Of a DNA stretch of 64,000 bases, positions 1 to 64,000 are shown one piece after another; positions within the stretch are counted from its first letter, which is position 1; every line of letters begins with the position of its first letter. The DNA is from Patescibacteria group bacterium. Lineage in GTDB: Bacteria > Patescibacteriota > Patescibacteriia > Magasanikbacterales > GWA2-37-8. The position numbers and the translations under genes were made by a program. The notes beneath the pieces are model-generated. The model ran no database searches, was not told the origin of the DNA, and saw nothing but the letters and a program-made list of their open reading frames with translations. The stretch is from positions 167,426-231,425 of the forward strand of contig JAKLGL010000001.1 of the NCBI GenBank assembly GCA_022710645.1, in the 5' to 3' direction.

Positions 1-219
1 TCCTCGGTCATAGGCATGTTGCCGAAATATCGCGAAGAAAGACGGATGAACTTTTCGGTTTTTTCCGCAATCTCCGTCCGAAATTTTTCTTCCTCGATTA
101 ATCTCCGTTTTTCTTCATTTTTGCGTTGTCGGCGCTCTTTGAACGCATAAAAAACAGCGATACAAATAGCGATGAACGCGATGCACAGCGAAACATAAAC
201 GACTGCTTTTTCGTACATG
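1..219 (-). CDS. hypothetical membrane-anchored protein, N-terminal part only; the gene continues past the window start
   Basis: ATG at 219 with a GGAG 6 nt upstream; N-terminal TM helix (VVYVSLCIAFIAICIAVFYAF) then a charged coiled-coil region; no in-frame stop before position 1. Confidence 0.5.
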
Positions 220-291
220 GCAATCTCCTTTGTATAAATGACTATAAAATTTTCAATGAACAACATCTTAAAATAACGGATTTTTCATTAA

Positions 292-344
292 TTGTCAAGA
301 TAAAAACACCCCGATATATTATCGGGGTGTTTTTATCTTGACAA
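292..344. terminator. 53-bp near-perfect palindrome with a GC hairpin core and a T-run; likely a bidirectional terminator plus promoter region
   Basis: ttgtcaagataaaaacaccccgata / tatcggggtgtttttatcttgacaa; lies directly after the stop of the 1474-aa gene. Confidence 0.6.
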
Positions 345-345
345 T

Positions 346-3300
346 TTAGCTATTAGGGCCTCGCAGCACTTGTGAAACAGCGTCCTTGACCATTTCCATA
401 TATTTATCCAACTTACCGCCTTTTTTCAGATAATCTTCAGCTTCTTTGATAGCTTCCAAAGCTCCATCATTATCGGAATTTCTCTTTATCATTTCCATTT
501 TCACCACAAAATCATTGACTTTCTCTTTATCCAAAGGAACACCTTTTTCATTGGCTTTTTCCAAAGCCCGAGAAAGTTTTTCCAAAGCTTTGATTTCTTT
601 TTGGATATTAAACGATTCTTTTTCCGCATCTACGGAACGAATGAAATCAACTTCTTTTTGTTTTTCTTCCAGATATTTATAAGCATCTTCAAAAGCTTTG
701 GCGGTTTGTTTTTCCGCCAAGGACAAAGAAATTTCAGCAGCTCTATTGTCTAAAGCTCCGGCCGTTGCTTTCATCCTTTCCGTTTTAATTTCTTTCAACT
801 TATTCGCTTCTTCTTGTTCTGCGGCATATCTGGCCACTTCTTCTTTGGCTTTTATTTCCGCATCATGAGCTTCCTGACGGATAGCGTCCAATTTGGCTCT
901 GTCGGCCGGATCTATGGGTTTAGCCATAACTTCATCCACTGTTTTCTCTTTATTCAATATTCCCACCAATCCGACTTTTTCCGTTTTTTCAATTTCATTT
1001 TTCAGTTCTTCTATTCTTTTTACAGCTTTAAGATAATCGGCGCTATTTGTTTCTTTGGTCGCTGTATTCAATTTCAACAAAGCCTCTTGCACTTTATCTT
1101 CTCCGGCGCCGGAATAATCTTTAGCCCAACTTTGGGCTTCTTGGACATGTGGTAATTTCTTGAAAAAATCAATATTACTTTTATCCAAACTCTTGGAAGT
1201 TTTTTCAATCACATCTGTCAACGATGATTTGTCTTCCGGAGTATTTTTCAAAGAATCCTTTACCAAAGAAGCTTTTGCCAAAATGCTTTGACTTTTTTCA
1301 AGTTGTCTATTCAATTTACTCAAATTTTCCGGATCATCCACATAACGGCGTTGTAAATTTTTGAACATTTCATCTATTTCTTGTTGGCTTTGAGCTCTTT
1401 GCGTATCAAAACTTTTTTGCATTTCTTGCCATTTCATTTCACTGGCTTTGGCGTTTATTTCTTCTTGCGCAAAAGCTTTATCTATTTTTGCTTCTTCCGC
1501 TTGCATTTCCGCCAATTTTTCTTTTTCCAACAAAGCCCGGCCGGCCGCTTCTTTGGTGTCGGCTTCTTCCTGGATTTTATTTATGATTTCTTCATTACTC
1601 AAACCCAGAGAACGCATGGCGGCTTCTTTGTGCTCACCGGCTTTGGCTAAATTCTCATAATTTTCTGCAATCATTTGTTCGGTGGACAAATCCGCGTTAA
1701 CAGATTCGGCAGTCTGTCCTCCGCCGGTTTGATTTTCTATAATCTTGATATCGCTATCTATAGTTGCTTTGATATCATCAAGCATAGAAAGTGTGCTTTT
1801 GTAATTTGCCGGAACTTCATCTTCCTGCGCTTTAAGCAAAGCTGTTTTCAAATCTTTCAAACGTCCGGCCAAATTATCCGAACCTTCCACTTTGTGTTGC
1901 GAAACCACATTTTCCAAATCGTTTAATCTCTTATTTACAACATCCATTTTTTCAACAAATTTTTGAGCTTTGGCATCGCCAAAATCTTTTTGGATATCTT
2001 TCACGGTTTTCGAATAAATCTCATCCAACTCTTTTCTGTCCGCTTTATTGAACACAGATTTGTTTTCCGCTATTATTTCTTCTCCGGTCATTTTTGGCGA
2101 TTCGTTTTTTTCCAAAGACGTTTCTGTGGTAACTTTCGTTTGAGGAATTTCCACTTTAGGTTTCGGTATTTCCATTTTGTAAGTTTCCACATTATTCTCC
2201 GTAAAACTGCCGTCGGAATTCAAAACAATTTTCGCTTCCGGATTATAAATCAAACCTACGCTTTTGCCGTTTTTCCAAAGATTATTAATTTTCAAAAACT
2301 CTTTGGTTTTCTTTTCGATAAAATCATCCACATCACCCTCGTCTTTAAACCCAAATTTTTCCGGGTCAGCCTCTATCTGTCTTTTGAAGACATCATAATA
2401 TCCGTCGCCTTTATGAATAGTAGTGTCTATTTCTACCGGCTCCGGGGTTTCGGTTGTTTCGGGGATATCGGTTGGAGATAATTTTTCTTCAGCATAAAGA
2501 GGTTCTTCTTTTTCCCAAGGAAGTTTCATATCAATATCTTCATTATTTGGAGAAGTATCATTTTCCAATCCTTGCGCCATCAAAGTTCCCGAAGCCAAAA
2601 CCTCCGAACTAATTTTCCCGGACAATGAATCTATTTTTTCAGAAAGATTGGTAGAACCAAGTGTCAAACGATCAAAATTGGCGGCAAAATTATTCAAAGC
2701 TCCACCTTTTTCCAAAACTCCGTGTTCTGTCGCATTTTTTATATTTTCCAAAGTTTTTTCAATTATTCCGGCGCCTTCTTGATGTAATTCTCCAATAGCC
2801 AAACCGCCGATACCGGCGACTCGCAACAATACACCGCTGGCTTTGATAACATCAATCACTTTCTTGGTTGCAGTTTTTTCCTTATCAAGAACATTCAATT
2901 CTTTCAGGGTTTCATTAAAAGAACCGACAGTCAATTCTTTTAAAATTCCTTTGCGTGTTTCTCCACTGCTTTCTCGACGTCTGTTTTCTTTTCTTAATTT
3001 TAAATATTTTTCAGCCGCGGCCGCAGTTCCGTAAATAACACCGCGCAAAGCATATGTGCCTGTAGCGGTAGTCAAAGTATTCAGAAAATCTTTGGCAATG
3101 GAAACTCCGCTAACTTTATTTTTGGTATAATCGTCGACAATGTCGATAACGGCGGTTTGAGCTTGTTTTTCAGTATTACCTTTTTCACTGTCATATTGTT
3201 TAACCAATTTTTTCAATTTATCTTTCATTTCTTGTTTTTCTTTCGGACTACGATCGGATTTGTTGATTTCATAAAAAAGCTCGCGAGCTCTGGCGATAAA

Positions 3301-4770
3301 AGCCGTTTCTTCTTCTTTTTTCAAATTTTCTTTGCCGACAGTTTTATTTTTTTCCGATTGACGAAGTAAAGAAGCAAATTTTTCTTTTACATTGCCTTCT
3401 TCCATTTTATGTTTGTAATAATCAGCAATATCCCCTTTTCCACCTATAGCTCTGACCAAATCTGTGGCAAATTTAACACCTAAAACCGAAGTGATTGATT
3501 TGTAAGCTGTTTCAGCAGCCATATCTCTGACTTCTTCTTTTTTCAAAACTTCTTTACTCTTTCCAAAAACCTCTTTTGTTTTATTCCAAATTTTTCCAAA
3601 AAAGCCTTTCTTTTCTTCTGTCGGTAAAACAGCTTTCTCCGGAGCGACTATGGTTTTGTCAGTGATATCTTTTAAATCCGCCAAAAAAGCCGTGCGCGCT
3701 TTTTCAAAATCCCCTCGCTCTTCATCATCTTCGGCTTTTTCAACCAAAACCAAATAAGCCTTTGCCGTATCTATGAAATCGGCAGGCATGCTTTTCGCTT
3801 CTTCACCAGAAATATATTTTTGTATTTCTTTTTTGAAAATACTTGCTTCGTTTTTCAAAATTTCCAAGTCGTTTTCCTTGGTTTTTACAGTTTCAATTTT
3901 TATCTCCGGTTTTGCTTCAGGTACGACTTTGATTTCCGGTTCGGGTTTTTCTTCTTTGGCAACAACTTTGACCACAGGTTTGACCTCTTCGACTACTTGC
4001 TGAATTTCTTTTTCTTCTTCTTTTGCCGGAATCTTTTCTTGCGGTTGAACTTCTTCTTGCGGTTTTTCAACGGTTTCAACCGTGGCTAAATTGCGAATTG
4101 ATTCTTGATTTTGCACCAATTCAGCACTTAATCTCTGTAAGGTTTTTTCCATATTTTCCGCTTTTTCTTCACTCTTTACGGAAAGCAGAGTTTCTTGAGC
4201 TTGTTTCAAAGCTTTTTCTATCTTGGTATAATTATTGATGATTTTTCTCTCCGTTTCTTTCATTTCTTCTTTCTTTTTACCTTCGGATAATTTGGCGATT
4301 TCTTCGCCGTGTTTCTCGAACTTATCTCCAAACTCCGCAAATTTTTTTGTTAAATTGTTTTTTATTTCTTCCAATTTTTTCATTTTTTCTTCTTCCGCTT
4401 TTTGAGCGTTTTCTTTTTCTTTATCATTGGTTTCCGTCTTTTCCATTTCTTTCAATGCAATATTCTGAGCCGCTTCCCATAGATAACCGGCCGCTTCGCC
4501 ATAAGCTTTTACCGCGTCTTCCTTTTTTATTTCGGCCAAAATTCTTACGGCTTCGGAATTTTTATCCGCCATATCTTTTAGAGTTTTTCTAGCGCTGTCA
4601 TTTCTTTCTTTATCGGATTTTCTAACACCTTTTTTACCTTCAAAATTTTTCTCTTTGAACTTTTCTAACGCTATCAAAAAAACCGCTTCCTGTCTTTTGT
4701 CGGAAAAAATCTTTTTTGTTTCCGGAACACCACCGCCGCGTTCCGCTTTTATAGTATTGTTAGCTGGCAT
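346..4770 (-). CDS. giant K/E-rich coiled-coil protein (1474 aa), no recognisable enzymatic domain
   Basis: uninterrupted 4.4-kb ORF; heptad-like K/E-rich sequence with proline-rich spacers (EKPEPEIKVVPEAKPEIK); no signal peptide or TM helix seen. Confidence 0.8.
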   Translation of the reverse strand: MPANNTIKAERGGGVPETKKIFSDKRQEAVFLIALEKFKEKNFEGKKGVRKSDKERNDSARKTLKDMADKNSEAVRILAEIKKEDAVKAYGEAAGYLWEAAQNIALKEMEKTETNDKEKENAQKAEEEKMKKLEEIKNNLTKKFAEFGDKFEKHGEEIAKLSEGKKKEEMKETERKIINNYTKIEKALKQAQETLLSVKSEEKAENMEKTLQRLSAELVQNQESIRNLATVETVEKPQEEVQPQEKIPAKEEEKEIQQVVEEVKPVVKVVAKEEKPEPEIKVVPEAKPEIKIETVKTKENDLEILKNEASIFKKEIQKYISGEEAKSMPADFIDTAKAYLVLVEKAEDDEERGDFEKARTAFLADLKDITDKTIVAPEKAVLPTEEKKGFFGKIWNKTKEVFGKSKEVLKKEEVRDMAAETAYKSITSVLGVKFATDLVRAIGGKGDIADYYKHKMEEGNVKEKFASLLRQSEKNKTVGKENLKKEEETAFIARARELFYEINKSDRSPKEKQEMKDKLKKLVKQYDSEKGNTEKQAQTAVIDIVDDYTKNKVSGVSIAKDFLNTLTTATGTYALRGVIYGTAAAAEKYLKLRKENRRRESSGETRKGILKELTVGSFNETLKELNVLDKEKTATKKVIDVIKASGVLLRVAGIGGLAIGELHQEGAGIIEKTLENIKNATEHGVLEKGGALNNFAANFDRLTLGSTNLSEKIDSLSGKISSEVLASGTLMAQGLENDTSPNNEDIDMKLPWEKEEPLYAEEKLSPTDIPETTETPEPVEIDTTIHKGDGYYDVFKRQIEADPEKFGFKDEGDVDDFIEKKTKEFLKINNLWKNGKSVGLIYNPEAKIVLNSDGSFTENNVETYKMEIPKPKVEIPQTKVTTETSLEKNESPKMTGEEIIAENKSVFNKADRKELDEIYSKTVKDIQKDFGDAKAQKFVEKMDVVNKRLNDLENVVSQHKVEGSDNLAGRLKDLKTALLKAQEDEVPANYKSTLSMLDDIKATIDSDIKIIENQTGGGQTAESVNADLSTEQMIAENYENLAKAGEHKEAAMRSLGLSNEEIINKIQEEADTKEAAGRALLEKEKLAEMQAEEAKIDKAFAQEEINAKASEMKWQEMQKSFDTQRAQSQQEIDEMFKNLQRRYVDDPENLSKLNRQLEKSQSILAKASLVKDSLKNTPEDKSSLTDVIEKTSKSLDKSNIDFFKKLPHVQEAQSWAKDYSGAGEDKVQEALLKLNTATKETNSADYLKAVKRIEELKNEIEKTEKVGLVGILNKEKTVDEVMAKPIDPADRAKLDAIRQEAHDAEIKAKEEVARYAAEQEEANKLKEIKTERMKATAGALDNRAAEISLSLAEKQTAKAFEDAYKYLEEKQKEVDFIRSVDAEKESFNIQKEIKALEKLSRALEKANEKGVPLDKEKVNDFVVKMEMIKRNSDNDGALEAIKEAEDYLKKGGKLDKYMEMVKDAVSQVLRGPNS

Positions 4771-4792
4771 ATTTTTAAAAAATTAGCGGTAA

Positions 4793-5131
4793 TTATTTTT
4801 TTAATTCTTCTTCCATTTGTCTCAACTTTTCGGAAAATTCAGTATCAGTTTTTTCATTTTTCTTTTCAAAATCTTTTTTGACGGCCAAGAGAGCTTTTTT
4901 CATTTTTTCTTCTATCACTTCAGTTTTGCTTTCGGTATAAAATTCATCTACGAGTTGCGACAATTTTTCCATCTGAGACAAAGTCATCTCTTGGATAAGG
5001 TCTATGATTTCCAATTTTTCTTCCGGAGTCGCCGATAAAGAAGCGACAAAATAAGCCAGCTTTTGACCCAAAGCTGCGGCTTTTGTTTGTTCGTCCGAAG
5101 ACAAACCGAAATTATTATTCGGTGAGTTCAT
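4793..5131 (-). CDS. hypothetical protein (112 aa)
   Basis: ORF tightly packed in the same-strand gene array. Confidence 0.5.
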   Translation of the reverse strand: MNSPNNNFGLSSDEQTKAAALGQKLAYFVASLSATPEEKLEIIDLIQEMTLSQMEKLSQLVDEFYTESKTEVIEEKMKKALLAVKKDFEKKNEKTDTEFSEKLRQMEEELKK

Positions 5132-5132
5132 A

Positions 5133-5315
5133 TTAAAAATCTTTTAGATTAGTGATTCTGTTTTTAATTTTTTGCATTTTTTCTCTGTCTATCGCGGACA
5201 ATACTTCTCTATGAAGCTCTTCTTCTTGTTTTTCAAGTAACTTCAAACAGTCCTCTATTTGTAAGAAAACATTTTCTAATTTTTTATATAATTCTTTTTT
5301 TGTTGGTTCCTCCAT
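5133..5315 (-). CDS. hypothetical small coiled-coil protein (60 aa)
   Basis: ORF 1 nt from the downstream gene; charged helical sequence. Confidence 0.4.
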   Translation of the reverse strand: MEEPTKKELYKKLENVFLQIEDCLKLLEKQEEELHREVLSAIDREKMQKIKNRITNLKDF

Positions 5316-5327
5316 ATTTTTCAGAAT

Positions 5328-5939
5328 TTAAGCGCCGAAAACATGATGTTTTCTATAACGCAAAATCCATAAAGAAGCGATCAAACAACCGACTGCAAAA
5401 CCCAATACCCCGTTCATAGCAAAATTCGGTCTGGCATACCAACGAGAAGAAAGAGGTGCACTAACCGTCTTGATAACTACATCGCCGCCGACATATTCCC
5501 AACCTCGCAAAGTCACGGTTTGAGTGACAGCGCTATTTAACAAAGCGGCTTCTTCCTGAGTGGCAGCATAAGAAGTTACTCTCATCAAAGAAGTTCCGTA
5601 AACCACACTAGCTTGAACATTTTTTTGCCACTGCTTGCGTCTTTCTCTTTCAGTAGGCATATTTTTCCAAGCTTCACGATTGAAAGTAAAATTACTTTCT
5701 ATAACTTTATTGTAAAAATCAGCCGTACTCATGATTTGAGCCAAATTTTCTCCGACTCGCTCGGCGGCTTTAGCCTGGGTATAAGGATCTACTCCGTATC
5801 TGTCCTGAGTGATTATAAGAAGCTGACTATCGGCGCTATATTGTCTCGGAAATAAAGCGCTGACCCCGATACTCACAGCTGCAAAAAATAAACCCCAAAA
5901 AAATACCGCTTTCCAATGTTTAAATATTAGAGAAATCAT
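5328..5939 (-). CDS. Wzz/polysaccharide co-polymerase (chain-length determinant)-like protein, short form
   Basis: N-terminal TM followed by PRQYSADSQLLII (Wzz-like P.Y.a...l motif); C-terminal TM GVLGFAVGCLIASLWIL; extracytoplasmic middle domain. Confidence 0.55.
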   Translation of the reverse strand: MISLIFKHWKAVFFWGLFFAAVSIGVSALFPRQYSADSQLLIITQDRYGVDPYTQAKAAERVGENLAQIMSTADFYNKVIESNFTFNREAWKNMPTERERRKQWQKNVQASVVYGTSLMRVTSYAATQEEAALLNSAVTQTVTLRGWEYVGGDVVIKTVSAPLSSRWYARPNFAMNGVLGFAVGCLIASLWILRYRKHHVFGA

Positions 5940-5964
5940 AAATTAAAAATTTAAATTCTATTTT

Positions 5965-7062
5965 TTATTTAAAAATATTTTCTTTTATTTGGGCTTCCAA
6001 ATCCAAAACTTTGCCTCGTCTGAGTACTTTCAAACGGGCTTGTTCTCCTCTCAGATTATACCACAAATTTTCATTTTCAACAATTTGTCCGTTGATTTCC
6101 AAAATTATATCTCCTTTTTGTAATTTTGAATCATTTTTCAAGACACCGGTCACTAAAAAGCCTTTGACAACACCTCCGTCAGTTATCAAAATCTGCTCTG
6201 ACGAATACCATCCTTCTATAGAAAAAGTCGGATAGATTATTTGTTGTTTATTCAAAACTCCCGGTAATACCCTGTTTACATAGACACTACCGATAACTTC
6301 ATTATTTTCATTTAAAAAACCGAGAAATCTGCCTTGGTTATTTAATACCAAAGAACCGGCAGGAGCATTTTTATTTTCCAAAGTTCTAACTTTCATCGGC
6401 ACGGAATCCAGATGAGGCTTAACAGTTAAAGAATATTCGTCAGCTAAAAAATTATAACGCCAAGAATTATTTTGATACACAAAAACTTGTTCTCCCAATT
6501 TTTCATTTTCCGAAAAACCTATAACTTTAAACTGTTCGTTTTTTATTTCCGTTTCTCCGCTTTTTGTTAGGCCGCGTATTTTGAAATAAACTATTTTAGT
6601 CAACTTGTCGTAAAGTAATTTTTCAATTTTATAAGTCCTACCTTCATTATTAACCGCCGTCCAAGTGATAAAATTGTTTGATTTTTTTTCATCCGACAAA
6701 TACATAGCAAGCCAACCGTCGCTTCCGACCAACGCAGCTTCGCCCAATTTTGATTGTGAATTCAAAAAAGACACTTCTCCGGATTTTTGAGAGTTTTCAT
6801 AAACAGACATTATTTTTTGCGAAGTTTCTTTTTTGATAAATTCTTCCATCTCCACCTTTTGACTACTTCTATCAACTTGAGAAACCAACCAATAATTTCC
6901 ACCTCCCAAATCCGGCCAGATCCAACCCACAGTCATAGCAGCTCCGGTCAAACCGCCTATGAGACCGAAAAATATAGACAAAAAAATCAAACCTAACCTT
7001 TGCCATAACTGATGAAGGGATATACTGCAAGAAGGATTTGGTAGATGAGGAGGATGTGACAT
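5965..7062 (-). CDS. membrane-anchored PDZ-domain protein (HtrA-like fold; catalytic His not evident)
   Basis: N-terminal TM; C-terminal PDZ-like GDIILEINGQIV...; central region loosely trypsin-like (PAGSLVLNNQGRFLGF). Confidence 0.6.
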   Translation of the reverse strand: MSHPPHLPNPSCSISLHQLWQRLGLIFLSIFFGLIGGLTGAAMTVGWIWPDLGGGNYWLVSQVDRSSQKVEMEEFIKKETSQKIMSVYENSQKSGEVSFLNSQSKLGEAALVGSDGWLAMYLSDEKKSNNFITWTAVNNEGRTYKIEKLLYDKLTKIVYFKIRGLTKSGETEIKNEQFKVIGFSENEKLGEQVFVYQNNSWRYNFLADEYSLTVKPHLDSVPMKVRTLENKNAPAGSLVLNNQGRFLGFLNENNEVIGSVYVNRVLPGVLNKQQIIYPTFSIEGWYSSEQILITDGGVVKGFLVTGVLKNDSKLQKGDIILEINGQIVENENLWYNLRGEQARLKVLRRGKVLDLEAQIKENIFK

Positions 7063-7167
7063 AAAAATAGTTGAAAGTTTGTAAAGTTTGTAAAGTTTGT
7101 AAAGTTTCCAAAAAGAAATAGTGGTTACTTTATAAACTTTATGAACTTTATAACTTTATGAACTTCG
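7063..7167. repeat. tandem 10-bp repeats (GTTTGTAAAG x3, then CTTTATAAACTTTATGAACTTTATAACTTTATGAACTT)
   Basis: direct tandem copies visible in the sequence; member of the AAGTYYATAAAGT-type intergenic repeat family. Confidence 0.8.
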
Positions 7168-7959
7168 TCATTTCCATTTAACTAAAAACAAAAAACCGAT
7201 AAATAAAATAAAATTTATAATCAAAAAAATATTCTGTTTGCGCCAATTGATTCCATCTTTACTGAGATTAAAACGAACCATCAACCAAAAAACATACCAA
7301 AACCAAACCACTATCAAGCCGTTTACCAAAAACCCGAGCGGCCATAACCAAAGCGCAAATGAAAGTTCCAAAAAAGTAAAAAAACAAGCAATAACACTCC
7401 ACCATAAACGATCTTTATTTTCCAGTCCGTATTCTCTCCACCACCAATATGAAATAGAAGAAGTGATAAGAGACGCCAAAATCAAACCTAACCAAAAATA
7501 ATTAAAACTTATCAACTGAAAAGAAGATCCGGCATACAATGAACTCCAAAGTAACGCCAAACCGAAAACATCCATCAGTAAAAGCCAACGACGATAAGGT
7601 TTTATGACAAAGTTAATAACTCCCGGTTCACTTTTGGTCGGTAAAAGCCAAAAACTGACTCCGGAAAAAATAACAAATAAAGCCACAGTCAAAGTTAACG
7701 CCTGACCCCACTCCATAAAGATGAGAGATAACAACACCCCGACGTTAAAGAAAAGAAGTGAAATAAAATGACGTAAACGAGAAAGCTCCTTCGGATAATA
7801 AACCAGACGGATAAAGAAAATCCACAAAACAGTCCTTAAAACAAACCAAGCTAAAAGAGTTTGCCAATGCCCCAATCTAAACAACCCCCAAAACATAACC
7901 AAATTGGCTATAACATCTATAAAAGCCGCTAATTTGGGATGAAAAGAAATATTTTTCAT
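7168..7959 (-). CDS. polytopic integral membrane protein (about 8 TM, Trp-rich)
   Basis: hydrophobic segments throughout; ORF of 263 aa. Confidence 0.65.
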   Translation of the reverse strand: MKNISFHPKLAAFIDVIANLVMFWGLFRLGHWQTLLAWFVLRTVLWIFFIRLVYYPKELSRLRHFISLLFFNVGVLLSLIFMEWGQALTLTVALFVIFSGVSFWLLPTKSEPGVINFVIKPYRRWLLLMDVFGLALLWSSLYAGSSFQLISFNYFWLGLILASLITSSISYWWWREYGLENKDRLWWSVIACFFTFLELSFALWLWPLGFLVNGLIVVWFWYVFWLMVRFNLSKDGINWRKQNIFLIINFILFIGFLFLVKWK

Positions 7960-8111
7960 GGTATATATTTATTACAGCTTAATATAGCACAAAATAAGAA
8001 AAAAATCAAATCTGGCTAAAATTTAAAGATTAAAAAAAATAAAGATTTAAAAAATGATAAAGGGGCTTGATTTTATTCATTTTTTCTGCTAAAATTACCA
8101 CATATAAACAT

Positions 8112-8558
8112 ATGCCTCAATTAGCTGACAATAAAAAAGCTTTTTTTGATTATGAGATTCTCGAAAAATTCGAGGCTGGCTTAATGTTGCTCGGACATGA
8201 GGTTAAGTCTGCAAAAAACGGACAAATAAGTCTAAAAGGGGCTTTTATCACCTTTCATAACAATAAAGCTTATTTAACCAACGCAACTATAAGCAAATAT
8301 AAACAAGCTGGCAAATTGGATAATTACGACCCGACCAGAAGTAGACAGGTTTTACTTCATAAGAAAGAAATTCGCTATTTACAGGGAAAATTTGCAGAAA
8401 AGGGCTTGACAATCGTTCCTATTTCGGTGTATACTAAAAACCGCTTAGTTAAAATAGAAATTGCCGTAGCTCGCGGTAAACATACTTTTGATAAGAGAGA
8501 GACTCTCAAAAAAAAGGATGTGGAAAGAGAGATGAGAAGGTCCTTACACGACAAATAA
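8112..8558 (+). CDS. smpB: SsrA-binding protein SmpB
   Basis: KKAFFDYEILEKFEAGLMLLGHEVKS...ISLKGAF SmpB signature; sits next to the tmRNA gene. Confidence 0.9.
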   Translation: MPQLADNKKAFFDYEILEKFEAGLMLLGHEVKSAKNGQISLKGAFITFHNNKAYLTNATISKYKQAGKLDNYDPTRSRQVLLHKKEIRYLQGKFAEKGLTIVPISVYTKNRLVKIEIAVARGKHTFDKRETLKKKDVEREMRRSLHDK

Positions 8559-8559
8559 T

Positions 8560-8676
8560 TTTTAATTTTACAATTTTTAATTTTCATTGAATTTACAATG
8601 CTTCAATTTACAATTGCGAATTGATCATTAAAAATTCATTAAAAATTGAAAATTAGAAATTGAAAATTTCTAACGG
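8560..8676 (+). promoter_or_regulatory. AT-rich repeat region upstream of ssrA (TTCATTGAA..TTCAATG palindrome plus GAAAATTAGAAATTGAAAAT); probable promoter/UP region
   Basis: a shared motif also occurs at 44921-45030 upstream of era. Confidence 0.4.
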
Positions 8677-9067
8677 GGGGATGTTTGGTTTCGACAAAAG
8701 TTCCTTGACAAGCTGGCATACCGGGGCGGCATTTGGCCTCGATAAAAACCAAATGCATCAAATAAGTGCCAACTTATTTTCAAAAGCCAGAGCAATATTC
8801 GCTAACACGATGAGCTTTGCGCCTGCCATGGCCTAAATAAGGCTTCATGCGCCATCGTGCCGATAATACGAAGTAGTCGGTTGCGGTGTCACTTACTTCG
8901 CGTAGGTTCAAATTCGTACCGACGGATTTGTTCCGAAGGCATTTCGGTTAAGCGTTAAAAATTCCGTTGCCCCATTATTTTAACGCCGAAAACTACCGGG
9001 ACAACTATGTATGTAGAAGGTTTGTTGAAAACTTTTTGGACGCGAGTTCGACTCTCGCCATCTCCAC
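8677..9067 (+). ncRNA. ssrA: tmRNA (ssrA)
   Basis: 5' GGGGAUGUUUGGUUUCGAC and 3' GGACGCGAGUUCGACUCUCGCCAUCUCCA tRNA-like ends that base-pair as an acceptor stem; internal tag frame ANTMSFAPAMA-stop; adjacent to smpB. Confidence 0.85.
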
Positions 9068-9167
9068 GGTCGCTTTCGCGACTAGTAAAAAGTTCATAAA
9101 GTTCATAAAGTTCCGATAAATTGATTTTATAAACTTTATAACTTTAAAAACTTTATAAACTCCGCTT

Positions 9168-19451: not shown

Positions 19452-20597
19452 TTATACTATTTTTCGCAACGCCAATCCTATAGCTACCGACATTCTCGGA
19501 CCGATTTCATTGAGCACTGGTTTGAGTTTTTCTTGATGGACAACTCTGGCCCACGGATCTCCCAAAAAACAACGTATTTGAAATTTCTCCGCTAAAAACT
19601 GGGCTATATAAGGCAAGCTTGCCGCTCCGCCGGTCAAAATTATTTTTTCCGGTTTTTTTTGTTCATTACCCGTTTGTCGCAAATAAACATCAAAACCGTA
19701 TTCTATTTGTTTAACAATAGGATCGATAACCGGGTTAAGCAATGCTAAAAATTTATCTTTATCCAAAGAATTTTTTCCACTCCCGGATTGAAAATGAAAT
19801 ATGTCTGTTTTAATCTGTTCAATTTCTTCATTTTCCACTCCCAAAGTTTTTTGTAATAAAACATCTATCTTATCCCCTCCCAAAGTCAAAGAATGGTGAG
19901 TTATCGGCGCACCCTGATCAATGATAAAAAAATTCGTTCGTTCCGCGCCCATATCTATCAACATAGTGACAGCCGTATCACGTCCGACCAAAGAACGAGC
20001 CAAAGCGACTGATTCCGGCTCCAAAGCTTGGAGCGTTAAACCGGCTTTGGTAAAAACTTGAGTATAAAAAGTCACCAATTTTTTGGAAACAGCGTTAACA
20101 ATAACTTTCTGATTTTTATCTCCGTTCTTGATAATCTGATAATCGAGAACCATTTCTTCCACCGGAAGAGGCAATAATTTTTTGATTTCCGCTTTCAAAA
20201 CCGCATCAAATTCTTTTCTGTCCAATTGAGGCAAATTGACAACTGTATGAAAAACAGCGGAAATCGGTAAACTGGCGGTGGCTAATTTTGAAACAGTTTT
20301 TGCCATTTTACAAACAGCTTTCAAATCAGCGGCGTAATTTTCTATTTGTTTAGGATCTTGCGCTTCCGGTAAATCTTGCAGTCGCAATTCTTTACCCGTA
20401 ACAATATTTTTACTTTTTAATAAATCCTCGACTGTTTTTTCCGTCGGAGCAAAAAGCTTATGGATATTTTTACGTTCCGAACCATAACCATAGGTAAAAA
20501 GAACCGGACGATTTTTTTCCTGTTTCAATTCAACCAATTTTATACCGTGCGCACCCAAATCCACCCCCAAATAGGATTTTGGTTTAGAAAATAACAT
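19452..20597 (-). CDS. pilM: type IV pilus assembly protein PilM (actin-like ATPase fold)
   Basis: SYLGVDLGAHGIKLVELK N-terminus, ...ILTGGAASLP, C-terminal ...IGLALRKIV. Confidence 0.8.
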   Translation of the reverse strand: MLFSKPKSYLGVDLGAHGIKLVELKQEKNRPVLFTYGYGSERKNIHKLFAPTEKTVEDLLKSKNIVTGKELRLQDLPEAQDPKQIENYAADLKAVCKMAKTVSKLATASLPISAVFHTVVNLPQLDRKEFDAVLKAEIKKLLPLPVEEMVLDYQIIKNGDKNQKVIVNAVSKKLVTFYTQVFTKAGLTLQALEPESVALARSLVGRDTAVTMLIDMGAERTNFFIIDQGAPITHHSLTLGGDKIDVLLQKTLGVENEEIEQIKTDIFHFQSGSGKNSLDKDKFLALLNPVIDPIVKQIEYGFDVYLRQTGNEQKKPEKIILTGGAASLPYIAQFLAEKFQIRCFLGDPWARVVHQEKLKPVLNEIGPRMSVAIGLALRKIV

Positions 20598-20899
20598 AAT
20601 TAAAAGTCTATAAAGTTAAAAAGTCTTTAAAGTCTACAAAGTCACGACTTGATGGACGTTATAGACTTTATGGACTTTTGACTTAAATATTATACCATAT
20701 TTTAATGTCAAAAACCACTAGGGTTGAAAAAGTTGTTAAAATAAGATAAAATTCCAATGGTTAAACTCTAAATCCTAAGCCCTAAATTCTAAACAATATC
20801 CAATATTTAATATTCAATATCAAAAAATTTGAAATTTGAAATTCAATATTGTTTAGAGATTAGAAATTAGAGCTTAGAATTTAAATCATACTCTAAAAT
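20598..20899. repeat. composite intergenic repeat region: AAGTCTATAAAGT-family units (20602-20690) plus a long AT-rich palindrome (20750-20899)
   Basis: ctaaacaatatccaatatttaatattcaatatcaaaaaatttgaaatttgaaattcaatattgtttagag is a near-perfect palindrome; 20611-20690 is homologous to 36268-36345. Confidence 0.75.
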
Positions 20900-22264
20900 A
20901 TGTCCATAACTCTATTTAATACCCTCGGTCGTCAAAAACAAGAATTTAAACCTATCAAAAAAAACAAAGTCGGTCTTTATACTTGCGGACCTACAGTTTA
21001 TGATTATGCGCATATTGGTAATCTGAGATCGTTTGTTTTTGAAGACATCTTAAAAAGGGTCCTGCAATATAATGGTTTTAAAACCAAACATGTAATGAAT
21101 ATCACCGACGTCGGACATTTGGTTTCGGATAGTGACGAAGGCGAAGATAAGATGGAAAAAGGCAGCCGTCGCACGGGAAAATCCGCTTGGGAAATCGCCA
21201 AATTTTACACCATGTCTTTCAAAAAAGATTTATCCGATCTAAACATCATTTCTCCGACTGTTTTATGTAAAGCCACAGACCATATCAAAGAGCAGATAAA
21301 TTTAATCAAAAAACTGGAAAAGAAAGGTTTTGTTTACCAAACCGTTGACGGAATTTATTTTGACACGTCAAAATTAAGCGACTATGGCAAATTGGCGGAT
21401 TTGCAACACCAAGAATTAAAAGCCGGAATACGTGTTGAACTGGGCGGTAAAAAACACCCCAATGATTTCGCGCTTTGGAAATTTTCTCCCAAACATGAAA
21501 AAAGACAGATGGAGTGGAAAAGCCCGTGGGGTATGGGTTTTCCCGGTTGGCATATAGAATGTAGCGCCATGTCTGTAAAATATCTCGGACAACCTTTTGA
21601 TATTCATTGCGGAGGTATAGATCATGTCCCGGTTCATCACACCAACGAGATAGCTCAAAGCGAAGCGGCAAACGATAAACCTATGGCCAATTATTGGCTT
21701 CATAATGAATTTTTGAATCTGAAAGACGCCAAAATGTCAAAATCAGGTGAGAATTTCATCACTTTATCTTCGCTGGTTGAAAAAGGATATAATCCCCTCG
21801 CCTATCGTTATTTTCTTTTACAAGCTCATTATCGTAAACAAGTTGTTTTCAGTTTTGAAGCTTTGGATTCGGCGCAAAAAGGTTTGGAACATCTTTATTC
21901 TGTCGCCGGGAATATAGATAAAAAAACAAAAACCGCCTCCAAAGAAACAAAAGAAATATTTTTGAATTTTATCAACAATGATCTGGACACTGCCGGAGCC
22001 TTGGCTTTTGTTTGGGAAAAATTAAAAGAAAAAAAATTAGATTTAAAAACATTATTAAAATTTGACGAAGTGTTTGGTTTGAAAATAAAAGAAAATCTCA
22101 AAGAGAAAAAAACAAAAATTTCTGATGATGCGGAAAAGTTGGTAGCGGAAAGAAATACTGCGCGCCAAAATAAAGATTGGGGCAAGAGTGATGAATTGAG
22201 GAAAAAATTGGAAGGGATGGGATATAAGGTGGAAGATACGAAAGAAGGAACGAAAATAAGCTAG
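20900..22264 (+). CDS. cysS: cysteine--tRNA ligase
   Basis: HIGN motif (YAHIGNLRS), KMSKS motif (KMSKSGENF), Zn-binding cysteines. Confidence 0.95.
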
Positions 22265-22299
22265 GATATTGAATACTGAATATTAAATATTAAATTAAC

Positions 22300-22385
22300 A
22301 TCGACTGTCATCCTGAACGCAGTGAAGGATCTGCAAGCAAAATAATTTCTTTTTACAGATTCTTCGTCTGCGACTCAGAATGACA
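22300..22385. repeat. GC-rich imperfect inverted repeat (gtcatcctgaacgcagtgaaggatctg ... cagattcttcgtctgcgactcagaatgac)
   Basis: ~28-bp arms with ~80 percent complementarity and a 22-nt spacer; followed by two terminator hairpins. Confidence 0.6.
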
Positions 22386-22391
22386 AACAAA

Positions 22392-22460
22392 AAAACCGTC
22401 CGCAAGGACGAGTTTTTGTTTTAGAAAATAAAACGACGGACCCGCAGGTCCGCCTATACA
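22392..22460. terminator. two consecutive rho-independent terminator hairpins between convergent genes
   Basis: aaaaaaaccgtccgcaaggacgagtttttgtttt and aaaacgacggacccgcaggtccgcc. Confidence 0.65.
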
Positions 22461-22475
22461 ATGAACGAATGATGC

Positions 22476-22985
22476 TTACTTTTTGATAAACATCAGTGAT
22501 ACCTCGTCGGTGTCAATAACAACCGGATTCTTCTTGCTCTTCACAGTGAGCATCAACTGGAAGGCTTTTCCTTCACAGTTAAGCACTGTAAGAGAATTTT
22601 CGTTGCCGAAAACAATATTTCCTTTCAAAGGTTTGTTTTCTTTTGTAACTTCTTCCTCGGAAATCTTTTTTTCAGGAAAGATTTTTTCATAGTGTTTTTT
22701 GAATCTTTCATCTTTTTTTGTTTCCGGAAAATGTCTGAAGATAGATTCCATTACAAAAATCTGGTAATGTACTGACCACTCTTCTCCGGCTTTAAACATC
22801 TCTTCTGCCAGTTTAAACAACCTGTCTTTCATAAGATTGTTTTTCTGATAAAAGAGTGTTCCCGCTTCAATTGCCTGTCCTACACCTGCGGGAGAAATGT
22901 TTAACAGCTTTTTCAACTCCACATTTTTAAATCTTGTTTCTTCAAGAAACAATCTGATTCTCTCTTTTCCAGTTAACTCATCCAT
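22476..22985 (-). CDS. hypothetical protein (169 aa) with codon usage unlike its neighbours
   Basis: AGGAG RBS; promoter TTGACA-17-TATAAT at 23041-23070; frequent ctg/cag/gtg/aag codons versus tta/caa/aaa in nearby genes. Confidence 0.55.
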   Translation of the reverse strand: MDELTGKERIRLFLEETRFKNVELKKLLNISPAGVGQAIEAGTLFYQKNNLMKDRLFKLAEEMFKAGEEWSVHYQIFVMESIFRHFPETKKDERFKKHYEKIFPEKKISEEEVTKENKPLKGNIVFGNENSLTVLNCEGKAFQLMLTVKSKKNPVVIDTDEVSLMFIKK

Positions 22986-23040
22986 TTTTCATTCTCCTTA
23001 TAAAATAAATTGTCAAACAACTAAAAAATAACTAACGACA

Positions 23041-23070
23041 TATTATAGCACATTTTAGCCTTTTTGTCAA
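23041..23070 (-). promoter_or_regulatory. near-consensus sigma70-type promoter (TTGACA-17 nt-TATAAT) reading toward 22985
   Basis: minus-strand sequence ttgacaaaaaggctaaaatgtgctataat. Confidence 0.6.
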
Positions 23071-23192
23071 TAGTCTTTCTTGGCTAATATAAGCCAAAAC
23101 AAAATTTAAAAAACCGCCAAAAAGGCGGTTTTTTACTTTATAAAAAGACTTTATGGACTTTATAAACTTTATGGACTTTTCAGACTTTCACC

Positions 23193-24122
23193 CTACATCC
23201 ATTTCTTCCTTTTAAATATCAATATCATAAGCAACGCGCCCAAACCTATCAAACCGGCAATTATCCAAAAACCTCCCGGAGTATTCACAAAAGGTCTACC
23301 TGGAGCTTCGATGGCAAAAAGCGCAGCAACCAAAGTAAGCGGAAAAGTCACTACTGAAATCAAAGTTAAAGTTTTCATCACTTCATTGGTACGCAAAGTA
23401 AGAATAGACTCATTGGTTTCATGCAGGGCATTGATACTTTCTTTTTGACTTTCTAAGATATGCCAAATCTCGTTGGCAAACTCGCGAAGATTGTTGATAT
23501 AGTTTTGATAAGAAAACAGATCCAGTTCCCTGCCGCTATACATGATGAGACGCTCCAACACAGTCCTGTGTCCTTGCATGGTGCGGCGGAAAGTAACGAT
23601 ATTGGTTTTGAGACGCAAAATTTCTTCAGCCATGTCGCGTCCGGATATTTTGTGGGCAAAAAGTTCGCCGTCAACCTGATTGATGTCTTCATTGACATGG
23701 AGCAATATCGGGAAAATCGATTCGAGCAATTGACTTAATAATTCAAATAAAATATGAACCGCTGTGCCGGAAAAAAATTTCGCTCGAATTTCATCGTTCT
23801 TTTTACACAAGTTAAAAAAATTATCCAAAATCGGCAATTTATTATCATGAACGGTTACCAAAAGATTGCTACTCAAAAAGAAATCCACTTCGGTAAAACC
23901 CAGACGTCTGGTTTCTCTGTCAAAAACCGGAAAATGCAAAACCATAAAATAATAATGGTCGCGTTTCATTATTTTGGCGCGCTGAAAAGGCGGTAAACTT
24001 TCTTTGATATCGCCATGATCAAAACCAAACTTCTTTTGAAGTTTGAACAATTCTTTTTCCGATTGCTCCGGCACATTTACCCAAAGTATGCCCTGATGAG
24101 ATATTTCGCTTGTGGTTTTCAT
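23193..24122 (-). CDS. CorA-superfamily divalent cation channel homolog lacking the GMN motif
   Basis: C-terminus ...LTLISVVTFPLTLVAALFAIEAPGRPF...IIAGLIGLGALLMILIFKRKKWM aligns with CorA TM1-loop-TM2 and the KKKWL end, but AIE replaces GMN. Confidence 0.7.
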   Translation of the reverse strand: MKTTSEISHQGILWVNVPEQSEKELFKLQKKFGFDHGDIKESLPPFQRAKIMKRDHYYFMVLHFPVFDRETRRLGFTEVDFFLSSNLLVTVHDNKLPILDNFFNLCKKNDEIRAKFFSGTAVHILFELLSQLLESIFPILLHVNEDINQVDGELFAHKISGRDMAEEILRLKTNIVTFRRTMQGHRTVLERLIMYSGRELDLFSYQNYINNLREFANEIWHILESQKESINALHETNESILTLRTNEVMKTLTLISVVTFPLTLVAALFAIEAPGRPFVNTPGGFWIIAGLIGLGALLMILIFKRKKWM

Positions 24123-24204
24123 AACCCTCCAAAAATTATTTTTTAGCTAATTTCATTATACCACATATTCGGCTTTCTCTCCAAATCACAATCAAAAAGC
24201 GTAT

Positions 24205-24747
24205 TTGTTATCATTTGAAAAAAGTGCTATAATATGGAAAAAGAAAAATGTGGCCATAACTCCGGAAAAACAACTTCTAAACATGGAAGATAACCAGGCA
24301 GAACAAGCCGGAGATTTTGTCGTAAAAGAAAATAAAGAATCGGCAGAAAGCAAAAAAGAGACTCTTTCTCCCAAAAAAGAAAATCAATCTAAGCCAGAAA
24401 CGGAAAAAAAGCCTTTTTTCAAAAAACCTCGCATTGTTTCCGTGGCAGTGCCCAAATTACGCGACGCAACAACGGTCAGGGTGGAAAAAATCATGGAAGA
24501 GGGTTTGCGCGAAGCTTATGAAAAGATGTCCCCCATCGCCAAACAAGAATTCAAAATCAAGGGCGAAGAAACAGCGGAAAAAATCGGCCAACTGCTCAAA
24601 AAAACTCATGTAAAAGTCAGGAAAATTTTCACTTTGATTTTTGAATGGCTCAAGATGATACCCGGGGTTAATTATTTTTTTCTGGAACAAGAAGCCAAAA
24701 TCAAAGCTGATCGCATACTAGCTTTAAAAAATCATCAAAAAGAATAA
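24205..24747 (+). CDS. hypothetical K/E-rich protein (start may be at 24283)
   Basis: ORF immediately upstream of, and co-oriented with, the ATPase gene (3-nt gap). Confidence 0.5.
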   Translation: MLSFEKSAIIWKKKNVAITPEKQLLNMEDNQAEQAGDFVVKENKESAESKKETLSPKKENQSKPETEKKPFFKKPRIVSVAVPKLRDATTVRVEKIMEEGLREAYEKMSPIAKQEFKIKGEETAEKIGQLLKKTHVKVRKIFTLIFEWLKMIPGVNYFFLEQEAKIKADRILALKNHQKE

Positions 24748-24749
24748 CT

Positions 24750-27308
24750 ATGTCTTTGTTGGGAATTTTTGAAATTAATCTAAGTCTTGATATATTGACA
24801 TCTTTAGGGTTTCCGCCCGAGACTCAAACCGTAGTGTTCAGCGCCGCGCTTATTTTGGTATGCTTGATATTAATGGTCAAAATTTTACGCTTGGTGATGC
24901 ATGAAAAAAATCGTCGCGGGAAAGCTTTTCATAAAACCGTATTTTTGATAAAAGTCCCAAAAGAAAAAAAAGGTGATAAGCAAGAAAGTTTTCAAGAAGA
25001 AAACATAAATCAAATTCGCGAACAAATAGGTACGGCGGAAACTTTATTCTCCAACATCGCCGGCTTGCGTCCGCAAAAAGGTTTTGGGGCTTGGTTGTCC
25101 GGTCGAAACGATAATTTATCTTTTGAAATTGTCGTTAAAGACGGATCTATTTCTTTTTATGTAGCAGTCCCGGCCAAACTTCGCAGTTTGGCGGAACAAC
25201 AAATACACGCTCAATATCCCAATGCCGAAATCAGCGAAGAACCTGATTACAATATTTTCAAGCCGCAAAGTCATATTGTCGGCGCTTATCTCACTTTTAA
25301 AGAAAAATCTTTTTTTCCTTTTAAAACCTACAAACATCTGGAAAGCGATCCTTTGCCGGCATTATTAAACCCTCTTTCAAAATTGGAAAATGATGAAGGC
25401 GCGCTTATCCAATATATAGTCAGACCGGCAGCAAGCAACTGGCGCAAATCCGGAGTTAGAATAGTGCGAGAAATAAAGGAAGGCAAAAAATTCGAATCTG
25501 TTTTGAAAAATTCCGGTTTTAGCAATGCCGCCGCTTCTTGGACTAAAATTATTTTTTCCAACAATAAAAAAGATACTTTGAATCCCAAAGAACCTTACCA
25601 CCTTACTCAGATGGAAGAAGAAATGGTAAAAGGAATGGAAGAAAAAATGAGTCGCGGCGGATTGGAAATCACTGTGCGTTTGGTCAGTTCGGCAAATTCA
25701 CGCGAAAAAGCTAGGTTGAATCTGGATAATATTATCAACGCGTTTTCTCTTTATAATATTTATCGTTACGGAAATTCTTTTTCTGCGCTTATTCCTCGTC
25801 GACCCAATCGTTTGATTCAAGATTCTATCTATCGCGCTTTCAATGAAAAATTTTCTCGAGTCGCTTCCACTGAAGAAATGGCTTCTTTTTGGCATTTACC
25901 TCTCCCCTCCACCGAGACGCCTCATATCAATTGGTTGGGAGCCCGCAAAGCGCCGCCACCGCTTAATATGCCAAACGAGGGTATTGTTTTGGGTCGTTGT
26001 GTTTATCGCGGAGAAGAAACAACTGTCAGGATGAAGCGAGCCGATAGACGACGTCATCTTTACACTATCGGTAAATCCGGCGTTGGTAAATCCGTATTCA
26101 TTCAAAACTTAGCCGTTCAAGACGTGCTTAACGGCGAAGGTGTTTGCGTTATAGATCCGCACGGTGATTTTGCCGAATATGTGCTGCAACATGTTCCCAA
26201 AGAACGCGCCGAAGATGTTATTTATTTCAATCCTTCAGATACCGAACGACCCATAGGTCTCAACATGCTTGAAGTTAAAACCGAAGATCAAAAAGATTTT
26301 GCTTGCCAAGAAATGATTTCCATTTTTTATAAAATGGTTACCGATCCGTCCATGATCGGTCCGATGTTTGAACACAACATGAGAAATGTCATGTTAACCT
26401 TAATGTCAGATGATGTTATGCCGGGAACGATAGCTGAGATTCCGCGTATGTTCACGGACGATGAATTTGTAGAAACTTGGAAGAAAAAATTAAAAGACCC
26501 GGTAGTCATGGCTTTTTGGGAAAAAGAAATGGCCAAAACTTCAGATTTTCACAAATCGGAAATGCTCGGATATCTCATTTCCAAAGTCGGTCGTTTTGTA
26601 GAAAACGCCATGATCAGAAATATTATCGGTCAATCGCATTCCGGATTTAATTTTCGCGAAATCATGGATAACAAAAAAATATTGATAGTAAATTTGGCCA
26701 AAGGATTAGTCGGAGAGATAAACTCCAATTTACTCGGTATGATCATTGTTTCCAAGTTACAAATGGCCGCCATGGAACGAGCATCTTTATCAGAAGAAAA
26801 ACGCCATGATTTTTATTTGTATATTGACGAGTTTCAAAATTTCATTACCGATTCCATAGCCACCATTCTTTCCGAAGCTCGCAAATATCGCTTAAATTTG
26901 ATAGTCGCCAACCAATATATGAAACAATTGGAAGACAATAAAGGCAAAACCGCGGTGCGAGATGCCATCTTGGGAAATGCCGGCACTATCGCCTCTTTTC
27001 GTATCGGTATAGAAGATGCAGAAATACTACAAAAAGAATTTGCGCCCGTATTTTCAGCTTATGATTTGGTCAATGTAGAACAATACACCGCTTATGTGAA
27101 ATTGCTTATTGACAATACCGCCGCCAAACCGTTTAATATGTATACTCTACCGCCTCAACCAGGTAACAAAGAAATGGCGGCCGCTATCAAAGAACTCTCT
27201 CGTTTGAAATACGGACGACCCAGAGAAATAGTCGAAGCGGAAATTTTGGAAAGATCGGCGTTAGGCTCTATCATGACCGGCACTCAACCGACCGAACCGA
27301 GTTTATAA
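24750..27308 (+). CDS. membrane-anchored FtsK/HerA-superfamily P-loop ATPase (VirB4/VirD4/TraG-like, AAA_10/DUF87-type) with a large unrecognised N-terminal domain
   Basis: N-terminal TM (AALILVCLILMVKIL); ~400-aa N-domain shared with ORF 34753-36099; Walker A YTIGKSGVGKS; VCVIDPHGDF; NPSD...P.GLN; Walker B FYLYIDEFQNF; LIVANQYMKQL (Q..QL motif typical of conjugative coupling / HerA ATPases). Confidence 0.85.
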   Translation: MSLLGIFEINLSLDILTSLGFPPETQTVVFSAALILVCLILMVKILRLVMHEKNRRGKAFHKTVFLIKVPKEKKGDKQESFQEENINQIREQIGTAETLFSNIAGLRPQKGFGAWLSGRNDNLSFEIVVKDGSISFYVAVPAKLRSLAEQQIHAQYPNAEISEEPDYNIFKPQSHIVGAYLTFKEKSFFPFKTYKHLESDPLPALLNPLSKLENDEGALIQYIVRPAASNWRKSGVRIVREIKEGKKFESVLKNSGFSNAAASWTKIIFSNNKKDTLNPKEPYHLTQMEEEMVKGMEEKMSRGGLEITVRLVSSANSREKARLNLDNIINAFSLYNIYRYGNSFSALIPRRPNRLIQDSIYRAFNEKFSRVASTEEMASFWHLPLPSTETPHINWLGARKAPPPLNMPNEGIVLGRCVYRGEETTVRMKRADRRRHLYTIGKSGVGKSVFIQNLAVQDVLNGEGVCVIDPHGDFAEYVLQHVPKERAEDVIYFNPSDTERPIGLNMLEVKTEDQKDFACQEMISIFYKMVTDPSMIGPMFEHNMRNVMLTLMSDDVMPGTIAEIPRMFTDDEFVETWKKKLKDPVVMAFWEKEMAKTSDFHKSEMLGYLISKVGRFVENAMIRNIIGQSHSGFNFREIMDNKKILIVNLAKGLVGEINSNLLGMIIVSKLQMAAMERASLSEEKRHDFYLYIDEFQNFITDSIATILSEARKYRLNLIVANQYMKQLEDNKGKTAVRDAILGNAGTIASFRIGIEDAEILQKEFAPVFSAYDLVNVEQYTAYVKLLIDNTAAKPFNMYTLPPQPGNKEMAAAIKELSRLKYGRPREIVEAEILERSALGSIMTGTQPTEPSL

Positions 27309-27360
27309 TATAAGTTTATTAAATTTTAACAATAAAGGAGGTTAAGGCCTGCTTTTTATT

Positions 27361-28905
27361 ATGTCAACTTTATATCGAAAATACAGACCGCAAAAGTTTT
27401 CCGATTTGGTAGAACAAAAACATTTGGTCAAAACTTTGCAAAATGAAATCAGCGGAGACAAAATAGCTCATGCTTATCTTTTTTCCGGACCGCGAGGAGT
27501 TGGTAAAACAACTCTGGCCCGACTTTTTGCCAAAGCTGTCAACTGTCAAAATCGCAAACATGGAGAATATGAACCTTGTGATGAATGTTCTTCTTGCCTT
27601 GAAATATCCGCTTCTCGCAATATTGACGTGATAGAAATTGACGCAGCTTCTCATACCGGCGTGGACAATGTTCGAGAAAACATTATTGAAAACGCTCAAT
27701 TTAAGCCGACTAAATCAAAATACAAAGTTTTTATTATCGACGAAGTGCACATGCTTTCCACTTCAGCTTTTAACGCTTTATTAAAAACTTTAGAAGAACC
27801 TCCGTCTCATGCCGTTTTTATCTTAGCCACCACCGAACCGCAAAAAATACCGGCCACCATCATTTCTCGCTGCCAAAGATTTAATTTTAAAAAAATAAAT
27901 TTTGATTCTTTGATTAAACGTCTTGAAGATATAGCTGAACAGGAAAAAATCAAAGTTGACGAAAGTGTATTACGTAAAGTCGCCGCCAAAAGCGACGGCT
28001 GCATGCGTGATGCCGAAAGTTTACTCGGACAAATCTTTTCTTCCGGAAAAAACAAAATAAGTAAAGAAGAAGCCGACAGTGTTCTCCCGACTTCACAAAT
28101 GGAATCGGTAGCTGATTTTGCCGAGGCTGTAATAGATAAAAATCTCGTTGCCGCTTTGCAAATTATAGATGATTTGGCGCAAAACGGAATATCTTTGACA
28201 CAATTTCACGAGGATCTGCTTTCTTTTTGGCGATTACTTTTGATGATAAAAAACAAAATAAAAACATCGACTATTTACGAATTTAGCGATGAAACGATAA
28301 AAAACATGGAAACAATGGCGCAAAAATTAACAGAAAAAGAAATAATGTCTTTTGCAGATTCAACTTTAAAAAGATTAATTTTTGCTAAAAATTGTCCTTT
28401 GGCTCAACTTCCATTAGAGCTTTTGGCGGTAGAACTCATAGAAGACGAATCAGAAAATGAAACTACAAAGGAACCGCAAAAACCGAAAAAAAATATCGTT
28501 GAAATAAAAAAAGAAGAAGAAACAAAAAAACCGGAGGTCAAAAAAACAAGTGAAGAAACTCCGATAGTTCCGCCTAAAAAAACTTCCGCTAAAATCGTAT
28601 CGTTTGAAGAGATAAATGAAAAGTGGCCGGAAGTAATGAGCAAAATAAACGAGAAAAGTCCTTCACTTTTATTTGTCGTTAAAATGGCGGATTTGATAGA
28701 AGCTTCAGATAATATTTTGACTTTATCGTTGCCTTACGATTTTCACCAGAAGAAACTCAAAGATTCCAAAAATAACGAAATTTTACAAACGATATTTAAA
28801 GAAATTTTCGGCGAAACACTTCAACTTAATTGCTCAGTTGCAGAAAAACCCTTAAATACTGAAATAAACGACCTCGCTGCTGATTTTGGCGGACAAGTGA
28901 TTTAA
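27361..28905 (+). CDS. dnaX: DNA polymerase III subunit gamma/tau
   Basis: YRKYRPQKFSDLVEQKHLVKTLQN...AHAYLFSGPRGVGKTTLARLFAKAVNC, Zn module CDECSSC, DEVHMLS. Confidence 0.9.
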   Translation: MSTLYRKYRPQKFSDLVEQKHLVKTLQNEISGDKIAHAYLFSGPRGVGKTTLARLFAKAVNCQNRKHGEYEPCDECSSCLEISASRNIDVIEIDAASHTGVDNVRENIIENAQFKPTKSKYKVFIIDEVHMLSTSAFNALLKTLEEPPSHAVFILATTEPQKIPATIISRCQRFNFKKINFDSLIKRLEDIAEQEKIKVDESVLRKVAAKSDGCMRDAESLLGQIFSSGKNKISKEEADSVLPTSQMESVADFAEAVIDKNLVAALQIIDDLAQNGISLTQFHEDLLSFWRLLLMIKNKIKTSTIYEFSDETIKNMETMAQKLTEKEIMSFADSTLKRLIFAKNCPLAQLPLELLAVELIEDESENETTKEPQKPKKNIVEIKKEEETKKPEVKKTSEETPIVPPKKTSAKIVSFEEINEKWPEVMSKINEKSPSLLFVVKMADLIEASDNILTLSLPYDFHQKKLKDSKNNEILQTIFKEIFGETLQLNCSVAEKPLNTEINDLAADFGGQVI

Positions 28906-28921
28906 GTCAAAAAAAGTCCAT

Positions 28922-28985
28922 AAAGTTTACCCCGTTAAATCCCCATGGGGTCTGCCTTTGGCAGAATTTAACAGGGGTAAATAAA
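28922..28985. repeat. nested triple palindrome (outer tttaccccgttaaat/atttaacaggggtaaa enclosing ccccatgggg and tctgcctttggcaga), flanked by AAGTCYATAAAGT repeat units
   Basis: three palindromes visible directly; intergenic between dnaX and the next gene. Confidence 0.6.
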
Positions 28986-28996
28986 GTCTATAAAGT

Positions 28997-29824
28997 GTGA
29001 AAAAATACCTTTTGTTTTTATTATTCCTTCTCCCCTGCCCGGTTTTGGCAGTTGACGAACAAAAAGAAATCGTCAATTTAAACGTACCTTTTATCAGTGA
29101 AGCGCCAGAAAAAAAGTGGTCCGGTCCTTGGATAAATGCTTGTGAAGAAGCTAGCGTTGCAATGGTAGATAATTTTTATTTGGGAAAAAATAAAGTTGCA
29201 ATCAAAGAAGCATCCAATCTGATGAATCAACTTTTCGCTTGGCAAAATAAATTATTTAAAAGCAATGCGAATAGTAATGCAACTCGCACTCTCCAAATGA
29301 TAATTGCTAATAATATGACTTTTAAAGGCGAGATTATCCGCAATCCGACTCTTGATCAAATCAAAGACGAATTGCGCGCCGGACGACCAGTGATTTCTCT
29401 GCATTACGGATTTGATCTCAAAAATCCCGACTTGGTTTTCCGTCGCGACGGTTCGGCTTATCATATGTTTGTGATAAAAGGATTTGACGAAAACACAGAG
29501 GAATTTATCGTCCATGACAATGGCTCTCATAAGAACGGGGTTGACTTTCGCTACAAATATGATATTTTGATGTCCAGCTTGCGAGATTACAATCACAAAA
29601 CAAACAAAACCGAGAAACCCGGCACAGTGATATTTACCAAACAATATTTCACTGCCAAAGTAGCAGGTACGCCGGCCATATACCTCATTGAAGACGGAAT
29701 TAAAAAACCTTTTCCGCATAGCGGAATTTTCAAAGATATGGGGTGGAAATTTTCGCAAGTCCGCAAAGTTTCCAAAGAATTTTTGGAAAACTTACCAAAC
29801 GCCGAATTGGCGTATAAACAATAA
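28997..29824 (+). CDS. secreted C39-like (papain-fold) cysteine peptidase domain protein
   Basis: signal peptide MKKYLLFLLFLLPCPVLA; catalytic-type Cys in WINACEEASVAMV and His in AYHMFVIKGFD..FIVHDNG. Confidence 0.6.
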   Translation: MKKYLLFLLFLLPCPVLAVDEQKEIVNLNVPFISEAPEKKWSGPWINACEEASVAMVDNFYLGKNKVAIKEASNLMNQLFAWQNKLFKSNANSNATRTLQMIIANNMTFKGEIIRNPTLDQIKDELRAGRPVISLHYGFDLKNPDLVFRRDGSAYHMFVIKGFDENTEEFIVHDNGSHKNGVDFRYKYDILMSSLRDYNHKTNKTEKPGTVIFTKQYFTAKVAGTPAIYLIEDGIKKPFPHSGIFKDMGWKFSQVRKVSKEFLENLPNAELAYKQ

Positions 29825-29831
29825 AACATAT

Positions 29832-29902
29832 TCCGAGGTGGTCTAATGGTAGGACAGCAGACTCTGAATCTGCTTATCTTGGTTCGAGTCCAAGCCTCGG
29901 AA
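29832..29902 (+). tRNA. tRNA-Gln (anticodon CTG)
   Basis: TCCGAGGTGGTCTAATGGTAGGACAGCAGACTCTGAATCTGCTTATCTTGGTTCGAGTCCAAGCCTCGGAA cloverleaf; anticodon loop CTCTGAA. Confidence 0.75.
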
Positions 29903-30061
29903 CGAAGTGTAGAGGGAGCGACACAATAATTTGTGTCGCGTTTGGACGAGAACGCCGGAACGATGTTTTGCGAGTTTATTGACGAGCAAAACCGTGAGGC
30001 GGTGGCCAGACAAAATTTTCGGAAGAAAATTTTAGTCGCGGCCGATTCCAAGCCTCGGAAC
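29903..30061 (+). repeat. tRNA-Gln 3'-flank element: ~140-nt GC-rich structured core homologous to 11006-11160, then a 16-nt direct repeat of the tRNA-Gln 3' end
   Basis: ccgtgaggcggtggccagacaaaattttcggaagaaaattttagtcgcggccga is shared with the tRNA-Asp-linked copy; the repeat ttccaagcctcggaac at 30046-30061 matches the tRNA 3' end. Confidence 0.8.
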
Positions 30062-30114
30062 AAACTTATTTAAATCATAATCTTAATATAAACACACTAA
30101 TAATTAAAAATTAT

Positions 30115-30543
30115 ATGCAACTACAAATAAACGACAAAACTAAAAAATTTCTAAATGTGTTTTTATCTGTAATCACCATTTCAATGATTGTGTTTATTGG
30201 TATAGTAACAATACAACTATTGAATATTTATTTTCCAAATTTAAAATATTTAATTCTACAATCTTTTTTTCTATTATTAATTCTTATCTTTATTTATTTT
30301 TGGTTTAAATTATTAAAAAAGAATCCTGCAAAAACTTTAATATTTACAATTCTTTTTATTGTGGTTATTTTTTCAAGTTATATATTTTATATGTATAAGC
30401 AATATCCTGAATATTGCACAAGAAAATATTTTTGGACTAAACAAGACTGTCCTTCAGGATGCTCATTACAAATAGTTGGATTTACAGGAGAATCAAACGG
30501 ACTTCACGCAGAAATTGCCGAATGTTTACCGATTGATAAATAA
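30115..30543 (+). CDS. small membrane protein with a Cys-rich C-terminus, in a very AT-rich segment
   Basis: TM helices plus C..C..C..C C-terminal region; the local GC is much lower than in flanking genes. Confidence 0.5.
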   Translation: MQLQINDKTKKFLNVFLSVITISMIVFIGIVTIQLLNIYFPNLKYLILQSFFLLLILIFIYFWFKLLKKNPAKTLIFTILFIVVIFSSYIFYMYKQYPEYCTRKYFWTKQDCPSGCSLQIVGFTGESNGLHAEIAECLPIDK

Positions 30544-30640
30544 AAAGATTATTTAACTTTACTACTTAAAAATAAAAACCCAGACAAGTCAATGTTTGCG
30601 GTTTTTTATTTTCCCCTTTTTATGCTATAATACCGCCTGT

Positions 30641-31525
30641 ATGAATATCTATATTTTCTACGCTTTTATCGCCATGATCCTTTGGGGTATAAGCGACTTT
30701 TCCATGCAATATTTCGTCCGCAAAATCGGCCGTATCGCCACCCTGACTTGGGTCGGAATTTTTGGTACTGTGGTACTGTTCCCTTTTGTCAAAAATGACC
30801 TTGGAATTATTTTTAATATCAATAATTTTTATTTCCTTTTTTTCTTGACTTTATTACACATTCTTTCCGCTTTATTGCTTTTTTCCGCTTTCAAACACGG
30901 CAAGCTTTCAGTAGTAGAGACAGTGATGATAGCTGAACTGCCTTTAACTATATTTTGGGGAATATTATTTTTCAAAGAGACTTTAACCTTGGAACAAAGT
31001 TTGATAGTCGGAGCGCTTTTTGGCGGAATAATTTTAGCCACGTTGAAGAAAAGAGAAAGTAAATTGAAACAATTATTTTCTTCTTCTCATTGGATTGAAA
31101 AAGGCGTTTTCTTGGCCATGGGCGCGGTTATTGTGATTTCTCTTATCAATTATTTTACCGCTACCAATGCTCGTCTGACCACTCCATACTTAGCTATTTG
31201 GTTTCCTTGGTTTGTTTTTACCGTTTTTTCTCTGGCTTTTCTTTTGATGAAACGCGATATCAAAAGAACTTTTATCAATCTTCGCAAAAATTGGCTTTTC
31301 ATTTTATTCATGTGCTTGGCCAATTGTATTGCTTGGGTAACTTTTTCTATCGCCTCAACCAAAATAAATTTTTCTTTACTTTCGGCTATAACTCTTTGTT
31401 ATCCGATAATCGCTATTTTCTTGGGAGTAGTCGTTAACAAAGAAAAACTTTCCAAAATGCAATATGCCGGAGCTATTATCGCCTTATTTTGCAGTTTGCT
31501 TTTGGGAATTTACGCTTATCTATGA
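30641..31525 (+). CDS. EamA/DMT-family transporter
   Basis: 10-TM profile; ILWGISDF start of an EamA-like repeat; start taken at MNIYIFY. Confidence 0.7.
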   Translation: MNIYIFYAFIAMILWGISDFSMQYFVRKIGRIATLTWVGIFGTVVLFPFVKNDLGIIFNINNFYFLFFLTLLHILSALLLFSAFKHGKLSVVETVMIAELPLTIFWGILFFKETLTLEQSLIVGALFGGIILATLKKRESKLKQLFSSSHWIEKGVFLAMGAVIVISLINYFTATNARLTTPYLAIWFPWFVFTVFSLAFLLMKRDIKRTFINLRKNWLFILFMCLANCIAWVTFSIASTKINFSLLSAITLCYPIIAIFLGVVVNKEKLSKMQYAGAIIALFCSLLLGIYAYL

Positions 31526-32223
31526 AAATAGCCGTAGTTGTTCCAACTTATAACGAAGCAAAAAATATAGAAACTTTGATACAAAAAATCGCCGCTTTAA
31601 ATTTAACTGATTGGCGAATTTTTTTTGTCGACGACAATTCTCCGGATAAAACTTCTCAAATTATTCAAACTTTCATCAAGCAATATCCGATTACTCTGAT
31701 TCAAAGACCGCAAAAGCTCGGGCTGGGATCGGCCTATGTTGCGGGTTTTAAAGAAGCTTTAAAACAAAAAGCCGATTATATTTTTGAGATGGACGCTGAT
31801 CTTTCACATAATCCTCAAGATATTCCTTCTTTGTTACAGGCTTGTGAAGACGGTGCTGATTTGGCTATAGGCTCGCGAAAAATAAACGGTGGAAAAATCA
31901 TTGGTTGGAATTGGCGACGACATTTCATGAGCGACGGAGCGATGTTTTTTAGTCGGTTTATTTTAGGTTTGAAAACTCGCGATGTAACTTCCGGTTTTCG
32001 TTGCTACAGTAGAAAAGTTTTGGAATCAATAAATTTCGATAAAATTTCATCCGGAGGTTACGCTTTTCAAGAAGAAATGCTCTACTTGACGGAAAAAAAT
32101 AATTTCAAAATAACCGAAGTTCCAGTAATTTTTTCCGATCGCAAACTGGGAAAATCAAAATTATCCACCAAAGATATTTGGGAATTTTTTATTACTGTAT
32201 TCCGTCTAAAATTTAAAAAATAA
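31522..32223 (+). CDS. GT2 glycosyltransferase, polyprenol-phosphate mannose/glucose synthase-like (Dpm1-like)
   Basis: MKIAVVVPTYNEAKNI...FFVDDNSPD...EMDADLSH (DxD) ... GSRKINGG. Confidence 0.85.
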   Translation: MKIAVVVPTYNEAKNIETLIQKIAALNLTDWRIFFVDDNSPDKTSQIIQTFIKQYPITLIQRPQKLGLGSAYVAGFKEALKQKADYIFEMDADLSHNPQDIPSLLQACEDGADLAIGSRKINGGKIIGWNWRRHFMSDGAMFFSRFILGLKTRDVTSGFRCYSRKVLESINFDKISSGGYAFQEEMLYLTEKNNFKITEVPVIFSDRKLGKSKLSTKDIWEFFITVFRLKFKK

Positions 32224-32401
32224 ATATCCAAAAAACAAATTTCTTTAATCTTCGTAAATCGAAGATTTTTTTATTTTTATCCCCTTTTTAAAGATTGACG
32301 AAACTTTTAAAATAGTATAACCTGCTTTGGGGAGAAAATAGTTTTTTGACAATTTATCGGCGGGAAATATTCTGTAAACAACGTTTAAGGAGGCTATTAT
32401 T

Positions 32402-33697
32402 ATGAGTAACGAATCCGGAACCGTGGTAGTTGCTGGCATGCAGTATGGTGATGAGGCAAAAGGACGCCTCGTTCACGCGCTTGCTGACGATCCCAATGTA
32501 AGTATGATCGTTCGCTTTCAGGGAGGAGCGAACGCCGGACACACTATTTTTATGGGCGAAAAGAAAATCGTCTTGCACCTGGTCCCGTCCGGTATCCCTT
32601 ATCCGGACAAAATCTGTGTGATCGGTAACGGAATGGTTATCGATCCGGAACGGTTGATTAATGAAATTAAGGATTTGCAAAAAAACGACCTTCTGATTGA
32701 CAAAAAGCAGCTCCGAATTTCAAACCTCGCACACATTACCTTACCTTCTCACAGAGAAAGGGATGGAAAAAATGAGAAAGCGCTCGGCCAAAAGAAAATC
32801 GGTACCACTGGCAGAGGTATCGGTCCGACCTATGAAGACAAGATTGGGCGAAGAGGTTTGAGAATGCAGGATTTACTTTGTGACGCCAAAGAATTGCACA
32901 GCAAATTAGAGGGGTTGCCGGAATACTCTTGGCTTAACAGAAAGCAGACCGTGTCTGATCTTATGGAATACGGGAGAATCCTGAAGCCTTTTATTTGCGA
33001 CACCGGACACCTCATTAACTTGGCCATTCGTCAAAACAAAGGTATTGTTTTTGAAGGAGCACAAGGGGCACTTCTTGACATTGACCATGGCACTTATCCG
33101 TTCGTCACATCATCAAACACGACAGCCGGTGCAGCTTGCACAGGTTCAGGTATTGGTCCGACTGCTATTAAAAAGGTTCTCGGGGTTTGCAAAGCCTATA
33201 CCACTCGCGTTGGTTCCGGTCCTTTCCCGACAGAATTGTTCGATGATACCGGTTTATTTCTTCGTGAAAAAGGACTGGAAAAAGGCGCGACTACCGGTCG
33301 CGATCGCCGGTGTGGCTGGCTTGATTTGGTTGCTCTCAAATATGCAGTTAGAGTCAACGGGGTAACTAAATTGGCTATTACTAAACTGGATGTTCTTTCA
33401 GGATTAAAAAAAATCCAGGTATGTAAATCTTACAAAACACTTAAACAGACGAATGACGGAAAACACAAATTTCTTCAGATTCGCCCCGATGACCCCTTTA
33501 CTGAATTCGACACCAAAAAAGTCACACCGCATTATCAGGAATTTGAAGGATGGACTGAAAATTTGCGGCACATCCGTAAATTTGAAGATCTGCCCAAGGC
33601 AGCTCGAGAATACCTCGACTACATCGAAAAACATCTTGAGGTTCCGATAACCCTTGTTTCTGTAGGGCCGGAACAGAATGAATATTTTACTCGTTAA
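32402..33697 (+). CDS. purA: adenylosuccinate synthetase
   Basis: GMQYGDEAKGRLV, RFQGGANAGHT, GTTGRGIGPTYEDKIGRRGLR; AAGGAGG RBS; GC visibly higher than its neighbours. Confidence 0.95.
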   Translation: MSNESGTVVVAGMQYGDEAKGRLVHALADDPNVSMIVRFQGGANAGHTIFMGEKKIVLHLVPSGIPYPDKICVIGNGMVIDPERLINEIKDLQKNDLLIDKKQLRISNLAHITLPSHRERDGKNEKALGQKKIGTTGRGIGPTYEDKIGRRGLRMQDLLCDAKELHSKLEGLPEYSWLNRKQTVSDLMEYGRILKPFICDTGHLINLAIRQNKGIVFEGAQGALLDIDHGTYPFVTSSNTTAGAACTGSGIGPTAIKKVLGVCKAYTTRVGSGPFPTELFDDTGLFLREKGLEKGATTGRDRRCGWLDLVALKYAVRVNGVTKLAITKLDVLSGLKKIQVCKSYKTLKQTNDGKHKFLQIRPDDPFTEFDTKKVTPHYQEFEGWTENLRHIRKFEDLPKAAREYLDYIEKHLEVPITLVSVGPEQNEYFTR

Positions 33698-33699
33698 TT

Positions 33700-33741
33700 G
33701 TTCTTTATTAAAACTCAAGACCCGGTTCGTCCGGGTCTTTT
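33700..33741. terminator. bidirectional terminator hairpin (aagacccggttcgtccgggtctt plus T-runs)
   Basis: GC stem flanked by A/T tracts between convergent purA and dus. Confidence 0.65.
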
Positions 33742-34716
33742 TTAATTTTTATTTTTTAAATAATCTTTCAAAATTTTTTCTAATTCTTTATATTCTTTTA
33801 TTTGCATCAATTGAACGCGAAACTCTTTCATATTTGGCACACCTTTAAAATAAAATGCTAGATGTTTGCGGAAAGTTACCAGACTCCCCTTACTATAATA
33901 TTTCTCATGAAATTTCGCATGTTCCAATACAATCTTACACACATCTTGTAATCTTGTAATTTTGTAATTTTGTAATTTTGCAATCTCTTTAAAAATCCAT
34001 GGTTTTCCAAGCGCGCCTCGACCGATCATTATTCCATCAGCTTTTGTGATTTCTAAACATTTCTTTGCGCTCGCAACATCAACAATATCTCCGTTGGCAA
34101 TAACCGGTATTTTTAATATTTTTTTTACTTTTGCAATAGTTTCCCGGTCCGCGATTCCCGAATAACCTTGGGCTTTTGTACGCCCGTGAAGAGTTATTAA
34201 ATCGGCTCCGGCTTTTTCCAAAACTACGGCAAATTTCAATATTTCATCTTTACTTACCCACCCTAATCTGGTCTTCACCGAGACTGGTAAATTTACGGCT
34301 TTTTTGACACTTTTAACTATTTCCGAGGCTAACTTCGGATTTTTCATCAAAGCCACTCCAGCAGCCATTTTTTGCGCAATTTTAGGCACTGGACAGCCCA
34401 TATTAATATCAATTCCGTCCGGTTTAAACTTCTCCTCCACCAATTTGGCAGCTTTGGCCATCACACCGGGTTTATCTCCAAAAATTTGTATAACCAGAGG
34501 TCTTTCTTTAACGGTAAATTCGCTCATTTTAAGAGTCTTTTCATTTCCTCTAACCAGAGCCTCGCTACTTACCATTTCTTTAAAAATTACAAAATCTTTA
34601 CCTGAATATTTACGACAAATACGCCCAAAAGGACCATCAGTGTAATCGGCCATGGGCGCTAAAATCAATATTGGTTTTTTTGTTTCAAACCACTTTTTCA
34701 TATAATTAAAAGCCAA
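33742..34716 (-). CDS. dus: tRNA-dihydrouridine synthase
   Basis: PILILAPMADYTDGPFGRI, DGIDINMGCPVPKIAQKMAAGVALM, VSVKTRLGW. Confidence 0.9.
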   Translation of the reverse strand: MAFNYMKKWFETKKPILILAPMADYTDGPFGRICRKYSGKDFVIFKEMVSSEALVRGNEKTLKMSEFTVKERPLVIQIFGDKPGVMAKAAKLVEEKFKPDGIDINMGCPVPKIAQKMAAGVALMKNPKLASEIVKSVKKAVNLPVSVKTRLGWVSKDEILKFAVVLEKAGADLITLHGRTKAQGYSGIADRETIAKVKKILKIPVIANGDIVDVASAKKCLEITKADGIMIGRGALGKPWIFKEIAKLQNYKITRLQDVCKIVLEHAKFHEKYYSKGSLVTFRKHLAFYFKGVPNMKEFRVQLMQIKEYKELEKILKDYLKNKN

Positions 34717-34752
34717 CCGATTTTAACACAGTTGGCTTTATAAAATCAAATT

Positions 34753-36099
34753 TTAAGCGTAAGGCAATTCTTCCGGTTCAGGAGGTTTTTCTTGTTTTTG
34801 TTCTTCTTTATATTTCAATCCTCCTTCAAAAACCTCTACTGGTAAATTGGTCGGCGGTTCACTGCGTTTTCCGCCGGCTTTTTGGATAAGCGGGGCTTTT
34901 ACCGTCGGCATCGGGAAATGCCACAAAGTCGCCAACTCTTCTATATTCAACATATATGGATCGCTTTTTAATTTCATTTTTCTTTTTTTGTAGGCTGAAA
35001 CCGCATCATTTCCCCCGATAGATGAAGCCTTGAAACCGTTTTGGTTGGCAATATAAAACTGATTGATAGAACCTATAAAACCATTGATACATTTTTTGGG
35101 ATTGAACACTTCTTTGCGAGCGCTATAGAGTAAACGCAAACGAGATTTAAAACCAAGTTTAGAAATTTTATTTTCAATTCCGGAAATGGCATTTTTGACA
35201 CCCGGCGCCACTTCTCCTTTACTCTCTTCTTTTTTCTTTTCACTGCCGCTAAAATCATGAGTCCAAATTTGCCAAATTAATTTTAAAATACCTTCAGTAA
35301 AATTAGCAACGTGTTGAGCGGCATTCGGTTTGGGCGGAGCCTTTTTACCGCTAGCCAAATTTTTTACCAAATCTATCCCCTTTTTCTTCCAACTATTGTC
35401 CGCCGGTTCTACTATGAGTTGCATCCATAAATTTTCACCAGCGCCGATACGCGTAAAATTTTCCAAAATTGCCGCCATCGGATCAATAAACGGCGCATCT
35501 TTGTATAAACTATGTTCAAACTCCGTATAAGTACGTATCGGATAAGAATCATCTTCCGCCATATCAAATTCCACACCCGCCACTTCATAACGATTATCCG
35601 GAAAATTATCCGGTAAATTCGTGATATAATCTTCAACTTCGGTTATTTCCGCTTCCGGGTATTGAGCATAGATAGCAGCTTCAACCAGATCTCGAAACTC
35701 ACTCGGCATTCTCACCAGAAATTGAATATACCCCTCCAAACTGATAATTTCTAAACTGAAATTTTTTTGCTTTTTACCTAACCAATATTTATCATAAAGG
35801 CCTATTTTGGAATATATACCGCTAAAATGTGTAAAAATTTGTTCCACTGCGCGAGGAGATTGGATAACTGCCGCCGGAATATCCACAGCCAAAACAGACC
35901 AAGAGCAAGTACTGTCAAATCTTTTTTGTTTCAAAGACAAAACTTCTCCCAAACCTTTATGAAAAAGGGGGGTTATCGGCAACCACCAAAGAAATACAAA
36001 AGCCAACCGCAATTGTTCGGTCAAACTCATTTCCATAAATGTCTGCCAAAAACCCAAACTTATGGAAAAATTCCACGGTGTTTCAATAACCGGAACCAT
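34753..36099 (-). CDS. membrane-anchored protein paralogous to the N-terminal domain of the 852-aa ATPase (no ATPase module)
   Basis: aligns with 24750-26070: IYAQYPEAEITEVEDY vs IHAQYPNAEISEEPDY; LWMQLIVEPADNSWKKKG vs ALIQYIVRPAASNWRKSG; WHFPMPTVKAP vs WHLPLPSTETP; ATG at 36099, or TTG at 36108. Confidence 0.7.
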   Translation of the reverse strand: MVPVIETPWNFSISLGFWQTFMEMSLTEQLRLAFVFLWWLPITPLFHKGLGEVLSLKQKRFDSTCSWSVLAVDIPAAVIQSPRAVEQIFTHFSGIYSKIGLYDKYWLGKKQKNFSLEIISLEGYIQFLVRMPSEFRDLVEAAIYAQYPEAEITEVEDYITNLPDNFPDNRYEVAGVEFDMAEDDSYPIRTYTEFEHSLYKDAPFIDPMAAILENFTRIGAGENLWMQLIVEPADNSWKKKGIDLVKNLASGKKAPPKPNAAQHVANFTEGILKLIWQIWTHDFSGSEKKKEESKGEVAPGVKNAISGIENKISKLGFKSRLRLLYSARKEVFNPKKCINGFIGSINQFYIANQNGFKASSIGGNDAVSAYKKRKMKLKSDPYMLNIEELATLWHFPMPTVKAPLIQKAGGKRSEPPTNLPVEVFEGGLKYKEEQKQEKPPEPEELPYA

Positions 36100-36100
36100 A

Positions 36101-36259
36101 TTAATCAATTAAACGATAAATCAAACCGTATACGATTATCACCGTAACCCCGGTCCACCACCATCCGGATAAACCTGAGAAGTATCCGGCAATGTAAGCC
36201 AAAAGGCAACATATTGTGGCTAAAAAAGAAACCAGGTGTTTTACCGTATTATCAGACAT
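36101..36259 (-). CDS. small hydrophobic protein (~51 aa), probably co-transcribed with 34753-36099
   Basis: MSDNTVKHLVSFLATICCLLAYIAGYFSGLSGWWWTGVTVIIVYGLIYRLID; its stop abuts the downstream start; not in the ORF track because shorter than 60 aa. Confidence 0.4.
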   Translation of the reverse strand: MSDNTVKHLVSFLATICCLLAYIAGYFSGLSGWWWTGVTVIIVYGLIYRLID

Positions 36260-36261
36260 AA

Positions 36262-36345
36262 AAATTAAGTCTTTAAAGTCTTTAAAGTCACAAAGTCTAT
36301 CAAGCCTCGTAGTCTTTACAGACTTTATGGACTTTTGACTTTTTT
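36262..36345. repeat. AAGTCTTTAAAGTC / AGACTTTATGGACTTTTGACTT intergenic repeat, homologous to 20611-20690
   Basis: about 80 nt similar to the region upstream of pilM. Confidence 0.7.
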
Positions 36346-36415
36346 ATTATATCACAACTTCTCTCTAAAATAAAATCCCGTCCGCCTTAGGCGGACGGGA
36401 TTATTTATTGGATAA

Positions 36416-37327
36416 TTAAAATATTTTTTTTGTTCTCTGCCATTGCTCCACAAGAGCCAAAAGTGGTGAAGCGATAAAAATAGAAGAATAAGCTCCGGAA
36501 GCTACTCCGATAAGCAAGGCCAAAACAAAATTATGTATGGTCGGACCGCCAAAGAAAAACAAAGCAAAAAGCGGTAACAAAGTTGTCAAAGTAGTATTAA
36601 TAGAACGAGCAAAAGTTTGATTTAAGCCATCATTTACCACTTCGGCAAAACTGCGATTACCACGATGAATAAGATTTTCTCTGATTCTGTCGTAAACCAC
36701 GATAGTATCGTTGATAGAATAACCCAAAACGGTTAGAAGCGCCACTACAAAAGCGACATCCACTTCCACCCCTTTGAAACGTCCAAGCACAGCAAAAACA
36801 CCCATTACCAAAAGCAAATCATGCAAAACAGCTACCAACGCCAAAGTGCCGTATTTCCAACTTTTTACCGGTTGAGAAACTTTACGGAAAGCATAAGCTA
36901 CATACAAAATAACACCCAAAGAAACAAACACTATCGCCCAAATCGCTCGTTCTCTCAATTGTTTACTAACAGAAGAACCGATGGTTTCAAAACGTTGTTC
37001 TATAAGATCATTATCTTTACTTAACTCTTGAATTTTTTTCAAAATTTGTTGATGTTTTTCTTCACTCAAAAAAGAAGCGCGAATAATCAAATTTTTATCC
37101 TCGGCTTTTTGAACTGAAGTATTGTTAATTCCTTCGTCCTCAAAAATTTTAACTATGGATTCCGGAGTCGGACGTTCTTGGTTGAATTCCACTTCCATCA
37201 AGGAGCCTCCAGTAAAATCAATACCTGGACGCAATCCCCAAATAAAAATGAAAGCCAAGGCAACTATTGATACAGTCAAACCAATACCGACCCAAAGTTT
37301 GGAATATTTAATAAATTGAATATTCAT
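36416..37327 (-). CDS. secF: protein translocase subunit SecF
   Basis: GIDFTGGSLMEVEF start of SecF, six-TM C-domain. Confidence 0.9.
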   Translation of the reverse strand: MNIQFIKYSKLWVGIGLTVSIVALAFIFIWGLRPGIDFTGGSLMEVEFNQERPTPESIVKIFEDEGINNTSVQKAEDKNLIIRASFLSEEKHQQILKKIQELSKDNDLIEQRFETIGSSVSKQLRERAIWAIVFVSLGVILYVAYAFRKVSQPVKSWKYGTLALVAVLHDLLLVMGVFAVLGRFKGVEVDVAFVVALLTVLGYSINDTIVVYDRIRENLIHRGNRSFAEVVNDGLNQTFARSINTTLTTLLPLFALFFFGGPTIHNFVLALLIGVASGAYSSIFIASPLLALVEQWQRTKKIF

Positions 37328-37332
37328 ACGAT

Positions 37333-39402
37333 TTATTTCTTAATTTCGTTAATAGCTTCGCCTTGTTTTTTATCAAAACCCAAAAAGAAAATATTTCCTT
37401 CCGGTTTGAACCAAGCAAAAGAGAAACGACATAATATTCTGGTGATAGTAACAGCGGTAAACATGGAAACCAATACACCGATAGCCAAAGTCACAGCAAA
37501 ACCTTGAACAAAACCAGTACCAAGCCAGATCAAAAATACACAACTGATAAGAGTGGTTATATTACTGTCGCGAATAGAACTCCAAGCGCGAATAAACGCT
37601 TCTTCCATAGCCGTAGTCAAAGTTTTTTTGTTTTTCAATTCTTCTTTGAGGCGTTCAAAAACCAAAACATTGGCATCAACCGCCATACCAACAGAAAGAA
37701 TGAAACCGGCGATACCGGAAAGAGTCAATGTCACACCCAATAACTTGAACAAAGCCAAAGTGATAGAGCCGTAAATTACCAAAGAAAAAACAGATACTAT
37801 GCCCGGCCAGCGATAATACAAAATCATGAATAAAATAATTAACATCAAACCTACCAAACCGGCTTTGAAACTGGAAGTTAAAGAATCCGCTCCCAATGTA
37901 GCATCCACTTTTTGTTGAGAAATCAATTCTACAGGCACAGGCAAAGCGCCAGAGTTCAATCTTTGGGCCAATAAACGAGCTTCTTCCCAAGTAAATTCAC
38001 CGCTTATAACAGCACTTCCATCTTTAATAGGTTCGTTTACTTTAGGTACGCTTATCGGTTGACCATCCAAGAAAATAGCTACCGGTTTACCGACATTACG
38101 TGTAGTTAAATCGCCAAACAATTTTGCGCCATCAGTATCAAATTGCAAACTAACTTGAACTTGACCGGTACGAGAATCAGAAACAACTTCGGCTCTTTTT
38201 AACTGTTTACCGGAAAGTCCGGTATCTTTCCATTCGTCAGCCGGAGGAACAAAATCGGTTTTATCTTTGGTATTAACAAAAATTCTGGCAATTTCATATT
38301 CTTTCGGGGTTTTTTCATCTTTTTTATAAATTAAATGAAAACCAAAAGGAGTTTCTACTACATCGGATATTTGTCCTTTTTGCATGGCAAAAACGGCATT
38401 TTCAAAATCAGGCACCATGTCGCCTTTTTTGAACCAACCCAAATCCCCGCCTCTGTCGGCAGCACCCGGTTCAGTGGAATATTGTTTTACCAAATCAGCA
38501 AATCCGGAAACAGTGGCTTGCTGTTTGATTTCTTGAATTTTTTTCAAAGCATCTTCTTTGGTCGGATAATTTTGACTGTCGCAATTCGTGGCTCCGGTAT
38601 AACAAATCAAAAGATGGGCGGCGTTGACTTGAACATCACCGTCTTTTTCGGAAATTTTCTTGACTATATTATAACCGTCTACGCTTTTTATAACTCTACT
38701 ATTAACACCGGTTTTAGCGGTTTTGGCCCAAGCGTAAATTTCCGGTTGAGCATCTTCGGAGATAAAACCGATATTGCCGCTATTGTTTTTTGATTCTAAA
38801 TCTTCACTATAACGATTAACCGCTTCCACAAAAGTTATTTTGCGCAAATCGGTCAAAGCTTGATTAATCTTTTTTTCCGCAGCTTTATTGTATTCATTCA
38901 TTTGTTTGGTTTCGTCCGCAGTCATTTCTCTTTGTCCTTCTGTATTCTGTTCTTTAAACGCCAAAACCGGAGTTTCTCCGATCATTTTGATAGCTTGGTT
39001 AACATCAGTCACACCCGGAAGTTCTACGATAACACGATATTCTTCACCGACTCTGGTGGTTTGTACCAAAGGTTCGGCCACACCGAGTCCTCCGCGAACA
39101 CGTCTTTCAATAACGTCGCGAACACCTTCAACAGAACCGGCTTTGTCCTTTTCTGCTATATTGGAAGTGTCGGCTTGATAAATCAAATGAGCTCCACCGC
39201 GCAAATCCAGACCGAGATTAAACCCGTTATCCGGCAAAAGCGGCATACCGATACTCATTTTATCGTTAATAAATTTAAAACCACTGTTGACAATACTCGG
39301 GAAAATTACCACGAGACAAAGCAACAATAAAGCAAACGAACCGGCCACCCTCCAGTAAATTTGGGTTCGCGTAAACTTCTTGGGAGCAAGATTGCTAGCC
39401 AT
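37333..39402 (-). CDS. secD: protein translocase subunit SecD with an embedded parvulin-type peptidyl-prolyl isomerase domain
   Basis: N-terminal TM plus LGLDLRGGAHLIY SecD start and C-terminal SecD TM bundle; the internal segment VNAAHLLICY...GGDLGWFKKGDMVPDFENAVFAMQKGQISDVVETPFGFHLIYK is a canonical PpiC/parvulin domain. Confidence 0.85.
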   Translation of the reverse strand: MASNLAPKKFTRTQIYWRVAGSFALLLLCLVVIFPSIVNSGFKFINDKMSIGMPLLPDNGFNLGLDLRGGAHLIYQADTSNIAEKDKAGSVEGVRDVIERRVRGGLGVAEPLVQTTRVGEEYRVIVELPGVTDVNQAIKMIGETPVLAFKEQNTEGQREMTADETKQMNEYNKAAEKKINQALTDLRKITFVEAVNRYSEDLESKNNSGNIGFISEDAQPEIYAWAKTAKTGVNSRVIKSVDGYNIVKKISEKDGDVQVNAAHLLICYTGATNCDSQNYPTKEDALKKIQEIKQQATVSGFADLVKQYSTEPGAADRGGDLGWFKKGDMVPDFENAVFAMQKGQISDVVETPFGFHLIYKKDEKTPKEYEIARIFVNTKDKTDFVPPADEWKDTGLSGKQLKRAEVVSDSRTGQVQVSLQFDTDGAKLFGDLTTRNVGKPVAIFLDGQPISVPKVNEPIKDGSAVISGEFTWEEARLLAQRLNSGALPVPVELISQQKVDATLGADSLTSSFKAGLVGLMLIILFMILYYRWPGIVSVFSLVIYGSITLALFKLLGVTLTLSGIAGFILSVGMAVDANVLVFERLKEELKNKKTLTTAMEEAFIRAWSSIRDSNITTLISCVFLIWLGTGFVQGFAVTLAIGVLVSMFTAVTITRILCRFSFAWFKPEGNIFFLGFDKKQGEAINEIKK

Positions 39403-39603
39403 AAATTAAATAATTAAATAAATACTATTGTTAATTTAGCCAAATTTTACCTTTTTTTTTCTTATTTGGCAAGTGGTTAGTCCACAATTTTTTTTGTCTA
39501 ACCTTAGGCAAAAAAATAATATGACAAACCATTGCTTTATTGAAATTTTTTTGATAAGATAAAAACAGCACTTTCAAAAACGGAGAAAACGGAGGTTGCG
39601 ACC

Positions 39604-39810
39604 ATGATAACGTTGCAAAATTTTGAAAAGGCGACTTCGTCGTCTCCTAACATTATCCCTAACGGAGCCATCTTGGTTCTTCTAGGGATAATAGCCAGGG
39701 CAAATAAAGATGATTTGCCTAAAGCTTTAATCAGCCTGGAAAAAACCAGACCTGATTTTTTCAACCGCCTTAAAACCACCAATCCGGAATTCTTCGCCGA
39801 CCAAACCTAA
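39604..39810 (+). CDS. hypothetical small protein (68 aa)
   Basis: GGAGG RBS 7 nt upstream of the ATG; a terminator hairpin gccgaccaaacctaaacggtcggcttttttatt directly follows. Confidence 0.45.
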   Translation: MITLQNFEKATSSSPNIIPNGAILVLLGIIARANKDDLPKALISLEKTRPDFFNRLKTTNPEFFADQT

Positions 39811-39826
39811 ACGGTCGGCTTTTTTA

Positions 39827-42577
39827 TTAAGCTCCGCAACATTTTTTAAACTTCTTTCCACTACCGCACGGACAAGGATCGTTTCGTCCAATTTCTTTAT
39901 TTTGATTTTTTCTAATCGATGCACCGGCGCTATCACCAGCTTCTTTTTCCGCGCCTTGAAAAACCAAATTTTGAGAAGCAAGCGCAGAAGCGGACATTTC
40001 TACACCAAGTGTTACTTTATAAATCGTATAGACTATTTCTTTTTGAATATAACTCAAAAGCTCGTTAAACATGTGATAAGTCTCTTTTTTGTATTCAACC
40101 AGAGGATCGCGTTGACCATAACCGCGTAAACCTATGCCGGTACGCAAATAATCTATAGCTACCAAATGCTCTATCCACAAATTATCTATTCCTCGCAACA
40201 AGACTTGTTTTTCTATTTCCAATAAAAATTCCGGCTCACTGATTTTTTTAACTAATAAATCTTCGTATTTTTCTTTGGACAATTTTACCAAATAATCGGT
40301 TAATTCGCTTCTCTCCTCCACTTCCGGAATTCCGCTTGAAATCGACGGCTTAAAATTTAAAATTTTATCTTTTTCTTCCGCGTTTAAAGGAAAAATAGTT
40401 GAAACGGTTTCCGCTATTTCTTTGAAATTCCAAGAGTTATGATCTTCGTAATTGGTATGAAAAGAAACCACGCTCTCTATTTCTTGCTCCACCATTTCCA
40501 AAATAATATCTCTTAGCGGTTTAAAATCCGCGGCTAAAACAATATTTTCTCCTCGTAATTTTGATTTTTCCGTATCAAAAGATTTCAAAACCTGACGACG
40601 TTTACTATATATAACTTCTCGATGTTTATTGAGAACATCATCATATTCCAACAAGTGTTTACGGGCGTCAAAATGAAATCCTTCCACTTTACGTTGAGCG
40701 GATTCTATAATTTTACTGATAGTTTTATTTTCTATCGGCATATCATCCGGCACTTTGAGTGTTTGCATTACCCCTCTAATCCTGTCGCCGGCAAAAATAC
40801 GCATCAAATCATCTTCTGTACTCAAATAAAATTGCGACATACCCGGATCTCCTTGACGTCCGGCGCGACCACGCAACTGATTATCAATACGGCGACTTTC
40901 ATGACGTTCGGTACCGATTACAAATAAACCTCCTAGTTCGCGCACTTTTTTGGCCTTTTCCGGATCTTGAGGATTACCACCAAGTATGATATCCACGCCA
41001 CGACCGGCCATGTTGGTAGCCAAAGTCACCGCGCCCGGCGCGCCGGCCTGAGCGATAATTTCACCTTCACGTTCATGGTTCTTGGCATTGAGTATTTCAT
41101 GGTGTACTCCTTCCATTTCCAAATATTGACTCAATATCTCATTCTTATCTACAGATATTGTACCTATGAGCACTGGTTGCCCCTTTAACTGTAGAGCTTT
41201 AACCTCTTTGGCTATAGCTTTAAATTTCACATCCTCGGTACGATAGATTCTATCGGCCAAATCCTTTCTTTGTCTTTGTTTATTGGTCGGAATAGTCACT
41301 ACTTCCAATTTATAAATTTTTCCAAACTCTTCAGCTTCGGTTACGGCCGTACCGGTCATACCCGCCAATTTTTCATACATACGAAAATAATTTTGGAAGG
41401 TTACGGTTGCCATAGTTTGACTTTCACGTTGGATTTGTACACCCTCTTTGGCTTCTATCGCTTGATGCAATCCTTCACTGTATCGACGCCCCGGCATTTT
41501 ACGTCCGGTAAATTCGTCAACTATTACCACTTCCCCGTTTTCAACCACATAATCTCTATCGCGTTTTAAAATAGTTTCCGCTTTTAAAGCTTGTTCAACG
41601 TGGTGCACTGTTTGAATACCGCCTTCCACATAAATATTTTCCACTCCCAAAGCTTTTTCTATTTTATGTATACCGTTTTCCGTCAAAGTAGCGGAACGCA
41701 TCTTTTCGTCCACATTGTAATCTTCATTTTCTTTGAGTTGTTTTACCAAGGCGGCAAATTTATAATAAGTATCCGTAGCCTTTTGCGCCGGAGCAGAAAT
41801 GATAAGAGGAGTTCTGGCTTCATCTATTAAAATAGAGTCGACCTCGTCAACTATCGCATAATAAAGAGGTCTTTGGGACATTTCCATCAAAGAACCTACC
41901 ATGTTGTCGCGTAAATAATCAAAACCGAATTCGTTGTTAGTGCCGTAAATAATATCGCATTGATACGCTTCTTGACGTTTACAAGAAATCAAATATTCGG
42001 TTTTAACTTTATAAACAGCAGTGTTTTCTTTTTTGTTTTCATCGTTTAAAATTGCTTCATCTTTTACTTCCACTTCATGTTTATGAAATTTGTAAGAAAC
42101 CAATAAATTTTGAATGACTCCAACACTTAACCCGAGTGTGTCATAAATTTGCCCCATCCATACCGCGTCGCGTTTAGCCAAATAATCGTTTACCGTAACT
42201 ACATGAACTCCTTTTCCGGTCAAAGCGTTTAAATAAACCGGCAAAGTGGCAACCAATGTTTTACCTTCACCGGTATGCATTTCCGAAATTTGTCCACGAT
42301 GAAGAACAATACCGCCGATAAGTTGAGTATCATAATGACGCATTCCTGTAATGCGTTTAGAGGCTTCGCGAACAACCGCAAAGGCTTCGGGTAAAATATC
42401 TTCCAAAGTTTCACCGTTTGCAAGTCGTTTTTTAAATTCTATTGTTTTTCCTCTTAACTCTTCCATTGACAATTTTTGTATTGTCGATTCGAAAGAATTT
42501 ATTTTTTCTACTACAGGCATTATATCTTTAATAATCTTTGCGTTCGGATCTCCAAAAATTTTCGCTAAAAATGACAT
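39827..42577 (-). CDS. secA: preprotein translocase ATPase SecA
   Basis: MRHYDTQLIGGIVLHRGQISEMHTGEGKTLVATLP; C-terminal Zn finger CPCGSGKKFKKCCG. Confidence 0.95.
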   Translation of the reverse strand: MSFLAKIFGDPNAKIIKDIMPVVEKINSFESTIQKLSMEELRGKTIEFKKRLANGETLEDILPEAFAVVREASKRITGMRHYDTQLIGGIVLHRGQISEMHTGEGKTLVATLPVYLNALTGKGVHVVTVNDYLAKRDAVWMGQIYDTLGLSVGVIQNLLVSYKFHKHEVEVKDEAILNDENKKENTAVYKVKTEYLISCKRQEAYQCDIIYGTNNEFGFDYLRDNMVGSLMEMSQRPLYYAIVDEVDSILIDEARTPLIISAPAQKATDTYYKFAALVKQLKENEDYNVDEKMRSATLTENGIHKIEKALGVENIYVEGGIQTVHHVEQALKAETILKRDRDYVVENGEVVIVDEFTGRKMPGRRYSEGLHQAIEAKEGVQIQRESQTMATVTFQNYFRMYEKLAGMTGTAVTEAEEFGKIYKLEVVTIPTNKQRQRKDLADRIYRTEDVKFKAIAKEVKALQLKGQPVLIGTISVDKNEILSQYLEMEGVHHEILNAKNHEREGEIIAQAGAPGAVTLATNMAGRGVDIILGGNPQDPEKAKKVRELGGLFVIGTERHESRRIDNQLRGRAGRQGDPGMSQFYLSTEDDLMRIFAGDRIRGVMQTLKVPDDMPIENKTISKIIESAQRKVEGFHFDARKHLLEYDDVLNKHREVIYSKRRQVLKSFDTEKSKLRGENIVLAADFKPLRDIILEMVEQEIESVVSFHTNYEDHNSWNFKEIAETVSTIFPLNAEEKDKILNFKPSISSGIPEVEERSELTDYLVKLSKEKYEDLLVKKISEPEFLLEIEKQVLLRGIDNLWIEHLVAIDYLRTGIGLRGYGQRDPLVEYKKETYHMFNELLSYIQKEIVYTIYKVTLGVEMSASALASQNLVFQGAEKEAGDSAGASIRKNQNKEIGRNDPCPCGSGKKFKKCCGA

Positions 42578-42650
42578 ATTTTTACTGTTAAATTACAAAA
42601 ATCAGGCCCGATTAAAGGCCTGATTATTTTATCAGTATTTAAATTAAAAA

Positions 42651-44288
42651 TCAACCCTTTGTCCCCTTTAAAGCCGCTTTTATCAAACCAACAAAAAGAG
42701 GGTGCGGATGAAGAGGTCTGCTTTTTAATTCCGGATGAAATTGGGTGCCGACAAAAAAAGGATGTTTCTGTAATTCTAAGATTTCCACCAAATTCGCTTC
42801 TTTATTTACGCCGACGATTTTCAAACCGGCATTATCAAGTTTTTCGCGATAATCATTATTAAATTCATAACGATGGCGATGTCTTTCGGAAATAACTTTT
42901 TGACCGTATAATTTTTCCGTCAAACTCCCCTTCTTGAGCTCGCAAGAATACGCCCCTAAACGCATTGTTCCGCCATAACGATTATTTTTAACGTTCATTT
43001 TTTGATTGGGATTGATATGAATTATTAAATTGGAAGATTGGGGATTTCGTTCGGCCGTATCGGCATCTTTTAATTTCAAAACATTACGCGCAAATTCTAT
43101 AGACATCAATTGCATTCCATAGCAAAGTCCCAAATAAGGAATCTTTTTTTCGCGAGCATACTGAATAACTTTCAAAATACCGTCTACACCTCTCGTCCCA
43201 AATCCGCCAGGCACTATAATTGCATCAAACTGTTTTAAATCCACCAGTTTTTTCGGCTGTTTTTCAAAGACTTCGGAATCAAGCCAAGTCATTTTCGCTA
43301 TCGCGCCGCAAGTCCACGCCGCGTGTTTAGCCGCTTCAATTACGGAAATATAAGAATCAGACAAAGTAAAATTTCCAGTGGTGAAATATTTACCCACCAC
43401 CGCGATTTTTATTTCTTTTTTCGCATGTTTCATTTTGGAAACAAAATTCGACCAATCGCCATTTTTACGATTTTTCAATTTTAATTTCAATTTCTTGGCA
43501 ACAATCTTACCTAAATTATAATTTTCAAAATTATCGGGAATTTCGTAAATATTTTTTACATCCGGTGCGGGGATAATATCTTCTTTACTGCGCAAAGAAC
43601 AGAAAAAGGCTAATTTTTCTCTACGAACATCGTCTAACAATTCCTTGCCGCGAGCAATTATAATATCAGCTTGCAGTCCACTGTTATTTAACATCCTGGC
43701 GGCATGTTGAGTAGGCTTAGTCTTCATTTCACCCAAATGTCCGGGTACTGGCAAATAACTCACCAAAACAAACAAAACATCTTCCGGTTGTTTCAATTTT
43801 AAACTTCTGGCCGCTTCCAAAAATAAAATATTTTCATATTCCCCTACCGTACCTCCGATTTCAATTATCATTACATCGGCTTTTGTTTCTTTAACCGCTT
43901 TATCTATTCTACCTAAAACTTCCAAAGGGATATGAGGAACAACTTGCACGCATTTGCCTTTAAACTGCATAGTTCTTTCTTTCTCAATCACACTCTGATA
44001 AACCCTACCGGTAGTCATATAATTGGTGGACAAAATATCGGTATCCAAAAATCTTTCATAATTACCTATATCTTGGTCTGTTTCATCTCCGTCATCGGTT
44101 ACAAAAACTTCTCCGTGTTCTACCGGATTCATCGTTCCAGCGTCAACATTAATATACGGATCTATCTTGATAGCCGAAACTCGTAAACCGTAATTATTCA
44201 AAATTCTCCCAATAGAAGCGACGGTAACTCCTTTCCCCACCCCGCTCATTACTCCGCCTACAACAAAAATATATTTGGTCCTACCCAT
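42651..44288 (-). CDS. pyrG: CTP synthase
   Basis: KYIFVVGGVMSGVGKG N-terminus; glutamine amidotransferase GLCYGMQ. Confidence 0.95.
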   Translation of the reverse strand: MGRTKYIFVVGGVMSGVGKGVTVASIGRILNNYGLRVSAIKIDPYINVDAGTMNPVEHGEVFVTDDGDETDQDIGNYERFLDTDILSTNYMTTGRVYQSVIEKERTMQFKGKCVQVVPHIPLEVLGRIDKAVKETKADVMIIEIGGTVGEYENILFLEAARSLKLKQPEDVLFVLVSYLPVPGHLGEMKTKPTQHAARMLNNSGLQADIIIARGKELLDDVRREKLAFFCSLRSKEDIIPAPDVKNIYEIPDNFENYNLGKIVAKKLKLKLKNRKNGDWSNFVSKMKHAKKEIKIAVVGKYFTTGNFTLSDSYISVIEAAKHAAWTCGAIAKMTWLDSEVFEKQPKKLVDLKQFDAIIVPGGFGTRGVDGILKVIQYAREKKIPYLGLCYGMQLMSIEFARNVLKLKDADTAERNPQSSNLIIHINPNQKMNVKNNRYGGTMRLGAYSCELKKGSLTEKLYGQKVISERHRHRYEFNNDYREKLDNAGLKIVGVNKEANLVEILELQKHPFFVGTQFHPELKSRPLHPHPLFVGLIKAALKGTKG

Positions 44289-44324
44289 ATATTTGTTTTT
44301 TAAAAAAAGTAAATTATTTATTCA

Positions 44325-44795
44325 TTATTTTTTACTTTTACCTGTTTCTGCTTCAATCTTAGCATTAACCGTTAAATTGATATTCGCTTCCAACCCGTGT
44401 CGCATTTTTATTTTTATTTTATAATCACCGATTTCCTTAATCGGTTCGGTAAAAACCATAGTTTTATTCACCGGAAAACCGTAAGTTTTTAGAGCTTCGG
44501 CGATACGTTGTGGAGTAATAGCCGCGTATAATAAACTATCTTCGTTGGCTTTATCTTCAATAATTAAAGTGTATCCTTCCAAACGATCGGCCAATGATTG
44601 TGTCTCGCGCAATTCTTTTTCCGTATCTTTGGCTCGTTTTTTTTCTTTATCTTTCAACTCCTTTATTTTGGCGTTAGAGGCTTGGATAGCCAAATGTTTA
44701 GGAAAAAGAAGATTGAGAGCATAGCCGTCGGACACCTCTTTGATATCGTCAATATCCCCCAACCCGGGAACTCTTTCAAGTAAAATTACTTTCAT
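44325..44795 (-). CDS. rplI: 50S ribosomal protein L9
   Basis: MKVILLERVPGLGDIDDIKEVSDGYALNLLFPKHLA. Confidence 0.9.
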   Translation of the reverse strand: MKVILLERVPGLGDIDDIKEVSDGYALNLLFPKHLAIQASNAKIKELKDKEKKRAKDTEKELRETQSLADRLEGYTLIIEDKANEDSLLYAAITPQRIAEALKTYGFPVNKTMVFTEPIKEIGDYKIKIKMRHGLEANINLTVNAKIEAETGKSKK

Positions 44796-44894
44796 ATGAT
44801 TCTTGCTTATTTTATTAATTTCCTATAATATAGTACTACAAAAGCGGTTTATTGAAAAGTATTATTCAAAATAACCGTTTTCCTTAAGAAAAAC

Positions 44895-45030
44895 AACTAA
44901 TTACCTTTCTGTTGCTTAATTTTCAATTATCAATTTTCAATATTGTAAACCGAAACTCGCGATGTTTGAAAATTAATTCATTGAACATTCAATGGAAATT
45001 GAAAATTGAAAATTTTTATAACTATTTAAA
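44895..45030 (+). promoter_or_regulatory. AT-rich repeat region upstream of era (TTCATTGAACATTCAATGG palindrome plus GAAATTGAAAATTGAAAATTT)
   Basis: shares motifs with 8560-8676 upstream of ssrA. Confidence 0.4.
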
Positions 45031-45036
45031 ACAAAT

Positions 45037-45933
45037 ATGTCTCCTAATAAAAAACAACCTGAACAAACAGAAACCACTCCTTCTTTCAAATCTGGCCTTA
45101 TTACTTTAATTGGCCGTTCCAACGTAGGGAAATCAACTCTTTTAAACACCCTGATCGGTCAAAAAGTCGCGATTGTCACCCATAAACCGCAAACCACCAG
45201 AAATATTATTCACGGAGTATTAAACACTTCGCAAGGTCAAGCTGTTTTTATCGACACCCCGGGTATTTTCAAAGAAAAGAGAAATCCTCTTTCCGGAAAG
45301 ATGATAGAAAGAGTTGAAGAATCTTTACAAGATATCAATTTGATAATTTATGTAGTTGATCCGACCAAAGCCATCGGCGCGGAAGAAAGATTCAACATGT
45401 CACTTTTGCGAAAATCCGATGTGCCAAAAATTTTGGTTATCAACAAATGCGACATGCCGGAAAAAGATAAAGAATTTTTGGAAGACTATCGCGCTATAGG
45501 TGATCAATTTAACGCTGTTTTTGAACTTTCCGCTCTCAAAGATCGCCACGTGGAACCTTTACGCCAAAAAGTTTTTGAATTTTTACCCGAAGGCGAACCT
45601 TATTACCCGCCCGGACAAATCAGTAATACCGATGAAGAATTTTGGATTGCCGAGGTGGTCAGAGAAAAAATATTTTTGGCCTTACGCCAAGAAGTTCCCT
45701 ACAGCACACATGTTGAAGTGGAAAGTGTGGAAGACAAAGGAAATGTCTTAGTTATCAAAATCAGAGTCTTGACCCATTCCAAAGAATACAAAAAAATGAT
45801 TATCGGCAAAGGCGGTCGTGCTATCAAAGAAATAGGTATCGCCGCTCGCAAAGAATTGGAAACTGCCTTAAACAAAAAAGTTTTTCTGGAAATAGAAGTG
45901 GAGACGGATAAACGATGGACGGAACGCGTATAG
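45037..45933 (+). CDS. era: GTPase Era
   Basis: GRSNVGKSTLLN G1, DTPG, NKCD; C-terminal KH domain. Confidence 0.95.
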   Translation: MSPNKKQPEQTETTPSFKSGLITLIGRSNVGKSTLLNTLIGQKVAIVTHKPQTTRNIIHGVLNTSQGQAVFIDTPGIFKEKRNPLSGKMIERVEESLQDINLIIYVVDPTKAIGAEERFNMSLLRKSDVPKILVINKCDMPEKDKEFLEDYRAIGDQFNAVFELSALKDRHVEPLRQKVFEFLPEGEPYYPPGQISNTDEEFWIAEVVREKIFLALRQEVPYSTHVEVESVEDKGNVLVIKIRVLTHSKEYKKMIIGKGGRAIKEIGIAARKELETALNKKVFLEIEVETDKRWTERV

Positions 45934-45995
45934 ATAATAAAAAACTTCCTATTTAATAGGAAGTTTTTTATTATCTATATTTCAACTTTATAAAA

Positions 45996-47309
45996 TTATT
46001 TCAAAAGCTCCATTGCTTTATCAATCATTACATCTTCCCCTACTTTTTCTTTATTCCAATCTTCTTTAACTTCAATATCCGGGGCAATACCTTCTTTATT
46101 AATATTGCGACCGTTTGGAGTAAACCATTCGGCAACGGTTAATTTCAAAGCCGAACCATCGGGAAACATTTCATAATCTTGAACCGAACCTTTACCAAAA
46201 GTCTTTGTTCCCACAAGTGTAGCTTTTTTGGTATCCTGTAGAGCACCGGCTACGATTTCCGAAGCTGAAGCCGAACCACCGTTGATAAGCACGATTGTTT
46301 TTATATTACTTAATCTGGCCCCGCCCAAAGCTTCATGATCTTTGGAATTACCGTCACTTCCTTTTTCACTAACCACCACCCCTTTTTCTACCCATTCACT
46401 GGCCATTTTGATAGATTGATCCAAATAACCACCAGGATTACTTCGTAAATCCAAAATCATTTTTTTACCACCAAGGCGTTGAAATTCTTTTATCCCTTTA
46501 TCAAATTGTTTCTGAGTATCTTCGTTGAACTGCATAACCCTAAAATATCCAACTTCATTATTTTCCATTTTGAAAGTTACCGAGGGTACGCTAATTTTTG
46601 CTCGAATAATTTTTATTTCTTGTTGTTCTGGAGAACCGTCGCGCTCTATCAATAAAACAACTTCCGTGCCGGCCTTACCGCGTATTTTGGAAACAGCCAA
46701 ATTTACATCCATACCCATGGTCTGTTCTTTATCTATTTGCATTATTTTGTCTCCTGGTCGCAAACCTGCTTTTTCCGCCGGAGTATCGGGAAGTGGCGCA
46801 ACTATAACCAGCTGCTGATTCTTTATCCCCACTTCAGCACCTATTCCTTCCAATTCTCCGGATAAATCTTTGGCAAATTCATCCGCAGCTTTTGGTGGAA
46901 AATATAAAGAGTAAGGATCACCCAAAGCATAGACTAAACCTTGCATCGCCCCGTAAAATAAATCCACGTCTTTGATATCTTTTTTTACATATTTCTCTTT
47001 TATTTTATCCCATACATCCCAAAACTGTTGGAAATCAACTTCGTCCGAACGATTCAACATCCTGTTTAATTTCAAAACTTTTATCTGTTCCACCTCTCCG
47101 TTTTCGTCAGTTACATTTTTATGGATAAAATAATACTGGCTTGATATAAACCCTAAACCGAAAGCTACCACAAATAAAATAAGGGACAAATAAAATCCGA
47201 AATATTTTCCCGCTCTTCTCTTTGTCGGTGTCGATTCTGAATTAATCGAAGTATTAATATTAAAATCCATAGTAAAATTTATTGATTTATTATTTATTAA
47301 TTTTCTCAA
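45996..47309 (-). CDS. ctpA: carboxyl-terminal processing protease (S41 family) with a PDZ domain
   Basis: GLRPGDKIMQIDKE PDZ; LDLRSNPGGY; FGKGSVQ. Confidence 0.9.
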   Translation of the reverse strand: MRKLINNKSINFTMDFNINTSINSESTPTKRRAGKYFGFYLSLILFVVAFGLGFISSQYYFIHKNVTDENGEVEQIKVLKLNRMLNRSDEVDFQQFWDVWDKIKEKYVKKDIKDVDLFYGAMQGLVYALGDPYSLYFPPKAADEFAKDLSGELEGIGAEVGIKNQQLVIVAPLPDTPAEKAGLRPGDKIMQIDKEQTMGMDVNLAVSKIRGKAGTEVVLLIERDGSPEQQEIKIIRAKISVPSVTFKMENNEVGYFRVMQFNEDTQKQFDKGIKEFQRLGGKKMILDLRSNPGGYLDQSIKMASEWVEKGVVVSEKGSDGNSKDHEALGGARLSNIKTIVLINGGSASASEIVAGALQDTKKATLVGTKTFGKGSVQDYEMFPDGSALKLTVAEWFTPNGRNINKEGIAPDIEVKEDWNKEKVGEDVMIDKAMELLK

Positions 47310-47326
47310 TCTTACATCCTACATTT

Positions 47327-48631
47327 TTATTCTTTTATCACTTTTATATCCGCTCCGACTTTATTCAAAACTTCATAAAGATTTTCATAACCGCGTTCAA
47401 TCATGTAAGTGTTGCGTAAAATAGATTTTCCCGGCGCAGCCATCATGCTGAGCAATAAAATAACCGCTACACGCAAAATAGATGGGCAAACCGCTTCGTT
47501 GGCAGTAAATTTAGTCGGACCTTCCACCCACACTCGATGCGGATCAAGCAAGGTCAATTTAGCGCCGATTTTTTGTAATTCCAAATAAGCTACGGCGCGA
47601 TTTTCATAAGGCCAATCATGTACCAATGTTCTGCCGGAAGCTTTGGCTAAAATCGGAACAAACAAAGGAAGATTATCAATATTTAACCCCGGAAAAGGAC
47701 GACATTCTATCTTATCAGGCAAAGCGACGAGTTTTGACGGAACAATTTCTATATCTACCACGTTAAATTTGCCGTTTTTTGATTTATATTTTCTTTTGAT
47801 ATTATATTTTTGTCCCATGCGTTCCAATTTACAAAGCTCCAATTCCAAAAAGTCAAGCGGACAATTTTTGATTATCAAATTGGAATCAGTGACAATGGCG
47901 GTAGCCAAATAAGTCATGGCCACAATCGGATCAGGCATGATGGAATAATCTTTTATTTCTTTTAATTTTTTTACACCTTCAATTTCCAAAGTTGTCGTGC
48001 CTACGCCTCTGATTTTGGCACCAGCGGAAATCAAGAAATAACAAAGATCAGCCACCATATAATTGGCGGAAGCCATCTTGATAGTAGTAATTCCTTTCGC
48101 AAAAACCGCGGCCATTACCGCGTTTTCCGTGGCTGTGTCGCCGGATTCATACATGACGATATCGGCAGAATGCAATGGCTTGTTGGTAACTTCGTAGTAA
48201 TGTTCAAAAGATTTAACATTCACACCTATTTTTTCCAAAGCGTATAAATGCGGACGAATAGTTCTCTCGCCCAATTTGCAACCGCCGGATTTATAAAGTT
48301 TGTATTTTTTCTCTCGATTAGCCAACGCACCCAAAAGCAAAAGCGAGGATCTGGTTTTTTCCGAAGCGTTTTTATCAATATTTTTCAAATTTAAACGCGC
48401 GCTGGAATCAAATTTATATTTTCCAATCGCAATTTTTTCTACTTTTACTCCGATACTTTTGAGAAGCTCTATGATTCTATAAACTTCTTCAATTTCAGGA
48501 ACATCGGATAATACGGTTTTACCTTTTATCATCGCAGTCGCGCATAAAATAGCCACAGCCGAATTCTTGGCTGTCTGGTTTTTTATTTCCCCGTGCAATT
48601 TTTTGCCGCCCTGAATAACTAAATAAGACAT
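47327..48631 (-). CDS. murA: UDP-N-acetylglucosamine 1-carboxyvinyltransferase
   Basis: start taken at MSYLVIQGGKKLHGEI; internal LGALANR...; the ORF-track N-terminal extension is probably not translated. Confidence 0.85.
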   Translation of the reverse strand: MSYLVIQGGKKLHGEIKNQTAKNSAVAILCATAMIKGKTVLSDVPEIEEVYRIIELLKSIGVKVEKIAIGKYKFDSSARLNLKNIDKNASEKTRSSLLLLGALANREKKYKLYKSGGCKLGERTIRPHLYALEKIGVNVKSFEHYYEVTNKPLHSADIVMYESGDTATENAVMAAVFAKGITTIKMASANYMVADLCYFLISAGAKIRGVGTTTLEIEGVKKLKEIKDYSIMPDPIVAMTYLATAIVTDSNLIIKNCPLDFLELELCKLERMGQKYNIKRKYKSKNGKFNVVDIEIVPSKLVALPDKIECRPFPGLNIDNLPLFVPILAKASGRTLVHDWPYENRAVAYLELQKIGAKLTLLDPHRVWVEGPTKFTANEAVCPSILRVAVILLLSMMAAPGKSILRNTYMIERGYENLYEVLNKVGADIKVIKE

Positions 48632-48713
48632 AATTTTAAATTGACTAAAGCCGATTTTTAAGCTATTGTATAGCATAAAGTATATTATAAAAAAAACATT
48701 TTGGCAAACTACT

Positions 48714-50057
48714 ATGGAATACCCCGGCACCAAGCTTATCAAACCTATCAGACGAGCTATTTTCGTCTTTTTTGTGGCACTTTTCTTAATACTATCCCCT
48801 GCCATAATCATGTATACCAGCGGTTATCGTTATGATTTTCAAAACGGCTTACTCAAAGAAACAGGATCTTTAAATATAGATGTTTTACCGTCAACCGCAG
48901 AGGTGTTTTTCAATAATATAAAAATAAAATCGGAAATACCCGTACGTCTTAACAATCTCACCCCGGGAAAATATACTGTTACTATAAAAAAAGAAGGTTA
49001 TTTTGATTGGTACAAAAATATCGAAATAAACAACAAAGAAACCGTTTATATAAAAGATGTCGTTCTTTTGAAGAAAAATTTACCAACACTTATTCATGAC
49101 GGCACAGTAGAAGAAATAGCCTTTTCCCCGGACGCTCAATATCTCGTCTATTCCATCAAAAAGAACGATCGCAAAGAAATTTGGCAGAAAAAAACAACCG
49201 ATGATACCGAAGCGATGATAGTCGAATTTACAAATACCGACCCTTTGCAATTGATTTTTTCTCCCAATAATAATTTTTATGCGATTTCAAAAAAGCAATC
49301 TCCTTATACTCAAGTATTGATAATCAACCCTGAAAGGCCGGAAAAAATTTCAGACTTGGCAAAATCTTCGAAAATACCGATAACAAAATACCAGTGGAAA
49401 GAAACCTTATCTCCGGAAATATATTATTCCACAGAAAAACAACTTATGACCTTTTTTCCGGATAACGGAAACCAAACATTTATCACAAAAAACACCTTTA
49501 CCGATTGGTTTATGGAAAACGGGCAACTTTGGATATTGACCGATAATACCTCTACAAAAAAAGCTGAACTGATAAAAGATTATTTGGGATTTAATAATCT
49601 CTTTTCTGAAGATTTCGAAACTTCCGCCGATTTTTGGCAAATTTTAACCGCCAAAGATGGCGTGGTCTTGATTAAGAAAAAAAATCAACCGGAAATGACT
49701 CTTTTTTCCAATAATAAAAAATATGCCATAGCCGGGGAAAAATATCTTTTTTCCAAATATAATAATTGGTTTATTTCTTGGACTCCTTGGGAAATTTGGA
49801 CTCGTGCGCAAAATGAAGAACCGGTTTTGTTAAACCGTTCGGGATTACAACTTCAGGAAATTATTCCTTTGGATAAATACAATACTTTGGGCTTAATTTG
49901 GGCGGAGAACACTTCGGTTTTATTTCCCTATTATCTAGTTTCTCACGATTTAATAGACCAAAAAATAAATACGGCGGTTTCCGATAGCGATAAACGTATT
50001 CTTTATTTCGGAGGAAAATATAATGACAAAGAAGGGTTGTGGAAACTTGAATACTAA
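48714..50057 (+). CDS. membrane-anchored PEGA-domain protein with a C-terminal beta-rich domain
   Basis: TM, then PGKYTVTIKKEGYFDW (PEGA-like); start probably at MEYPGTKL. Confidence 0.6.
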   Translation: MEYPGTKLIKPIRRAIFVFFVALFLILSPAIIMYTSGYRYDFQNGLLKETGSLNIDVLPSTAEVFFNNIKIKSEIPVRLNNLTPGKYTVTIKKEGYFDWYKNIEINNKETVYIKDVVLLKKNLPTLIHDGTVEEIAFSPDAQYLVYSIKKNDRKEIWQKKTTDDTEAMIVEFTNTDPLQLIFSPNNNFYAISKKQSPYTQVLIINPERPEKISDLAKSSKIPITKYQWKETLSPEIYYSTEKQLMTFFPDNGNQTFITKNTFTDWFMENGQLWILTDNTSTKKAELIKDYLGFNNLFSEDFETSADFWQILTAKDGVVLIKKKNQPEMTLFSNNKKYAIAGEKYLFSKYNNWFISWTPWEIWTRAQNEEPVLLNRSGLQLQEIIPLDKYNTLGLIWAENTSVLFPYYLVSHDLIDQKINTAVSDSDKRILYFGGKYNDKEGLWKLEY

Positions 50058-50080
50058 CAAAATAATTTAAAAAATCAACT

Positions 50081-50491
50081 ATGAAATTAACTATTTATTC
50101 CGACGGTGGGGCGCGAGGTAATCCCGGTCCGGCTGCCGCAGGCATAGTAATCAAAGATGAAACCGGAAAAAATCTCGACGCTTTTGGAGAATACCTCGGA
50201 GAGCAAACAAATAACTTCGCCGAATACAGCGCCCTCATTGCCGGACTCAAGCGGGCGTATGAACTTGGTGGTACGGAAATAGAATGTATTTTGGATAGCG
50301 ATCTTATTGTCAACCAAATGAAAGGTCTTTTCAAAGTCAAAGAACCGACTTTGCAAAAACTTTTTATTCAAGCTTATAATAGCGCGTCTAAATTCAGAAA
50401 AGTCTCTTATCGCCACACTCCTCGAGAAAATAATAAAGAAGCAGACAGATTGGTCAATGAAACTTTGGATAAACAAGCGATATTAAAATAA
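50081..50491 (+). CDS. rnhA: ribonuclease H (type 1)
   Basis: YSDGGARGNPGPAAAGIVI...NNFAEYSALIAGL...DSDLIVNQ. Confidence 0.9.
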   Translation: MKLTIYSDGGARGNPGPAAAGIVIKDETGKNLDAFGEYLGEQTNNFAEYSALIAGLKRAYELGGTEIECILDSDLIVNQMKGLFKVKEPTLQKLFIQAYNSASKFRKVSYRHTPRENNKEADRLVNETLDKQAILK

Positions 50492-50526
50492 AAAAACACC
50501 CCGACTTTTAGGGGTGTTTTTTTTAT

Positions 50527-51162
50527 TTAATTTATTCTTTGCCTTTCTCTGTTTTGTAAATCTTTTTGTGTTTTTTCTTGGACTTTTTGTTCTATTTCTT
50601 GCTTTTTATTCTCAAATCTCTTTTGTTTTTCTTCCAACTTTGTCTTGCGCTCTTGTAAGCGTTGTTCAATTTGCGGTTTTAAATTCTTATCTTTCAGTTC
50701 TTGGTTTTGTAATTTGGTATTTATTTGATCAAGCTTCTCCCCTATCTTTTCTATTTGCATTTCTAAATTTTCTCTAATTTTATTTTTCTCTTCTACCCTT
50801 TTCTTTTCCGCTTCACGTCTTTGCAGCTGTTTCAAATAAAATTTTGCTTGCGCTTCCGGAGTACGTTTGGTTTTTTCTTCTATCTTCTCAAGCGTATTTT
50901 TTACCGGATACAAAACAGATCCTTCTGTTACTTCCGGACTGTAATAAGCATAAGCTCCGGTACCAAAACTTCCAGTCAAAAGTAAAACAATCATCCCTAC
51001 AATCGTAAATTTAAAAATCTTGGTTTGAAACCAAAAAATCTTAGTTTGGTATTTATCCGCCAAAACAACTTCCAATTTCTTTTGTAATTTACGTTTAAAA
51101 ACATGACTCGGTGTGGCAAATCTTTTAGTCTTCCATAAATTGTATCTGGTTTTCAAATTCAT
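50527..51162 (-). CDS. membrane-anchored coiled-coil protein, putative anti-sigma factor
   Basis: overlaps the ECF sigma gene stop by 4 nt (ATGA); one TM; no recognised domain. Confidence 0.5.
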   Translation of the reverse strand: MNLKTRYNLWKTKRFATPSHVFKRKLQKKLEVVLADKYQTKIFWFQTKIFKFTIVGMIVLLLTGSFGTGAYAYYSPEVTEGSVLYPVKNTLEKIEEKTKRTPEAQAKFYLKQLQRREAEKKRVEEKNKIRENLEMQIEKIGEKLDQINTKLQNQELKDKNLKPQIEQRLQERKTKLEEKQKRFENKKQEIEQKVQEKTQKDLQNRERQRIN

Positions 51163-51671
51163 AATCTTATTTTTTTCAAAGCGCGATGGGCAGCCACTTT
51201 TATCGCAGTTTCACTCATTCCGCGCATTTGAGCTATTTCTAAGTAATTATACCCGAAAAGATAGTGTAAAGTTACAATTTCACGGTCGTTTTCGTTTAAT
51301 TGGGCTAATTTTTCCGTAATCTCACGAGTTAAACCGGCTTTAATAAAATTTTCTTTGGCACTATCAAACAATATTCTGTCGACTTTATTAGAATTTTCAT
51401 CATCTTCCATAACCGATTCCAAAGAAATTTCGTGTTTATTTTTTTTATAAAAATCAACCAAACAATTTTTGGCAATTGTCATGAGCCAAGCACTCTCACT
51501 CTTGGAGCTGTCATAACTATCAAAATACTCCAAAGCTCTCAAAAATATTTCCGAGGTCAAATCTTCCGCTATTTCACGATTATTACCTACGCGAAAAAAG
51601 ACAAAACGATAAACTTTATCCATTTGTGCATTATACATCTTTTCAAATAATATTCTTTGTTTTTTTTCCAT
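51159..51671 (-). CDS. ECF-type RNA polymerase sigma-70 factor
   Basis: sigma region 2 (DLTSEIFLRALEYF) and region 4 (REIVTLHYLFGYNYLEIAQMRGMSETAIKVAAHRALKKIR). Confidence 0.85.
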   Translation of the reverse strand: MEKKQRILFEKMYNAQMDKVYRFVFFRVGNNREIAEDLTSEIFLRALEYFDSYDSSKSESAWLMTIAKNCLVDFYKKNKHEISLESVMEDDENSNKVDRILFDSAKENFIKAGLTREITEKLAQLNENDREIVTLHYLFGYNYLEIAQMRGMSETAIKVAAHRALKKIRL

Positions 51672-52010
51672 ACGTATTCAGTATATATATACTCCGTTTT
51701 TTAGTCAAAAGTTACAAAAAATTCGATTATCAACAGCCAGACAGGTTGACATATCGTCTTAAGGCTGTTAAACTTTTTTAGTCGGCTACCACTAGTCGTC
51801 AGTTATTCTTAAATTTAACGACTATGTTCGTAAATTTTGACGAGGAAAACAACACTGTTGTTTCCGAAGAAACCAACCCGGAAGTAGAAGCTCCTACTAC
51901 CGAAGAAATTCCTGTTGAAGAAGCCTCAGCCGAAGACACTTCAACCGAAGAAGCTCCTCAAGCTTAATAATCTCAAATTAAAAACCGCTCAATTGAGCGG
52001 TTTTTAATTA

Positions 52011-52195
52011 TGCAGGGAGTGCAGGAATACTCACGTCGTCCCCGCCTAAACGGGTCCTCCTTGGAAAACCTTCTGGTTTTCCAATACCTTTCCTCCAAAA
52101 AGAGAAACCTTTGTCGGTTTCTCCCTTCCCTATTCGATTCCTACATACTCCAAAATAAATTAAAATCCACCCATTTGGGGTGGATTTTAATTTAG
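52011..52195 (-). repeat. tRNA-Trp 3'-flank insert: hairpin, ~165-nt sequence of unknown function, 17-nt direct repeat of the tRNA-Trp 3' end, terminator hairpin
   Basis: gcagggagtgcaggaat occurs at 52011-52027 and at 52195-52211, the latter inside the tRNA. Confidence 0.75.
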
Positions 52196-52266
52196 CAGGG
52201 AGTGCAGGAATCGAACCCGCGCTAAAGGTTTTGGAGACCCTTGTACTACCATTATACGAACTCCCT
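52196..52266 (-). tRNA. tRNA-Trp (anticodon CCA)
   Basis: reverse complement AGGGAGTTCGTATAATGGTAGTACAAGGGTCTCCAAAACCTTTAGCGCGGGTTCGATTCCTGCACTCCCTG folds as a cloverleaf. Confidence 0.75.
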
Positions 52267-52305
52267 ATTTTTTAAAGGACAGACCAAAGATCTGTCCTTT
52301 AAAAT

Positions 52306-52470
52306 TTATTTGGTTTCTTTATGTACGGTGTGTTTTTTGCAATGCAAGCAATGTTTTTTCATTTCCAATCTATTTTTCAATGTTTTTTTGTTTTTATTGG
52401 AAAAATAATTGGTGCGCTTACATTCCGTGCATTCCAATTTAATCATGTTGTCGGCATTTTTTGACGGCAT
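52306..52470 (-). CDS. rpmG: 50S ribosomal protein L33
   Basis: [54 protein letters not shown] (Zn-ribbon L33); terminator hairpin at 52270-52305; absent from the ORF track because shorter than 60 aa. Confidence 0.8.
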
Positions 52471-52502
52471 ACAAATATAAATTATTTTTTAAATTAACTC
52501 GG

Positions 52503-52614
52503 AGCCGTTGAGCGGATTTGAACCGCTGACCACCTCCTTACTCCCAAGCACTAGACCATCCGGGTCAGTGCGGGACTTCCGCATGGAGGTGCGGCATTTA
52601 CCCCTCATCATTTG
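52503..52614 (-). repeat. duplicated 3' half (~38 nt) of tRNA-Thr(GGT) plus a ~74-nt spacer; does not fold as a tRNA
   Basis: gagccgttgagcggatttgaaccgctgaccacctcctta occurs at 52503-52541 and again as the 3' half of the intact tRNA at 52614-52652. Confidence 0.75.
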
Positions 52615-52687
52615 AGCCGTTGAGCGGATTTGAACCGCTGACCACCTCCTTACCATGGAGGTGCTCTACCAACTGAGCTACAACGGC
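52615..52687 (-). tRNA. tRNA-Thr (anticodon GGT)
   Basis: reverse complement GCCGTTGTAGCTCAGTTGGTAGAGCACCTCCATGGTAAGGAGGTGGTCAGCGGTTCAAATCCGCTCAACGGCT; perfect cloverleaf. Confidence 0.8.
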
Positions 52688-52763
52688 ACAAATGGTGAGG
52701 GGCCAACTAAATTTTATTTCCTGTAACAATATTGCTACCGGGGTTACAACGGCACATATAACC

Positions 52764-52837
52764 GAGCCGTCTAAGGGACTCGAACCCATGACATGCTGTT
52801 TACAAAACAGCTGCTCTACCAACTGAGCTAAGACGGC
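52764..52837 (-). tRNA. tRNA-Thr (anticodon TGT)
   Basis: reverse complement GCCGTCTTAGCTCAGTTGGTAGAGCAGCTGTTTTGTAAACAGC...GGGTTCGAGTCCCTTAGACGGCT. Confidence 0.75.
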
Positions 52838-52846
52838 ATTTGGGTG

Positions 52847-52928
52847 TGGGTGGGGAAGGTTTCGAACCTTCGAAGGCGGAGCCAGCAGATTTACAGTCTG
52901 CCCCATTTGACCACTTTGGTACCCACCC
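52847..52928 (-). tRNA. tRNA-Tyr (anticodon GTA), long variable arm
   Basis: reverse complement GGGTGGGTACCAAAGTGGTCAAATGGGGCAGACTGTAAATCTGC + long V-arm + GAAGGTTCGAAACCTTCCCCACCCA. Confidence 0.8.
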
Positions 52929-52934
52929 AAAAAA

Positions 52935-53837
52935 TTAAGATAACTTGTCAATACGTTCTCTAAAATCGGAAAGTTTATTATTTTCCGGATTTACAATCCG
53001 TAAATCTTCCCAACCTTTTTCCGCTAACAACTTATCGCCACATATTATAGCAGTTTCTATCAATAAGTCAAGATACTTTGGATTCTTCGATTCCAAAGCG
53101 CAAGCTTCTACTATTGCTTCCTTTGCAACTTCATTCTGATTGATCTTTAAAAGTAACTCGGCCAAATGAAAAAACCTCGGTGAAAGCGAATCTCCTATCA
53201 CTGCAGCCTGTTGATAATAATTTATAGCTTCATCCAATTTGTTTTGTGTTTCTTTAATTTCACCCAACTTCATCAAAACATTATCATCATCTTTGTTTAG
53301 AGTTAATAAAAATTCATAAGTTTCCGCAGCTTCATTATACGATTTTTTGGCCAAATAAGTATCAGCCAAACCTCGATATATTGTCGGGGATTTCGGATCC
53401 AATCTCAAGGCGGCGATAAAAAATTCCTCGGCCTTATCATAATTTTGTACGGTAAAAAAATTTTCCGCTTCTTTTATCAAACCTTTCAACTTGTTATCTT
53501 TCTCTTCTTGAGTCATTTCTCTATCTTTTTCTTTAGTACGTACAGATTCTTCATAACGCCATAATTTCTCTATTCTATGTACCAACAACCTAAATCTATC
53601 CTGTAAAAAAACCCATGCATTTTTCAAGAAATAAAGCTTTTCAACTATTTTTTTACCCAACTCTTTACCTTTATTTTCCAAACGATTTATAACAATTTCT
53701 TTTTTCTTTTTCTGTTCCAATTCTTCCGGTAAATTATTTACATCCAAATTGGCCAGACTGGGAATTTTCGGCAAAACAATATAGACTATTATAGCTAAAC
53801 TAATTAAAATTATGGCTAAAAAAATAAAATTATACAT
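52935..53837 (-). CDS. membrane-anchored tetratricopeptide-repeat protein
   Basis: N-terminal TM, then TPR-like repeats (AEEFFIAALRLDPKS, YRGLADTYLAKKSYNEAAETYEFLL). Confidence 0.7.
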   Translation of the reverse strand: MYNFIFLAIILISLAIIVYIVLPKIPSLANLDVNNLPEELEQKKKKEIVINRLENKGKELGKKIVEKLYFLKNAWVFLQDRFRLLVHRIEKLWRYEESVRTKEKDREMTQEEKDNKLKGLIKEAENFFTVQNYDKAEEFFIAALRLDPKSPTIYRGLADTYLAKKSYNEAAETYEFLLTLNKDDDNVLMKLGEIKETQNKLDEAINYYQQAAVIGDSLSPRFFHLAELLLKINQNEVAKEAIVEACALESKNPKYLDLLIETAIICGDKLLAEKGWEDLRIVNPENNKLSDFRERIDKLS

Positions 53838-54609
53838 ATTTTTTTGAAATTTTTTCCGCTATTGCCAATATTTTTAACCAACTATCCATTTTAGCGGAAG
53901 CTCCACCGACTAAAACTCCGTCTATGTCTTTTTCTTTCAAATAATTTTCGGCGTTTTCCGGAGAAACACTTCCACCGTAAAGAACTGACAAAGATTGTCC
54001 CGGTAATAATTCTTTTACGATAGCTTTTATTCTTTCGTGTTGACTTTGAGCTTCTTTAGCATCGCACGCATTGCCGGTACCTATAGCCCAAACAGGTTCA
54101 TAAGCTATGATAATCTCTCTTTTTTCATCCCAATTAACACCATCATAAGCGGATCTCAATTGAGCTTCGATAATTTCTTCGGTTTTCCCATCATCTCTTT
54201 CTTTTTGCGTTTCTCCAACGCAAAGTACCGGAACCAATTTGGTATTATTTATAACATTTTCCATTTTCATTCTAACATCATGATTACTTTCTTTGAATTG
54301 ATGACGACGTTCGCTATGTCCTATCAATGCAAAACGACATCCGATATTTTGCGCCATTGAAAATGATATTTCTCCGGTATAACCGCCTTTATCAACCCAA
54401 TAACCGTTTTGTATACCTGTATCGATATTTAAATCTCTTAACACTTGGGTTACCGTTTGCAAAGCCAGAGCGCTCGGAAATACGGTCATTTCATAACTTC
54501 TTGATTTATTTTTCAATTCTTCCGCCAAACCGTTGGCTAAAATATTGCTTTCATCAAAATCAAGATACATTTTCCAGTTGGCAAAAAAATAAAATTTCTT
54601 TTCAGTCAT
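53830..54609 (-). CDS. tpiA: triosephosphate isomerase
   Basis: FFANWKM, IGHSERR, AYEPVWAIGTG, VLYGGSV. Confidence 0.9.
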   Translation of the reverse strand: MTEKKFYFFANWKMYLDFDESNILANGLAEELKNKSRSYEMTVFPSALALQTVTQVLRDLNIDTGIQNGYWVDKGGYTGEISFSMAQNIGCRFALIGHSERRHQFKESNHDVRMKMENVINNTKLVPVLCVGETQKERDDGKTEEIIEAQLRSAYDGVNWDEKREIIIAYEPVWAIGTGNACDAKEAQSQHERIKAIVKELLPGQSLSVLYGGSVSPENAENYLKEKDIDGVLVGGASAKMDSWLKILAIAEKISKKYV

Positions 54610-54613
54610 ATTT

Positions 54614-55897
54614 TTATTTTAAAATTTTAATTATTTCTTCTTTTTTAATTGGTCCGATAGCCGCCAAACGCAATCTGTCTTTTTTAAAAAGATCTTGCGC
54701 CAATTTTTGAATCTGAGCGGCGGTAACGGATTTAATATTTTTGGAAATAATTTCGTAAGTTTCTATTTTTTTACCGAGCATCACGTCTCCGGCTCCGCGA
54801 AGAGCAACCGTTTTACTGTTTTCCAAAGATAAAGCCAGAGATCCTATCAAGTGTGTTTTGGCTTCTTGAAGCTCATCCTGTCCGACTGGCTTATTTTTGA
54901 TTTTTTCAATTTCAGCAAGTATGGTTTTGAGAGCTTCTTCCAAGCGTTTGGTATCCAAACCCGTACGTATGTAAACGGCTCCGGTATCGCGTAAAAAATC
55001 AAAATCAGCCCTAATTCCATAAGCTAAACCTCTTTTCTCTCTTATTTCCGTAAACAGACGAGAACTCATGCCTCCACCCAAAATATGCGCCAAAATTTCC
55101 AAAGCATAACGACGTTTATCATAATAATTCAAACCGGGAAAACCCAACAAAACATTTGTTTGGTCTATTTTTCTATTTTGTATAGAAATTCTTTTGGATA
55201 AAGAAATTTTTTTCAAAGGATTAACTTTTTGAAAATTATTCTTTTTAAACCATTTTTTAACTTCATTTTTTACATTACCTCCAAAATATTTTTCCATTCT
55301 TTCGTGCAAATCTTTACCAAAATTTCCAGCCACACCGATAAAAGCGTTTTCCGGAACATAACTGCCGCGATAATAATTCCATAAATCTTCTCTGGTAAGA
55401 TCCTTTAAGGATTTATTAGTACCCACAATATCGCGACCTAAATCGTTTTTACCGTACATTACTTCTTCAAACAAAGAATCCACGTGCATACGAGGATTAT
55501 CCTCATACATTTTTTTTTCTTCAAAAATAACTCCTTTTTCTTTTTGTACTTCTTCTTTTTCTATTTTGGAGTTAAAAACCATATCAGAAAGCAGATCCAA
55601 AGCCAAATTTATTTTTTTACCGTCTATTTTTATATAATATACAGTACTGTCTTTACCGGTAAAAGCGTTGAATTCCGCGCCTTGGGCCTCCAGTTCACGA
55701 GAAATTTCCAAATGAGTCGGTCTTTTTTGCGTACCTTTAAAAAGCATGTGTTCCACAAAATGAGAAACACCGGCTATTTTATCGTTTTCATAACGGGAAC
55801 CGACCGGAAAGGCCACCATCACTGTTACCGCCTTAGTTCCTTTGATAGGCGCTTTTATCAAGGTGGCTCCGTTTTTTAATTTGGAAACCGTAAACAT
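54614..55897 (-). CDS. M16-family zinc peptidase (insulinase-like)
   Basis: inverted zinc motif HFVEHMLFKGT plus a downstream E. Confidence 0.85.
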   Translation of the reverse strand: MFTVSKLKNGATLIKAPIKGTKAVTVMVAFPVGSRYENDKIAGVSHFVEHMLFKGTQKRPTHLEISRELEAQGAEFNAFTGKDSTVYYIKIDGKKINLALDLLSDMVFNSKIEKEEVQKEKGVIFEEKKMYEDNPRMHVDSLFEEVMYGKNDLGRDIVGTNKSLKDLTREDLWNYYRGSYVPENAFIGVAGNFGKDLHERMEKYFGGNVKNEVKKWFKKNNFQKVNPLKKISLSKRISIQNRKIDQTNVLLGFPGLNYYDKRRYALEILAHILGGGMSSRLFTEIREKRGLAYGIRADFDFLRDTGAVYIRTGLDTKRLEEALKTILAEIEKIKNKPVGQDELQEAKTHLIGSLALSLENSKTVALRGAGDVMLGKKIETYEIISKNIKSVTAAQIQKLAQDLFKKDRLRLAAIGPIKKEEIIKILK

Positions 55898-55899
55898 AA

Positions 55900-57258
55900 T
55901 TATTTCAATTTATCTGCCAAATATTCTTTTAATTTGGTTATCTCTATCCTCTCTTGTTGCATAGTGTCTCTATCTCTCACTGTAACTTTTTTATCTTCCA
56001 AACTGTCAAAATCTACAGTCACGCAATAAGGTGTGCCGATTTCATCTTGTCGGCGATAGCGTTTACCGATACTTTGCGTTTCATCGTAATCAACTTGAAA
56101 ATTTTTGCGTAAATCACCGGCGATTTGTTTGGCAAACGAACTTAGTTCTTCTTTTTTGGAAAGTGGCAAAACCGCCACTTTGATAGGTGCCAAATGTTTC
56201 GGAAATTTCAAAACCACTCTGGCTTCCGTTTCGCCTTCATCCGCAGTCGGCGCTTCCTCTTCGGTATAAGCTTCAAGCAAAGAAACCAATAACATACGAT
56301 CAATACCGAAAGTCGGTTCAATGACGTGTGGTAAAAATTTTTCATTGGTCTCCGGATCGGTATAATGTAAATCTTGTCCGGAAACTTTTTCATGACGGCT
56401 AAGATCAAAATCCGTACGATAAGCTATACCGTGCAATTCTCCCAAACCGAACGGATAATTGTATTCTATATCCACCGTTCTTTTACTGTAATGAGCTCTG
56501 TCACCTTCTTCTATTTCGTGCCATACCAGATTTTCCATATTGACACACATCACATCTTTCCACCAACGTTTTATTTCAGACAACCACATTTCAAAAGTTT
56601 TTTCCCAATCTTTGGGGTTGATGAAATATTCAAATTCGCCTATTTCAAATTCGCGAGTTCGAAAAATAAAATTACCCGGAGTTATCTCATTGCGAAAATT
56701 TTTACCTATTTGGGCGATACCGAAAGGTAAACGTCGACGTGTAGTTTGTTGTACGTTTTTAAAATTAACAAACATACCTCCGGCGGTTTCCGGACGCAAA
56801 TAAGCAACAGTGGTGGAATCTTCGGTAGTGCCTAAAAAGGTTTTGAACATCAAATTAAAACTTTTCGGCGCGGTAAATTCTCCGTTACAATCCGGGCATC
56901 TGACATCTTTGATGCTGCGAATTTTTTCTTTATCATAACCCGGCTTGGCGCTAATCGCCGCCAAAAGATGATCAGTACGAAAACGACGATGGCAACTTTT
57001 ACATTCTACCAATTCATCGCTAAAATTTTGCAAATGTCCGGAAGCTTCCCATACTTTCGGATTCATAATAATAGCGGTATCCAAAGGCACCATATCTTCG
57101 CGTTCTTGCACAAAAAATTTCCACCAAGCATTTTTGATATTTTGTTTGAGAAGATGTCCGAGCGGACCGTAATCCCAACTATTGGCCAATCCTCCGTAGA
57201 TTTCACTGCCCGGAAAAATAAATCCGCGACGTTTACAAAGAGAAACCACTTTTTCCAT
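55900..57258 (-). CDS. glyQS: glycine--tRNA ligase (alpha2 type)
   Basis: MEKVVSLCKRRGFIFPGSEIYGGLANSWDYGPLG; start chosen at MEKVV, but the ORF continues upstream to 57288, so the start is uncertain. Confidence 0.85.
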   Translation of the reverse strand: MEKVVSLCKRRGFIFPGSEIYGGLANSWDYGPLGHLLKQNIKNAWWKFFVQEREDMVPLDTAIIMNPKVWEASGHLQNFSDELVECKSCHRRFRTDHLLAAISAKPGYDKEKIRSIKDVRCPDCNGEFTAPKSFNLMFKTFLGTTEDSTTVAYLRPETAGGMFVNFKNVQQTTRRRLPFGIAQIGKNFRNEITPGNFIFRTREFEIGEFEYFINPKDWEKTFEMWLSEIKRWWKDVMCVNMENLVWHEIEEGDRAHYSKRTVDIEYNYPFGLGELHGIAYRTDFDLSRHEKVSGQDLHYTDPETNEKFLPHVIEPTFGIDRMLLVSLLEAYTEEEAPTADEGETEARVVLKFPKHLAPIKVAVLPLSKKEELSSFAKQIAGDLRKNFQVDYDETQSIGKRYRRQDEIGTPYCVTVDFDSLEDKKVTVRDRDTMQQERIEITKLKEYLADKLK

Positions 57259-57280
57259 CAAATCATTTTGCTGCATAATT

Positions 57281-57829
57281 TTAAACATTAGTTATTTCTT
57301 TTTCTTTATCCTCTCCGATAATTTTGACGTCTTCATTGTATTTTTTAACCATTTCTTCCAATTGATCTTGCAAACTATAGCGTTCGTCCTCGGAAATACT
57401 TTTACCTTTTTCTTCTTCAAGAATCGTATTTCTTACTTCTTCTCTTATTTTACGAATAGAAATCCGAGCGCCTTCTAATTTTTGATGTAAAACCTTTACC
57501 AATTCACTTCGTCTTTCAATTGTCAATTCCGGCAAACAAACACGAATCAAACGACCGTCATTAACCGGGTTAATACCGATACCGGAATCTCTTATACCTT
57601 TTTCAACTGCGGCAAGCAATCCCTTATCCCAAGGCTCAACATTGATAGTTTTGGGATCGGCGATAGAAATAGAAGCTACCGATTTTAAAGATTGTCTGGT
57701 CCCATAGGCTTCAACCATGATATTTTCAACCAAAGCGGTATTGGCTCGGCCGGTTCTCAAACCGGAAATATCGGTTTTGAGAAATTCTATTATTTTATCA
57801 AACTCTCCTTTAAAAACGTTTAAATTCAT
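57281..57829 (-). CDS. frr: ribosome recycling factor
   Basis: IMVEAYGTRQSLKSVASISIADPKTINVEPWDKG...RISIRKIRE. Confidence 0.9.
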   Translation of the reverse strand: MNLNVFKGEFDKIIEFLKTDISGLRTGRANTALVENIMVEAYGTRQSLKSVASISIADPKTINVEPWDKGLLAAVEKGIRDSGIGINPVNDGRLIRVCLPELTIERRSELVKVLHQKLEGARISIRKIREEVRNTILEEEKGKSISEDERYSLQDQLEEMVKKYNEDVKIIGEDKEKEITNV

Positions 57830-57850
57830 AAATAATTTTTAAATTTTATA

Positions 57851-58936
57851 TTAATCTAAAATAGAAAAGCCCATTAATAAACTACTGTCGTTTTTGGCGT
57901 TTATTTTTATCATCACCGGCAATGTATTGGTCGGTAATTTTTTTGTCTCCCATCTTACTCCACCGTCGTTTGAACGATAAAAAGTGGATTTGATATGAAC
58001 ATTTTTTTCTCCCAATTGCGAACCGGTGTAATAAATTTCATTGGCATTTTTCGGATTAACCGCAAAAGCCAAAATAGTTACCGCACCCGGAGGGGTTAAA
58101 AGTTTCAACTCTGTCCAACTGGCCCCGGCATTATCGGAACGTAAAATACCGTATTTGCTTATCCAGTATAAACTGTCTTTTTGCGAAGTGTTTAAAACTA
58201 AACGATAGAAATTAAAAGTGTCTCCACCAATCTTTTTCAATTCATCGTTTAAAGCCGTCCAATTTTTTCCACCATCATCGGAACGATACAATCCTTTGCG
58301 ATAAGACGCTACAAAAATACGATTGGCTGTTTTATGATCAACTTCCATTTGTTGCAATTGAAAGCCAAAACGTTTTATTACCTGCCAAGATCTACCCTCG
58401 TCGCGAGAAACCAAAATATCACCATTTAATTCCGCAGCATACACGACCTTCGTATTTTGATTATCTATACTGATAGAAACAAAACGTTCATTGGCCCTCT
58501 CTTCCGTAAACATCAAGTTCCAAGTTCGCGAACAATCGGTGGTTTTATAAATATGTACTCCGTCACTGGCATAAATACTACATTTATCTTTGGGATCAAC
58601 CGCTAAGGCATAAATAAATTTGCCAGCAAAAAAAGGTACACTTTGCCAACTATCTCCGTTGTCATAAGTATAAAAAAGTCCTTGACCTCGAGTACCGAGA
58701 TAAAAAGCATTGGGATCGCTCGGATCTTCAAACATTCTGTAAACTTTTATCCCCGCTATACTTTTGACGCCTTGAGGAGTGGGAAAAGCGCTGACCGCTT
58801 CCCAATTTTCGCCTTTATCCAAAGAACGAAAAACACCCATCGGACCGGAATCTTTTTTACCAATACTGATACAACCGGCTCCCATGACCGTAATCGCGCA
58901 AAGTAATAAGGTAAAAACGGTTATTTTGGAACGCAT
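57851..58936 (-). CDS. lipoprotein with BNR/Asp-box (sialidase-like beta-propeller) repeats
   Basis: signal plus lipobox LLCAITVMGAGC; seven S/TxDxGxxW repeats (SLDKGENW, TYDNGDSW, SRDEGRSW, RSDDGGKNW, RSDNAGASW, RSNDGGVRW...). Confidence 0.7.
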   Translation of the reverse strand: MRSKITVFTLLLCAITVMGAGCISIGKKDSGPMGVFRSLDKGENWEAVSAFPTPQGVKSIAGIKVYRMFEDPSDPNAFYLGTRGQGLFYTYDNGDSWQSVPFFAGKFIYALAVDPKDKCSIYASDGVHIYKTTDCSRTWNLMFTEERANERFVSISIDNQNTKVVYAAELNGDILVSRDEGRSWQVIKRFGFQLQQMEVDHKTANRIFVASYRKGLYRSDDGGKNWTALNDELKKIGGDTFNFYRLVLNTSQKDSLYWISKYGILRSDNAGASWTELKLLTPPGAVTILAFAVNPKNANEIYYTGSQLGEKNVHIKSTFYRSNDGGVRWETKKLPTNTLPVMIKINAKNDSSLLMGFSILD

Positions 58937-58940
58937 ATAT

Positions 58941-59891
58941 TTAAAATTTTAATAAAAATTGTTCAACGGCCAAACGAATTTGGACGTTATTTTTTAAATA
59001 ATTTTGAGTTTTAATCAATTCATCCATAATCTCGCTTATCTGTTTTGCCGTATACGGCAACAATATCATTTCCGCTTCGGTTAACAGCCGACTATTTCTT
59101 TTTTTAGTTTTAAAAAGTAGCAGTTCTCTCCAAAGCTCCAACCAAAAATCGGTTTTTTTGATTAGTATATCTCTGGCTTTATTACCATCTTTATCGGAAA
59201 AAATATTTTCTAAACTTTCCGTTTTTCCGAAAAAATCGGTTTTCAAAAGCGATAGCCATTTTCTAATTTCCGTCCTAAACTCTTCCACAAATTCTTTGTC
59301 TTCCGCTAATTTTTTAGCCTTTCCCGGCAAACCGTTTGCGAGCAAAACTGCCATTTCGGAATTTTTTTCATCATAACCGTTTTTTTTCAAACCTTCCAAA
59401 AGTTCCAAATTACCCACGGGGTGAAAAAAAACCTTTTGACATCTGGATAAAATAGTCGGTAAAATATTTTTTTCGTGATCTCCCAATAAAAATAAATAAC
59501 TATTTTGCGCCGGTTCTTCCAAAGCTTTGAGTAAAGCGTTTCCCGATTCTTCATTTAAATATTGCGCCCCATCCACTATCAAAACTTGACCTCTTTCTCC
59601 CCAAGCTTTTCTGGTCATTTTTTCTTTTATTTCTCTAGCTTGAGAAACGGTAATCTCTTTTTTGGCTTTGCCGGTTTTTTCATCTATGCTTCTTTCAAAA
59701 TAATAAAAATTCGGATTCTGCAATAATTTATCTTCCGGAGTTTGTAAAATTTCAGATGCTATTTTTTTGGCTAAAGTAAATTTTCCCACCCCTTCCGGAC
59801 CGCAAAAACAATAGGCATGAGAAAGACGACCGTTTTGCAAGGCTTTTTCAAAAAAAATAACATTTTTACTATTTCCTATAAACACACTCAT
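58941..59891 (-). CDS. holB: DNA polymerase III delta-prime subunit
   Basis: LSHAYCFCGPEGVGKFTLAKKIA; clamp-loader AAA+ fold; LIVDGAQYL. Confidence 0.8.
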   Translation of the reverse strand: MSVFIGNSKNVIFFEKALQNGRLSHAYCFCGPEGVGKFTLAKKIASEILQTPEDKLLQNPNFYYFERSIDEKTGKAKKEITVSQAREIKEKMTRKAWGERGQVLIVDGAQYLNEESGNALLKALEEPAQNSYLFLLGDHEKNILPTILSRCQKVFFHPVGNLELLEGLKKNGYDEKNSEMAVLLANGLPGKAKKLAEDKEFVEEFRTEIRKWLSLLKTDFFGKTESLENIFSDKDGNKARDILIKKTDFWLELWRELLLFKTKKRNSRLLTEAEMILLPYTAKQISEIMDELIKTQNYLKNNVQIRLAVEQFLLKF

Positions 59892-59919
59892 TTTAGGTTA
59901 TTAATATACCAAATTTTGG

Positions 59920-61041
59920 CTAAATTTGCAACCCATTCAGTATTTTAGCCGTATTTATCGCGGTTTTTTCCCAAGAATAGTTTTTAACTAGCTCCAAACC
60001 TGAATTTTTACAAATTAGCCTTCTGTTTTCATCTGCAAAAAAGATTTTCATCTTTTCCTTGATTTCAGCAATATTATTCGGATCAAAATAAATAGTCGCT
60101 TCTTTTCCGATTTCTTCCAAACTATGCCCTTTGGCGGCGATTACAGGCAAACCACAAGCAAAAGCTTCGAGCATCGGCAAACCAAAGCCTTCATAAAAAG
60201 ACGGAAAAACAAAAACTGTGGCTTGGTTTAACATTTGCGCCGTTTCTTTTTCAGTAAGCCAGCCGGTTAAAATAATATCTTGGCGGCAAGGATTTATTTC
60301 GATTTCTTTTTCAATTTTTTCAAATCCGACACCCGGTCCGCCAACAAGTACTAGTTGGGCATCAACTTCTTTTTTGAAAAATGAAAATGCTTTTATCAGA
60401 CCCAAAATATTCTTTTTCTCTTCCAATCGACCCAAATAAATAAGGAACGGCTTTGTAATGTCAAACTTTTTTAAAATATTAACATCTCTTTCGTCTAAAT
60501 TTAAACAATGATAAAAATTTTTATCATAAGCCAAAGGTGTTACAAAAATTTTTTCCGGTAACAAATACGGATATAGGCGCAAAGTTTCTTTTTTGGTAAA
60601 TTCCGAAGGAGTTAAAATATTTTTTGCGCATTTAATAATCCTTTTATTCATCCATATCAGATAGAATCGACCCAAAAAATTATAAGCTTTTTTATTTACC
60701 AAAAAAGCGCTGTCATGTATTGTCACCGTCGTATTTTTTGGACAAAAAAACGGGATCAATTGACCTGGAGCGAAAAAAATATCCGGAGGATTAAGAAACA
60801 TTTCCAATGACAACCTTATTTGACTCCAGAGTTTATAGAAAGGCCATTTTAAAACTTTTACCTCCCAATTAATTGGCATATTTTCCACCAACCCGGGTAA
60901 AAGCGGTCTTTGGGTATACAAAATCACCCTCGTATCAGAGGAGATTTGTTTTTTAAGATTATTTATTATTTGCCAACAATAATTTTCCACTCCTGTTCTA
61001 TGCTCTTTATTGGCATGATTAGCTTCAATTCCGATAACCAT
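59920..61041 (-). CDS. GT4 (group 1) glycosyltransferase
   Basis: EGFGLPMLEAFACGLPVIAAKGHSLEEIG (EX7E-type motif); start chosen at MVIGIEAN to avoid overlapping mreB. Confidence 0.8.
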   Translation of the reverse strand: MVIGIEANHANKEHRTGVENYCWQIINNLKKQISSDTRVILYTQRPLLPGLVENMPINWEVKVLKWPFYKLWSQIRLSLEMFLNPPDIFFAPGQLIPFFCPKNTTVTIHDSAFLVNKKAYNFLGRFYLIWMNKRIIKCAKNILTPSEFTKKETLRLYPYLLPEKIFVTPLAYDKNFYHCLNLDERDVNILKKFDITKPFLIYLGRLEEKKNILGLIKAFSFFKKEVDAQLVLVGGPGVGFEKIEKEIEINPCRQDIILTGWLTEKETAQMLNQATVFVFPSFYEGFGLPMLEAFACGLPVIAAKGHSLEEIGKEATIYFDPNNIAEIKEKMKIFFADENRRLICKNSGLELVKNYSWEKTAINTAKILNGLQI

Positions 61042-61042
61042 A

Positions 61043-62050
61043 TTATTTGGTAGCCAAAATACTGCGTTTATAACTTTCGATGTTTTCAAGCGCTATACCT
61101 GTGCCTTTTGCCGCGCAAAACATAGGTTCGTCGGCAACATAAGTCGGCACGCCGGTAGCTTGAGTAACCAATTCATCTAAATTTCGCAAAAGAGCGGATC
61201 CTCCGGTTAAAATAATGCCTTTATCCATAACATCAGCAGATAATTCCGGCGGAGTTTTGTGTAAAACTTCTTTTATCGCATTAACCAAAGAATTCAAATC
61301 GTGTTGAAGAGCTTCCGTAACATCATCCGAACTGACAGAGACAATTCTCGGCAGACCGGTAACCAAATCTCGCCCTTTGATATTGGTAGAAAGAGGTTTA
61401 GCCATATACATGGCAGAACCGACACTTGTTTTGATTTCTTCCGCCGTATGCACACCTATTTCCAAATTGTATTTTCTTCTGACAAAATCACCTATGGATT
61501 GATCAAATTTATTTCCGCCTATTCTGACCGAACCCCAAGAAACTATTCCGCCCAAAGAAATAACTGCTATTTCCGCCGTACCAGCGCCAATATCGATAAC
61601 CATATGTCCAGAAGCGGCGCCAATTGGAATATCGGCTCCTATGGCGGCCACCAAAGGAGCTTTGATAAGATAAGCGGCTCGCGCGCCCGCGGCAATAGTA
61701 GCGTCAATAACGGCGCGACGCTCCGTAGAAGTAATACCGGCCGGAACAGCCACCATAACTTCCGGTCGAAACAGATGAATACCTCCTAAAGCTTTATTGA
61801 TAAAATAACGCAACATCGCTTCAGTCGTACGATAATTAGCTATAACACCTTCTTTTAAAGGATGTTCGGCAATAATACTGTCCGGGGTTCTGCCAGTCAT
61901 ATCTTTGGCTTCTAAACCCACGGCCAAAATTTTACCGTCTGTTTTGGAAATAGCCACAACACCGGGTTCATTCACCGCTATACCTTTTTTTGGCACATAT
62001 ACCATCACGTTGTTTGTTCCCAAATCTATTCCAACTTTTTTGATAAACAT
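61043..62050 (-). CDS. mreB: rod-shape-determining protein MreB (actin homolog)
   Basis: VGIDLGTNNVMVY, DIGAGTAEIAVISLGGIV, TGGSALLRNLDELV. Confidence 0.9.
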   Translation of the reverse strand: MFIKKVGIDLGTNNVMVYVPKKGIAVNEPGVVAISKTDGKILAVGLEAKDMTGRTPDSIIAEHPLKEGVIANYRTTEAMLRYFINKALGGIHLFRPEVMVAVPAGITSTERRAVIDATIAAGARAAYLIKAPLVAAIGADIPIGAASGHMVIDIGAGTAEIAVISLGGIVSWGSVRIGGNKFDQSIGDFVRRKYNLEIGVHTAEEIKTSVGSAMYMAKPLSTNIKGRDLVTGLPRIVSVSSDDVTEALQHDLNSLVNAIKEVLHKTPPELSADVMDKGIILTGGSALLRNLDELVTQATGVPTYVADEPMFCAAKGTGIALENIESYKRSILATK

Positions 62051-62060
62051 AAACTTTAAA

Positions 62061-63497
62061 CTAATTATTTAACCCCACCTTAAAAAACCTATCCAAACGT
62101 AAGTCGGAGATAATCTTATATTTGTCATCACCGTAATCTTTAGGATCTTCGCTTGGCACGGCTGTTTTTATCTTTTTACCAAAATCAAGATTTAGTGTCA
62201 ATTTATGTCCCTCAGTGCCTATCTGTTTTTGAACAATCAATTCATACTCTCCTTTTTGAATAGCTGATACGATTTCAGGAGGTAAATAATATTCAAAAGA
62301 CAACTCACCTGTTTTCCCCGGTTCAACGGCAATAAAAGTTCCAAACCATTGTTTATTATTTTCTATACCCCAATCTATCCTCGGGGGTTCTTTACTCTTT
62401 TCAAAACGCATTGCACCGGTTGTTTTTACAAGTTCGCTTCCTGTCGGAACAAAAACTCTGGCATAAGTACGGTATCTGGTAGTCCGCCAATCAAAACCGC
62501 CACGATGCATATATTTCATAGCAACCTTGGCTAAATATTTTCCGCTACCGGTTGGAGAAACCGAATATGTTATTTCTCTATCTATCACCAAATCGGTTTT
62601 TAAAGCCCCTAAGTTTGCATCAGCCCAAAGAACAAAATCACTGTTTGAGTTTCTCATTTCTCCGGCCCAGCCTCCGGCAATAATTTTTTTCTGCATCATT
62701 TGATCAGCACTATAAATAATAATTTGTTTTTCTGCCAACATTTCTTTGGCCAATTTTATAAACTCGGCGTTATATTTCAAAAAATCACGACCGAAATTGA
62801 TAAAAACAGTCTTAGTCAAATCTTGTAAAGTTTTTTTACGTTCATCAAAAGAAACCCCTTTGTTAGCATAGCCGTATTCCACCTCCCATTGTAATTTATC
62901 CAAAAAATTATCGGCGTTAAACTCCATTCCGTTAACTTTCATCGGTCCGGTGATTTTCAAAATTTCTCGAATAACACTCGGAGTTATACCTATGACATAA
63001 TCCATATCTTTGGCGGAAACTCCGTTTTCAGCAGTATATAATTCCAAAGATTTTTTGGCTGATTCCGTAAAATCCGGAGACCAATTACTATCTCTAAAAT
63101 ACCATTTTTCCACGCCTAAATATGTTTTTATGGCCGCGGGCGGAACAGATTGCAGATAAGAAGAGGCATAATTATCTATTATTTCAGTGCCTTCCACCTT
63201 CAAAAGATGCGGCGCTCCATTTTGAGTGCTTACAGCGGCATAAGATCCGATAAATCCCCCTCCCGGACGCAATTCGGTATTATTCAAAAATAAAATCAAA
63301 ATGTGTTTTTGTTCTCCAAAACCCAATCCGTCGCGGATAATTTCATACAAATCTTGACTTTGAATAACATCTTTTCCATAACTATCCAAAACATATTTTT
63401 GCAGACCGCCGCTCTGAAACCAAAAATATAATCCTGTTCCGGCAGCAGCCAATAAAACAGCGACAATCAGTAACACGTTAAAAATTTTTCTCAACAT
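62061..63497 (-). CDS. membrane-anchored DUF4012-like protein
   Basis: N-terminal TM; LNNTELRPGGGFIGSYA motif typical of DUF4012-like proteins. Confidence 0.55.
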   Translation of the reverse strand: MLRKIFNVLLIVAVLLAAAGTGLYFWFQSGGLQKYVLDSYGKDVIQSQDLYEIIRDGLGFGEQKHILILFLNNTELRPGGGFIGSYAAVSTQNGAPHLLKVEGTEIIDNYASSYLQSVPPAAIKTYLGVEKWYFRDSNWSPDFTESAKKSLELYTAENGVSAKDMDYVIGITPSVIREILKITGPMKVNGMEFNADNFLDKLQWEVEYGYANKGVSFDERKKTLQDLTKTVFINFGRDFLKYNAEFIKLAKEMLAEKQIIIYSADQMMQKKIIAGGWAGEMRNSNSDFVLWADANLGALKTDLVIDREITYSVSPTGSGKYLAKVAMKYMHRGGFDWRTTRYRTYARVFVPTGSELVKTTGAMRFEKSKEPPRIDWGIENNKQWFGTFIAVEPGKTGELSFEYYLPPEIVSAIQKGEYELIVQKQIGTEGHKLTLNLDFGKKIKTAVPSEDPKDYGDDKYKIISDLRLDRFFKVGLNN

Positions 63498-63524
63498 ATT
63501 AATCGTCTAAATTATTAAATATTT

Positions 63525-64000
63525 TTATCTCTTTTTTTGCGAAACATTAAAACCGAGATATTTTCCGAACATTAGATGAGTAACCGCATCCAAACAAGGC
63601 AATGAAGAAAAAATCAATAAAGAAAAAGGTAATAAAGCCCATTGCAAAAGCATTATCAAATATTTAAAATGTTTTTCACTCTGCGGTTTGCGCGGCAAAA
63701 TAAGCATACTCATGATAGCGCTGATAAATAAACCGCTCATGGCTAAAGTCATCATTGTTTCCAAAATATGCGGAGTATTAAAAAACAAAGCGCTTTGACG
63801 GACTTCGTCTCCGGCCACATACAAAGGCAACCTACCCAAAAAAGTTATGAGAATAGCCACTACCGCCCAACTCCATTTTCCTTCCCATTCATGAAAAACC
63901 ATGGAAAACTTTTTCCACCAGGCGATTTCCTTCACTTTACGCAATTGCCAAAGTAAGTAAGGTATATTTTCGGTTCCCCACGCCCAACGTCTTTGTTGAT
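63525..64000 (-). CDS. polytopic membrane protein, C-terminal part; the gene may continue past the window end
   Basis: hydrophobic ORF; the reading frame stays open beyond the first Met (63944) toward the window edge. Confidence 0.45.
   Translation of the reverse strand, partial: QQRRWAWGTENIPYLLWQLRKVKEIAWWKKFSMVFHEWEGKWSWAVVAILITFLGRLPLYVAGDEVRQSALFFNTPHILETMMTLAMSGLFISAIMSMLILPRKPQSEKHFKYLIMLLQWALLPFSLLIFSSLPCLDAVTHLMFGKYLGFNVSQKKR

Follow-up and report, generated by a model that had tools for sequence, protein, structure and literature searches.

A lineage-wide seven-gene envelope cassette in Magasanikbacteria: a conserved membrane triad and a swappable, putative cargo module

CPR bacteria (Patescibacteria) account for a large share of bacterial diversity, yet to our knowledge almost nothing is known of the biology of their envelope and cell contacts. 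The stretch of DNA analyzed here (64,000 nucleotides, the window) carries a run of minus-strand genes that ends in a giant protein of 1474 amino acids. What such a protein does beside a membrane PDZ protein and a small protein resembling the polysaccharide co-polymerases (PCPs) is the question raised by this locus. The initial annotation proposed a surface-layer, fibril, or chain-length-ruler type of assembly and no metabolic function, the last of which is supported by the present analysis. The reading favored here, with a probability of roughly 0.4, is that a membrane complex docks or anchors a giant envelope-associated protein that is delivered by a cognate adaptor.

The seven-gene cassette and its distribution

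The five minus-strand ORFs described initially lie exactly at the coordinates then given (Table 1), and the gaps between them, reported as 1–25 nt, measure 25, 12, 1, and 22 nt. They are real conserved genes whose arrangement is not due to chance; 80 species-level genomes show this order again. The proposed same-strand unit stands when neighborhood conservation is examined. Homologs of the two micro-proteins occupy equivalent positions elsewhere, with E values at best of ~1e-36 (m60-like) and ~1e-45 (m112-like). The five-gene array is nevertheless incomplete. The total is seven genes, with a polytopic membrane protein encoded upstream and a 504-aa protein downstream. The upstream gene, which had been overlooked, belongs to an invariant core together with the genes of a catalytically dead HtrA relative and the PCP-like protein. 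The 504-aa protein is rich in lysine and glutamate, has one transmembrane (TM) segment near each end, and starts 79 nt downstream of the giant; similar ORFs of 508–510 aa come after the giant in loci L010 and L013.

Table 1. Positions of the cassette genes, parts of the giant, and a promoter-like site in the window
Feature	Coordinates	Strand	Remark
263-aa polytopic membrane protein	7168..7959	-	first triad member; 105 nt upstream of the HtrA-like gene
365-aa HtrA-family pseudoprotease with PDZ	5965..7062	-	DegS-like architecture
203-aa minimal PCP (Wzz superfamily), predicted	5328..5939	-	
60-aa helical micro-protein, m60 family	5133..5315	-	
112-aa helical protein, m112 family	4793..5131	-	
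1474-aa giant mosaic protein	346..4770	-	
Type A central domain of the giant, aa 380-705 (~320 aa)	2656..3633	-	
KGDG...RQ...PEKFGF module of the giant, aa 766-870	2161..2475	-	
C-terminal region of the giant, aa 1047-1470	361..1632	-	common to the L013 giant (BLASTP)
504-aa protein, first 88 codons, cut by the window edge	1..266	-	seventh gene
Promoter-like -35/-10: TTGATT, 17 nt spacer, TATATT, with TG	7981..8009	-	consensus scan alone

The promoter-like site precedes the first cassette gene, within the gap from which this gene and smpB diverge. A scan of the intergenic gaps of the cassette found no intrinsic-terminator-like sites on the minus strand. The neighbors of the cassette are smpB, infC, rpmI, and rplT.

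The cassette is lineage-wide in Magasanikbacteria, being found in essentially all sampled genomes of this group of CPR bacteria; no description of it was found in the literature. Within the sample of 80 species-level genomes, triad order was scored over 74 loci and giant presence over 55 loci. Of the 74 loci, which come from distinct species, 71 keep TM protein, dead HtrA, and PCP in this order, and likewise in 71 of 74 the HtrA-like gene directly follows the polytopic ortholog. Within 5 kb downstream of the triad, 45 of 55 loci have the start of a charged ORF of 900 aa or more, and ten of the 55 triads are without a downstream giant. For the reverse direction, from giant to triad, synteny was followed through four exact-protein look-ups, of which three fell on contigs no longer than 6 kb. 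The giants are syntenic with PCP and PDZ genes throughout Magasanikbacteria, but the m112-like/giant pair L092 of another lineage, at least one case of its kind, has no triad within 10 kb upstream; measured against the refuting condition set initially, the outcome is thus mixed. The triad part and the giant part are separable. The cassette is best described as a conserved membrane triad with a swappable, putative cargo module.

The conserved membrane triad

The first member of the triad, the 263-aa protein, is tryptophan-rich and has about 8–9 hydrophobic segments. Its family is marked by the invariant residues R124, A143, W174, Y177, P207, W219, L226, and R229 and by a conserved C-terminal RWK/RWI. 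Sequence and profile searches returned no match in Pfam or the PDB, and the protein appears from its sequence to represent a family without known relatives.

The second member begins with a cytoplasmic PPHLP motif (aa 4–8, nt 7039–7053), conserved at 88–96%, which is followed by a TM anchor (aa 25–48, nt 6919–6990), a dead trypsin-like domain (~aa 84–272), and a PDZ domain (~aa 275–364, nt 5971–6240). The best Foldseek matches of its AF2 model (pLDDT 84.8) are MucD, DegS, DegP, and M. tuberculosis HtrA (E ~1e-14), and the family profile matches DegP with an E value of 3.6e-7. The Pfam PDZ score is 23.0 bits, against a cut-off of 23.2. In the alignment with DegP, the catalytic residues H105, D135, and S210 correspond to D124, K156, and A235 of the window protein. 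Over 195 members of the family, the commonest residues in the His105, Asp135, and Ser210 columns are N, G, and A. His is not among the common residues of the first column; the second holds Gly in 113 members and Asp in 5; the third is mostly Ala, Val, or Pro, with Ser in 21. The initial annotation, which noted the missing catalytic His of this membrane PDZ protein, was therefore correct, and the Asp and Ser are also gone, family-wide. By sequence and model, the protein is a structural relative of HtrA and not an active member of the family. Because the HtrA fold and PDZ domain are retained while the catalytic triad is lost, a binding role is favored over a proteolytic one. The name "S1C family serine protease", given by NCBI to some homologs, is misleading for the same reason.

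The third member has hydrophobic segments at aa 12–30 and 175–193, modeled as helices TM1 (aa 9–27) and TM2 (aa 173–197). They flank an extracytoplasmic alpha/beta base of ~145 aa, and a cytoplasmic tail of ~8 residues follows TM2. Its AF2 model (pLDDT 88.7) matches Wzc and KpsE (the latter in structures of its cage with KpsMT) in Foldseek with a probability of 1.00, E values of 6.5e-7 to 1e-5, and TM-scores of 0.56–0.64, which bears out the PCP-like two-TM protein recognized initially. The Pfam Wzz score (PF02706) of 22.2 bits is under the 25.5 cut-off, and PF02706 is present in most of the 120 listed homologs; JGI labels homologs "capsular polysaccharide biosynthesis protein". The model lacks the long periplasmic helical hairpin or coiled coil, its longest extracytoplasmic helix being 19 residues, and no tyrosine autokinase is fused or adjacent to the PCP among the cassette and neighboring called genes. 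The protein is best modeled as a minimal PCP, a base with no helical ruler. The idea of a chain-length ruler is not sustained, as hairpin and kinase partner are both missing here and a search of the cassette detected no protein of a glycosyltransferase, Wzy, or Wzx family.

Other proteins of PCP fold belong to glycan assembly systems, and on this basis the triad could be a complex for polymerization or export of a glycan (capsule, teichoic-acid-like, or S-layer glycan). The polytopic protein would then be a new analogue of Wzy, of a ligase, or of a flippase under PCP regulation, and the adaptor/giant pair an unrelated neighbor kept by conserved gene order. The JGI label agrees with this, as do genes for a WecG-type glycosyltransferase or for Wzy_C that lie no more than a few kb away in L004, L005, and L006, and the occurrence of triad and giant each without the other. 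However, the polytopic protein matches neither Wzy, Wzx, O-antigen ligase, nor any other Pfam or PDB family, and no glycosyltransferase, sugar-nucleotide enzyme, or BY-kinase is encoded in the cassette. More broadly, none of the seven cassette proteins matches a glycan polymerase, flippase, ABC transporter, or glycosyltransferase family. The PCP itself is without the helical extension and has its very short tail, and the adaptor and giant genes keep a tight spacing (12–25 nt) and their association with the triad (45 of 55 loci). A glycan function is therefore considered unlikely, and the docking of a protein by the triad is preferred.

The giant and its small partners

The giant contains 14.7% lysine, 13.9% glutamate, and no cysteine. 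It has proline-rich stretches at aa 201–300 and 701–900 and lacks an N-terminal hydrophobic segment, in agreement with the K/E-rich protein with proline-rich spacers and no signal peptide that had been described. From the N-terminus, it comprises a K/E-rich helical region (aa 1–360), the type A domain, an acidic Pro-rich linker, the KGDG module, and a long K/E-rich C-terminus. No match was found in Pfam, NCBIfam, PHROG, or PADLOC. Of the coiled coil attributed to it, a part survives: in a crude heptad test, 5% of windows exceed the 99th percentile of shuffles, and a heptad signal extends over ~24% of the giant, not over the whole protein. The absence of TM segments is doubtful, since three moderately hydrophobic helices are conserved, one with a Kyte-Doolittle value of 1.69.

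These Gly/Ala-rich helices of the type A domain are at aa 426–447 (nt 3430–3495), 572–598 (nt 2977–3057), and 638–662 (nt 2785–2859). An exhaustive HMMER search for relatives of the domain found 200 cluster representatives at E<=1e-3, 119 of them at E<=1e-10, in host proteins of 250–2400 aa. The invariant positions of the alignment (A3) are G71, K73, D77, K192, N204, G211, R216, G217, Y220, K251, E260, T261, G286, R290, and G293, and profile searches gave no PDB or Pfam match. At the equivalent position, giants of a second type (type B) carry glycine-zipper, TM-like hairpins. The median maximum hydropathy (KD19) is 1.42 for the type A helices and 1.9 for the type B central domains. Because the type A helices are moderately hydrophobic and contain invariant K, D, R, and E, the window giant may be peripheral or soluble.

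The KGDG module, a small conserved domain, occurs in 59 of 218 giants and representatives, always C-terminal to the central domain, and has no Pfam or PDB match in profile searches; a LysM-like nature was suspected and is unsupported by the same searches. Type B giants have a small conserved N-terminal domain, absent from the window giant, with a non-significant L24/KOW match (E ~0.6). The giants are generally near cysteine-free, with 0–5 cysteines per 1000–3000 aa. PPDK encoded in the same loci contains ~1% Cys.

The giants are mosaics that are exchanged together with a small adaptor, a feature that the initial annotation overlooked along with the pairing of the 112-aa protein and the central domain. 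Of 14 type A giants, 13 occur with an m112-like protein, which never accompanies a type B giant; a DUF5663-like protein is present with 25 of 25 type B giants, and there are zero mixed cases (all of these counts ignore shared ancestry). In addition, an m112-like gene is directly upstream of four independently retrieved metagenome type A giants. The C-terminal region of the window giant (aa 1047–1470) is 59% identical to that of the L013 giant by BLASTP, although the central domain of L013 is of the other type. Similar swaps of central type between close relatives are seen in L017/L026 and L015/L018, the C-terminal regions of all these pairs being 44–59% identical.

Given that the type of adaptor tracks the central domain of the giant, the adaptor is inferred to bind and chaperone that domain, and we propose m112 as the cognate adaptor or chaperone of type A. 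The m60 protein, which has no hydrophobic segment in its 60 aa, is present in only some cargo modules, with giants of either type; its HMM matches ORFs in the corresponding slot of more than 20 loci. Weak matches of the micro-proteins to Phage_Gp15, NFACT_N, and pepcterm_ATPase are regarded as noise. A phage tape-measure identity for the giant was rejected. There is no PHROG match for the giant, a tblastn search with the central domain gave nothing in 50,697 phage records, and the neighbors are smpB, infC, rpmI, and rplT, not tail genes. A defense system was likewise rejected, as none of the seven proteins matches a PADLOC model.

The giant may still have a surface-layer or fibril role. In other genomes, the giants in the corresponding position include some with PP2C and WipA-like phosphatase domains, the WipA domains of L080 and L084 scoring above the Pfam cut-off, and with such domains a cytoplasmic or effector role fits better than a structural fiber. 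One such role is that of a membrane-tethered, cytoskeletal-type scaffold or signaling platform in the cytoplasm (compare EzrA, Scy, and SpoIIE), organizing division or shape. The triad would span the envelope as its anchor, and the dead HtrA would provide the point of contact with its cytoplasmic PPHLP tail. A helical, K/E-rich protein with no signal peptide and with heptad signal over ~24% of its length is compatible with a scaffold, and so are the phosphatase domains, the conservation of the cytoplasmic Pro-rich motif, and the N-terminal domain of type B giants, which has weak, non-significant similarity to L24/KOW and could bind a Pro-rich peptide. That N-terminal domain is missing from the window giant, however, and its fold assignment is non-significant. 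Cytoplasmic proteins of these genomes do not usually lack cysteine to this degree (compare ~1% in PPDK), and the rapid recombination of the central module is atypical of core cytoskeletal proteins, so that a scaffold of this kind seems improbable.

Very unlikely is a contact-dependent effector or translocator directed against, or acting on, a host cell, with a central domain inserting in the target membrane, the small protein as its chaperone (compare Eag of T6SS effectors and the T3SS translocator chaperones), and the triad as the site of export or display: it would suit the mosaic recombining architecture with cognate small partners, the effector-like WipA domains in L080 and L084, the hydrophobic, glycine-zipper-rich central domains, and the wide regard of CPR bacteria as symbionts, but no secretion ATPase or recognized secretion-system component is encoded in the cassette, a candidate immunity gene is not apparent, the conserved C-terminus and variable center are the reverse of polymorphic toxins, and PHROG, PADLOC, and phage matches are all absent.

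Proposed mechanism and comparison with known systems

In the favored reading, the docking or anchoring of an adaptor-delivered giant, the PCP would form an oligomeric ring by analogy with the KpsE cage around KpsMT and the rings of Wzc, and the polytopic protein of ~9 TM helices would lie inside the circle of PCP TM helices. On the outer face, the dead HtrA may serve as a scaffold that binds peptides through its PDZ domain, its PPHLP tail reaching the cytoplasm. The cargo module would comprise a helical adaptor of ~105 aa (m112 here, DUF5663 elsewhere), the optional ~60-aa protein, and the mosaic giant. The adaptor probably binds and chaperones the central hydrophobic domain, and the triad would then dock or anchor the giant at the membrane to give an elongated envelope-associated structure, with membrane insertion and contacts as presumed steps. 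In favor of this reading are the close same-strand spacing and the gaps free of terminator-like sites, the triad and giant associations counted above, the PCP and HtrA folds, the conserved PPHLP motif, the covariation of adaptor and central domain, the TM-like type B segments, and the scarcity of cysteine in the giants. Counting against it, triad and giant are separable, the type A helices are moderately hydrophobic and carry invariant charged residues, phosphatase domains occur in giants elsewhere, and no ATPase or other energy source is encoded in the cassette. A more specific version is doubtful: a PCP ring repurposed from glycan to protein would, with the dead HtrA-PDZ as holdase and the 9-TM protein, insert and hold the giant at the surface, the cytoplasmic adaptor delivering the central domain and the giant serving to attach to a partner cell or to manipulate it. 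Phosphatase domains are carried by some versions of the giant.

The cassette pairs two familiar envelope folds in unusual form, a PCP without ruler or kinase and an HtrA without protease activity. It also adds four unannotated families: those of the polytopic protein and of m112, and, within the giant, those of the type A domain and the KGDG module. Because adaptor and central domain covary strictly, a concrete and testable interaction hypothesis is at hand, and if the triad handles protein and not glycan, the known roles of PCP rings would be widened. The homolog names "S1C family serine protease" and "capsular polysaccharide biosynthesis protein" are not to be trusted at face value.

The 365-aa protein shares with DegS-type HtrA/S1C proteases (DegS, MucD, DegP, M. 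tuberculosis HtrA) the N-terminal anchor, the trypsin-like double barrel, and a single C-terminal PDZ domain. Unlike them, its family has replaced the His, Asp, and Ser and has gained the conserved cytoplasmic PPHLP. Like other PCPs (Wzz, Wzc, KpsE, and the Gram-positive PCP-2b CapA/CpsC), the 203-aa protein has two TM helices flanking an extracytoplasmic alpha/beta base, and a Pro...Pro stretch and GxxxG at TM2 (P161, invariant P171, G180, invariant G184). It differs in the absence of a long helical hairpin, a kinase domain, a kinase partner at the locus, and a tail of kinase-activating length, and its cassette, unlike PCP loci, has no glycan genes. In WzzE-WzyE, the PCP reportedly surrounds a polytopic partner. 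As in the KpsE-KpsMT cage (PDB 8tsl/8tsi/8tun), the PCP gene adjoins the gene of a polytopic membrane protein. Unlike in KpsE-KpsMT and WzzE-WzyE, that partner is a new family, neither an ABC transporter nor Wzy, in a comparison of genes only.

DUF5663 (PF18908) resembles m112 in that a member of ~107 aa fills the equivalent slot in type B cassettes. The window m112 is nonetheless a separate family, paired with type A giants: a Pfam search at E<=1 gave no DUF5663 match for the 112-aa protein, and hhalign of m112 against the DUF5663-like alignment gave a marginal probability of 53% over 21 columns. Pairs of a small chaperone and a large hydrophobic client are familiar from the Eag-prePAAR effectors of the T6SS, the translocator chaperones of the T3SS, and gpG/gpGT with the phage tape-measure protein. 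The adaptor/giant pair has no sequence kinship to these, is without a phage or secretion-system context, and includes a giant with no PHROG or phage match. It is like them in that the gene of a very long helical protein, one with internal Gly-rich hydrophobic segments, comes directly after those of one or two small helical proteins, and in that partner and client domain covary strictly.

Layout and conservation of the cassette

The five minus-strand open reading frames (ORFs) described in the initial annotation are all present where they were placed, separated by gaps of 25, 12, 1, and 22 nt, but the array extends further than the five genes, with one more same-strand gene on each side (see table). 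A promoter-like site is found by a consensus scan at 8009–7981 on the minus strand, and a scan for terminator-like sites returned none between any two genes of the array. Directly adjoining the cassette, and divergently transcribed from it, are smpB (8067–8558) and the tmRNA gene (8677–9069), which encodes the tag ANTMSFAPAMA. Beyond these lie infC, rpmI, and rplT (9168–10390). Each of the six loci examined closely has the smpB-infC-rpmI-rplT block beside its cassette. A G+C peak at 11001–11500 (45.6% versus about 36%) coincides with tRNA-Asp (11191–11265), and the adjoining 198-aa ORF (11372–11968) has no family match.

Features of the cassette and of related loci
Feature	Position	Strand	Length	Remarks
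Polytopic membrane protein	7168-7959	minus	263 aa	105 nt upstream of five-gene array
PDZ/HtrA-like protein	5965-7062	minus	365 aa	
PCP/Wzz-like protein	5328-5939	minus	203 aa	
Small protein	5133-5315	minus	60 aa	
Small protein (m112)	4793-5131	minus	112 aa	
Giant	346-4770	minus	1474 aa	
K/E-rich protein, TM near each end	266-1	minus	504 aa	Start 79 nt downstream of array; cut by window edge
Giant with WipA-like or PP2C phosphatase domain	L084:11259-20588			
Giant with WipA-like or PP2C phosphatase domain	L080:13117-20585			
Giant with WipA-like or PP2C phosphatase domain	L074:11166-18767			
Type B N-terminal domain	L025:11156-11455			First 100 codons
Type B N-terminal domain	L028:10765-11064			First 100 codons

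In six loci with Wzz-like identities of 46–94%, smpB is always on the opposite strand and the gene order is polytopic protein, HtrA-like protein, polysaccharide co-polymerase (PCP), at most two small proteins, and finally a giant measuring 778–2288 aa. With each GTDB species represented by one genome, a scan gave 103 PCP relatives, and the best 80 of these loci were used for an HMM census. The triad of polytopic, HtrA-like, and PCP genes is intact in 71 of the 74 census loci with sufficient upstream sequence, and its median internal gaps are 7 and 26 nt. Among the 55 loci with sufficient downstream sequence, 45 have a charged ORF, 900 aa or longer, that begins within 5 kb, a small protein of ~105 aa is found in 40, and the giant is missing downstream of the triad in 10. 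Record titles in the census name Magasanikbacteria and a few further Patescibacteria. About half of the cassette genomes (L009–L088) are titled “uncultured Gammaproteobacteria bacterium”; such titles on genomes with a Patescibacteria-type cassette are almost certainly a deposit artefact and look like a systematic mislabelling of MAGs.

The membrane triad

The 203-aa protein scores 22.2 bits against Pfam Wzz, under the cut-off of 25.5, and has 205 homologs, with PF02706 in most of those listed. In its AlphaFold2 model (41 sequences, pLDDT 88.7), TM1 and TM2 flank a compact alpha/beta domain. Foldseek matches the model to Wzc and also to KpsE from the KpsMT-KpsE cage (probability 1.00, TM-score about 0.6). 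On the strength of the modelled fold and these matches, which support the initial Wzz/PCP-like label, the protein is a PCP of a minimal kind. Unlike Wzz, it has no long helical hairpin of the kind that constitutes the “ruler”. Its cytoplasmic tail is only about 8 residues, and no kinase is found in the PCP locus. Because the ruler element is missing and glycan genes are absent from the cassette, the proposed role as a chain-length ruler is unsupported.

The 365-aa protein, deposited in identical form under Candidatus Magasanikbacteria, scores slightly under the Pfam PDZ cut-off. Its family profile matches DegP over both the protease domain and PDZ1 (E 3.6e-7), and its model (pLDDT 84.8) matches MucD, DegS, DegP, and mycobacterial HtrA (E about 1e-14). 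The N-terminal anchor, trypsin-like domain, and single PDZ domain resemble DegS. In the HMM alignment, DegP residues H105, D135, and S210 align with D124, K156, and A235 of the 365-aa protein, which bears out the earlier remark that the catalytic His is lost. Among 195 family members, the H105 column is mostly Asn, the D135 column is Gly in 113 and Asp in only 5, and the S210 column is mostly Ala, Val, or Pro, with Ser in only 21. Since the catalytic columns are replaced across these members, the entire family is a pseudoprotease. With the PDZ domain retained and the catalytic residues gone, this HtrA is most plausibly a binding scaffold. The cytoplasmic N-terminal PPHLP motif of the family is 88–96% conserved.

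The Trp-rich 263-aa protein has about 8–9 hydrophobic segments and, together with 28 orthologs, has no match to Pfam families or PDB sequences. The invariant residues of its family, R124, W174, Y177, P207, W219, and R229, do not suggest an obvious catalytic set. Its C-terminus (7168–7185) is a conserved RWK/RWI-COOH with a nearly invariant Trp; if outward-facing, this end may be what the adjacent PDZ domain binds.

Mosaic giants and their proposed adaptors

The composition of the window giant (14.7% Lys, 13.9% Glu, Pro-rich stretches, zero cysteine) and the lack of an N-terminal hydrophobic segment agree with its initial description as a K/E-rich protein with proline-rich parts and no signal peptide. 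The term coiled coil is true of parts of the giant and not of its whole length, because only about 24% of it is picked out in a crude test for heptads. Pfam, NCBIfam, PHROGs, and PADLOC are all without a match to it. Cys is nearly absent from all giants. Downstream of the L068 triad is a 2363-aa ORF (L068:6254–13345) in which 326 residues (about 14%) are cysteine and 15% are glycine, dissimilar to the K/E-rich giants of other genomes.

An exhaustive HMMER search with giant residues 361–760 defines a domain of about 320 aa, termed type A, in proteins of 250–2400 aa (200 cluster representatives at E ≤ 1e-3, 119 at E ≤ 1e-10). The domain has three moderately hydrophobic helices rich in Gly and Ala, and its invariant residues include the charged K73, D77, R216, E260, and R290 (type A alignment A3). 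Ten type A members have no Pfam domains, and the type A profile has no match among PDB sequences. The extension N-terminal to the domain is highly variable (median 161 aa), and at least about 290 aa lie C-terminal to it in 90% of members. Of 218 proteins, 59 have a second conserved and likewise unannotated module, KGDG...RQ...PEKFGF (residues 766–870 of the window giant), C-terminal to the domain.

BLAST links join 46 of 69 giants, chiefly through their N- and C-terminal regions. L013 is a close relative, with 72% identity in the PCP. Its giant shares 44% identity with residues 760–1016 of the window giant and 59% with residues 1047–1470, and the centres of the two differ entirely. The L013-like centre, with glycine-zipper segments such as GIIGGTALLAGIAAPAGLVAAGVLAAG, is termed type B. 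Comparable swaps are seen between relatives L017/L026 and L015/L018. The median maximum KD19 is 1.9 (TM-like) for type B centres versus 1.42 for type A, with 1.69 for the window giant.

The small protein encoded upstream, the proposed adaptor, varies exactly with the centre. Type A giants have an m112-like partner in 13 of 14 cases and a DUF5663 partner in none, and type B giants have a DUF5663-like partner in 25 of 25 and an m112-like partner in none; the two families are marginally related at most. An m112-like gene is also directly 5′ of the type A giant in all four independently retrieved metagenome giants. This covariation is the strongest functional clue of the locus and points to a putative physical adaptor-domain pair, swapped as one cassette. 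On the short metagenome contig L090, a HEPN and nucleotidyltransferase pair of toxin-antitoxin type (51–745) is directly upstream of the m112-like/type A giant pair.

The linkage of giants to PCP and PDZ genes, proposed initially, holds in the 45 census loci but not in L092, from another lineage, where the m112-like/type A giant pair follows lgt and dsbA-like genes and no triad occurs within 10 kb upstream. Because 10 of 55 triads lack a giant and the L092 pair lacks a triad, adaptor and giant are the tightest unit, joined to the triad in Magasanikbacteria specifically. An 892-aa protein upstream of the L092 pair (6945–9623), hit-less on record, may be the counterpart of a partner protein in that lineage. 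A glycan-assembly triad beside an unrelated gene pair would suit this separability and the PCP fold; set beside the giant-bearing majority of loci and a cassette devoid of glycan genes, it is rather unlikely.

A conserved ~80-aa domain with a nearly invariant Trp and a PPKK motif opens many type B giants and is absent from the window giant. Its similarity to the ribosomal L24/KOW barrel is non-significant (E about 0.6); a small barrel of such a type could be a binding partner for the PPHLP tail of the pseudoprotease. Same-position giants include two with a WipA-like phosphatase domain (L080 and L084; 35 and 37 bits, cut-off 27), and a PP2C domain scores 21.8 bits in one against a cut-off of 20.3. 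Such domains would accord with a giant acting as a cytoplasmic scaffold or signalling protein tethered via the PPHLP tail, a reading that is rather unlikely. The small partner could also be the chaperone of a giant that works as a contact-dependent effector or translocator, which is a still less likely reading.

A proposed two-part envelope cassette

The favoured reading, a two-part envelope cassette, is given a probability of about 40%. It is built on observed gene content, folds, catalytic-triad loss, synteny, mosaicism, and covariation, from which we infer the rest. In the first part, the three invariant proteins probably make up a membrane complex. PCP assemblies of solved structure are ring-shaped, and in the structures matched to the 203-aa PCP, the KpsE ring surrounds its polytopic partner KpsMT. 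The HtrA with its PDZ domain and dead catalytic triad would serve as the binding scaffold. In the second part, the cognate adaptor would escort the hydrophobic centre of the giant, which would then be docked or anchored at the triad.

No description of the cassette or of DUF5663 was found in the literature. A categorically new protein-handling machine is an unlikely outcome, and the individual folds are already known. What is new is that these folds take degenerate forms and occur together with four families that lack annotation, and that adaptor and giant make up a swappable module. Among known systems, the cassette falls into the class of PCP-containing envelope assembly loci.

Follow-up and report, generated by a model that had tools for sequence, protein, structure and literature searches.

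A CorA-family protein of Magasanikbacteria with Ala-Ile-Glu at the position of the Gly-Met-Asn motif

The tripeptide Gly-Met-Asn (GMN), or more generally GxN, has given the 2-TM-GxN family its name. It is regarded as universal, as the filter that sets selectivity, and as indispensable to permeation. In the characterised CorA and Mrs2 proteins, Mg2+ transport is lost or severely reduced when GMN is mutated. Some randomised G-M-N variants of Mrs2p, studied by Sponder et al. in 2013, were reportedly functional with changed selectivity. GxN is described both as the family signature and as the selectivity filter (PMC6972854), and Mrs2 is impaired by the change of GMN to AAA (PMC11919701). In surveys of CPR bacteria, CorA comes up only as a family that some CPR genomes encode (PMC6744442, PMC8672522). 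No description of natural prokaryotic CorA lineages without GMN was found in the literature searched, an absence which is no proof of novelty.

The window analysed here is a 64-kb stretch (64,000 nucleotides) of DNA from a Patescibacteria group bacterium. Its nt 23193–24122, stop codon included, hold on the minus strand an ATG-to-stop reading frame for a CorA-fold protein of 309 residues. A protein record of identical sequence (P0001) carries the title 'magnesium transporter CorA family protein [Candidatus Magasanikbacteria bacterium]'. The Pfam CorA profile PF01544 gives a full-length match, residues 10–305 aligning with profile positions 2–292 of 292 (E=3.8e-47, 161.4 bits, cutoff 27). Phmmer against PDB sequences covers residues 11–309, with E=1.6e-26 for MjCorA and 5e-22 for TmCorA. 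The best 50 Foldseek matches in the PDB are without exception CorA chains, and their TM-scores reach 0.80 (0.7–0.8 for TmCorA and MjCorA over about 300 columns). By profile and by fold, the protein is a member of the CorA/MIT superfamily. Assignment to a different 2-TM family was rejected; the other Pfam matches are far under their cutoffs, and the top structural matches are all CorA. The first-pass annotation of this DNA had aligned the C-terminal TM1-loop-TM2 region with CorA, and on this point Pfam, phmmer, MAFFT and AlphaFold/Foldseek agree with it.

The AlphaFold2 monomer model (pLDDT 87.5) has one helix at residues 202–270, coil at 271–283 and a helix at 284–305. These are preceded by the N-terminal cytoplasmic alpha/beta/alpha domain, residues 1 to about 200 (nt 23523–24122; all features of the gene are on the minus strand), which is seen in Foldseek and in the model as strands within 5–91 and helices within 97–196. 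The domain includes an LPPFQR(A/P)K motif and Glu41, the equivalent of TmCorA D89, which is conserved at 99% in the clade described below. The single helix 202–270 (nt 23313–23519) is the stalk running into TM1. TM1 and the pore lining, placed at roughly residues 246–270 from the model and from clade conservation, occupy nt 23313–23387. The triplet A270-I271-E272 (nt 23307–23315) lies at the outer pore mouth, and the extracellular TM1-TM2 loop, residues 271–283 (nt 23274–23312), contains G275-R276-P277. TM2, residues 284–305 (nt 23208–23273), begins with Gly284 (Tm G326, 99% in the clade) and Phe285 (100%). The basic C-terminal 'sphincter' F-K-R-K-K-W-M (nt 23196–23216) is aligned to F345-KKKKWL of TmCorA, and the C-terminus of the protein reads ...ISVVTFPLTLVAALFAIEAPGRPFVNTPGGFWIIAGLIGLGALLMILIFKRKKWM.

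A promoter-like site, TGGAGA-17-TATAAT with a TG extension, is located at nt 24155–24183, 33 nt upstream of the start codon, and an intrinsic-terminator-like hairpin with a 12-bp stem and a T run at nt 23107–23135, 58 nt past the stop codon, both on the minus strand and both consensus matches only. The two signals suggest that the corA-type gene may be a monocistronic unit. The upstream intergenic space is 82 nt, and no Rfam family, M-box and other Mg2+ riboswitches included, has a match near the gene. Directly downstream, at nt 22476–22985 of the minus strand, is a 169-aa ORF without Pfam match, which is conserved in 0 of 65 related loci and has a perfect consensus promoter, TTGACA-17-TG-TATAAT, at nt 23070–23042.

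The codons at nt 23307–23315 translate to Ala-Ile-Glu. Phmmer aligned 'alfaieapgrpf' of the window protein to 'giygmnfsylpl' of MjCorA and to 'giygmnfeymp' of TmCorA, and the MAFFT alignment of 265 family members has A-I-E in the columns of Tm G312-M313-N314. Three independent alignments place A270-I271-E272 exactly at the GMN site. The replacement of GMN by AIE at the homologous position, proposed in the first-pass annotation, is thus borne out by the translation and by the alignments to MjCorA and TmCorA. Two possibilities that the annotation had set against its own proposal, a GMN-like motif elsewhere in the protein and membership of another two-TM family, were examined and neither held. 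With no G-x-N tripeptide in the entire 309 residues, a displaced GMN-like motif is ruled out; a G-N-P occurs five residues downstream in 42% of the clade, and the window protein has G-R-P there.

The protein therefore lacks the GxN signature of the 2-TM-GxN family (CorA/ZntB/Mrs2/Alr1). The 'MPEL'-type loop motif is also missing: Pro alone is kept (P277, equivalent to Tm P319 and 95% conserved in the clade), Met is changed to Arg, Thr or Asn, and Glu and Leu are gone. The NCBIfam model for the CorA Mg2+/Co2+ channel equivalog, TIGR00383, scores 151.5 bits, under its cutoff of 200.75. The ZntB model NF007092 scores 32.4 bits against a cutoff of 292, and GVN and GIN are as absent as any other GxN. 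Because the GxN signature and the loop motif are missing and the TIGR00383 score falls short, filing the protein as a CorA Mg2+ channel equivalog is not warranted, while its working as a CorA-type channel is probable.

When a supposedly essential motif is missing, a sequencing or assembly error or a drifting pseudogene has to be considered. An identical protein is encoded by 7 contigs of independent assemblies from JGI, NCBI (GCA_035454185.1) and ENA, which excludes a sequencing error, and the frame is intact. Comparison with a 93%-identical ortholog (L005) yields dN=0.056, dS=0.955 and dN/dS=0.058, a value from this pair only, as dS is saturated against the 71–75%-identical orthologs. The alignment of 112 orthologs has a mean column identity of 72% and 40 invariant positions. 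The gene is under strong purifying selection. The same architecture is found in more than 120 orthologous clusters and in 64 species. Sequencing error and pseudogene are rejected by the independent assemblies and by dN/dS, and the probability of an artefact or a decaying gene is negligible.

GMN was found in none of the 120 best homolog clusters, which are 65–100% identical to the window protein. These clusters together with one protein of 48% identity (P0121) constitute the clade, 0 of whose 121 members have GMN. The clade is monophyletic in an NJ tree built without the motif columns, a rough guide only, the sequences being 27–41% identical. With each GTDB species represented by one genome, a scan gave 64 loci, one per genome; where the titles are informative, all are Magasanikbacteria or Patescibacteria. 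Many contigs that carry the gene in its CPR-typical neighbourhood (L005, L009–L012 and others) are titled 'uncultured Gammaproteobacteria bacterium', probably as placeholder or wrong MAG labels, and L032 is titled 'Candidatus Udaeobacter sp.', probably again a placeholder or wrong label. The loss of GMN is clade-wide and fixed in all detected Magasanikbacteria orthologs. This, and scattered losses in other Patescibacteria, contradict the description of GMN as universally conserved in the first-pass annotation.

The nearest GMN-type proteins (33–41% identity) likewise belong to Patescibacteria, namely the Parcubacteria group and Komeilibacteria. A divergent protein of about 160–180 residues adjoins the gene in the window and in 62 of the 65 related loci. 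Past this small protein the related loci have an ATPase of about 850 residues, DUF8128/TrwB-like (53 loci), dnaX (50) and a C39-like peptidase (40), and cysS is on the other side of the gene in 49 of them. The same arrangement as in the window surrounds the GMN-type proteins P0296 (Komeilibacteria), P0361 and P0368, the GMD-type P0283 and the AMD-type P0125, and the small divergent neighbour is homologous across these lineages with E from 1e-24 to 1e-42. Since canonical GMN CorAs of other Patescibacteria occupy the same locus, the Magasanikbacteria gene corresponds by position to a normal CorA, as its ortholog, and is no redundant paralog. A single locus occurs in the states GMN, SMN, GMD, AMD, AID and AIE. 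Neither a second CorA nor an MgtE was found in the 64-kb window or in the 65 related loci.

In the window the small protein is encoded at nt 24205–24747 of the plus strand. It has no Pfam match, and its C-terminal 85 residues or so are kept across CPR classes (...WLKxIPGVNxFFLEQEAKIKxD...). The gene after it, at nt 24750–27308 (plus strand), encodes an 852-residue membrane-anchored DUF8128 / TrwB-VirD4-like ATPase. With or without GMN in the CorA ortholog, this pair lies divergently beside it in Magasanikbacteria, Komeilibacteria and other Patescibacteria.

Outside the clade, about 60 of 148 representatives at 50% identity are without GxN, and 25 of these have a GxN-type sequence as nearest neighbour, so that loss or erosion of the motif appears to be recurrent in Patescibacteria. 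The figure of about 29 motif changes, estimated on the NJ tree, is indicative only, and is backed by the nearest-neighbour count. Erosion of a single residue is seen from Gly to Ser (SMN) in P0277, P0301, P0304, P0347 and P0354, and from Asn to Asp (GMD) in P0283, P0309 and P0320; the Uhrbacteria protein P0401 has SMD. These SMN, GMD and SMD proteins are otherwise canonical Patescibacteria CorA orthologs, and are plausible intermediates toward AMD, AID and AIE. The extant GMN, SMN, GMD, AMD, AID and AIE forms at the same locus suggest a stepwise path that may have started with the change of Asn to Asp.

The variable and conserved sites were compared over the 121 clade members, with 75 GMN-type relatives as the comparison set. 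Position 270 (Tm G312) is Ala in 57%, Asp in 13%, Gly in 12% and Ser in 11% of the clade, and position 271 (Tm M313) is Ile in 79% and Val in 10%. Position 272, the equivalent of Tm N314, is Asp in 26%, His in 23%, Arg in 15%, Gln in 9%, Glu in 7%, Lys in 6% and Pro in 5%. AIE as such, which the first-pass annotation had proposed to look for in orthologs, is not common to them; the triplet is highly variable across the phylum. Position 272 ranks at the 96th percentile for site entropy; parsimony gives it 41 changes where the median is 11, and its variation resembles that of the freely varying loop positions 279–281.

Within the protein, conservation is highest in the TM1 pore, whose mean entropy is 0.68 versus 0.98 in the N-domain. 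Met249 (Tm M291), Thr253 (Tm T295) and Ser256 (Tm A298) are 100% conserved in the clade, Leu252 (Tm L294), Phe260 (Tm M302) and Pro261 (Tm P303) 99%, Thr263 (Tm T305) 93% and Asn246 (Tm N288) 89%. The conservation of the pore residues equals or exceeds the level in the 75 GMN-type relatives. The basic C-terminus FK(K/R)K-W is kept, with Phe at 99%, Lys or Arg at 304–306 and Trp308 at 97%. On the cytoplasmic side, Glu235 (Tm D277) is conserved at 99%. The equivalent of Tm D253, which with D89 makes up sensor site M1, is Ser or Asn in the clade and lies where the alignment has indels; near it, Glu214 and Glu218 are 99–100% conserved.

The behaviour of position 272, which evolves like an unconstrained loop residue, raises the possibility that the protein is a non-conducting derivative, a CorA-fold metal sensor, regulator or membrane scaffold, perhaps acting with the divergent small protein and the ATPase. 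The loss of transport in GMN mutants of model CorA and Mrs2 proteins (PMC11919701) is in line with this, and so is the fact that the gene stays paired divergently with the small protein and the ATPase across CPR classes. However, the pore and gate residues of TM1 (N246, M249, L252, T253, S256 and T263) are the most conserved ones, which is hard to explain without a pore. The canonical GMN CorAs have the same neighbourhood, so the pairing does not correlate with the loss of the motif, and the gene has promoter-like and terminator-like signals of its own. We consider a non-conducting derivative improbable.

Gly275 is conserved at 83% in the clade. Position 276 (Tm M318) is Arg, Thr or Asn, with just 4 changes over the tree, which splits the clade into three subclades. 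The G-R-P subclade, which holds the window protein and has the motif A/T-I-[D/E]-A-x-G-R-P, has Asp or Glu at 272 in 32 of 32 members. The G-T-P subclade has His, Arg, Gln or Lys at this position, and the G-N-P subclade mixed residues. In the window protein's subclade the pore mouth is conserved as A-I-[D/E]-A-x-G-R-P; among its nearest relatives, it is the acidic third position and the Arg four residues later that are conserved, not AIE as such. The acid at 272 is held down to about 66% identity. Because Asp and Glu are exchanged repeatedly and the acid is never given up, the pattern indicates constraint on a carboxylate at 272 in this subclade. The net charge of mouth and loop is −2 to +1, within the range of the GMN-type relatives.

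The three subclades defined by position 276, each with its own chemistry at 272, could mean that the substrate class has been switched, with the CorA scaffold now serving something else than divalent cations of the Mg2+ type (for example other metals, anions, protons or monovalent cations) and with specificities that may differ by subclade. The residue that defines the Mg2+ selectivity of the family is gone, and ZntB offers a precedent for a different transport mode on the same fold (PMC6972854). Against a switch, the polar and hydrophobic residues that line the pore cannot be told apart from those in the GMN-type orthologs, the loop has kept its net charge, and canonical CorA has its single positional ortholog in this gene. 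The high turnover at 272 is also more like relaxed constraint than like newly fixed specificities. A switch of substrate class is therefore judged unlikely.

Our preferred reading, toward which we lean with reserve, is that the protein still works as a gated, pentameric channel for cations, its outer mouth remodelled and its selectivity altered or relaxed. We take this reading because selection acts most strongly on the pore helix, no other gene is the positional ortholog of canonical CorA, and the acidic residues on the cytoplasmic side have been retained. The protein would assemble as a pentamer, cations would pass through the same pore, and gating would come from the cytoplasmic side; Glu41 (Tm D89), Glu214/Glu218 and Glu235 (Tm D277) are still present. 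The mouth would lack the ring of Asn residues to which partly hydrated Mg2+ binds. In the window protein and its subclade, a ring of five Glu or Asp carboxylates, each with an Arg276, would take the place of the Asn ring. Such a carboxylate ring would still attract cations, with a selectivity that is altered, probably relaxed or shifted.

The first-pass annotation had listed a different substrate, a regulatory or sensor role and loss of transport as implications of the missing motif. Among these, a different or relaxed selectivity appears to be the best fit. Loss of transport, or decay, is disfavoured because of the dN/dS of 0.06 and the near-invariant pore-lining residues. A role as a sensor only seems less likely in view of the same conservation and of the positional orthology to canonical GMN CorAs. 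What counts against the channel reading is that the Asn position is occupied by Arg, Lys and His as well as by Asp, Glu, Gln and Pro. This range of residues excludes a single shared ion-coordination chemistry at the mouth across the clade. A ring of Arg or Lys at 272 would disfavour cation entry, and Glu272 may be neutralised by Arg276.

Several other features of the window and of related genomes were recorded. A SecD homolog of 689 residues (nt 37333–39402, minus strand) has PpiC/parvulin-type rotamase domains at about residues 244–370, between SecD_1st and the P1-head, and is an apparent SecD-PPIase fusion. It is followed by secF at nt 36416–37327, and secA is at nt 39827–42577. A type IV pilus-related cluster lies at about nt 15050–20600 of the minus strand (L001 13526–19073), with genes for a PilM-like ATPase-fold protein, a response regulator, two N-methyl pilins and an A24 prepilin peptidase; it adjoins ligA and the gene of a PEP-utilising enzyme and is syntenic in 34–40 of the 65 related loci. 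A tmRNA gene (130 bits) and six tRNA genes are found at nt 8677–9069 (plus), 11192–11265 (minus), 29832–29902 (plus) and 52196–52928 (minus), the last region holding a cluster of four of the six tRNA genes. Four ORFs of the minus strand have no Pfam match (E<=0.001–0.01): nt 346–4770 (1474 aa), 34753–36108 (451 aa), 7168–7959 (263 aa) and 11372–11968 (198 aa). In a related Magasanikbacteria-like genome of 1.03 Mb (JAUSJE01), a bAvd accessory protein is encoded beside a reverse transcriptase (RVT_1) at L004 1004–2421, about 8 kb from the CorA ortholog. This pair looks like a diversity-generating retroelement, and downstream of it is a restriction-modification-like block with an N6_N4 methylase and a ResIII helicase.

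The Magasanikbacteria and sporadic other Patescibacteria, with the pore intact and the Asn position free to vary, raise a broader proposition, which we put forward tentatively and hold to be possible more than probable: that CorA-fold channels can work in vivo without any GxN filter. If this is true, ions would be selected elsewhere in the pore, or the scaffold would be a differently selective or non-selective conduit with subclade-specific mouths, and the view of GMN as indispensable to the family would be overturned. A natural and ancient lineage without GMN, in which the rest of the pore is under selection, is a ready-made experiment on the contribution of the filter. The GMN-type and AIE-type CPR orthologs, with 40% identity and an almost identical TM1, are suited to a direct test of the filter. 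The subject bears on the Mg2+ supply of ultra-small, host-dependent CPR bacteria, and the automatic annotation 'magnesium transporter CorA family protein' may claim more than has been established. An ortholog without GMN would surprise a specialist in Mg2+ transport and is directly testable; it is not a new kind of system.

Compared with the described systems, the window protein shares full-length homology (E from 1e-22 to 1e-26) and the same fold with TmCorA and MjCorA (PDB 4i0u/3jcf/8tm* and 4ev6/4cy4). The TM1-loop-TM2 lengths are equal, and N288, M291, L294, P303, T305, Pro319, G326 and FKKKKW are kept. The difference is in the mouth, where Y-G-M-N-F-E-Y-M-P stands against F-A-I-E-A-P-G-R-P in the window protein, which is without Gly312, Asn314, the loop Glu316 and Met318 of TmCorA; overall identity is only about 21%. 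The GMN-type Patescibacteria orthologs (P0296, P0361 and P0368) are closer, with 35–41% identity, being alike in length (about 305–313 residues) and in neighbourhood, dnaX and cysS included. Their TM1 is nearly identical to that of the window protein, 'LTIFSVIVFPLTLLAAIF' against 'LTLISVVTFPLTLVAALF', but they keep F-G-M-N and the loop M-P, and the Magasanikbacteria clade is without both.

ZntB and other 2-TM-GxN proteins with GVN or GIN belong to the same superfamily and give a precedent in which a change of the motif accompanies a changed substrate or transport mode (PMC6972854). ZntB nevertheless keeps the Gly and the Asn, whereas the window protein has lost both. In the engineered G-M-N mutants of CorA and Mrs2 the same three positions are altered, and these laboratory mutants are impaired (PMC11919701). 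Unlike them, the altered motif of the Magasanikbacteria is natural and fixed in a phylum-level lineage, and the loop that follows it has been remodelled as well.

Follow-up and report, generated by a model that had tools for sequence, protein, structure and literature searches.

What does a membrane-anchored, conjugation-type ATPase do on a bacterial chromosome, in a stretch of DNA that otherwise encodes housekeeping functions? Patescibacteria, which account for much of bacterial diversity, live in dependence on host cells, and we know of no T4SS other than theirs that is essential to the bacterium carrying it. The question is raised here by an 852-aa protein encoded in 64 kb of patescibacterial DNA (the whole stretch that was analysed, called the window below). 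The features that matter for the answer are the following:

24205..24233 (+): promoter-like site TTGTTA-17-(TGc)TATAAT, 5' of the pair of small ORF and ATPase gene; consensus match only
24205..24747 (+): small partner ORF, 180 aa from TTG 24205, likely start GTG 24250 (165 aa)
24750..27308 (+): DUF8128 plus T4CP-like ATPase, 852 aa; ORF list, Pfam, homologues, PDB and PHROG sequence searches
24828..24893 (+): single N-terminal TM helix, aa ~27-48; Kyte-Doolittle maximum 2.92, long helix in both AlphaFold models
24927..25979 (+): DUF8128 (PF26449) domain, aa ~60-410, with predicted VirB4 N-terminal-domain fold
25890..25973 (+): conserved junction motif WHLPLPSTETPHINWLGARKAPPPLNMP, aa 381-408, end of DUF8128 and fusion/fission point; alignment, motif counts
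25992..27149 (+): VirD4/TrwB-type (T4CP-like) P-loop ATPase domain, aa ~415-800; Pfam, PDB sequence search
26070..26093 (+): Walker A GKSGVGKS, aa 441-448; in 120/120 among the homologues listed
26811..26831 (+): Walker B FYLYIDE, aa 688-694; in 120/120 among the homologues listed
34753..36108 (-): stand-alone DUF8128 paralog, 451 aa, no ATPase, downstream of secA-secD-secF; tblastn, Pfam on homologues

The ORF of 852 aa starts with ATG and is a genuine gene. Its product has one strongly hydrophobic helix near the N-terminus, in agreement with the single TM helix of the initial annotation, and since Lys and Arg are absent from aa 1-26 and number six in aa 48-70, just after the helix, the topology is N-out/C-in. 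The C-terminal half reads as a P-loop ATPase: besides Walker A and a Walker B stretch that runs on to FYLYIDEFQ (aa 688-696), it contains DPHGD (aa 469-473), NPSD (aa 494-497) and the Q-motif ANQYMKQL (aa 719-726), which is the full list of motifs reported earlier, and among the homologues listed DP.GD and the Q-motif are each found in 117 of 120. Four Pfam families score above their cut-offs, PF10412 (TrwB_AAD_bind, 39 bits against 20.5), PF02534 (T4SS-DNA_transf, 32.4 against 20.1), PF12696 (TraG-D_C, 28.6 against 22) and PF01935 (DUF87, the HerA central P-loop domain, 30.6 against 23.2), the last over aa 414-518 only, where the match signifies superfamily-level HerA membership and nothing closer. 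In a PDB sequence search with the 852-aa protein TrwB was the sole match (E 5e-7). The original description of a membrane-anchored conjugation-type ATPase in the FtsK/HerA superfamily is thus borne out, and what defines a T4CP, a nucleotide-binding domain homologous to that of TrwB/VirD4 with Walker A and B, is present by sequence. FtsK_SpoIIIE gave no Pfam match. The TrwB_AAD_bind alignment covers aa 426-747, within which aa 512-640 are predicted to be helical, with pLDDT below 50 in the model; pLDDT is below 50 for the ATPase half of the full-length AlphaFold model, which served only as a replicate for the N-domain.

The resemblance to known coupling proteins is nevertheless a distant one. 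Like VirD4/TrwB (R388 TrwB, pSK41 TrsK) the protein combines the homologous P-loop domain with a membrane anchor at the N-terminus, but in place of their short two-TM N-terminus it has one TM helix and a 350-aa domain resembling the VirB4 N-terminal domain (NTD). The cut-offs of the curated NCBIfam T4CP models are not reached, the best being TIGR03743 (49.9 bits against 366); CD1115 gives 33.8 against 250. An HMM of the ATPase half gives 126-174 bits on DUF8128-linked ATPases and 13.8 bits on pSK41 TrsK, of VirD4 type, which places canonical T4CPs very far from the 852-aa protein, and no more than 10.6 bits on four VirB4-type ATPases. In hhalign, the full-length profile reached 56% probability against a single TrsE (VirB4) and 20% against a single TrsK (VirD4), both weak and local. 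By the HMM scores the DUF8128-linked ATPase domains are a clade of their own, apart from canonical VirD4 as well as canonical VirB4.

The N-terminal half had been described as a distinct conserved module of unrecognised type. The module stands, and it can now be named: PF26449 (DUF8128) is precomputed on each of the 120 homologues listed for the 852-aa protein (identity up to 94%), and it is through this annotation of homologues that the domain is assigned. The half terminates in WHLPLP...PPLNMP, a motif shared with the ORF at 34753..36108, and among the homologues listed the junction motif occurs in 120/120 of the fused and in 119/120 of the stand-alone proteins. Foldseek with the predicted N-domain returned TrwK chains (VirB4) as all of its top 14 matches, at modest query-normalised TM-scores of 0.33-0.39, from a model built on a shallow 25-sequence alignment and with the full-length AlphaFold model as replicate. 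At the level of fold, and with the modest scores in mind, DUF8128 is confidently predicted to be a VirB4-type NTD. The notion of an orphan fold therefore falls, and with it one half of what the initial annotation had named beforehand as speaking against its own reading. HerA and FtsK structures are missing from the N-domain fold matches, and neither a HerA HAS-barrel with NurA partner nor FtsK alpha/beta/gamma domains were found, nor a NurA-like neighbour. At the sequence level the link between DUF8128 and VirB4 is silent: the N-domain profile matched nothing among PDB sequences, a Pfam scan of all 25 alignment members at E <= 1 returned noise only, and hhalign gave 0.5% probability against a single pSK41 TrsD sequence.

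In VirB4 the NTD comprises residues 15-400, forms by itself the central/outside VirB4 dimer interface and is wrapped by VirB3 (Mace et al., 2022; PMC9259494). Is the 852-aa protein then simply the VirB4 orthologue of the Patescibacteria T4SS, or a VirB3-VirB4-like fusion, with a diverged ATPase? The predicted fold of its N-domain is that of the VirB4 NTD (TrwK of R388; PDB 7o42, 7o41, 8rtd), its proportions are similar (NTD of ~350 aa and ATPase of ~400 aa, against 15-400 and 400-823 in TrwK; PMC9259494), and the N-terminal TM helix recalls VirB3-VirB4 fusions. However, the N-domain has no sequence similarity to that of VirB4/TrwK, and the ATPase domain, with at most 10.6 bits on VirB4-type proteins, is nearer to VirD4. 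The VirB4 families CagE_TrbE_VirB, AAA_10 and P-loop_TraG gave no Pfam match to the 852-aa protein, NCBIfam VirB4_plasma and TraC reached 19.7 bits (cut-off 590) and 14.9 bits (cut-off 567), and VirB4 chains were absent from the matches of the PDB sequence search, although TrwK was present in the PDB set. Published CPR VirB4 usually has VirB3, VirB6 or TrsD genes nearby, and no VirB3, VirB6, VirB8 or TrsD gene lies within the 64-kb window. Finally, where the family occurs on Bacillus plasmids and in phage G, a true VirB4 is encoded alongside it as a separate protein. Taken with its evidence on both sides, orthology to VirB4 is improbable.

The two modules also occur apart. The paralog at 34753..36108 aligns with the 852-aa protein over aa 60-410 (25% identity, E 7e-30, tblastn), and its homologues carry no Pfam family other than PF26449 (119/120 among those listed). 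It is the 'paralog' of the initial annotation, and it shares the N-domain but not the ATPase. An 855-aa ORF at 12356-14923 was rejected as a paralog, being a PEP-utilising enzyme. In other CPR lineages the order secDF-DUF8128 is found again, there with a separate ATPase gene after it, and at one such split locus (L088) the stand-alone DUF8128 gene is directly followed by the gene for a 669-aa ATPase that aligns with aa 403-832 of the 852-aa protein (44% identity, E 8e-120), so that the alignment begins inside the junction motif. The TrsD/TraD protein of pGO1/pSK41, which stands alone and for which a remote relationship to the VirB4 N-terminus has been claimed, is a conceptual analogue of the 451-aa paralog, each being an NTD-like protein whose gene is separate from that of the ATPase, with the difference that TrsD has 227 aa and adjoins virB4, whereas the paralog adjoins secDF.

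Fused or as adjacent genes, DUF8128 and the ATPase are found in other CPR lineages, on Bacillus-group plasmids, in Bacillus phage G and, as a split pair, on the Halobacterium hubeiense plasmid pSTJ001, which removes the earlier idea of a CPR-specific apparatus. The 852-aa protein matches phrog_5156 with E 1e-86, and its architecture is that of phrog_5156/phage G gp156 and of 'DUF87 domain-containing' proteins encoded on Bacillus, Shouchella and Clostridium plasmids, with further relatives in SPO1-like phages. Identity to the plasmid and phage relatives is only 21-28%; the N-domain profile finds them with hhalign probabilities of 96-97%. These relatives differ in belonging to mobile elements, in lying beside T4SS or VirB4-type genes and in lacking the small K/E-rich partner. 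On the Bacillus subtilis and Shouchella plasmids the relative adjoins a 'replication-relaxation' gene, a TcpE/VirB3-like gene and a separate ATPase of VirB4 size, and in phage G gp156 adjoins the VirB4-type gp155; mobile-element relatives hold the T4CP position beside a relaxase-type gene. The plasmid pLS20 was rejected as a source of such a relative, since its T4CP (p48) is of the canonical two-TM type, and the Bacillus plasmid matches therefore belong to a different plasmid family. At another locus (L017) a second ATPase-like ORF encodes a truncated relative of 266 aa, in which the middle region is missing.

In the window the ATPase gene has a close companion. The small ORF ends with TAA at 24745-24747, followed by 'CT' and the ATG of the ATPase gene, so the co-oriented upstream ORF of the initial annotation is there, with a gap of 2 nt instead of 3, and its length of 180 aa holds only from TTG 24205. 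We favour GTG 24250 as the start because the promoter-like site (10/12 consensus matches and an extended -10 TG) overlaps TTG 24205 and because of the N-termini of the homologues. No terminator-like site was found between 24050 and 29100. In the product a variable N-terminal tail rich in P/E/K precedes a conserved helical C-terminal domain of ~95 aa with the stretch EKIMEEGL...QEFKIKGE...WL..LPG.N.FFLEQEAKIK.D; the product has no strong TM segment and gave no Pfam, NCBIfam, PADLOC or PHROG match. Its ~699 homologue clusters, all annotated 'hypothetical' and none with a Pfam domain, come from Magasanikbacteria-type genomes only; at the locus of a divergent fused homologue (L086) the upstream gene is unrelated. 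In 78 of 80 related loci the small ORF lies directly 5' of the ATPase gene, with a gap mostly between -4 and +11 nt. It is a genuine, conserved and tightly coupled partner gene.

The order PilM-CysRS-(CorA)-small ORF-ATPase-DnaX is kept in 80 species-level genomes. PilM ends at 20597, ~4.1 kb upstream of the 852-aa gene, and the linkage to a type IV pilus block that had been suggested amounts to synteny across the class, the two being separated by CysRS and CorA. Across the 80 genomes, whose loci were chosen by similarity to the 852-aa protein itself, the median identity is 72.9% for this protein and 84.8% for its ATPase domain, against 62.1% for CysRS, 60.7% for SecF and 46.8% for DnaX. Conservation of the 852-aa gene exceeds that of the housekeeping genes around it. 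Apart from the locus itself the window holds housekeeping genes only, at uniform GC content, and no VirB4, VirB6, PilB, PilC, relaxase or integrase gene was found in its 64 kb, in line with the earlier remark on VirB6, PilB and PilC; in being chromosomal, with no relaxase or T4SS genes in the window, the gene is unlike those of canonical T4CPs.

These observations bear on two further explanations. The gene could have been left behind or be carried by a conjugative element or prophage integrated in the chromosome, and so be an ordinary mobile-element T4CP, as its relatives on plasmids and phages might lead one to think. Yet its position between CysRS/CorA and DnaX is constant in the 80 species-level genomes, its identity exceeds that of the flanking housekeeping genes, and the window shows neither integrase, relaxase or T4SS gene nor compositional anomaly. 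The locus lies outside any conjugative element, and the fragment of such an element that had been named in advance as the contrary outcome is not what we see; that this copy is mobile-element cargo or a remnant is very unlikely. Much the same holds for an anti-phage defence ATPase of MADS mad8-like or HerA-like kind, a role floated earlier. PADLOC mad8 matches with E 1e-15 and HerA matches are weak, but the mad8 match covers the generic ATPase domain only, no MADS multi-gene locus or other defence-system genes were found nearby (CorA, the small ORF and DnaX are the neighbours, and a PADLOC scan of three adjacent or related ORFs gave no match), and a vertically inherited, syntenic gene that is more conserved than an aminoacyl-tRNA synthetase behaves like a core gene and unlike defence islands, so that we give this idea hardly any weight.

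Orphan ATPases of this general kind are already known in Patescibacteria. According to a recent survey (Quinonero-Coronel et al., 2025; PMC12102498), 2,918 of 3,035 genomes (96%) encode VirD4-like homologues, 5,713 in all, VirB4 occurs in 2,417 (80%), and only 148 of the 5,713 are near virB4. The 852-aa protein almost certainly belongs to this set, which consists of VirD4-HMM-positive ATPases at about two per genome, usually far from virB4, and close Magasanikbacteria homologues carry the NCBI name 'type IV secretion system DNA-binding domain-containing protein'. The existence of the orphans is thus published; what is added here is the N-domain's likeness to VirB4, the modularity with fused and split forms, and the conserved small gene upstream. 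The survey, as far as its available text goes, gives no account of DUF8128, of a VirB4-NTD fold, of the stand-alone paralog, of fused and split forms, of the small ORF or of relatives outside CPR.

Does such an ATPase still need a T4SS? Exaptation is raised by the authors of PMC12102498 themselves, and the DUF8128-ATPase, its small partner and the secDF-side DUF8128 could together be a T4SS-independent translocase serving as an envelope housekeeping machine, possibly in DNA or nucleic-acid import or export, in FtsK-like chromosome handling at division or in helping protein export. By the counts above T4CP homologues are present in more genomes than VirB4 and seldom lie near it, and according to the same paper the T4CP homologue of S. 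epibionticum, not necessarily the orthologue of the 852-aa gene, is non-essential while its T4SS genes are essential; the wider distribution and this non-essentiality therefore favour a T4SS-independent role. The conservation above CysRS, SecF and DnaX, the stable dnaX neighbour, the paralog by secDF across CPR lineages and the window free of T4SS genes fit as well. On the other hand, all non-CPR relatives examined adjoin T4SS or VirB4-type genes, synteny within one class may simply mirror vertical inheritance, and the non-essentiality in S. epibionticum speaks against indispensable housekeeping there. We consider this translocase a credible but lesser possibility.

The reading that we prefer, at a probability of about 0.55, is that of a membrane-anchored translocation ATPase from a distinct and widespread lineage of the VirB4/VirD4 superfamily, which has been domesticated and acts as a motor feeding a membrane channel. 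It has three parts, the N-terminal TM helix, the ~350-aa DUF8128 with VirB4-NTD fold and a VirD4/TrwB-like ATPase with intact catalytic motifs. In monoderm bacteria and in archaea, mobile elements carry both modules, fused or adjacent, in the coupling-protein position, and in this Patescibacteria lineage the gene has, on this reading, been domesticated into a vertically inherited core chromosomal gene. The ATPase domains would assemble into a hexameric ring on the inner side of the membrane, and ATP hydrolysis would serve to recruit the substrate, most likely DNA or nucleoprotein and possibly protein, and to drive it to a membrane channel. DUF8128 would play the part of the VirB4 NTD, as a membrane-proximal platform that pairs NTD to NTD and is gripped by small partner proteins; the stand-alone paralog is a candidate for the 'outer' NTD partner and the translationally coupled small ORF for a lineage-specific adaptor. 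The analysis shows how the protein is built, the fold assigned to DUF8128, the clade, the fusions and fissions, the synteny and the conservation; oligomeric state, partners and substrate are inferred. As channel we prefer the Patescibacteria T4SS whose genes lie elsewhere on the chromosome, and as the 64 kb contain no T4SS channel gene, this coupling is purely inferential.

A broader proposal, which we advance as speculation, is that DUF8128-linked ATPases are a third ancient motor lineage of the T4SS superfamily, with a VirB4-type NTD on a VirD4-like engine, bridging VirB4 and VirD4. In Patescibacteria they would form a near-universal, T4SS-independent core machine with two paralogous sets (fused with the small adaptor, and stand-alone DUF8128 by secDF), by which nucleic acid or protein would pass the single membrane, to the benefit of an epibiotic lifestyle.

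More than 5,700 'orphan' VirD4-like ATPases are left unexplained by the 2025 survey (PMC12102498). The VirB4-type NTD, the fused and split systems and the high conservation suggest a model for them in which the NTD mediates docking and pairing, with the stand-alone NTD paralog and the small adaptor as partners. The shared architecture links the gene to other uncharacterised genes in Bacillus plasmids, jumbo and SPO1-like phages and haloarchaeal plasmids, the predicted fold would give Pfam DUF8128 a fold-level annotation, and the finding bears on how VirB4 and VirD4 diverged.

The 852-aa ORF at 24750..27308 (+) exists as the initial annotation had it. It begins with an ATG codon, and all of the ATPase motifs claimed for it are found in its C-terminal half:

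aa 441-448, Walker A, GKSGVGKS
aa 469-473, DPHGD
aa 494-497, NPSD
aa 688-696, Walker B, FYLYIDEFQ
aa 719-726, ANQYMKQL

The catalytic motifs are intact, with both Walker A and Walker B present in 120/120 homologues among the database matches listed. There is one strongly hydrophobic helix (aa ~27-48), with no K/R before it and six after it, which points to an N-out/C-in topology and implies that the rest of the protein past this helix would be cytoplasmic.

The N-terminal domain, originally described as unrecognised, is catalogued in Pfam as DUF8128 (PF26449), a family that is precomputed on homologues of both this protein and its stand-alone paralog. We aligned the N-domains of both paralog families (25 sequences, alignment A1) and modelled aa 1-415 (pTM 0.72, core pLDDT ~80-88). 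When this model was compared with the whole PDB in Foldseek, ranks 1-14 were all chains of TrwK, the VirB4 of R388 (E 1.9e-5 to 2.4e-3, probability >=0.98), and E exceeded 0.03 after rank 14. DUF8128 is therefore predicted to have a VirB4-NTD-like fold. The likeness to VirB4 is on the level of the fold only: the A1 profile found no VirB4 among the PDB sequences, no A1 member matched the VirB4 N-terminal Pfam families at E <= 1, and hhalign of DUF8128 against pSK41 TrsD, which is said to be remotely related to the VirB4 N-terminus, was negative.

The ATPase half is of the class named initially. Over aa ~414-761 it matches four Pfam families, each exceeding its gathering cut-off: TrwB_AAD_bind (39 bits), T4SS-DNA_transf (32.4 bits), DUF87 (30.6 bits) and TraG-D_C (28.6 bits). 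The sole solved structure matched in PDB sequences is the VirD4-type TrwB (E 5e-7 with the single sequence, and also with the family profile), and neither sequence nor profile matched any VirB4 chain in this database, which contains TrwK. Because of these matches, and since the NCBIfam models for T4CP, VirB4 and TraC score far under their cut-offs, the ATPase engine is, judged from its sequence, VirD4-like but very divergent. The architecture thus consists of a TM helix, the VirB4-NTD-like DUF8128 and a VirD4-like ATPase. An HMM built from the ATPase half scored 126-174 bits on DUF8128-linked ATPases (n=4 proteins), 13.8 bits on pSK41 TrsK (canonical VirD4 type) and <=10.6 bits on VirB4-type ATPases (n=4 proteins). 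These scores indicate that DUF8128-linked ATPases are a separate clade in the VirB4/VirD4 superfamily, with VirD4 marginally nearer. That the protein is a VirB4 orthologue is unlikely.

The paralog mentioned initially is the 451-aa ORF at 34753..36108 (-); the N-domain is all that it shares (tblastn E 7e-30, aa 60-410), and it lacks an ATPase. The 855-aa ORF at 12356-14923 was ruled out as a paralog, being a PEP-utilising enzyme. Judged from their distribution, DUF8128 and the ATPase form a pair of modules that stay associated, either fused or split. In other CPR lineages secD-secF are followed by a stand-alone DUF8128 gene, as with the paralog in the window. In one such locus (L088) the next gene directly after it encodes a 669-aa protein with 44% identity (E 8e-120) to aa 403-832 of the 852-aa protein, and the alignment starts within the PP.N.P junction motif. 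At its C-terminus this separate ATPase (6864-8873 in L088) bears a treble-clef zinc finger (zf_Tbcl_2, E 5e-7), and it also has a long tail of low complexity; the window protein has neither. One related genome (locus L017) carries at 13915-14715 an extra 266-aa mini-ATPase; it is related to the 852-aa protein around Walker A and towards the C-terminus but has no middle region.

A CPR-specific apparatus had been suggested initially, but the architecture also has relatives on plasmids and in a phage and is therefore not confined to CPR. An archaeal example of the split form is Halobacterium hubeiense plasmid pSTJ001, where a 387-aa DUF8128-like gene lies upstream of a 1030-aa gene annotated 'type IV secretory system conjugative DNA transfer family protein'. 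Full-length fused relatives are found on plasmids of Bacillus subtilis and Shouchella clausii, each directly followed by a 'replication-relaxation family' gene and, further along, by conjugal-transfer genes, a TcpE/VirB3-like gene and a separate VirB4-size ATPase. In Bacillus phage G the fused gp156 adjoins gp155, itself VirB4-type (P-loop_TraG, AAA_10), and phrog_5156 (PHROG, unknown function) matches aa 95-836 of the window protein with E 1e-86. The N-domain profile alone aligned to the plasmid, phage and haloarchaeal proteins with hhalign probabilities of 96-97% over 258-307 columns. On mobile elements, DUF8128-linked ATPases are found alongside true VirB4. An exhaustive A1 profile search returned 3,799 50%-identity cluster representatives at E <= 1e-3, the best 150 of which are mostly stand-alone proteins (median length 479 aa). 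SPO1-like and other Bacillus phages (JL, CP-51, Shanette, SPO1L4) match the ATPase half only (query aa ~439-833; for example KC595512.2, KF554508.2 and OQ921339.1), and these relatives are often mis-annotated as 'lipid A export ATP-binding/permease MsbA'.

The window itself is ordinary chromosome. It contains genes for SmpB, IF3, PEP synthase, LigA, CysRS, CorA, DnaX, PurA, Dus, SecDF, SecA, CTP synthase, L9, Era, aminoacyl-tRNA synthetases and more, GC content is flat along it, and no relaxase, integrase, VirB4, VirB6, PilB or PilC is found in the 64 kb, in line with the non-conjugative context noted initially. In such surroundings a remnant of an ICE is an unlikely explanation of the gene, and so is a defence system. 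Further features of the window are:

346-4770 (-), 1474-aa ORF, a large uncharacterised protein with no Pfam match at E <= 1e-5
17093-20597 (-), type IV pilus block of prepilin peptidase, two tandem pilins with near-identical N-termini, receiver-domain protein and PilM, with no PilB, PilC or PilT alongside it in the window
18947-19372, the stand-alone receiver-domain protein of this block (Response_reg, E 7e-18)
27361-28905 (+), DnaX (tau/gamma), immediately downstream of the ATPase gene
37333-39402 (-), SecD with a PpiC-type peptidyl-prolyl isomerase (rotamase) domain inserted between P1 subdomains, an insertion found also in the SecD of another CPR lineage (L088, 450-2477)
58941-59891 (-), delta-prime-like, the second clamp-loader gene

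Relatives numbered at least 567 in a scan of species-representative genomes; the 80 best, all from Magasanikbacteria-type MAGs (60-94% identity), have in common the order PilM-CysRS-(CorA)-small ORF-ATPase-DnaX-C39 peptidase. The PilM-CysRS-...-ATPase order is conserved class-wide.

Median identity to the window proteins in the same genomes, at loci selected for their similarity to this same ATPase
ATPase domain only: 84.8%
ATPase, whole protein: 72.9%
CorA: 64.9%
DUF8128 domain of ATPase: 62.6%
CysRS: 62.1%
SecF: 60.7%
PilM: 54.2%
Small ORF: 51.5%
DUF8128 paralog: 47.7%
DnaX: 46.8%

Despite the ATPase-based choice of loci, these identities indicate that the gene behaves as a core gene, unlike mobile-element cargo, and we take its domestication on the chromosome as shown.

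The co-oriented small ORF reported upstream of the ATPase is present, with a gap of 2 nt rather than 3, but its length of 180 aa, counted from TTG 24205, is doubtful. Since a promoter-like TTGTTA-17-TGcTATAAT (consensus match only) overlaps this TTG and the nearest homologues start with MAITPEKQ, the start codon is probably GTG 24250, giving 165 aa. The small ORF sits directly 5' of the ATPase gene in 78/80 loci, spaced mostly by -4 to +11 nt; its P/E/K-rich tail is variable, while the ~95-aa helical C-terminal domain is strongly conserved. The family comprises ~699 clusters, all from the Magasanikbacteria-type lineage and none with a Pfam assignment; in L086, the locus of a more divergent fused homologue, the upstream gene is unrelated. 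Because no terminator-like site was found between them, the small ORF, ATPase and dnaX may be co-transcribed.

What is the role of this protein then? Quinonero-Coronel et al. (2025, PMC12102498) report 5,713 VirD4-like T4CP homologues in 2,918/3,035 Patescibacteria genomes, 148/5,713 of them near virB4, and VirB4 in 2,417 of 3,035 genomes; the window protein evidently belongs to this set. Its close homologues are named 'type IV secretion system DNA-binding domain-containing protein' by NCBI. Proteins of this class are therefore already on record, whereas which domains they have and how these are arranged as modules seems to be undescribed: we found neither the fold of the N-domain nor the paralog, the fusion/fission relationship or the non-CPR relatives described in the accessible parts of that paper, in a 2025 T4SS nomenclature review or, within the literature searched, under DUF8128/PF26449.

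Every non-CPR relative examined is accompanied by T4SS or VirB4-type genes, and for this reason we favour, with a probability of roughly 0.55, a domesticated coupling/energising ATPase that would be associated with the chromosomal T4SS of Patescibacteria. A serious rival, which we regard as possible though clearly less probable, is an exapted translocase working independently of any T4SS. It is favoured by the occurrence of T4CP homologues in 96% of Patescibacteria genomes vs VirB4 in 80% (PMC12102498), by the lack of linkage to virB4 and by the conserved place of the paralog after secDF. According to the same paper the T4CP homologue of S. epibionticum is non-essential whereas T4SS genes are essential, and the authors state that exaptation 'cannot be ruled out'.

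For a T4SS-associated ATPase we propose the following mechanism. The ATPase domains probably assemble as a hexamer at the inner membrane face, like TrwB and VirB4, and would spend ATP on recruiting a macromolecular substrate and driving it forward. In the R388 apparatus it is only through its N-terminal domain that VirB4 forms the central/outside dimer interface, and this domain is wrapped by VirB3 (Mace et al., 2022, PMC9259494); by analogy, DUF8128 could be a docking and pairing platform, with the stand-alone paralog as a candidate NTD partner and the small ORF product as a candidate adaptor. The result offers a structural hypothesis that can be tested for the orphan ATPases, thousands in number, of a major bacterial radiation, and it also bears on the evolution of VirB4 and VirD4.

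Follow-up and report, generated by a model that had tools for sequence, protein, structure and literature searches.

Directly downstream of an intact tRNA-Gln gene in a Patescibacteria group bacterium, we identified a structured, ORF-less unit bounded by two copies of the tRNA 3' end, and found it to belong to a family, termed type A, of 14 copies in 9 Patescibacteria genomes, located behind 6 tRNA species (tRNA-Gln, Asp, Val, Leu, Ala, and Ile). The members are ~140-180 nt in size and each repeats the end of its own adjoining tRNA. Our leading but tentative interpretation, to which we give somewhat less than an even chance, is that type A units are non-autonomous integrative mini-elements at tRNA 3' ends in Patescibacteria, with a mechanism deduced from sequence comparisons. 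The original prediction had described a structured element shared by two loci; both copies and their common core were recovered, but the family is larger than this pair, and part of each element is tRNA-specific, being complementary to the 3' end of the neighbouring tRNA.

The window analysed here is a 64,000-nt stretch of assembly GCA_022710645.1 (contig JAKLGL010000001.1, 167,426-231,425 of the forward strand), to which all positions refer. It also carries the tmRNA and SmpB genes, marking the organism as bacterial. On the forward strand, tRNA-Gln(CTG) is intact (29832-29903; ARAGORN, and 67.7 bits with the Rfam tRNA model). Its last 15 nt constitute the left direct repeat, DR1 (29889-29903; repeat search), of which DR2 (30047-30061) is an exact 15-nt copy comprising the T-stem 3' strand, the acceptor 3' strand, and the discriminator plus C; the repeat reads TCCAAGCCTCGGAAC at both positions. 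A repeat of 16 nt had been predicted, of which 15 nt are exact and the first base is mismatched. Chance matches to this repeat averaged 0.06 in shuffles, which rules out coincidence.

The element proper, with no ORF within it, occupies the 143 nt between the repeats (29904-30046, forward strand). From 5' to 3', it consists of a leader (GAAGUGUAGAGGGA, 29904-29917; assigned by folding and also present in L091), the P1 hairpin of 9 bp with a 4-nt loop (29918-29939; pair counts in 11 copies), a T-stem 5' mimic UUUGG whose partner is CCAAG in the repeat of the tRNA end (29941-29945), a conserved stretch comprising the junction ACGAGAA, the P2 5' strand CGCC, GGA, and ACG-AU at the base of P3 (29946-29964; the two window copies do not differ here), the variable hairpin P3 (29965-29992; pair counts), the 3' strands of P2b and P2 followed by the junction to P4 (CGU-GA-GGCG-GU, 29993-30003; alignment and pair counts), the P4 arm GGCC-A-GAC-(AAAAUUUUC GGAA GAAAAUUUU)-A-GUC-GC-GGCC (30004-30043; compensatory changes), and a T-loop-like GAU leading into DR2 (30044-30061). 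In the fold of this copy, the leader provides a partial mimic of the acceptor 5' strand, since its GAGG is able to pair with CCUC in the acceptor 3' strand of the repeat.

As predicted, the same core occurs at a second place in the window: a 54-nt segment is found exactly twice without a mismatch (29992-30045 on the forward strand and 11022-11075 on the reverse strand; 0 occurrences in 100 shuffles), and so is an upstream 21-mer, GACGAGAACGCCGGAACGATG, in agreement with the shared upstream part that had been noted. The second copy (11011-11158, reverse strand; CM match of 145 bits) lies downstream of tRNA-Asp(GTC) (11191-11265, reverse strand; ARAGORN/Rfam), which has a consensus promoter, TTGACA-17-TATAAT (11316..11288, reverse strand). 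Reading along the reverse strand, this copy presents an acceptor mimic GGGCGGA (11158-11152), P1 (11150-11129), and a T mimic UCGGG (11127-11123), followed by the core, CGAGUCC, and an 8-nt spacer. Its right direct repeat (10964-11010, reverse strand) contains the tRNA-Asp 3' end (11010-10996) and a second terminator-like hairpin, so that 47 nt are repeated with 91% identity (10964-11010 and 11159-11205; repeat search, family D18). An orthologous copy occupies the same locus in L023, where the element has been kept with compensatory changes.

All copies share a common fold, in which the hairpin P1 precedes a three-way junction of P2/P3 and P4. The covarying stems anticipated in the original prediction were found: in an alignment of 11 copies, 96.7% of pair cells are paired, compared to 77% in shuffles and 31-41% when the partners were slid, and 23 of the 30 pairs changed on both sides. 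This includes every pair of P1 (9/9, with 100% of cells paired) and 9 of the 10 pairs of the P2b+P3 helix. The Gln and Asp copies of the window differ at 5 of 7 P3 stem pairs, all of which still pair, and P4 shows compensatory changes from GGCC/GGCC to GGUC/GACC in L091 and from GAC/GUC to GCC/GGC in other copies. Fold z-scores of the two window copies are -5.6 and -4.3. Compensatory substitutions keep the pairs beyond the controls, as is generally expected of a structured RNA; the folded molecule may be RNA, or else folded single-stranded DNA. The presence of 12 G.U cells versus 3 A.C cells favours the tRNA-sense strand.

The fold is closed by strands that match the adjoining tRNA. In each copy, the five bases preceding the junction are matched to the adjoining tRNA and pair with its T-stem 3' strand, scoring 4.5/5 with their own tRNA versus 3.0/5 with other tRNAs. 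The tRNA-matched closing helix is 94% paired versus 65% in shuffles, and its covariation score of 0.84 versus 0.22 was reached by 0 of 500 shuffles. Complementarity to the acceptor 3' strand is often present as well: perfectly complementary mimics of the full 7 nt occur in L019b and L020, and an acceptor 5' strand is missing from many copies (Val, Leu). In sequence, the mimics correspond exactly to the complement of the tRNA 3' strand and do not reproduce the tRNA 5' strand.

With Rfam 15 at the gathering score, only tRNAs and tmRNA were detected in the whole window, and the same was true at E <= 10 for the Gln locus, the Trp/Thr cluster, and four related loci, the best non-tRNA match reaching 20.8 bits against a 50-bit cutoff. 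We therefore discarded the known RNA families. The likeness to SRP, 6S, or RNase P RNA is at the level of motifs (a GGAA tetraloop, and GGAGGAAAGG in type B), and both size and Rfam are contrary; a hammerhead or other small ribozyme was rejected because the junction strands ACGAGAA / GU / GAGU misfit the hammerhead core and no model matched. The fold represents a new, well-supported structured RNA motif for Rfam.

Strong covariation together with conserved unpaired junctions is the usual signature of a functional RNA, and the unit could thus be a host-beneficial gene for a tRNA-like small RNA and not a selfish mobile element. The unit would be co-transcribed with the tRNA, excised by RNase Z or RNase P at the acceptor/T helix, and maintained as a stable structured RNA, e.g. 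protein-binding or CCA-tailed, with the tRNA-end repeat as its functional 3' arm. The 7-nt acceptor mimics of L019b and L020 would give such an RNA a full acceptor-like stem, the sense-strand bias of G.U cells fits an RNA, and the element was kept at tRNA-Asp in two species with compensatory changes. The conserved junction segment is, moreover, near-identical across three CPR classes (Saccharibacteria, Paceibacterota, and Magasanikbacteria), with variation in L091, L030a, and L030c. We nevertheless regard a small RNA gene as doubtful, given that the unit is missing at the same tRNA in the close relatives L009, L090, L011, and L088, is polymorphic within a population, stands behind different tRNAs in different genomes, and is truncated or decayed in L021, L020, and L070. 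The lack of an Rfam match, the many Val and Leu copies without an acceptor 5' strand, and the existence of unrelated cores with the same tRNA-end architecture also speak against it.

Members of the family came from a genome scan, which returned 11 loci of which 6 were real, and from a metagenome scan with an 18-mer, in which only 3 of 62 loci carried the element (L030 and L070 were new, L084 duplicates L015) and the remaining loci were chance matches in high-GC coding DNA. Two scans of viral contigs gave no matches in one case and 16 chance loci in the other, none of them with a CM match. No autonomous or ORF-bearing relative with the same core was found among the 14 copies, in the genome and metagenome scans, or in the viral contigs. 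A full-text literature search did not find a description of such tRNA-end elements.

At the tRNA-Gln locus of related genomes, the synteny comparison proposed with the original prediction gave a positive result: the site carries no element in L009 and L090, a different element in L011 and L089, and the same element in L091. L090 and L091 show 3 mismatches in 2305 nt of flanking sequence (99.9% identical) and differ by exactly a 158-bp unit. The direct repeats of L091 are 19 nt long (CGAGTCCAAGCCTCGGAAC), extending from the T-loop as far as the end of the tRNA, and the empty site of L090 equals the filled site of L091 minus the insert and one repeat. The type A unit is therefore gained or lost precisely. 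The L090 allele could equally come from slippage or deletion between the 19-nt repeats, so integration need not be active at present.

In L011 and L089 (both type B) and in L021 (type A), it is the resident tRNA to which the complementary strands correspond, and the right-hand copy of the 3' end represents another allele. This suggests that the right copy is the displaced end of the host tRNA, which is hard to square with a target-site duplication. In L011 and L089, the difference from the displaced allele extends beyond the 3' end to the whole resident tRNA; in these two, the crossover may be located elsewhere, or replacement of the tRNA may have come about in some other way.

A target-site duplication is what a transposon-like insertion in the manner of casposase/Cas1 would produce: staggered cuts ~15-47 nt apart, with one strand cut in the T-loop and the other beyond the tRNA end, would be followed by gap repair, leaving the tRNA-end repeat as a long duplication that automatically keeps the tRNA intact. 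The repeats do start in the T-loop and stop at or just past the tRNA end, with the insert exactly between them, and both the 47-nt tRNA-Asp repeat, which takes in a flanking hairpin, and the 26-nt tRNA-Phe repeat of L030, which includes 11 nt of flank, fit a duplicated target better than a tRNA piece borne by the element. A similar case is the casposase of Aciduliprofundum boonei, whose recognition element is the T-psi-C segment of tRNA-Pro and which generates a 15-bp duplication (PMC5137440). Type A elements, however, have no terminal inverted repeats, their internal strands complementary to each tRNA are left unexplained by such a process, the right-hand copy is unlike the resident tRNA end in L011, L089, and L021, and CGAGUCC belongs to the element itself. 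No Cas1 or other transposase was found in the window. On balance, we consider a transposon-like origin quite unlikely.

According to the integrative interpretation, the element would recombine with the tRNA gene in the same way as integrative elements that target tRNAs, at the T-loop, where the CGAGUCC motif is shared, using a recombinase presumably encoded elsewhere than in the element. By bringing its own tRNA 3' end, the element would leave the tRNA intact and displace the original 3' end of the host to the right border. Excision would be expected to yield a circle or tandem junction of the form core-CGAGTCCAAGCCTCGGAAC-GAAGTGTAGAGGG. The CGAGUCC motif belongs to the element itself, also in copies in which a spacer parts it from the tRNA-specific stretch. 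The repeats begin in the T-loop in types A and B and in the anticodon loop in type C; these two loops are, as Williams reportedly described in 2002, the classical crossover sublocations of tRNA-targeting integrases.

Once integrated, the element would be transcribed in the tRNA sense, probably by read-through, which is plausible because no terminator separates tRNA-Gln from its element and the hairpin that comes first downstream of tRNA-Asp has no U tail. In the transcript, the complementary strands may capture the displaced 3' fragment, with a tRNA-like acceptor/T helix closing the junction. Such a capture would prevent the duplicate from competing with the folding of a single-copy essential tRNA, and the captured helix could offer a defined substrate to tRNA-processing enzymes. 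CPR/Patescibacteria genomes are tiny, and in all loci read we observed one gene per tRNA anticodon; anything that inserts at these tRNA genes must therefore preserve them.

Several points run against the integrative interpretation. No recombinase was identified in the window and no autonomous relative in the scans. Only 14 copies are known, and since most of them were found with an exact 18-20-mer, the search itself accounts for part of the conservation in the stretch it matched. A double-stranded DNA integrase site needs no covarying three-way junction, which means that only the proposed RNA role would account for the conserved fold. In addition, the copies at tRNA-Asp and tRNA-Ala and that of L070 have a 6-28-nt spacer between CGAGUCC and the tRNA-specific repeat, contrary to the prediction of a simple T-loop crossover.

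The element could alternatively be RNA-guided or ribozyme-driven, with the tRNA-matched 5-7-nt strands acting as programmable guides for insertion into tRNA gene ends and the conserved fold being either a small ribozyme or the scaffold of a guide RNA similar to bridge RNA or omega-RNA. Short target-covarying segments are indeed embedded in an otherwise conserved, covarying scaffold of ~100-125 nt, which is directly followed by 15-19 nt equal to the target; the absence of an ORF, the many different tRNAs, and mimics that are exact complements of the 3' strand also fit. Yet the window holds no TnpB, IscB, IS110, or reverse transcriptase gene, no ribozyme, intron, or omega-RNA-type match was obtained with Rfam even at E <= 10, the "guide" and "target-like" strands pair within one molecule, unlike in known guide RNAs, and evidence of rapid retargeting is lacking. 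We hold this to be decidedly unlikely; a guide-like function, if true, would constitute a new programmable targeting principle. A broader proposal is that types A-D form one superfamily of undescribed protein-less CPR mobile elements, in which an RNA or single-stranded DNA scaffold specifies, and perhaps catalyses, "tRNA-end homing"; this too we judge unlikely.

Other tRNA genes of the window are followed by comparable structures. A related type B element lies after tRNA-Trp (52012-52151, reverse strand); the 3' end of tRNA-Trp appears in it twice, as the reverse complement at the start and as an exact 17-nt copy at the end (52028-52012), and type B homologues follow tRNA-Gln in L011 and L089. 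After tRNA-Thr(GGT), a type C element (52502-52592, reverse strand; repeat search, D6) opens with 11 nt repeated from the anticodon-stem 5' strand; an insert of 40 nt follows, and then an exact repeat of the last 40 nt of the tRNA, starting in the anticodon loop. The elements at tRNA-Trp and tRNA-Thr(GGT) are analogous to type A, and the unrelated cores of types B, C, and D share the same tRNA-end architecture.

A retroelement with a tRNA primer-binding site was considered because types A and B carry tRNA 3'-end complements. It was rejected for now, as neither the complement nor the repeated end includes CCA, and the only "RVT_3" match (50081-50491) is an RNase H and not a reverse transcriptase. 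More generally, no integrase, transposase, or reverse transcriptase was found in the 64-kb window. A tRNA intron (group I or archaeal-type) was also discarded, since the upstream tRNA is complete, the tRNA-Asp repeat takes in the terminator hairpin, and no intron model matched.

Beyond DR2, and outside the repeat-bounded element, lies the AT-rich stretch that had been described (30062-30595, forward strand): no other 534-nt stretch in the window has a GC content as low as its 22.5% (mean 36.9%, sd 3.4%). It contains an ORF of 142 aa (30115-30543, forward strand) which, as anticipated, encodes a small Cys-rich membrane protein, with ~4 hydrophobic helices and 4 Cys in the C-terminal part. The ORF is a compositional outlier of the window, with 23.8% GC compared to 36.8 ± 3.3% for 51 genes. 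It gave no Pfam match above threshold, and a word-indexed search retrieved only the ORF itself; among 1.8 billion representatives there is one homologue (57% identity), on a contig of ~28% GC with no tRNA nearby. No third tRNA-Gln fragment bounding the ORF was found on either strand with up to 3-5 substitutions.

Between tRNA-Gln and the EamA gene, each relative carries different content, from which we deduce that the ORF was probably acquired separately; together with its outlier composition and single homologue, this supports the earlier suggestion of an acquired gene at an insertion hotspot. The gene had further been thought to ride on the same hotspot as the element. The hotspot is shared, but the position of the ORF outside the repeats points to a separate event at the same site, presumably an older one, and the ORF is a near-orphan. 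This marks tRNA-Gln as a hotspot that gathers small islands, orphan membrane-protein genes included.

Accretion at tRNA-Gln, the variation of island content between relatives, and the displaced tRNA fragments present at this site would also suit what is left of a larger prophage or genomic island after decay, reduced to attL and attR with residual arms and devoid of function. Independent deletions would not, however, leave the same boundaries and a 140-nt core behind six tRNAs in nine genomes, nor would decay keep the stems by compensatory change, which makes a remnant highly improbable.

If the integrative model is true, it would extend site-specific integration at tRNA genes to an undescribed size and form, with a covarying, RNA-like scaffold carrying tRNA-matched strands. 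The elements show a compact, tRNA-preserving way of inserting, in which a gene-less unit of 140-180 nt duplicates or replaces the tRNA tail and folds round the spare copy, and they explain many orphan tRNA 3' fragments in CPR assemblies.

Among known systems, tRNA-like RNA domains include the tRNA-like domain of tmRNA, the YrlA/Y-RNA module, mascRNA, and viral tRNA-like structures. Type A shares with them a coaxial helix resembling the acceptor and T arms, built from both ends of a larger structured RNA, and adjoins a tRNA gene with which it is probably co-transcribed. In type A, however, the T-loop is replaced by a junction of ~100 nt, the acceptor mimic is frequently incomplete or lacking, the helix has no fixed sequence but takes that of the neighbouring tRNA, and there is no Rfam match. 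Archaeal tRNA genes may have introns at non-canonical positions or be split, and they likewise display insertions in the T-loop or anticodon loop and tRNA fragments beside intact genes; type A is bacterial, and its interrupted copy is a partial duplicate downstream of an intact tRNA gene. No bulge-helix-bulge motif was apparent when the folds were inspected.

MITEs are characterized by terminal inverted repeats, duplications of 2-10 bp, and no internal adaptation to the insertion site. Like MITEs, Correia, RPE, and REP elements, type A is short, ORF-less, multi-copy, highly structured, and non-autonomous, but its ends (GAAGTGTAGAGG... and ...AGTCGCGGCCGA) are not inverted repeats, its direct repeats measure 15-47 nt, and its pairing strands are site-specific. 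IS200/IS605 and IS110 elements make no long direct repeat such as that present here, and neither a TnpB or IscB gene nor an IS110 recombinase gene lies in the 64-kb window. Casposons are large, spanning several kb. They resemble type A in targeting the T-psi-C/3'-end region of a tRNA gene and in an unusually long border repeat of 15 bp (PMC5137440). They encode Cas1 and PolB and have terminal inverted repeats, whereas type A has neither these features nor any ORF; the casposon duplication lies mostly outside the tRNA, with 5 bp of overlap, whereas the type A repeat is the T-loop-to-end segment of the tRNA itself.

The closest resemblance is to tRNA-gene integrative elements and to integrase-less CIMEs, cis-mobilizable elements flanked by attL/attR (PMC5704250). 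Both use the tRNA 3' end as their site, have 3'-segment repeats starting in the T-loop or anticodon loop, leave the tRNA intact, accrete several elements at one site, and show presence/absence polymorphism. In type A, tRNA 3' repeats (15 nt for Gln, 47 nt for Asp, and 19 nt for L091) flank the insert beside an intact tRNA, and the comparison of L090 with L091 gives the expected relation between empty and filled sites; neither an integrase nor an autonomous att relative was found in the 64-kb window, the 14 copies, or the viral contigs. Compared to CIMEs, type A has no known cognate integrase or autonomous relative and is a gene-less unit of 140-180 nt, which combines a covarying three-way junction and tRNA-complementary strands with the use of one core at many tRNA species.

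The tRNA-Gln(CTG) gene (29832-29903) is directly followed by a 143-nt structured sequence (29904-30046) and then by TCCAAGCCTCGGAAC (30047-30061), which repeats the final 15 nt of the tRNA without a mismatch. The original prediction of a 16-nt direct repeat of the tRNA-Gln 3' end is thus upheld apart from its exact length, which is 15 nt. As also predicted, two copies of one core exist: a 54-nt core has two exact occurrences in the window, against none in shuffled sequence, the second being on the minus strand behind tRNA-Asp (11265..11191), within a copy spanning 11158..11011. The order at the Asp locus is tRNA, hairpin, element, the tRNA-Asp 3' end again, and a nearly identical hairpin again, the tRNA end and hairpin forming a direct repeat of 47 nt with 91% identity. 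The element, termed type A, contains no ORF. The window belongs to a Magasanikbacteria-type Patescibacteria genome (GCA_035454185.1) that also appears in anaerobic-digester metagenomes.

The two window copies have a common architecture, with fold z scores of -5.6 (Gln copy) and -4.3 (Asp copy) relative to shuffles. Type A begins with a 9-bp hairpin (P1) and a single base. Next comes a stretch of five bases, paired with the 3' strand of the T-stem in the repeated tRNA end, and after it the junction ACGAGAA. Helix P2 (CGCC/GGCG) then surrounds a GGA/GA internal loop and a variable hairpin P3, and GU leads on to the P4 arm. The order ends with a T-loop-like (C)GAGU and the T-stem and acceptor 3' strands of the tRNA; some copies also carry a complement of the acceptor 3' strand upstream of P1. 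In an alignment of 11 copies from 8 genomes, standard pairs occupy 96.7% of the pair cells, compared with 77% for shuffled and 31-41% for slid partners, and 23 of 30 pairs have changed on both sides, in support of the expected covariation. Compensatory changes were found in all 9 pairs of P1 and in 9 of the 10 pairs of P2b/P3. The tRNA-matched closing helix is 94% paired (65% in shuffles) with a covariation score of 0.84 against 0.22, and 0.84 was reached in none of 500 shuffles.

The element strands complementary to the neighbouring tRNA are specific to it. By our own count, the five bases mimicking the T-stem pair at 4.5 of 5 positions with their own tRNA and at 3.0 of 5 with the tRNAs of other copies. 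Rather than copying the tRNA 5' strand, the acceptor mimics complement the 3' strand exactly, and they show A-U where the tRNA has G3.U70 (locus L020) or G4.U69 (copy L019b). Because G.U cells outnumber A.C cells (12 versus 3), the tRNA-sense strand is favoured as the folded strand. Stable folds were also obtained with DNA energy parameters and for the opposite strand, so the folded form may be single-stranded DNA. An RNA-guided or ribozyme element could likewise carry such tRNA-matched strands in a covarying RNA fold; we consider it highly doubtful.

A scan with an exact 20-mer of one genome per species returned 6 true type A copies and 5 chance matches in high-GC genes. The true copies lie behind tRNA-Val in Paceibacterota, tRNA-Leu and tRNA-Asp in Magasanikbacteria, tRNA-Ala in Saccharibacteria and tRNA-Ile in a Patescibacteria bin, and an unclassified bin also carries the element. 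Two metagenomic loci, L030 (three units around tRNA-Val) and L070 (tRNA-Asp), were added by an 18-mer scan of JGI metagenomes, and the copy in L091 was reached via synteny. A covariance model of type A detected 14 distinct copies, and nothing else, in 23 sources including the window; viral contigs gave no match to it. In nearly all tRNA-following copies the core-flanking bases fit the neighbouring tRNA, with deviations at the right ends in L021 and L020. The 18-20-mer varies in copies found by other routes (AUGAG and GGAGC in L091, AAAUCGCAG in L030a), and its apparent conservation among the 14 copies is therefore partly due to seed-based discovery.

Two of these loci have further features. 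L030 (contig JACCDG010595442.1, 10980-12384) holds a tRNA cluster (Val, Phe, Met, Gly) with five tRNA-end-linked elements in 1.4 kb: tRNA-Phe is followed by a type-B-like unit and tRNA-Gly by a further core, and the other three units are type A. The type A copy L019a (L019:1900-2100, minus strand) has no tRNA directly upstream and lies just past the 3' end of an ORF. The C-terminus encoded by this ORF (...YYNCERKQWNRNKMSPVQYREHL) resembles, we presume, the tail of an rve-type (IS3/IS481) transposase; an IS insertion may have split this copy from its tRNA.

Presence and absence of the element were traced via the C39-peptidase gene upstream of tRNA-Gln. The related contigs L090 and L091 have an identical peptidase and 3 mismatches in 2305 nt of flank, yet the element is present in L091 and absent from L090. 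At the site itself they differ solely by a 158-bp stretch with the 19-nt repeat CGAGTCCAAGCCTCGGAAC at its borders; this repeat spans T-loop C56 to the tRNA end. The type A element is thus gained or lost precisely, a positive outcome of the proposed synteny comparison. The tRNA-Asp locus of a relative with ~80% amino-acid identity (L023) also carries this element; its P3 differs, and there are further compensatory changes.

Which of the two tRNA ends is new can be judged from loci where they differ. Behind tRNA-Gln in L011 and L089 lies a type B element (a different core with the same tRNA-end architecture). At its left end, the T-loop, T-stem and acceptor 3' strand of the resident tRNA appear as their reverse complement, whereas its right end carries the 3' copy of another tRNA-Gln allele. 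The flank beyond this copy in L011 is the one present in the element-free L009. Similarly, the mimics of a truncated type A copy (L021) fit the resident tRNA-Ile and its right-hand 3' copy differs. The CGAGUCC at the core 3' end is intrinsic to the element, being kept even with a spacer before the tRNA-specific part. Because of these allele mismatches and the intrinsic CGAGUCC, the loci fit an element that would bring its own tRNA 3' end with matching complementary strands and displace the host end in the manner of integrative elements, and they suit pure target-site duplication less well. Such duplication, by staggered-cut transposition of the casposase type, is quite improbable in our estimate, but several observations fit an element-borne end less readily: the 47-nt Asp repeat and the 26-nt tRNA-Phe repeat of L030 (11 nt of which are flank) contain non-tRNA sequence, the Asp, Ala and L070 copies have spacers, and in L011 and L089 the mismatch with the displaced allele extends over the entire resident tRNA.

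Among close relatives, this one locus is occupied by either of two clearly distinct tRNA-Gln(CTG) alleles, one in L009 and L089, the other in the window, L011, L088, L090, L091 and L014. They differ by compensatory changes in the acceptor, D, anticodon and T stems, and L011 and L089 keep displaced 3' fragments of a third allele type; the pattern suggests repeated replacement of the tRNA-Gln gene.

The segment beyond the repeat (30062-30595) is, as predicted, extremely AT-rich and atypical, being the lowest-GC stretch of the window (22.5% versus 36.9 ± 3.4%). Its ORF (30115-30543) is the lowest-GC gene (23.8% versus 36.8 ± 3.3%) and encodes about four hydrophobic helices and a four-cysteine C-terminal part, with no Pfam domain. 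A word-indexed search of 5.8 billion clusters gave only the self-match, and a full HMMER scan of 1.8 billion representatives gave one homologue (57% identity), on a contig of ~28% GC with neither tRNA nor element nearby. The slot between tRNA-Gln and EamA differs in every relative examined, containing a hydrolase gene (L009), only a type B element (L011), small ORFs (L088), a type B element with Cys-rich peptide, M23, C39 and NUDIX genes (L089), three ORFs (L090) or FolD (L014). The repeats of the element do not enclose this ORF, nor is it bordered by a further tRNA fragment. The proposal of an acquired gene at an insertion hotspot is supported, with the refinement that the gene was probably acquired horizontally in an event of its own at this hotspot.

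Insertion linked to tRNA ends extends beyond the Gln locus. Four of the six tRNA genes of the window have an exact downstream copy of their own 3' part: Asp (15 nt, inside the 47-nt repeat), Gln (15 nt), Trp (17 nt) and Thr-GGT (40 nt, from the anticodon loop). In the examined CPR loci, a biased sample, such a repeat follows 15 of 32 tRNAs at a distance of 73-190 nt and precedes at most one. The inserts comprise at least four core types with a common plan of tRNA-end complement, structured core and tRNA-end copy.

Behind tRNA-Trp (52195-52266, minus strand), the type B region (52012-52194) comprises a terminator hairpin, a different structured element of ~140 nt (z = -5.0) that runs from a reverse-complemented tRNA-Trp 3' end to the exact 17-nt copy, and a second terminator; its homologues are those behind tRNA-Gln in L011 and L089. 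Behind tRNA-Thr(GGT) (52614-52687, minus strand), the type C region (52502-52613) consists of an 11-nt copy of the anticodon-stem 5' strand, a 40-nt insert and the exact 40-nt copy from anticodon loop to 3' end, and from its sequence is in effect a partial tRNA duplicate with the anticodon loop interrupted by insertion. The spacer between tRNA-Thr(TGT) and tRNA-Thr(GGT) (52688-52763) contains GCCGTTGTA and, after it, a small hairpin; GCCGTTGTA matches the 9 nt that open the downstream tRNA-Thr(GGT) and may be a fragment of a tRNA 5' end. In L088 (4826-5100), the intact tRNA-Gln gene is preceded by decayed 5' fragments of tRNA-Gln. GC-rich palindromic mini-insertions of 42-54 nt (CCCGCCC...GGGCGGG) break these fragments within the D-loop and the anticodon loop and look like a further tRNA-targeting family.

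Other repeats of the window bracket the 2-kb segment of smpB and the tmRNA gene (8677-9067). At 7062-7207 and 9086-9205, they comprise blocks of 9-nt tandem units (AAAGTTTGT-type) and ~65-nt inverted or direct repeats (I6, D3, D20). AT-rich repeats of ~90-117 nt (CTAAA/TTTAG-rich; D1, D5, I1, I2, I4) occur at 14944-15044, 19333-19460 and 20761-20886, one inverted pair with 84% complementarity flanking the PilM gene (19452-20597).

Precise gain or loss, tRNA-end repeats starting in the T-loop, a covarying fold, tRNA-matched strands and the lack of an ORF form the observed basis on which we tentatively read type A as a non-autonomous integrative mini-element. Pfam annotation of the 64-kb window gave no integrase, transposase, Cas1, TnpB or reverse transcriptase, only housekeeping genes (SmpB, IF3, L35/L20, PpsA, LigA, pilus genes, CysS, DnaX, PurA, SecA/D/F, CTP synthase, MurA-like and others). 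The single RVT_3 match was identified as RNase H, and a 1474-aa ORF (346-4770, minus strand) had no Pfam match at E <= 0.01. A decayed island remnant might also leave a gene-free insert between tRNA-end repeats; set beside the covarying fold, it is very improbable indeed. As a mini-element, type A would recombine at the shared T-loop motif through a recombinase encoded elsewhere and would supply the replacement tRNA 3' end. It may be transcribed via read-through, which is plausible because no terminator separates tRNA-Gln from the element and the hairpin first after tRNA-Asp has no U tail; the tRNA-Asp promoter is a perfect TTGACA-17-TATAAT. The fold would then capture the displaced 3' fragment within an acceptor/T helix resembling that of a tRNA, could bar this fragment from competing with folding of the essential tRNA, and might offer tRNA-processing enzymes a defined substrate. 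A transcribed tRNA-like fold could also be the product of a host tRNA-like RNA gene, a possible but unlikely reading to be weighed against the precise gain or loss.

The defining features of a MITE, an intron, a known ribozyme and a known tRNA-like RNA were tested on the element and were absent, and Rfam 15 and full-text literature searches yielded no description of such elements. That type A represents something categorically new, i.e. nucleic-acid-guided homing to tRNA gene ends, seems improbable. The closest known systems are tRNA-targeting integrative elements and their integrase-less CIME derivatives, which share the att-like repeats and hotspot behaviour; type A differs in its size, in having no gene and no known integrase, and in its covarying scaffold with tRNA-matched strands. 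Casposons, unlike type A, are large elements that carry terminal inverted repeats and a Cas1 gene. Their likeness to type A lies in the use of the T-psi-C segment of a tRNA gene, which in casposons comes with a 15-bp duplication (PMC5137440).

Follow-up and report, generated by a model that had tools for sequence, protein, structure and literature searches.

Four of the six tRNA genes in the window analysed here (the whole stretch of DNA, 64,000 nt in length) are followed by short folded inserts and a second copy of the tRNA 3′ end. These inserts are, on balance, probably small non-autonomous mobile elements that are specific to CPR/Patescibacteria tRNA genes and target tRNA loops. We infer their mobility from comparative patterns only: whole elements are gained or lost and, where they form arrays, the best-preserved copy lies nearest the tRNA.

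3′-end repeats downstream of tRNA genes

The repeats were found behind the genes for tRNA-Trp, tRNA-Thr(GGT), tRNA-Asp, and tRNA-Gln, and all four tRNA genes of the window that have free downstream space carry an insert. Among random loci of the window, 73 of 20,000 (0.37%) showed such a repeat, the criterion being that at least 15 nt of the last 40 nt of the locus recur within the next 350 nt. An earlier note on this DNA had counted 3′ duplications at four of six tRNA genes; this count is confirmed against the random-locus level, and its Asp and Gln cases are both borne out by the coordinates of the 3′-end copies (Table 1). All tRNAs of the Trp/Thr cluster lie on the minus strand. With regard to strain polymorphism at the Asp and Gln loci, exact-protein look-ups gave only contigs with the same gene spacing there as in the window.

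Table 1. Coordinates of tRNA genes, elements, and tRNA copies in the window.
Feature	Position	Strand	Remarks
tRNA-Asp	11191-11265	-	
Main-family T-loop element behind tRNA-Asp	11015..11157	-	covariance-model score 109 bits
Second copy of Asp 3′ end	10996-11010	-	
Duplicated terminator after second Asp copy	10968-10995	-	
tRNA-Gln	29832-29903	+	
Main-family T-loop element behind tRNA-Gln	29904..30061	+	covariance-model score 108.5 bits; includes second copy
Second copy of Gln 3′ end	30047-30061 (exact); 30043-30061 (one mismatch)	+	
Terminator-like hairpin behind second Trp copy	51976..52009	-	inverted repeat
Second copy of tRNA-Trp 3′ end	52012..52028	-	17 nt, T-loop to 3′ end
Trp-family T-loop element core	52029..52132	-	three hairpins; fold z-score -5.6
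Trp element arm	52133..52151	-	GGAGT-atgt-AGGAATCGAA; inverted repeat
Terminator-like hairpin at the tRNA-Trp/element junction	52163..52190	-	diverged duplicate of 51976-52009
tRNA-Trp(CCA)	52195..52266	-	intact
rpmG (ribosomal protein L33)	52306..52470	-	
Second copy of tRNA-Thr(GGT) nt 35-75	52502..52541	-	40 nt exact
Anticodon-loop-class element	52542..52613	-	72 nt
tRNA-Thr(GGT)	52614..52687	-	intact
Insert between 5′ fragment and intact tRNA-Thr(GGT)	52694..52744	-	51 nt; hairpin 52720-52741; partly conserved in L074
Displaced 5′ fragment of tRNA-Thr(GGT)	52745..52759	-	leader -6 to nt 9
tRNA-Thr(TGT)	52764..52837	-	
tRNA-Tyr(GTA)	52846..52928	-	first gene of the cluster; no insert behind, next tRNA 8 nt away

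Architecture and families of the inserts

The inserts are about 50-170 nt long, contain no ORF, and are strongly folded, and each immediately follows an intact tRNA gene of the same strand. Several unrelated core families have a common architecture. In the T-loop class (Trp, Asp, and Gln), the order is intact tRNA, optional terminator, arm, folded core, and second tRNA copy. The arm, which opens the conserved core, is complementary to the T-loop and the 3′ strand of the T-stem of its own tRNA, and the second copy begins in the T-loop and covers the rest of the tRNA to its 3′ end. In the class represented by Thr, it is the anticodon stem's native (sense) 5′ strand that forms the arm. With either class, a stem formed by the arm and the second copy encloses the core. 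A terminator stands between tRNA and element in many members.

The possibility that the T-loop-class arm also consists of the tRNA's own 5′ strands, as in a degenerate tandem tRNA, was rejected: the arm holds the reverse complement of asymmetric T-loops (for example, TTCAAGT in the tRNA and ACTTGAA in the arm), and its direct continuation into the acceptor strand in L004 and L039 counts against this reading as well. For the Thr class, the own-strand reading is accepted.

The main family, which comprises the Asp and Gln elements, gave 61 genome matches, about 42 of them in CPR. About 40 CPR genomes carry it and at least 15 tRNA types precede it; all 38 members with an upstream flank sit 31-114 nt behind a same-strand tRNA. 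Genomes of Saccharibacteria are among those with main-family copies. Its second copy begins at the T-loop 'CGA', 38-42 nt past the core. Covariation is pronounced: 94.7% of cells are paired, 24 of 25 pairs have changed on both sides, and the covariation score is 0.611, compared with 0.18 when shuffled and at most 0.11 when slid. On the tRNA-sense strand, G.U outnumbers A.C (14 vs 5). The core has junction nucleotides that are invariant across CPR phyla, and about 60% of the members also possess an antisense copy of the acceptor strand, which makes an acceptor-like helix. AAUAA/UUAUU in the Gln copy prompted the idea that hp1 and hp2 form a kissing loop, which was rejected after a permutation test (3.2 vs 3.09; 208 of 1000 permutations reached or exceeded the observed value).

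In the main family, the arm and the tRNA it belongs to agree at 6.30 of 9 specific positions, whereas permutation yields 4.25 ± 0.18 (2000 permutations). The arms of L026 and of the Trp element in the window match a different T-stem variant more closely than their own. At positions that differ between the two tRNA copies, the arm sides with the tRNA in 11 cases, with the second copy in none, and with neither in 2, which indicates that the second copy is a decaying by-product. Selection on the pairing of arm and second copy was considered and rejected, no compensatory change having been seen. In tandem arrays, the tRNA-proximal copy scores higher in five of five cases and the distal copies are degraded.

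The insertion hotspot at tRNA genes proposed in the earlier note is supported. The repeats begin exactly in the T-loop, as in nearly all main-family copies, or in the anticodon loop (nt 35 in Thr), both of which serve as integration sites of tRNA-integrating elements, and like att identity blocks they usually stop at the tRNA 3′ end, 26 of 29 elements doing so to within 0-4 nt. Flanking repeats measure 11-21 nt, and up to 47 nt or more, their length being set by the tRNA. The Asp element, L006, L040, and L116 instead show long duplications that run through the terminator.

The Trp locus

The repeat gcagggagtgcaggaat occurs at 52012-52028 and 52196-52212 as two exact 17-nt copies separated by 166 nt, in agreement with the earlier description, and the hairpins that had been described on each side correspond to the two terminator-like hairpins of Table 1. 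The Trp arm is the reverse complement of the tRNA-Trp T-loop, the 3′ strand of the T-stem, and part of the acceptor strand, and it pairs with the downstream tRNA copy via U.G wobble. The insert of about 165 nt had been called unrelated, but its core is conserved: L116 contains a full homolog with compensatory changes, and L085 a 5′ remnant. The window and L116 thus have an intact element and L085 a truncated one. The Trp element was undetected by the covariance model of the Asp/Gln family and represents a separate family with the same architecture.

A relationship to RNase P RNA, prompted by GAGGAAAGUCC in the L116 Trp element, was judged to be chance: the Rfam RNase P models, which recognise the full P1-P4/P15 core, gave no match in 51900-52700 at an E-value up to 10, and of the RNase P-like CR-I string the window and L116 have only GAGGAAAG in common.

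The Thr(GGT) locus and the anticodon-loop class

Three parts make up the Thr element: a linker (aaatgatgaggggtaaatgcc), tRNA nt 24-34 repeated in the sense orientation (GCACCTCCATG, 52582-52592), and a 40-nt covarying hairpin. The second part, which repeats 11 nt of the anticodon stem's 5′ strand (CATGGAGGTGC, 52582-52592), had been overlooked in the earlier note, where a 38-nt 3′ duplicate after a spacer of about 74 nt was described. The duplicate itself is real, but it measures 40 nt exact and the spacer 72 nt; it runs on into the ancestral downstream flank and the rpmG leader. The statement that this copy does not fold as a tRNA holds insofar as neither ARAGORN nor Rfam RF00005 called it one; taken together with the spacer, however, its consensus fold is tRNA-like, with a 4-bp acceptor stem, no D arm, and the 40-nt hairpin in the anticodon loop.

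Syntenic relatives were fetched with rpmG as the anchor gene. What had been taken for a spacer is about 92% conserved in L074 and L098. The element is found in L098 and missing from five near-identical strains (L094-97 and L099) with the same flanks; it is also missing from L085 and found in L074. Insertion polymorphism of this kind could be mimicked by precise loss through direct-repeat recombination.

A copy of the tRNA-Thr(GGT) 5′ end, first reported as 10 nt long, is present and extends to 15 nt with 14 matches (52745-52759 vs 52679-52693), comprising 6 nt of leader and tRNA nt 1-9. The alignment to the uninterrupted relative L085 stops at this fragment. In the 51-nt insert that follows, the strand ggcccctcaccattt is complementary to the first nucleotides of the Thr element that lies downstream.

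Searches for enzymes, known families, and mobile-element collections

The integrase or transposase genes that were to be looked for according to the earlier note did not appear: Pfam scans of 52 ORFs of the 64-kb window and of ORFs near elements detected no integrase or other recombinase, transposase, or reverse transcriptase, and no protein was recurrent among the clustered ORFs of 42 loci. The sole RVT_3 match came from an ORF set that also matches RNase H. No tnpA or tnpB was seen among window ORFs, element-neighbouring ORFs, or the 42 loci.

At the gathering threshold, Rfam 15 recognised only tRNA and tmRNA in the window. When E-values up to 10 were admitted, matches in the Trp/Thr and Gln regions stayed at chance level, far below gathering scores, with no IS605-orfB motif among them, and the group I intron model RF00028 was without a match even at an E-value of 10. 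In viral contigs, a strict pattern yielded 0 matches and a relaxed pattern 114 loci, 80 of which were scanned with the covariance model, again with 0 matches; phages and plasmids gave no blastn match. Literature searches by concept and by conserved sequence strings returned no description of such inserts.

Comparison with known systems

The inserts resemble tRNA-integrating prophages and islands (tyrosine integrases) in that the direct repeat is a tRNA segment that starts in the anticodon loop or T-loop and reaches the 3′ end, an intact tRNA is retained, its old fragment comes to lie further downstream, and fragment arrays build up. Unlike these, they are 50-170 nt long and lack ORFs, have no integrase in cis or nearby and no tyrosine or serine recombinase gene within or adjacent to them, and combine an RNA-like covarying core with a tRNA-antisense arm, one family being placed behind at least 15 tRNA types.

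With MITEs, REP/REPIN, and the IS200/IS605-derived PATEs, the inserts share short, ORF-less, hairpin-rich, multicopy, intergenic sequences that are presumably mobilised in trans. They differ in the strict targeting of tRNA loops and the tRNA-defined flanking repeat, and no terminal inverted repeats of their own, short fixed-length target duplication, or cognate transposase was found. The sole inverted repeat, which is formed by the arm and the tRNA copy, is target-derived, unlike that of MITEs. In contrast to PATEs and TnpB omega-RNA, the inserts have a target duplication, and their 'guide-like' tRNA copy at the 3′ end is not free but pairs with the arm.

The CTX-phi attP(+) hairpin and integron attC sites offer an analogy, in which inverted target copies about 100 nt apart would fold and mimic the chromosomal site, integration would regenerate a usable site and so lead to tandem arrays, and selection would act on structure over sequence; the inserts, however, have a tRNA loop rather than dif or attI as the target and are only about 150 nt long. 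Patescibacteria tRNA introns are likewise structured RNAs at tRNA loops in the same phylum, mostly without homing endonucleases, and the paper on them does not mention T-loop sites or duplications. By contrast, the inserts are far smaller and lie behind a complete tRNA copy without interrupting it; they show neither an interrupted host gene, nor an RF00028 core, nor a length above 200 nt as in group I introns, their size being 40-165 nt, and the tRNAs upstream are intact.

CRISPR arrays and casposons may be compared by analogy, as the newest insertion would lie by the 'leader' (here the tRNA body), a palindrome-containing segment of 15-45 nt would be duplicated per insertion, and some casposons target tRNA 3′ ends; the inserts differ in being related structured units without captured spacers, and no cas1 or casposase was seen. 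In common with tmRNA, mascRNA, viral TLS, and tRNA-snoRNA dicistrons, a tRNA-like helix that ends an RNA transcribed together with the tRNA could attract RNase P, RNase Z, or the CCA-adding enzyme. The inserts, in contrast, carry a literal copy of the 3′ end of the neighbouring tRNA, which decays without compensation, and they are polymorphic between strains.

Proposed mechanism

In the mechanism proposed, a non-autonomous element would enter an exposed loop of a tRNA gene. The tRNA would be kept whole by a 3′ segment that is either supplied by the element or re-copied, and the old 3′ segment would be displaced downstream and decay there. The arm may recognise the tRNA sequence, as a guide or as a homology element, and the conserved fold, whether as tRNA-sense RNA or as single-stranded DNA, may be recognised by an enzyme acting in trans. 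Once set behind a given tRNA, the unit of tRNA, element, and fragment could spread between genomes by homologous recombination, because it has near-universal tRNA sequence on both sides.

That the repeats end near the tRNA 3′ end would be expected if the element brought its own tRNA segment or if it spread by homologous recombination, and it does not fit a simple staggered-cut target duplication. On the other hand, the through-terminator duplications (Asp, L006, L040, and L116) look like in-place copying, and a single mechanism does not obviously cover both repeat-end patterns. The earlier suggestion of a process that copies tRNA 3′ ends thereby retains part of its force, through the long duplications of Asp, L006, and L116.

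A bolder version, which we advance tentatively and hold to be doubtful, is that the inserts are guide-bearing mobile elements of a kind undescribed so far. A structured molecule of about 100 nt, either RNA or single-stranded DNA, would use its arm of 10-16 nt, complementary to the T-loop and T-stem or the anticodon stem, to direct its own insertion into the tRNA loop, the tRNA 3′ end being re-templated and the insertion being carried out by a trans-acting CPR enzyme or by the element's own catalysis. In effect, this would be programmable tRNA-loop insertion without an element-encoded protein.

Alternative explanations

It is unlikely, although conservation of the core across CPR phyla and high occupancy could speak for a host-beneficial RNA, that the inserts represent non-coding RNA genes linked to tRNAs and not selfish DNA. 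In that case, the element would be co-transcribed with the tRNA, the arm and the duplicated 3′ end would form a tRNA-like acceptor/T (or anticodon) helix, a small RNA would be released and stabilised by RNase P, RNase Z, and the CCA-adding enzyme, and the duplication would be this RNA's own tRNA-like 3′ end. Such a function would agree with the very strong covariation and the invariant junction nucleotides, the location on the tRNA strand with no separate promoter, the excess of G.U on the sense strand, the tRNA-like fold of the Thr unit without a D arm, the frequent acceptor-like helix of the main family, and the high occupancy in a streamlined genome. The second copy, however, decays while the arm remains uncompensated, and it is missing or interrupted in L005, L009, L017, and L033. 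Moreover, close relatives have truncated (L085) or absent elements, distal copies in tandem arrays are degraded, a terminator often separates element and tRNA, and unrelated cores share the architecture.

Template switching during replication, at the palindromic hairpins of the T-arm, the anticodon arm, and the terminator in heavily transcribed tRNA genes, is improbable as the source of the inserts. By-products of this kind would have the form of direct-inverted-direct duplications without dedicated mobility or function, and their cores would be whatever sequence had been copied. The tRNA 3′ segment does follow a direct-inverted-direct layout, the T-loop TTCGAA is a palindrome, the terminator loops after the first and second copies are reverse-complementary (3 of 4 bases in Asp, 4 of 4 in L006), and the long duplications of Asp, L006, and L116 are in place. 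Yet this process does not account for a core whose sequence and structure are both conserved, in different CPR phyla and downstream of many tRNAs, nor for the interruption of the arms by a conserved hairpin (hp1) or the occurrence of identical Thr elements in three genomes; the distribution found suggests core transfer between unrelated genomes or tRNAs.

The earlier note had read the repeats as attL/attR-like scars of repeated integration and excision at tRNA 3′ ends; on this reading, integrase-encoding prophages or islands would have integrated and been excised, or been deleted internally, at tRNA genes, and the inserts would be leftover element ends. Partial tRNA copies in arrays are known beside tRNA-integrating islands, and the repeats in question resemble classical tRNA att sites in starting in the T-loop or anticodon loop and mostly stopping at the tRNA 3′ end. 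This origin is nevertheless very improbable. About 40 genomes have the same insert of about 140 nt with the same boundaries, downstream of at least 15 different tRNAs, which independent deletions would not yield; its hairpins covary, a tRNA-antisense arm is foreign to att sites, and the searches of the window, the 42 loci, viral contigs, phages, and plasmids gave neither an integrase (absent from the window and not recurrent in the loci) nor a match. Rather than scars of excised elements, the inserts are discrete, conserved, and structured elements in their own right.

Assembly artefacts, in the form of collapsed or chimeric repeats, can practically be dismissed: the window comes from a metagenome-assembled genome and assemblers can be misled by short repeats, but the same structures recur in dozens of independent assemblies (NCBI, ENA, JGI, and Logan), and other contigs reproduce the arrangement of the window itself.

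Significance

If the inserts are indeed mobile elements targeting tRNA loops, a large share of CPR tRNA genes would carry uncatalogued structured parasites or accessories despite the tiny, streamlined genomes of these organisms, and the annotation of tRNA flanks, 'tRNA fragments', and att sites in CPR genomes would change. The covarying core of the main family, which is about 100 nt long and has no Rfam entry, would be a candidate new RNA family; it might also act as a ribozyme or as a module for protein recognition. The layout of tRNA, element, and fragment would provide a simple cross-species route via homologous recombination in naturally competent bacteria. In addition, the tRNA-tracking arm would hint at base-pair-guided insertion without an element-encoded protein, which would be of interest to both mobile-element biology and genome engineering.

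Genomic Setting and tRNA 3'-End Repeats

The window, an unremarkable piece of chromosome from a CPR/Patescibacteria genome (37% G+C), carries only housekeeping genes. The encoded L33 shares 98% identity with 'Candidatus Magasanikbacteria' L33, and one window protein is also encoded, with unchanged gene spacing, in assembly GCA_035454185.1. A tmRNA and six tRNA genes were located with ARAGORN and Rfam, and the minus-strand cluster comprises, in order, tRNA-Tyr, tRNA-Thr(TGT), tRNA-Thr(GGT), rpmG, and tRNA-Trp. Repeats of 3' segments are present behind tRNA-Trp (with a terminator-like hairpin after both copies), tRNA-Thr(GGT), tRNA-Asp, and tRNA-Gln, as is a copy of the Thr 5' end, all as proposed in an earlier note. 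Such repeats of at least 15 nt occur at 0.37% of 20,000 random window loci versus 4/6 tRNAs. Behind the repeat-free tRNA-Tyr and tRNA-Thr(TGT), the next tRNA begins 8–10 nt downstream. Unlike the tRNAs, the tmRNA has neither a 3'-end copy nor an element behind it (longest repeat, 6 nt). Coordinates of these and other features, including those on contigs or loci from other assemblies (L-numbers, mostly CPR), are listed in the table.

Features of the window and related loci
Feature	Locus	Position (strand)	Description
ORF, 1474 aa	window	346–4770 (-)	no Pfam match at E-value 1e-5
tmRNA	window	8677–9069 (+)	tag ANTMSFAPAMA; SmpB among Pfam matches in this part
Asp terminators	window	10968–10995, 11163–11190	loops GCAT vs ATTC, 3/4 bases
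Sigma-70 promoter	window	11288–11316 (-)	perfect consensus TTGACA-17-TATAAT (12/12), 23 nt upstream of tRNA-Asp; notable for a CPR genome
ORF, 47 aa	window	51824–51967 (+)	acidic (MFVNFDEENNTVVSEETNPEVEAPTTEEIPVEEASAEDTSTEEAPQA); internal 27-nt imperfect repeat
Trp second copy	window	52012–52028	17 nt, 166 nt behind gene
Trp core	window	52029–52132	three hairpins; fold z-score -5.6
Trp arm	window	52133–52151	GGAGT-atgt-AGGAATCGAA; reverse complement of Trp T-loop, T-stem, and part of acceptor strand
Thr(GGT) 3'-part copy	window	52502–52541	exact over 40 nt, after 72 nt
Thr 5'-end copy	window	52745–52759	14/15 repeat of leader and nt 1–9
Terminators	L006	~3000–3030, 3160–3190	loops AGTA vs TACT, 4/4 bases
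ORF	L074	~2160–2500 (-)	between rpmG and tRNA-Trp; by eye like four-helix-bundle '23S rRNA intervening sequence protein'
ORF, 148–150 aa	L094–L099	1770–2216 (L094)	unannotated; between rpmG and tRNA-Trp
ORF	L111	643–1005	precomputed PF05635 match; upstream of tRNA-Thr(TGT) and rpmG
Trp-family core string	L116	~1560–1575	GAGGAAAGUCC
GIY-YIG ORF	L065	3046–3318 (-)	same contig in L081
GIY-YIG ORF	L109	1237–1476 (+)	

The Asp/Gln Family

The inserts behind tRNA-Asp and tRNA-Gln are two copies of one element, sharing identical blocks of 22 and 55 nt and differing wholly in the middle hairpin. A pattern built from these blocks and searched in a species-representative genome collection matched 61 places, about 42 of which are CPR genomes (Paceibacterota, Saccharibacteria, and Magasanik-, Moran-, Vogel-, Yanofsky-, Nomura-, and Taylorbacteria); the remainder are evidently chance matches within ORFs of high-GC genomes. 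All 38 CPR matches with sufficient flank lie 31–114 nt behind a same-strand tRNA (at least 15 tRNA types), and nearly all of these 38 have a second tRNA copy, running from the T-loop 'CGA', 38–42 nt past the core. The 12–14 nt directly before the core form an arm that is the reverse complement of the T-loop and T-stem 3' strand of its own tRNA and that tracks even unusual T-loops (ACTTGAA for TTCAAGT, AATCGGA for TCCGATT); the arm matches its own tRNA at 6.30 of 9 specific positions, versus 4.25 ± 0.18 in permutations. The elements have no coding capacity.

Members of this family also occur on L010, L026, L035, L051, and L052, from bins labeled Gammaproteobacteria, Bdellovibrionales, or 'Candidatus Fimivivens'. 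Because L010 and L038, a Magasanikbacteria contig, are almost identical, these are probably mis-binned CPR contigs and not non-CPR occurrences.

The core is predicted by RNAalifold and by a covariance model from 40 members to fold as a three-way junction, whose closing stem pairs the arm with the second tRNA copy, whose P2 combines CGCC/GGCG, a GGA/GA internal loop, and a variable hairpin (often with tandem G.A inside), and whose P3 is an NCCY/RGGN helix with a variable hairpin. On 50 model matches, 94.7% of cells pair and both sides have changed in 24 of 25 pairs; the covariation score is 0.611, compared with 0.18 after shuffling and no more than 0.11 with partners slid. With 14 G.U against 5 A.C pairs on the tRNA-sense strand, it is this strand that seems to fold, as RNA or single-stranded DNA. 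No Rfam family was matched by the elements, even at an E-value of 10.

Elements with Other Cores

The Trp insert has the layout of the Asp/Gln family with a different core, and the main-family covariance model does not detect it. A complete homolog whose hairpins show compensatory changes lies behind tRNA-Trp in L116, a 434-kb CPR contig, and is followed by a tRNA-end copy and a duplicated terminator start. In the syntenic L085 (82% nucleotide identity; tRNA-Trp identical), all that remains is the arm plus 20 nt from the start of the core, and synteny with the window breaks at this remnant. Other small cores lie behind tRNAs in L006, L011, L043, and L068 with the same arm-and-copy layout, and the group is defined by architecture, not by any single sequence.

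Two further observations concern the Trp family. The L116 core contains a string identical to the RNase P RNA CR-I motif; the window copy has only GAGGAAAG in common with it and is not matched by RNase P models, and the likeness is probably due to chance. Additionally, the 47-aa ORF converges on the window Trp element, a bidirectional terminator being common to both.

The insert behind tRNA-Thr(GGT) is of an anticodon-loop class. The Tyr, Thr, Thr, and rpmG genes are closely packed in L085, and in its alignment with the window the ancestral Thr(GGT) is split, the upstream part stopping at nt 9 and the downstream part resuming at nt 35, with a 51-nt insert, an intact tRNA, and a 72-nt element (linker, sense copy of nt 24–34, and 40-nt hairpin) in between. 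The displaced nt 35–75 follow this element, right behind the restart point. Element and copy also occur in L074 and L098 (~92% identity; compensatory changes in the hairpin), and together they are predicted to fold into a tRNA-like unit that lacks a D arm. The arm of this class, rather than being antisense, is the anticodon stem's native 5' strand.

Elements are gained or lost at the strain level. Within one population, L098 has the Thr element and 40-nt copy, whereas L094–L097 and L099 have the bare tRNA, and the flanks are the same except for one SNP; the 112-nt unit is a clean presence/absence polymorphism.

Other variation was seen at the cluster. The Tyr–Thr(TGT) spacer differs between the near-identical strains L094 and L095–L097 (6 vs 96 nt); the longer spacers between the clustered tRNAs are AT-rich with 'taaatttt'-type repeats, and the second spacer of L094 holds an N run. 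Relatives (L074, L094–L099, and L111) have inserted ORFs that the window is without, which lends further support to an insertion hotspot at this cluster. In L100–L104, of another CPR lineage, a GC-rich, hairpin-dense 160-nt spacer from tRNA-Tyr to rpmG (AGCGCTAAGCGCT..., CTGCCTGCCGGCAGGCAGG...) contained no tRNA-end copy.

Signs of Insertion

Two main-family elements stand behind one tRNA at five loci, and the tRNA-proximal copy is the higher-scoring in all five (proximal/distal bits 127.6/28.6, 118.9/16.6, 109/55, 107.5/89, and 103/98), a pattern that fits arrival of new copies at the functional tRNA and displacement of older ones. Among sites at which tRNA and downstream copy disagree, the arm sides with the tRNA at 11, with the copy at 0, and with neither at 2; decay of the downstream copy is therefore uncompensated, and that copy has the look of a by-product. 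For 26 of the 29 elements, the repeat ends 0–4 nt beyond the tRNA; at window Asp, L006, and L040, the repeat extends 32–70 nt through the terminator, with L116 similar. In window Asp and L006, the terminator hairpins after the two tRNA copies have the same stems, and their loops are reverse complements of each other (in Asp at 3/4 bases), which would reflect either flipping of the hairpin loop or a past strand switch.

Nature of the Elements

The feature is real, occurs widely among CPR bacteria, and is without a description in the resources queried. No account of these elements turned up in the searchable literature; a recent study of group I introns in tRNAs of Patescibacteria is concerned with introns of the anticodon loop and makes no mention of these structures. 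The reading that we favor, by a modest degree of confidence, is a superfamily of non-autonomous mini-elements that enter exposed loops of tRNA genes while the tRNA is kept intact. The arm would guide the choice of target, and a trans-acting factor may recognize the fold. The nearest known kind was rated to be tRNA-targeting integrative or miniature elements, and a categorically new guide-bearing insertion system is a tentative idea that we rather doubt. Stand-alone GIY-YIG nuclease ORFs (79–90 aa; Pfam E-values 1e-15 to 1e-17) adjoin CPR tRNA genes outside the elements and could be a candidate trans-acting nuclease or unrelated.

That the elements are functional ncRNAs, linked to tRNAs and with a 3' end resembling a tRNA, is a considerably less probable account; no promoter of their own was found upstream of the elements. 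That the elements are by-products of template switching at tRNA palindromes is improbable. Classical integrase scars, left by integration and excision as the earlier note had suggested, are very improbable: the insertion hotspot and att-like geometry hold, but the inserts are not unrelated scars, given the shared Asp/Gln element. Integrases, transposases, and reverse transcriptases were absent from the window and from element-adjacent ORFs, no protein family recurred near elements across 42 loci, and searches of IMG/VR viral contigs, GenBank phages, and plasmids yielded no element copies. An assembly artefact has a negligible probability.

For mini-elements entering tRNA-gene loops, the unit of tRNA, element, and tRNA fragment, once formed, may spread via homologous recombination, as tRNA sequence lies on both its flanks. 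Such spread would account for identity usually ending precisely where the tRNA does, and the long duplications through terminators would mark in-place events.
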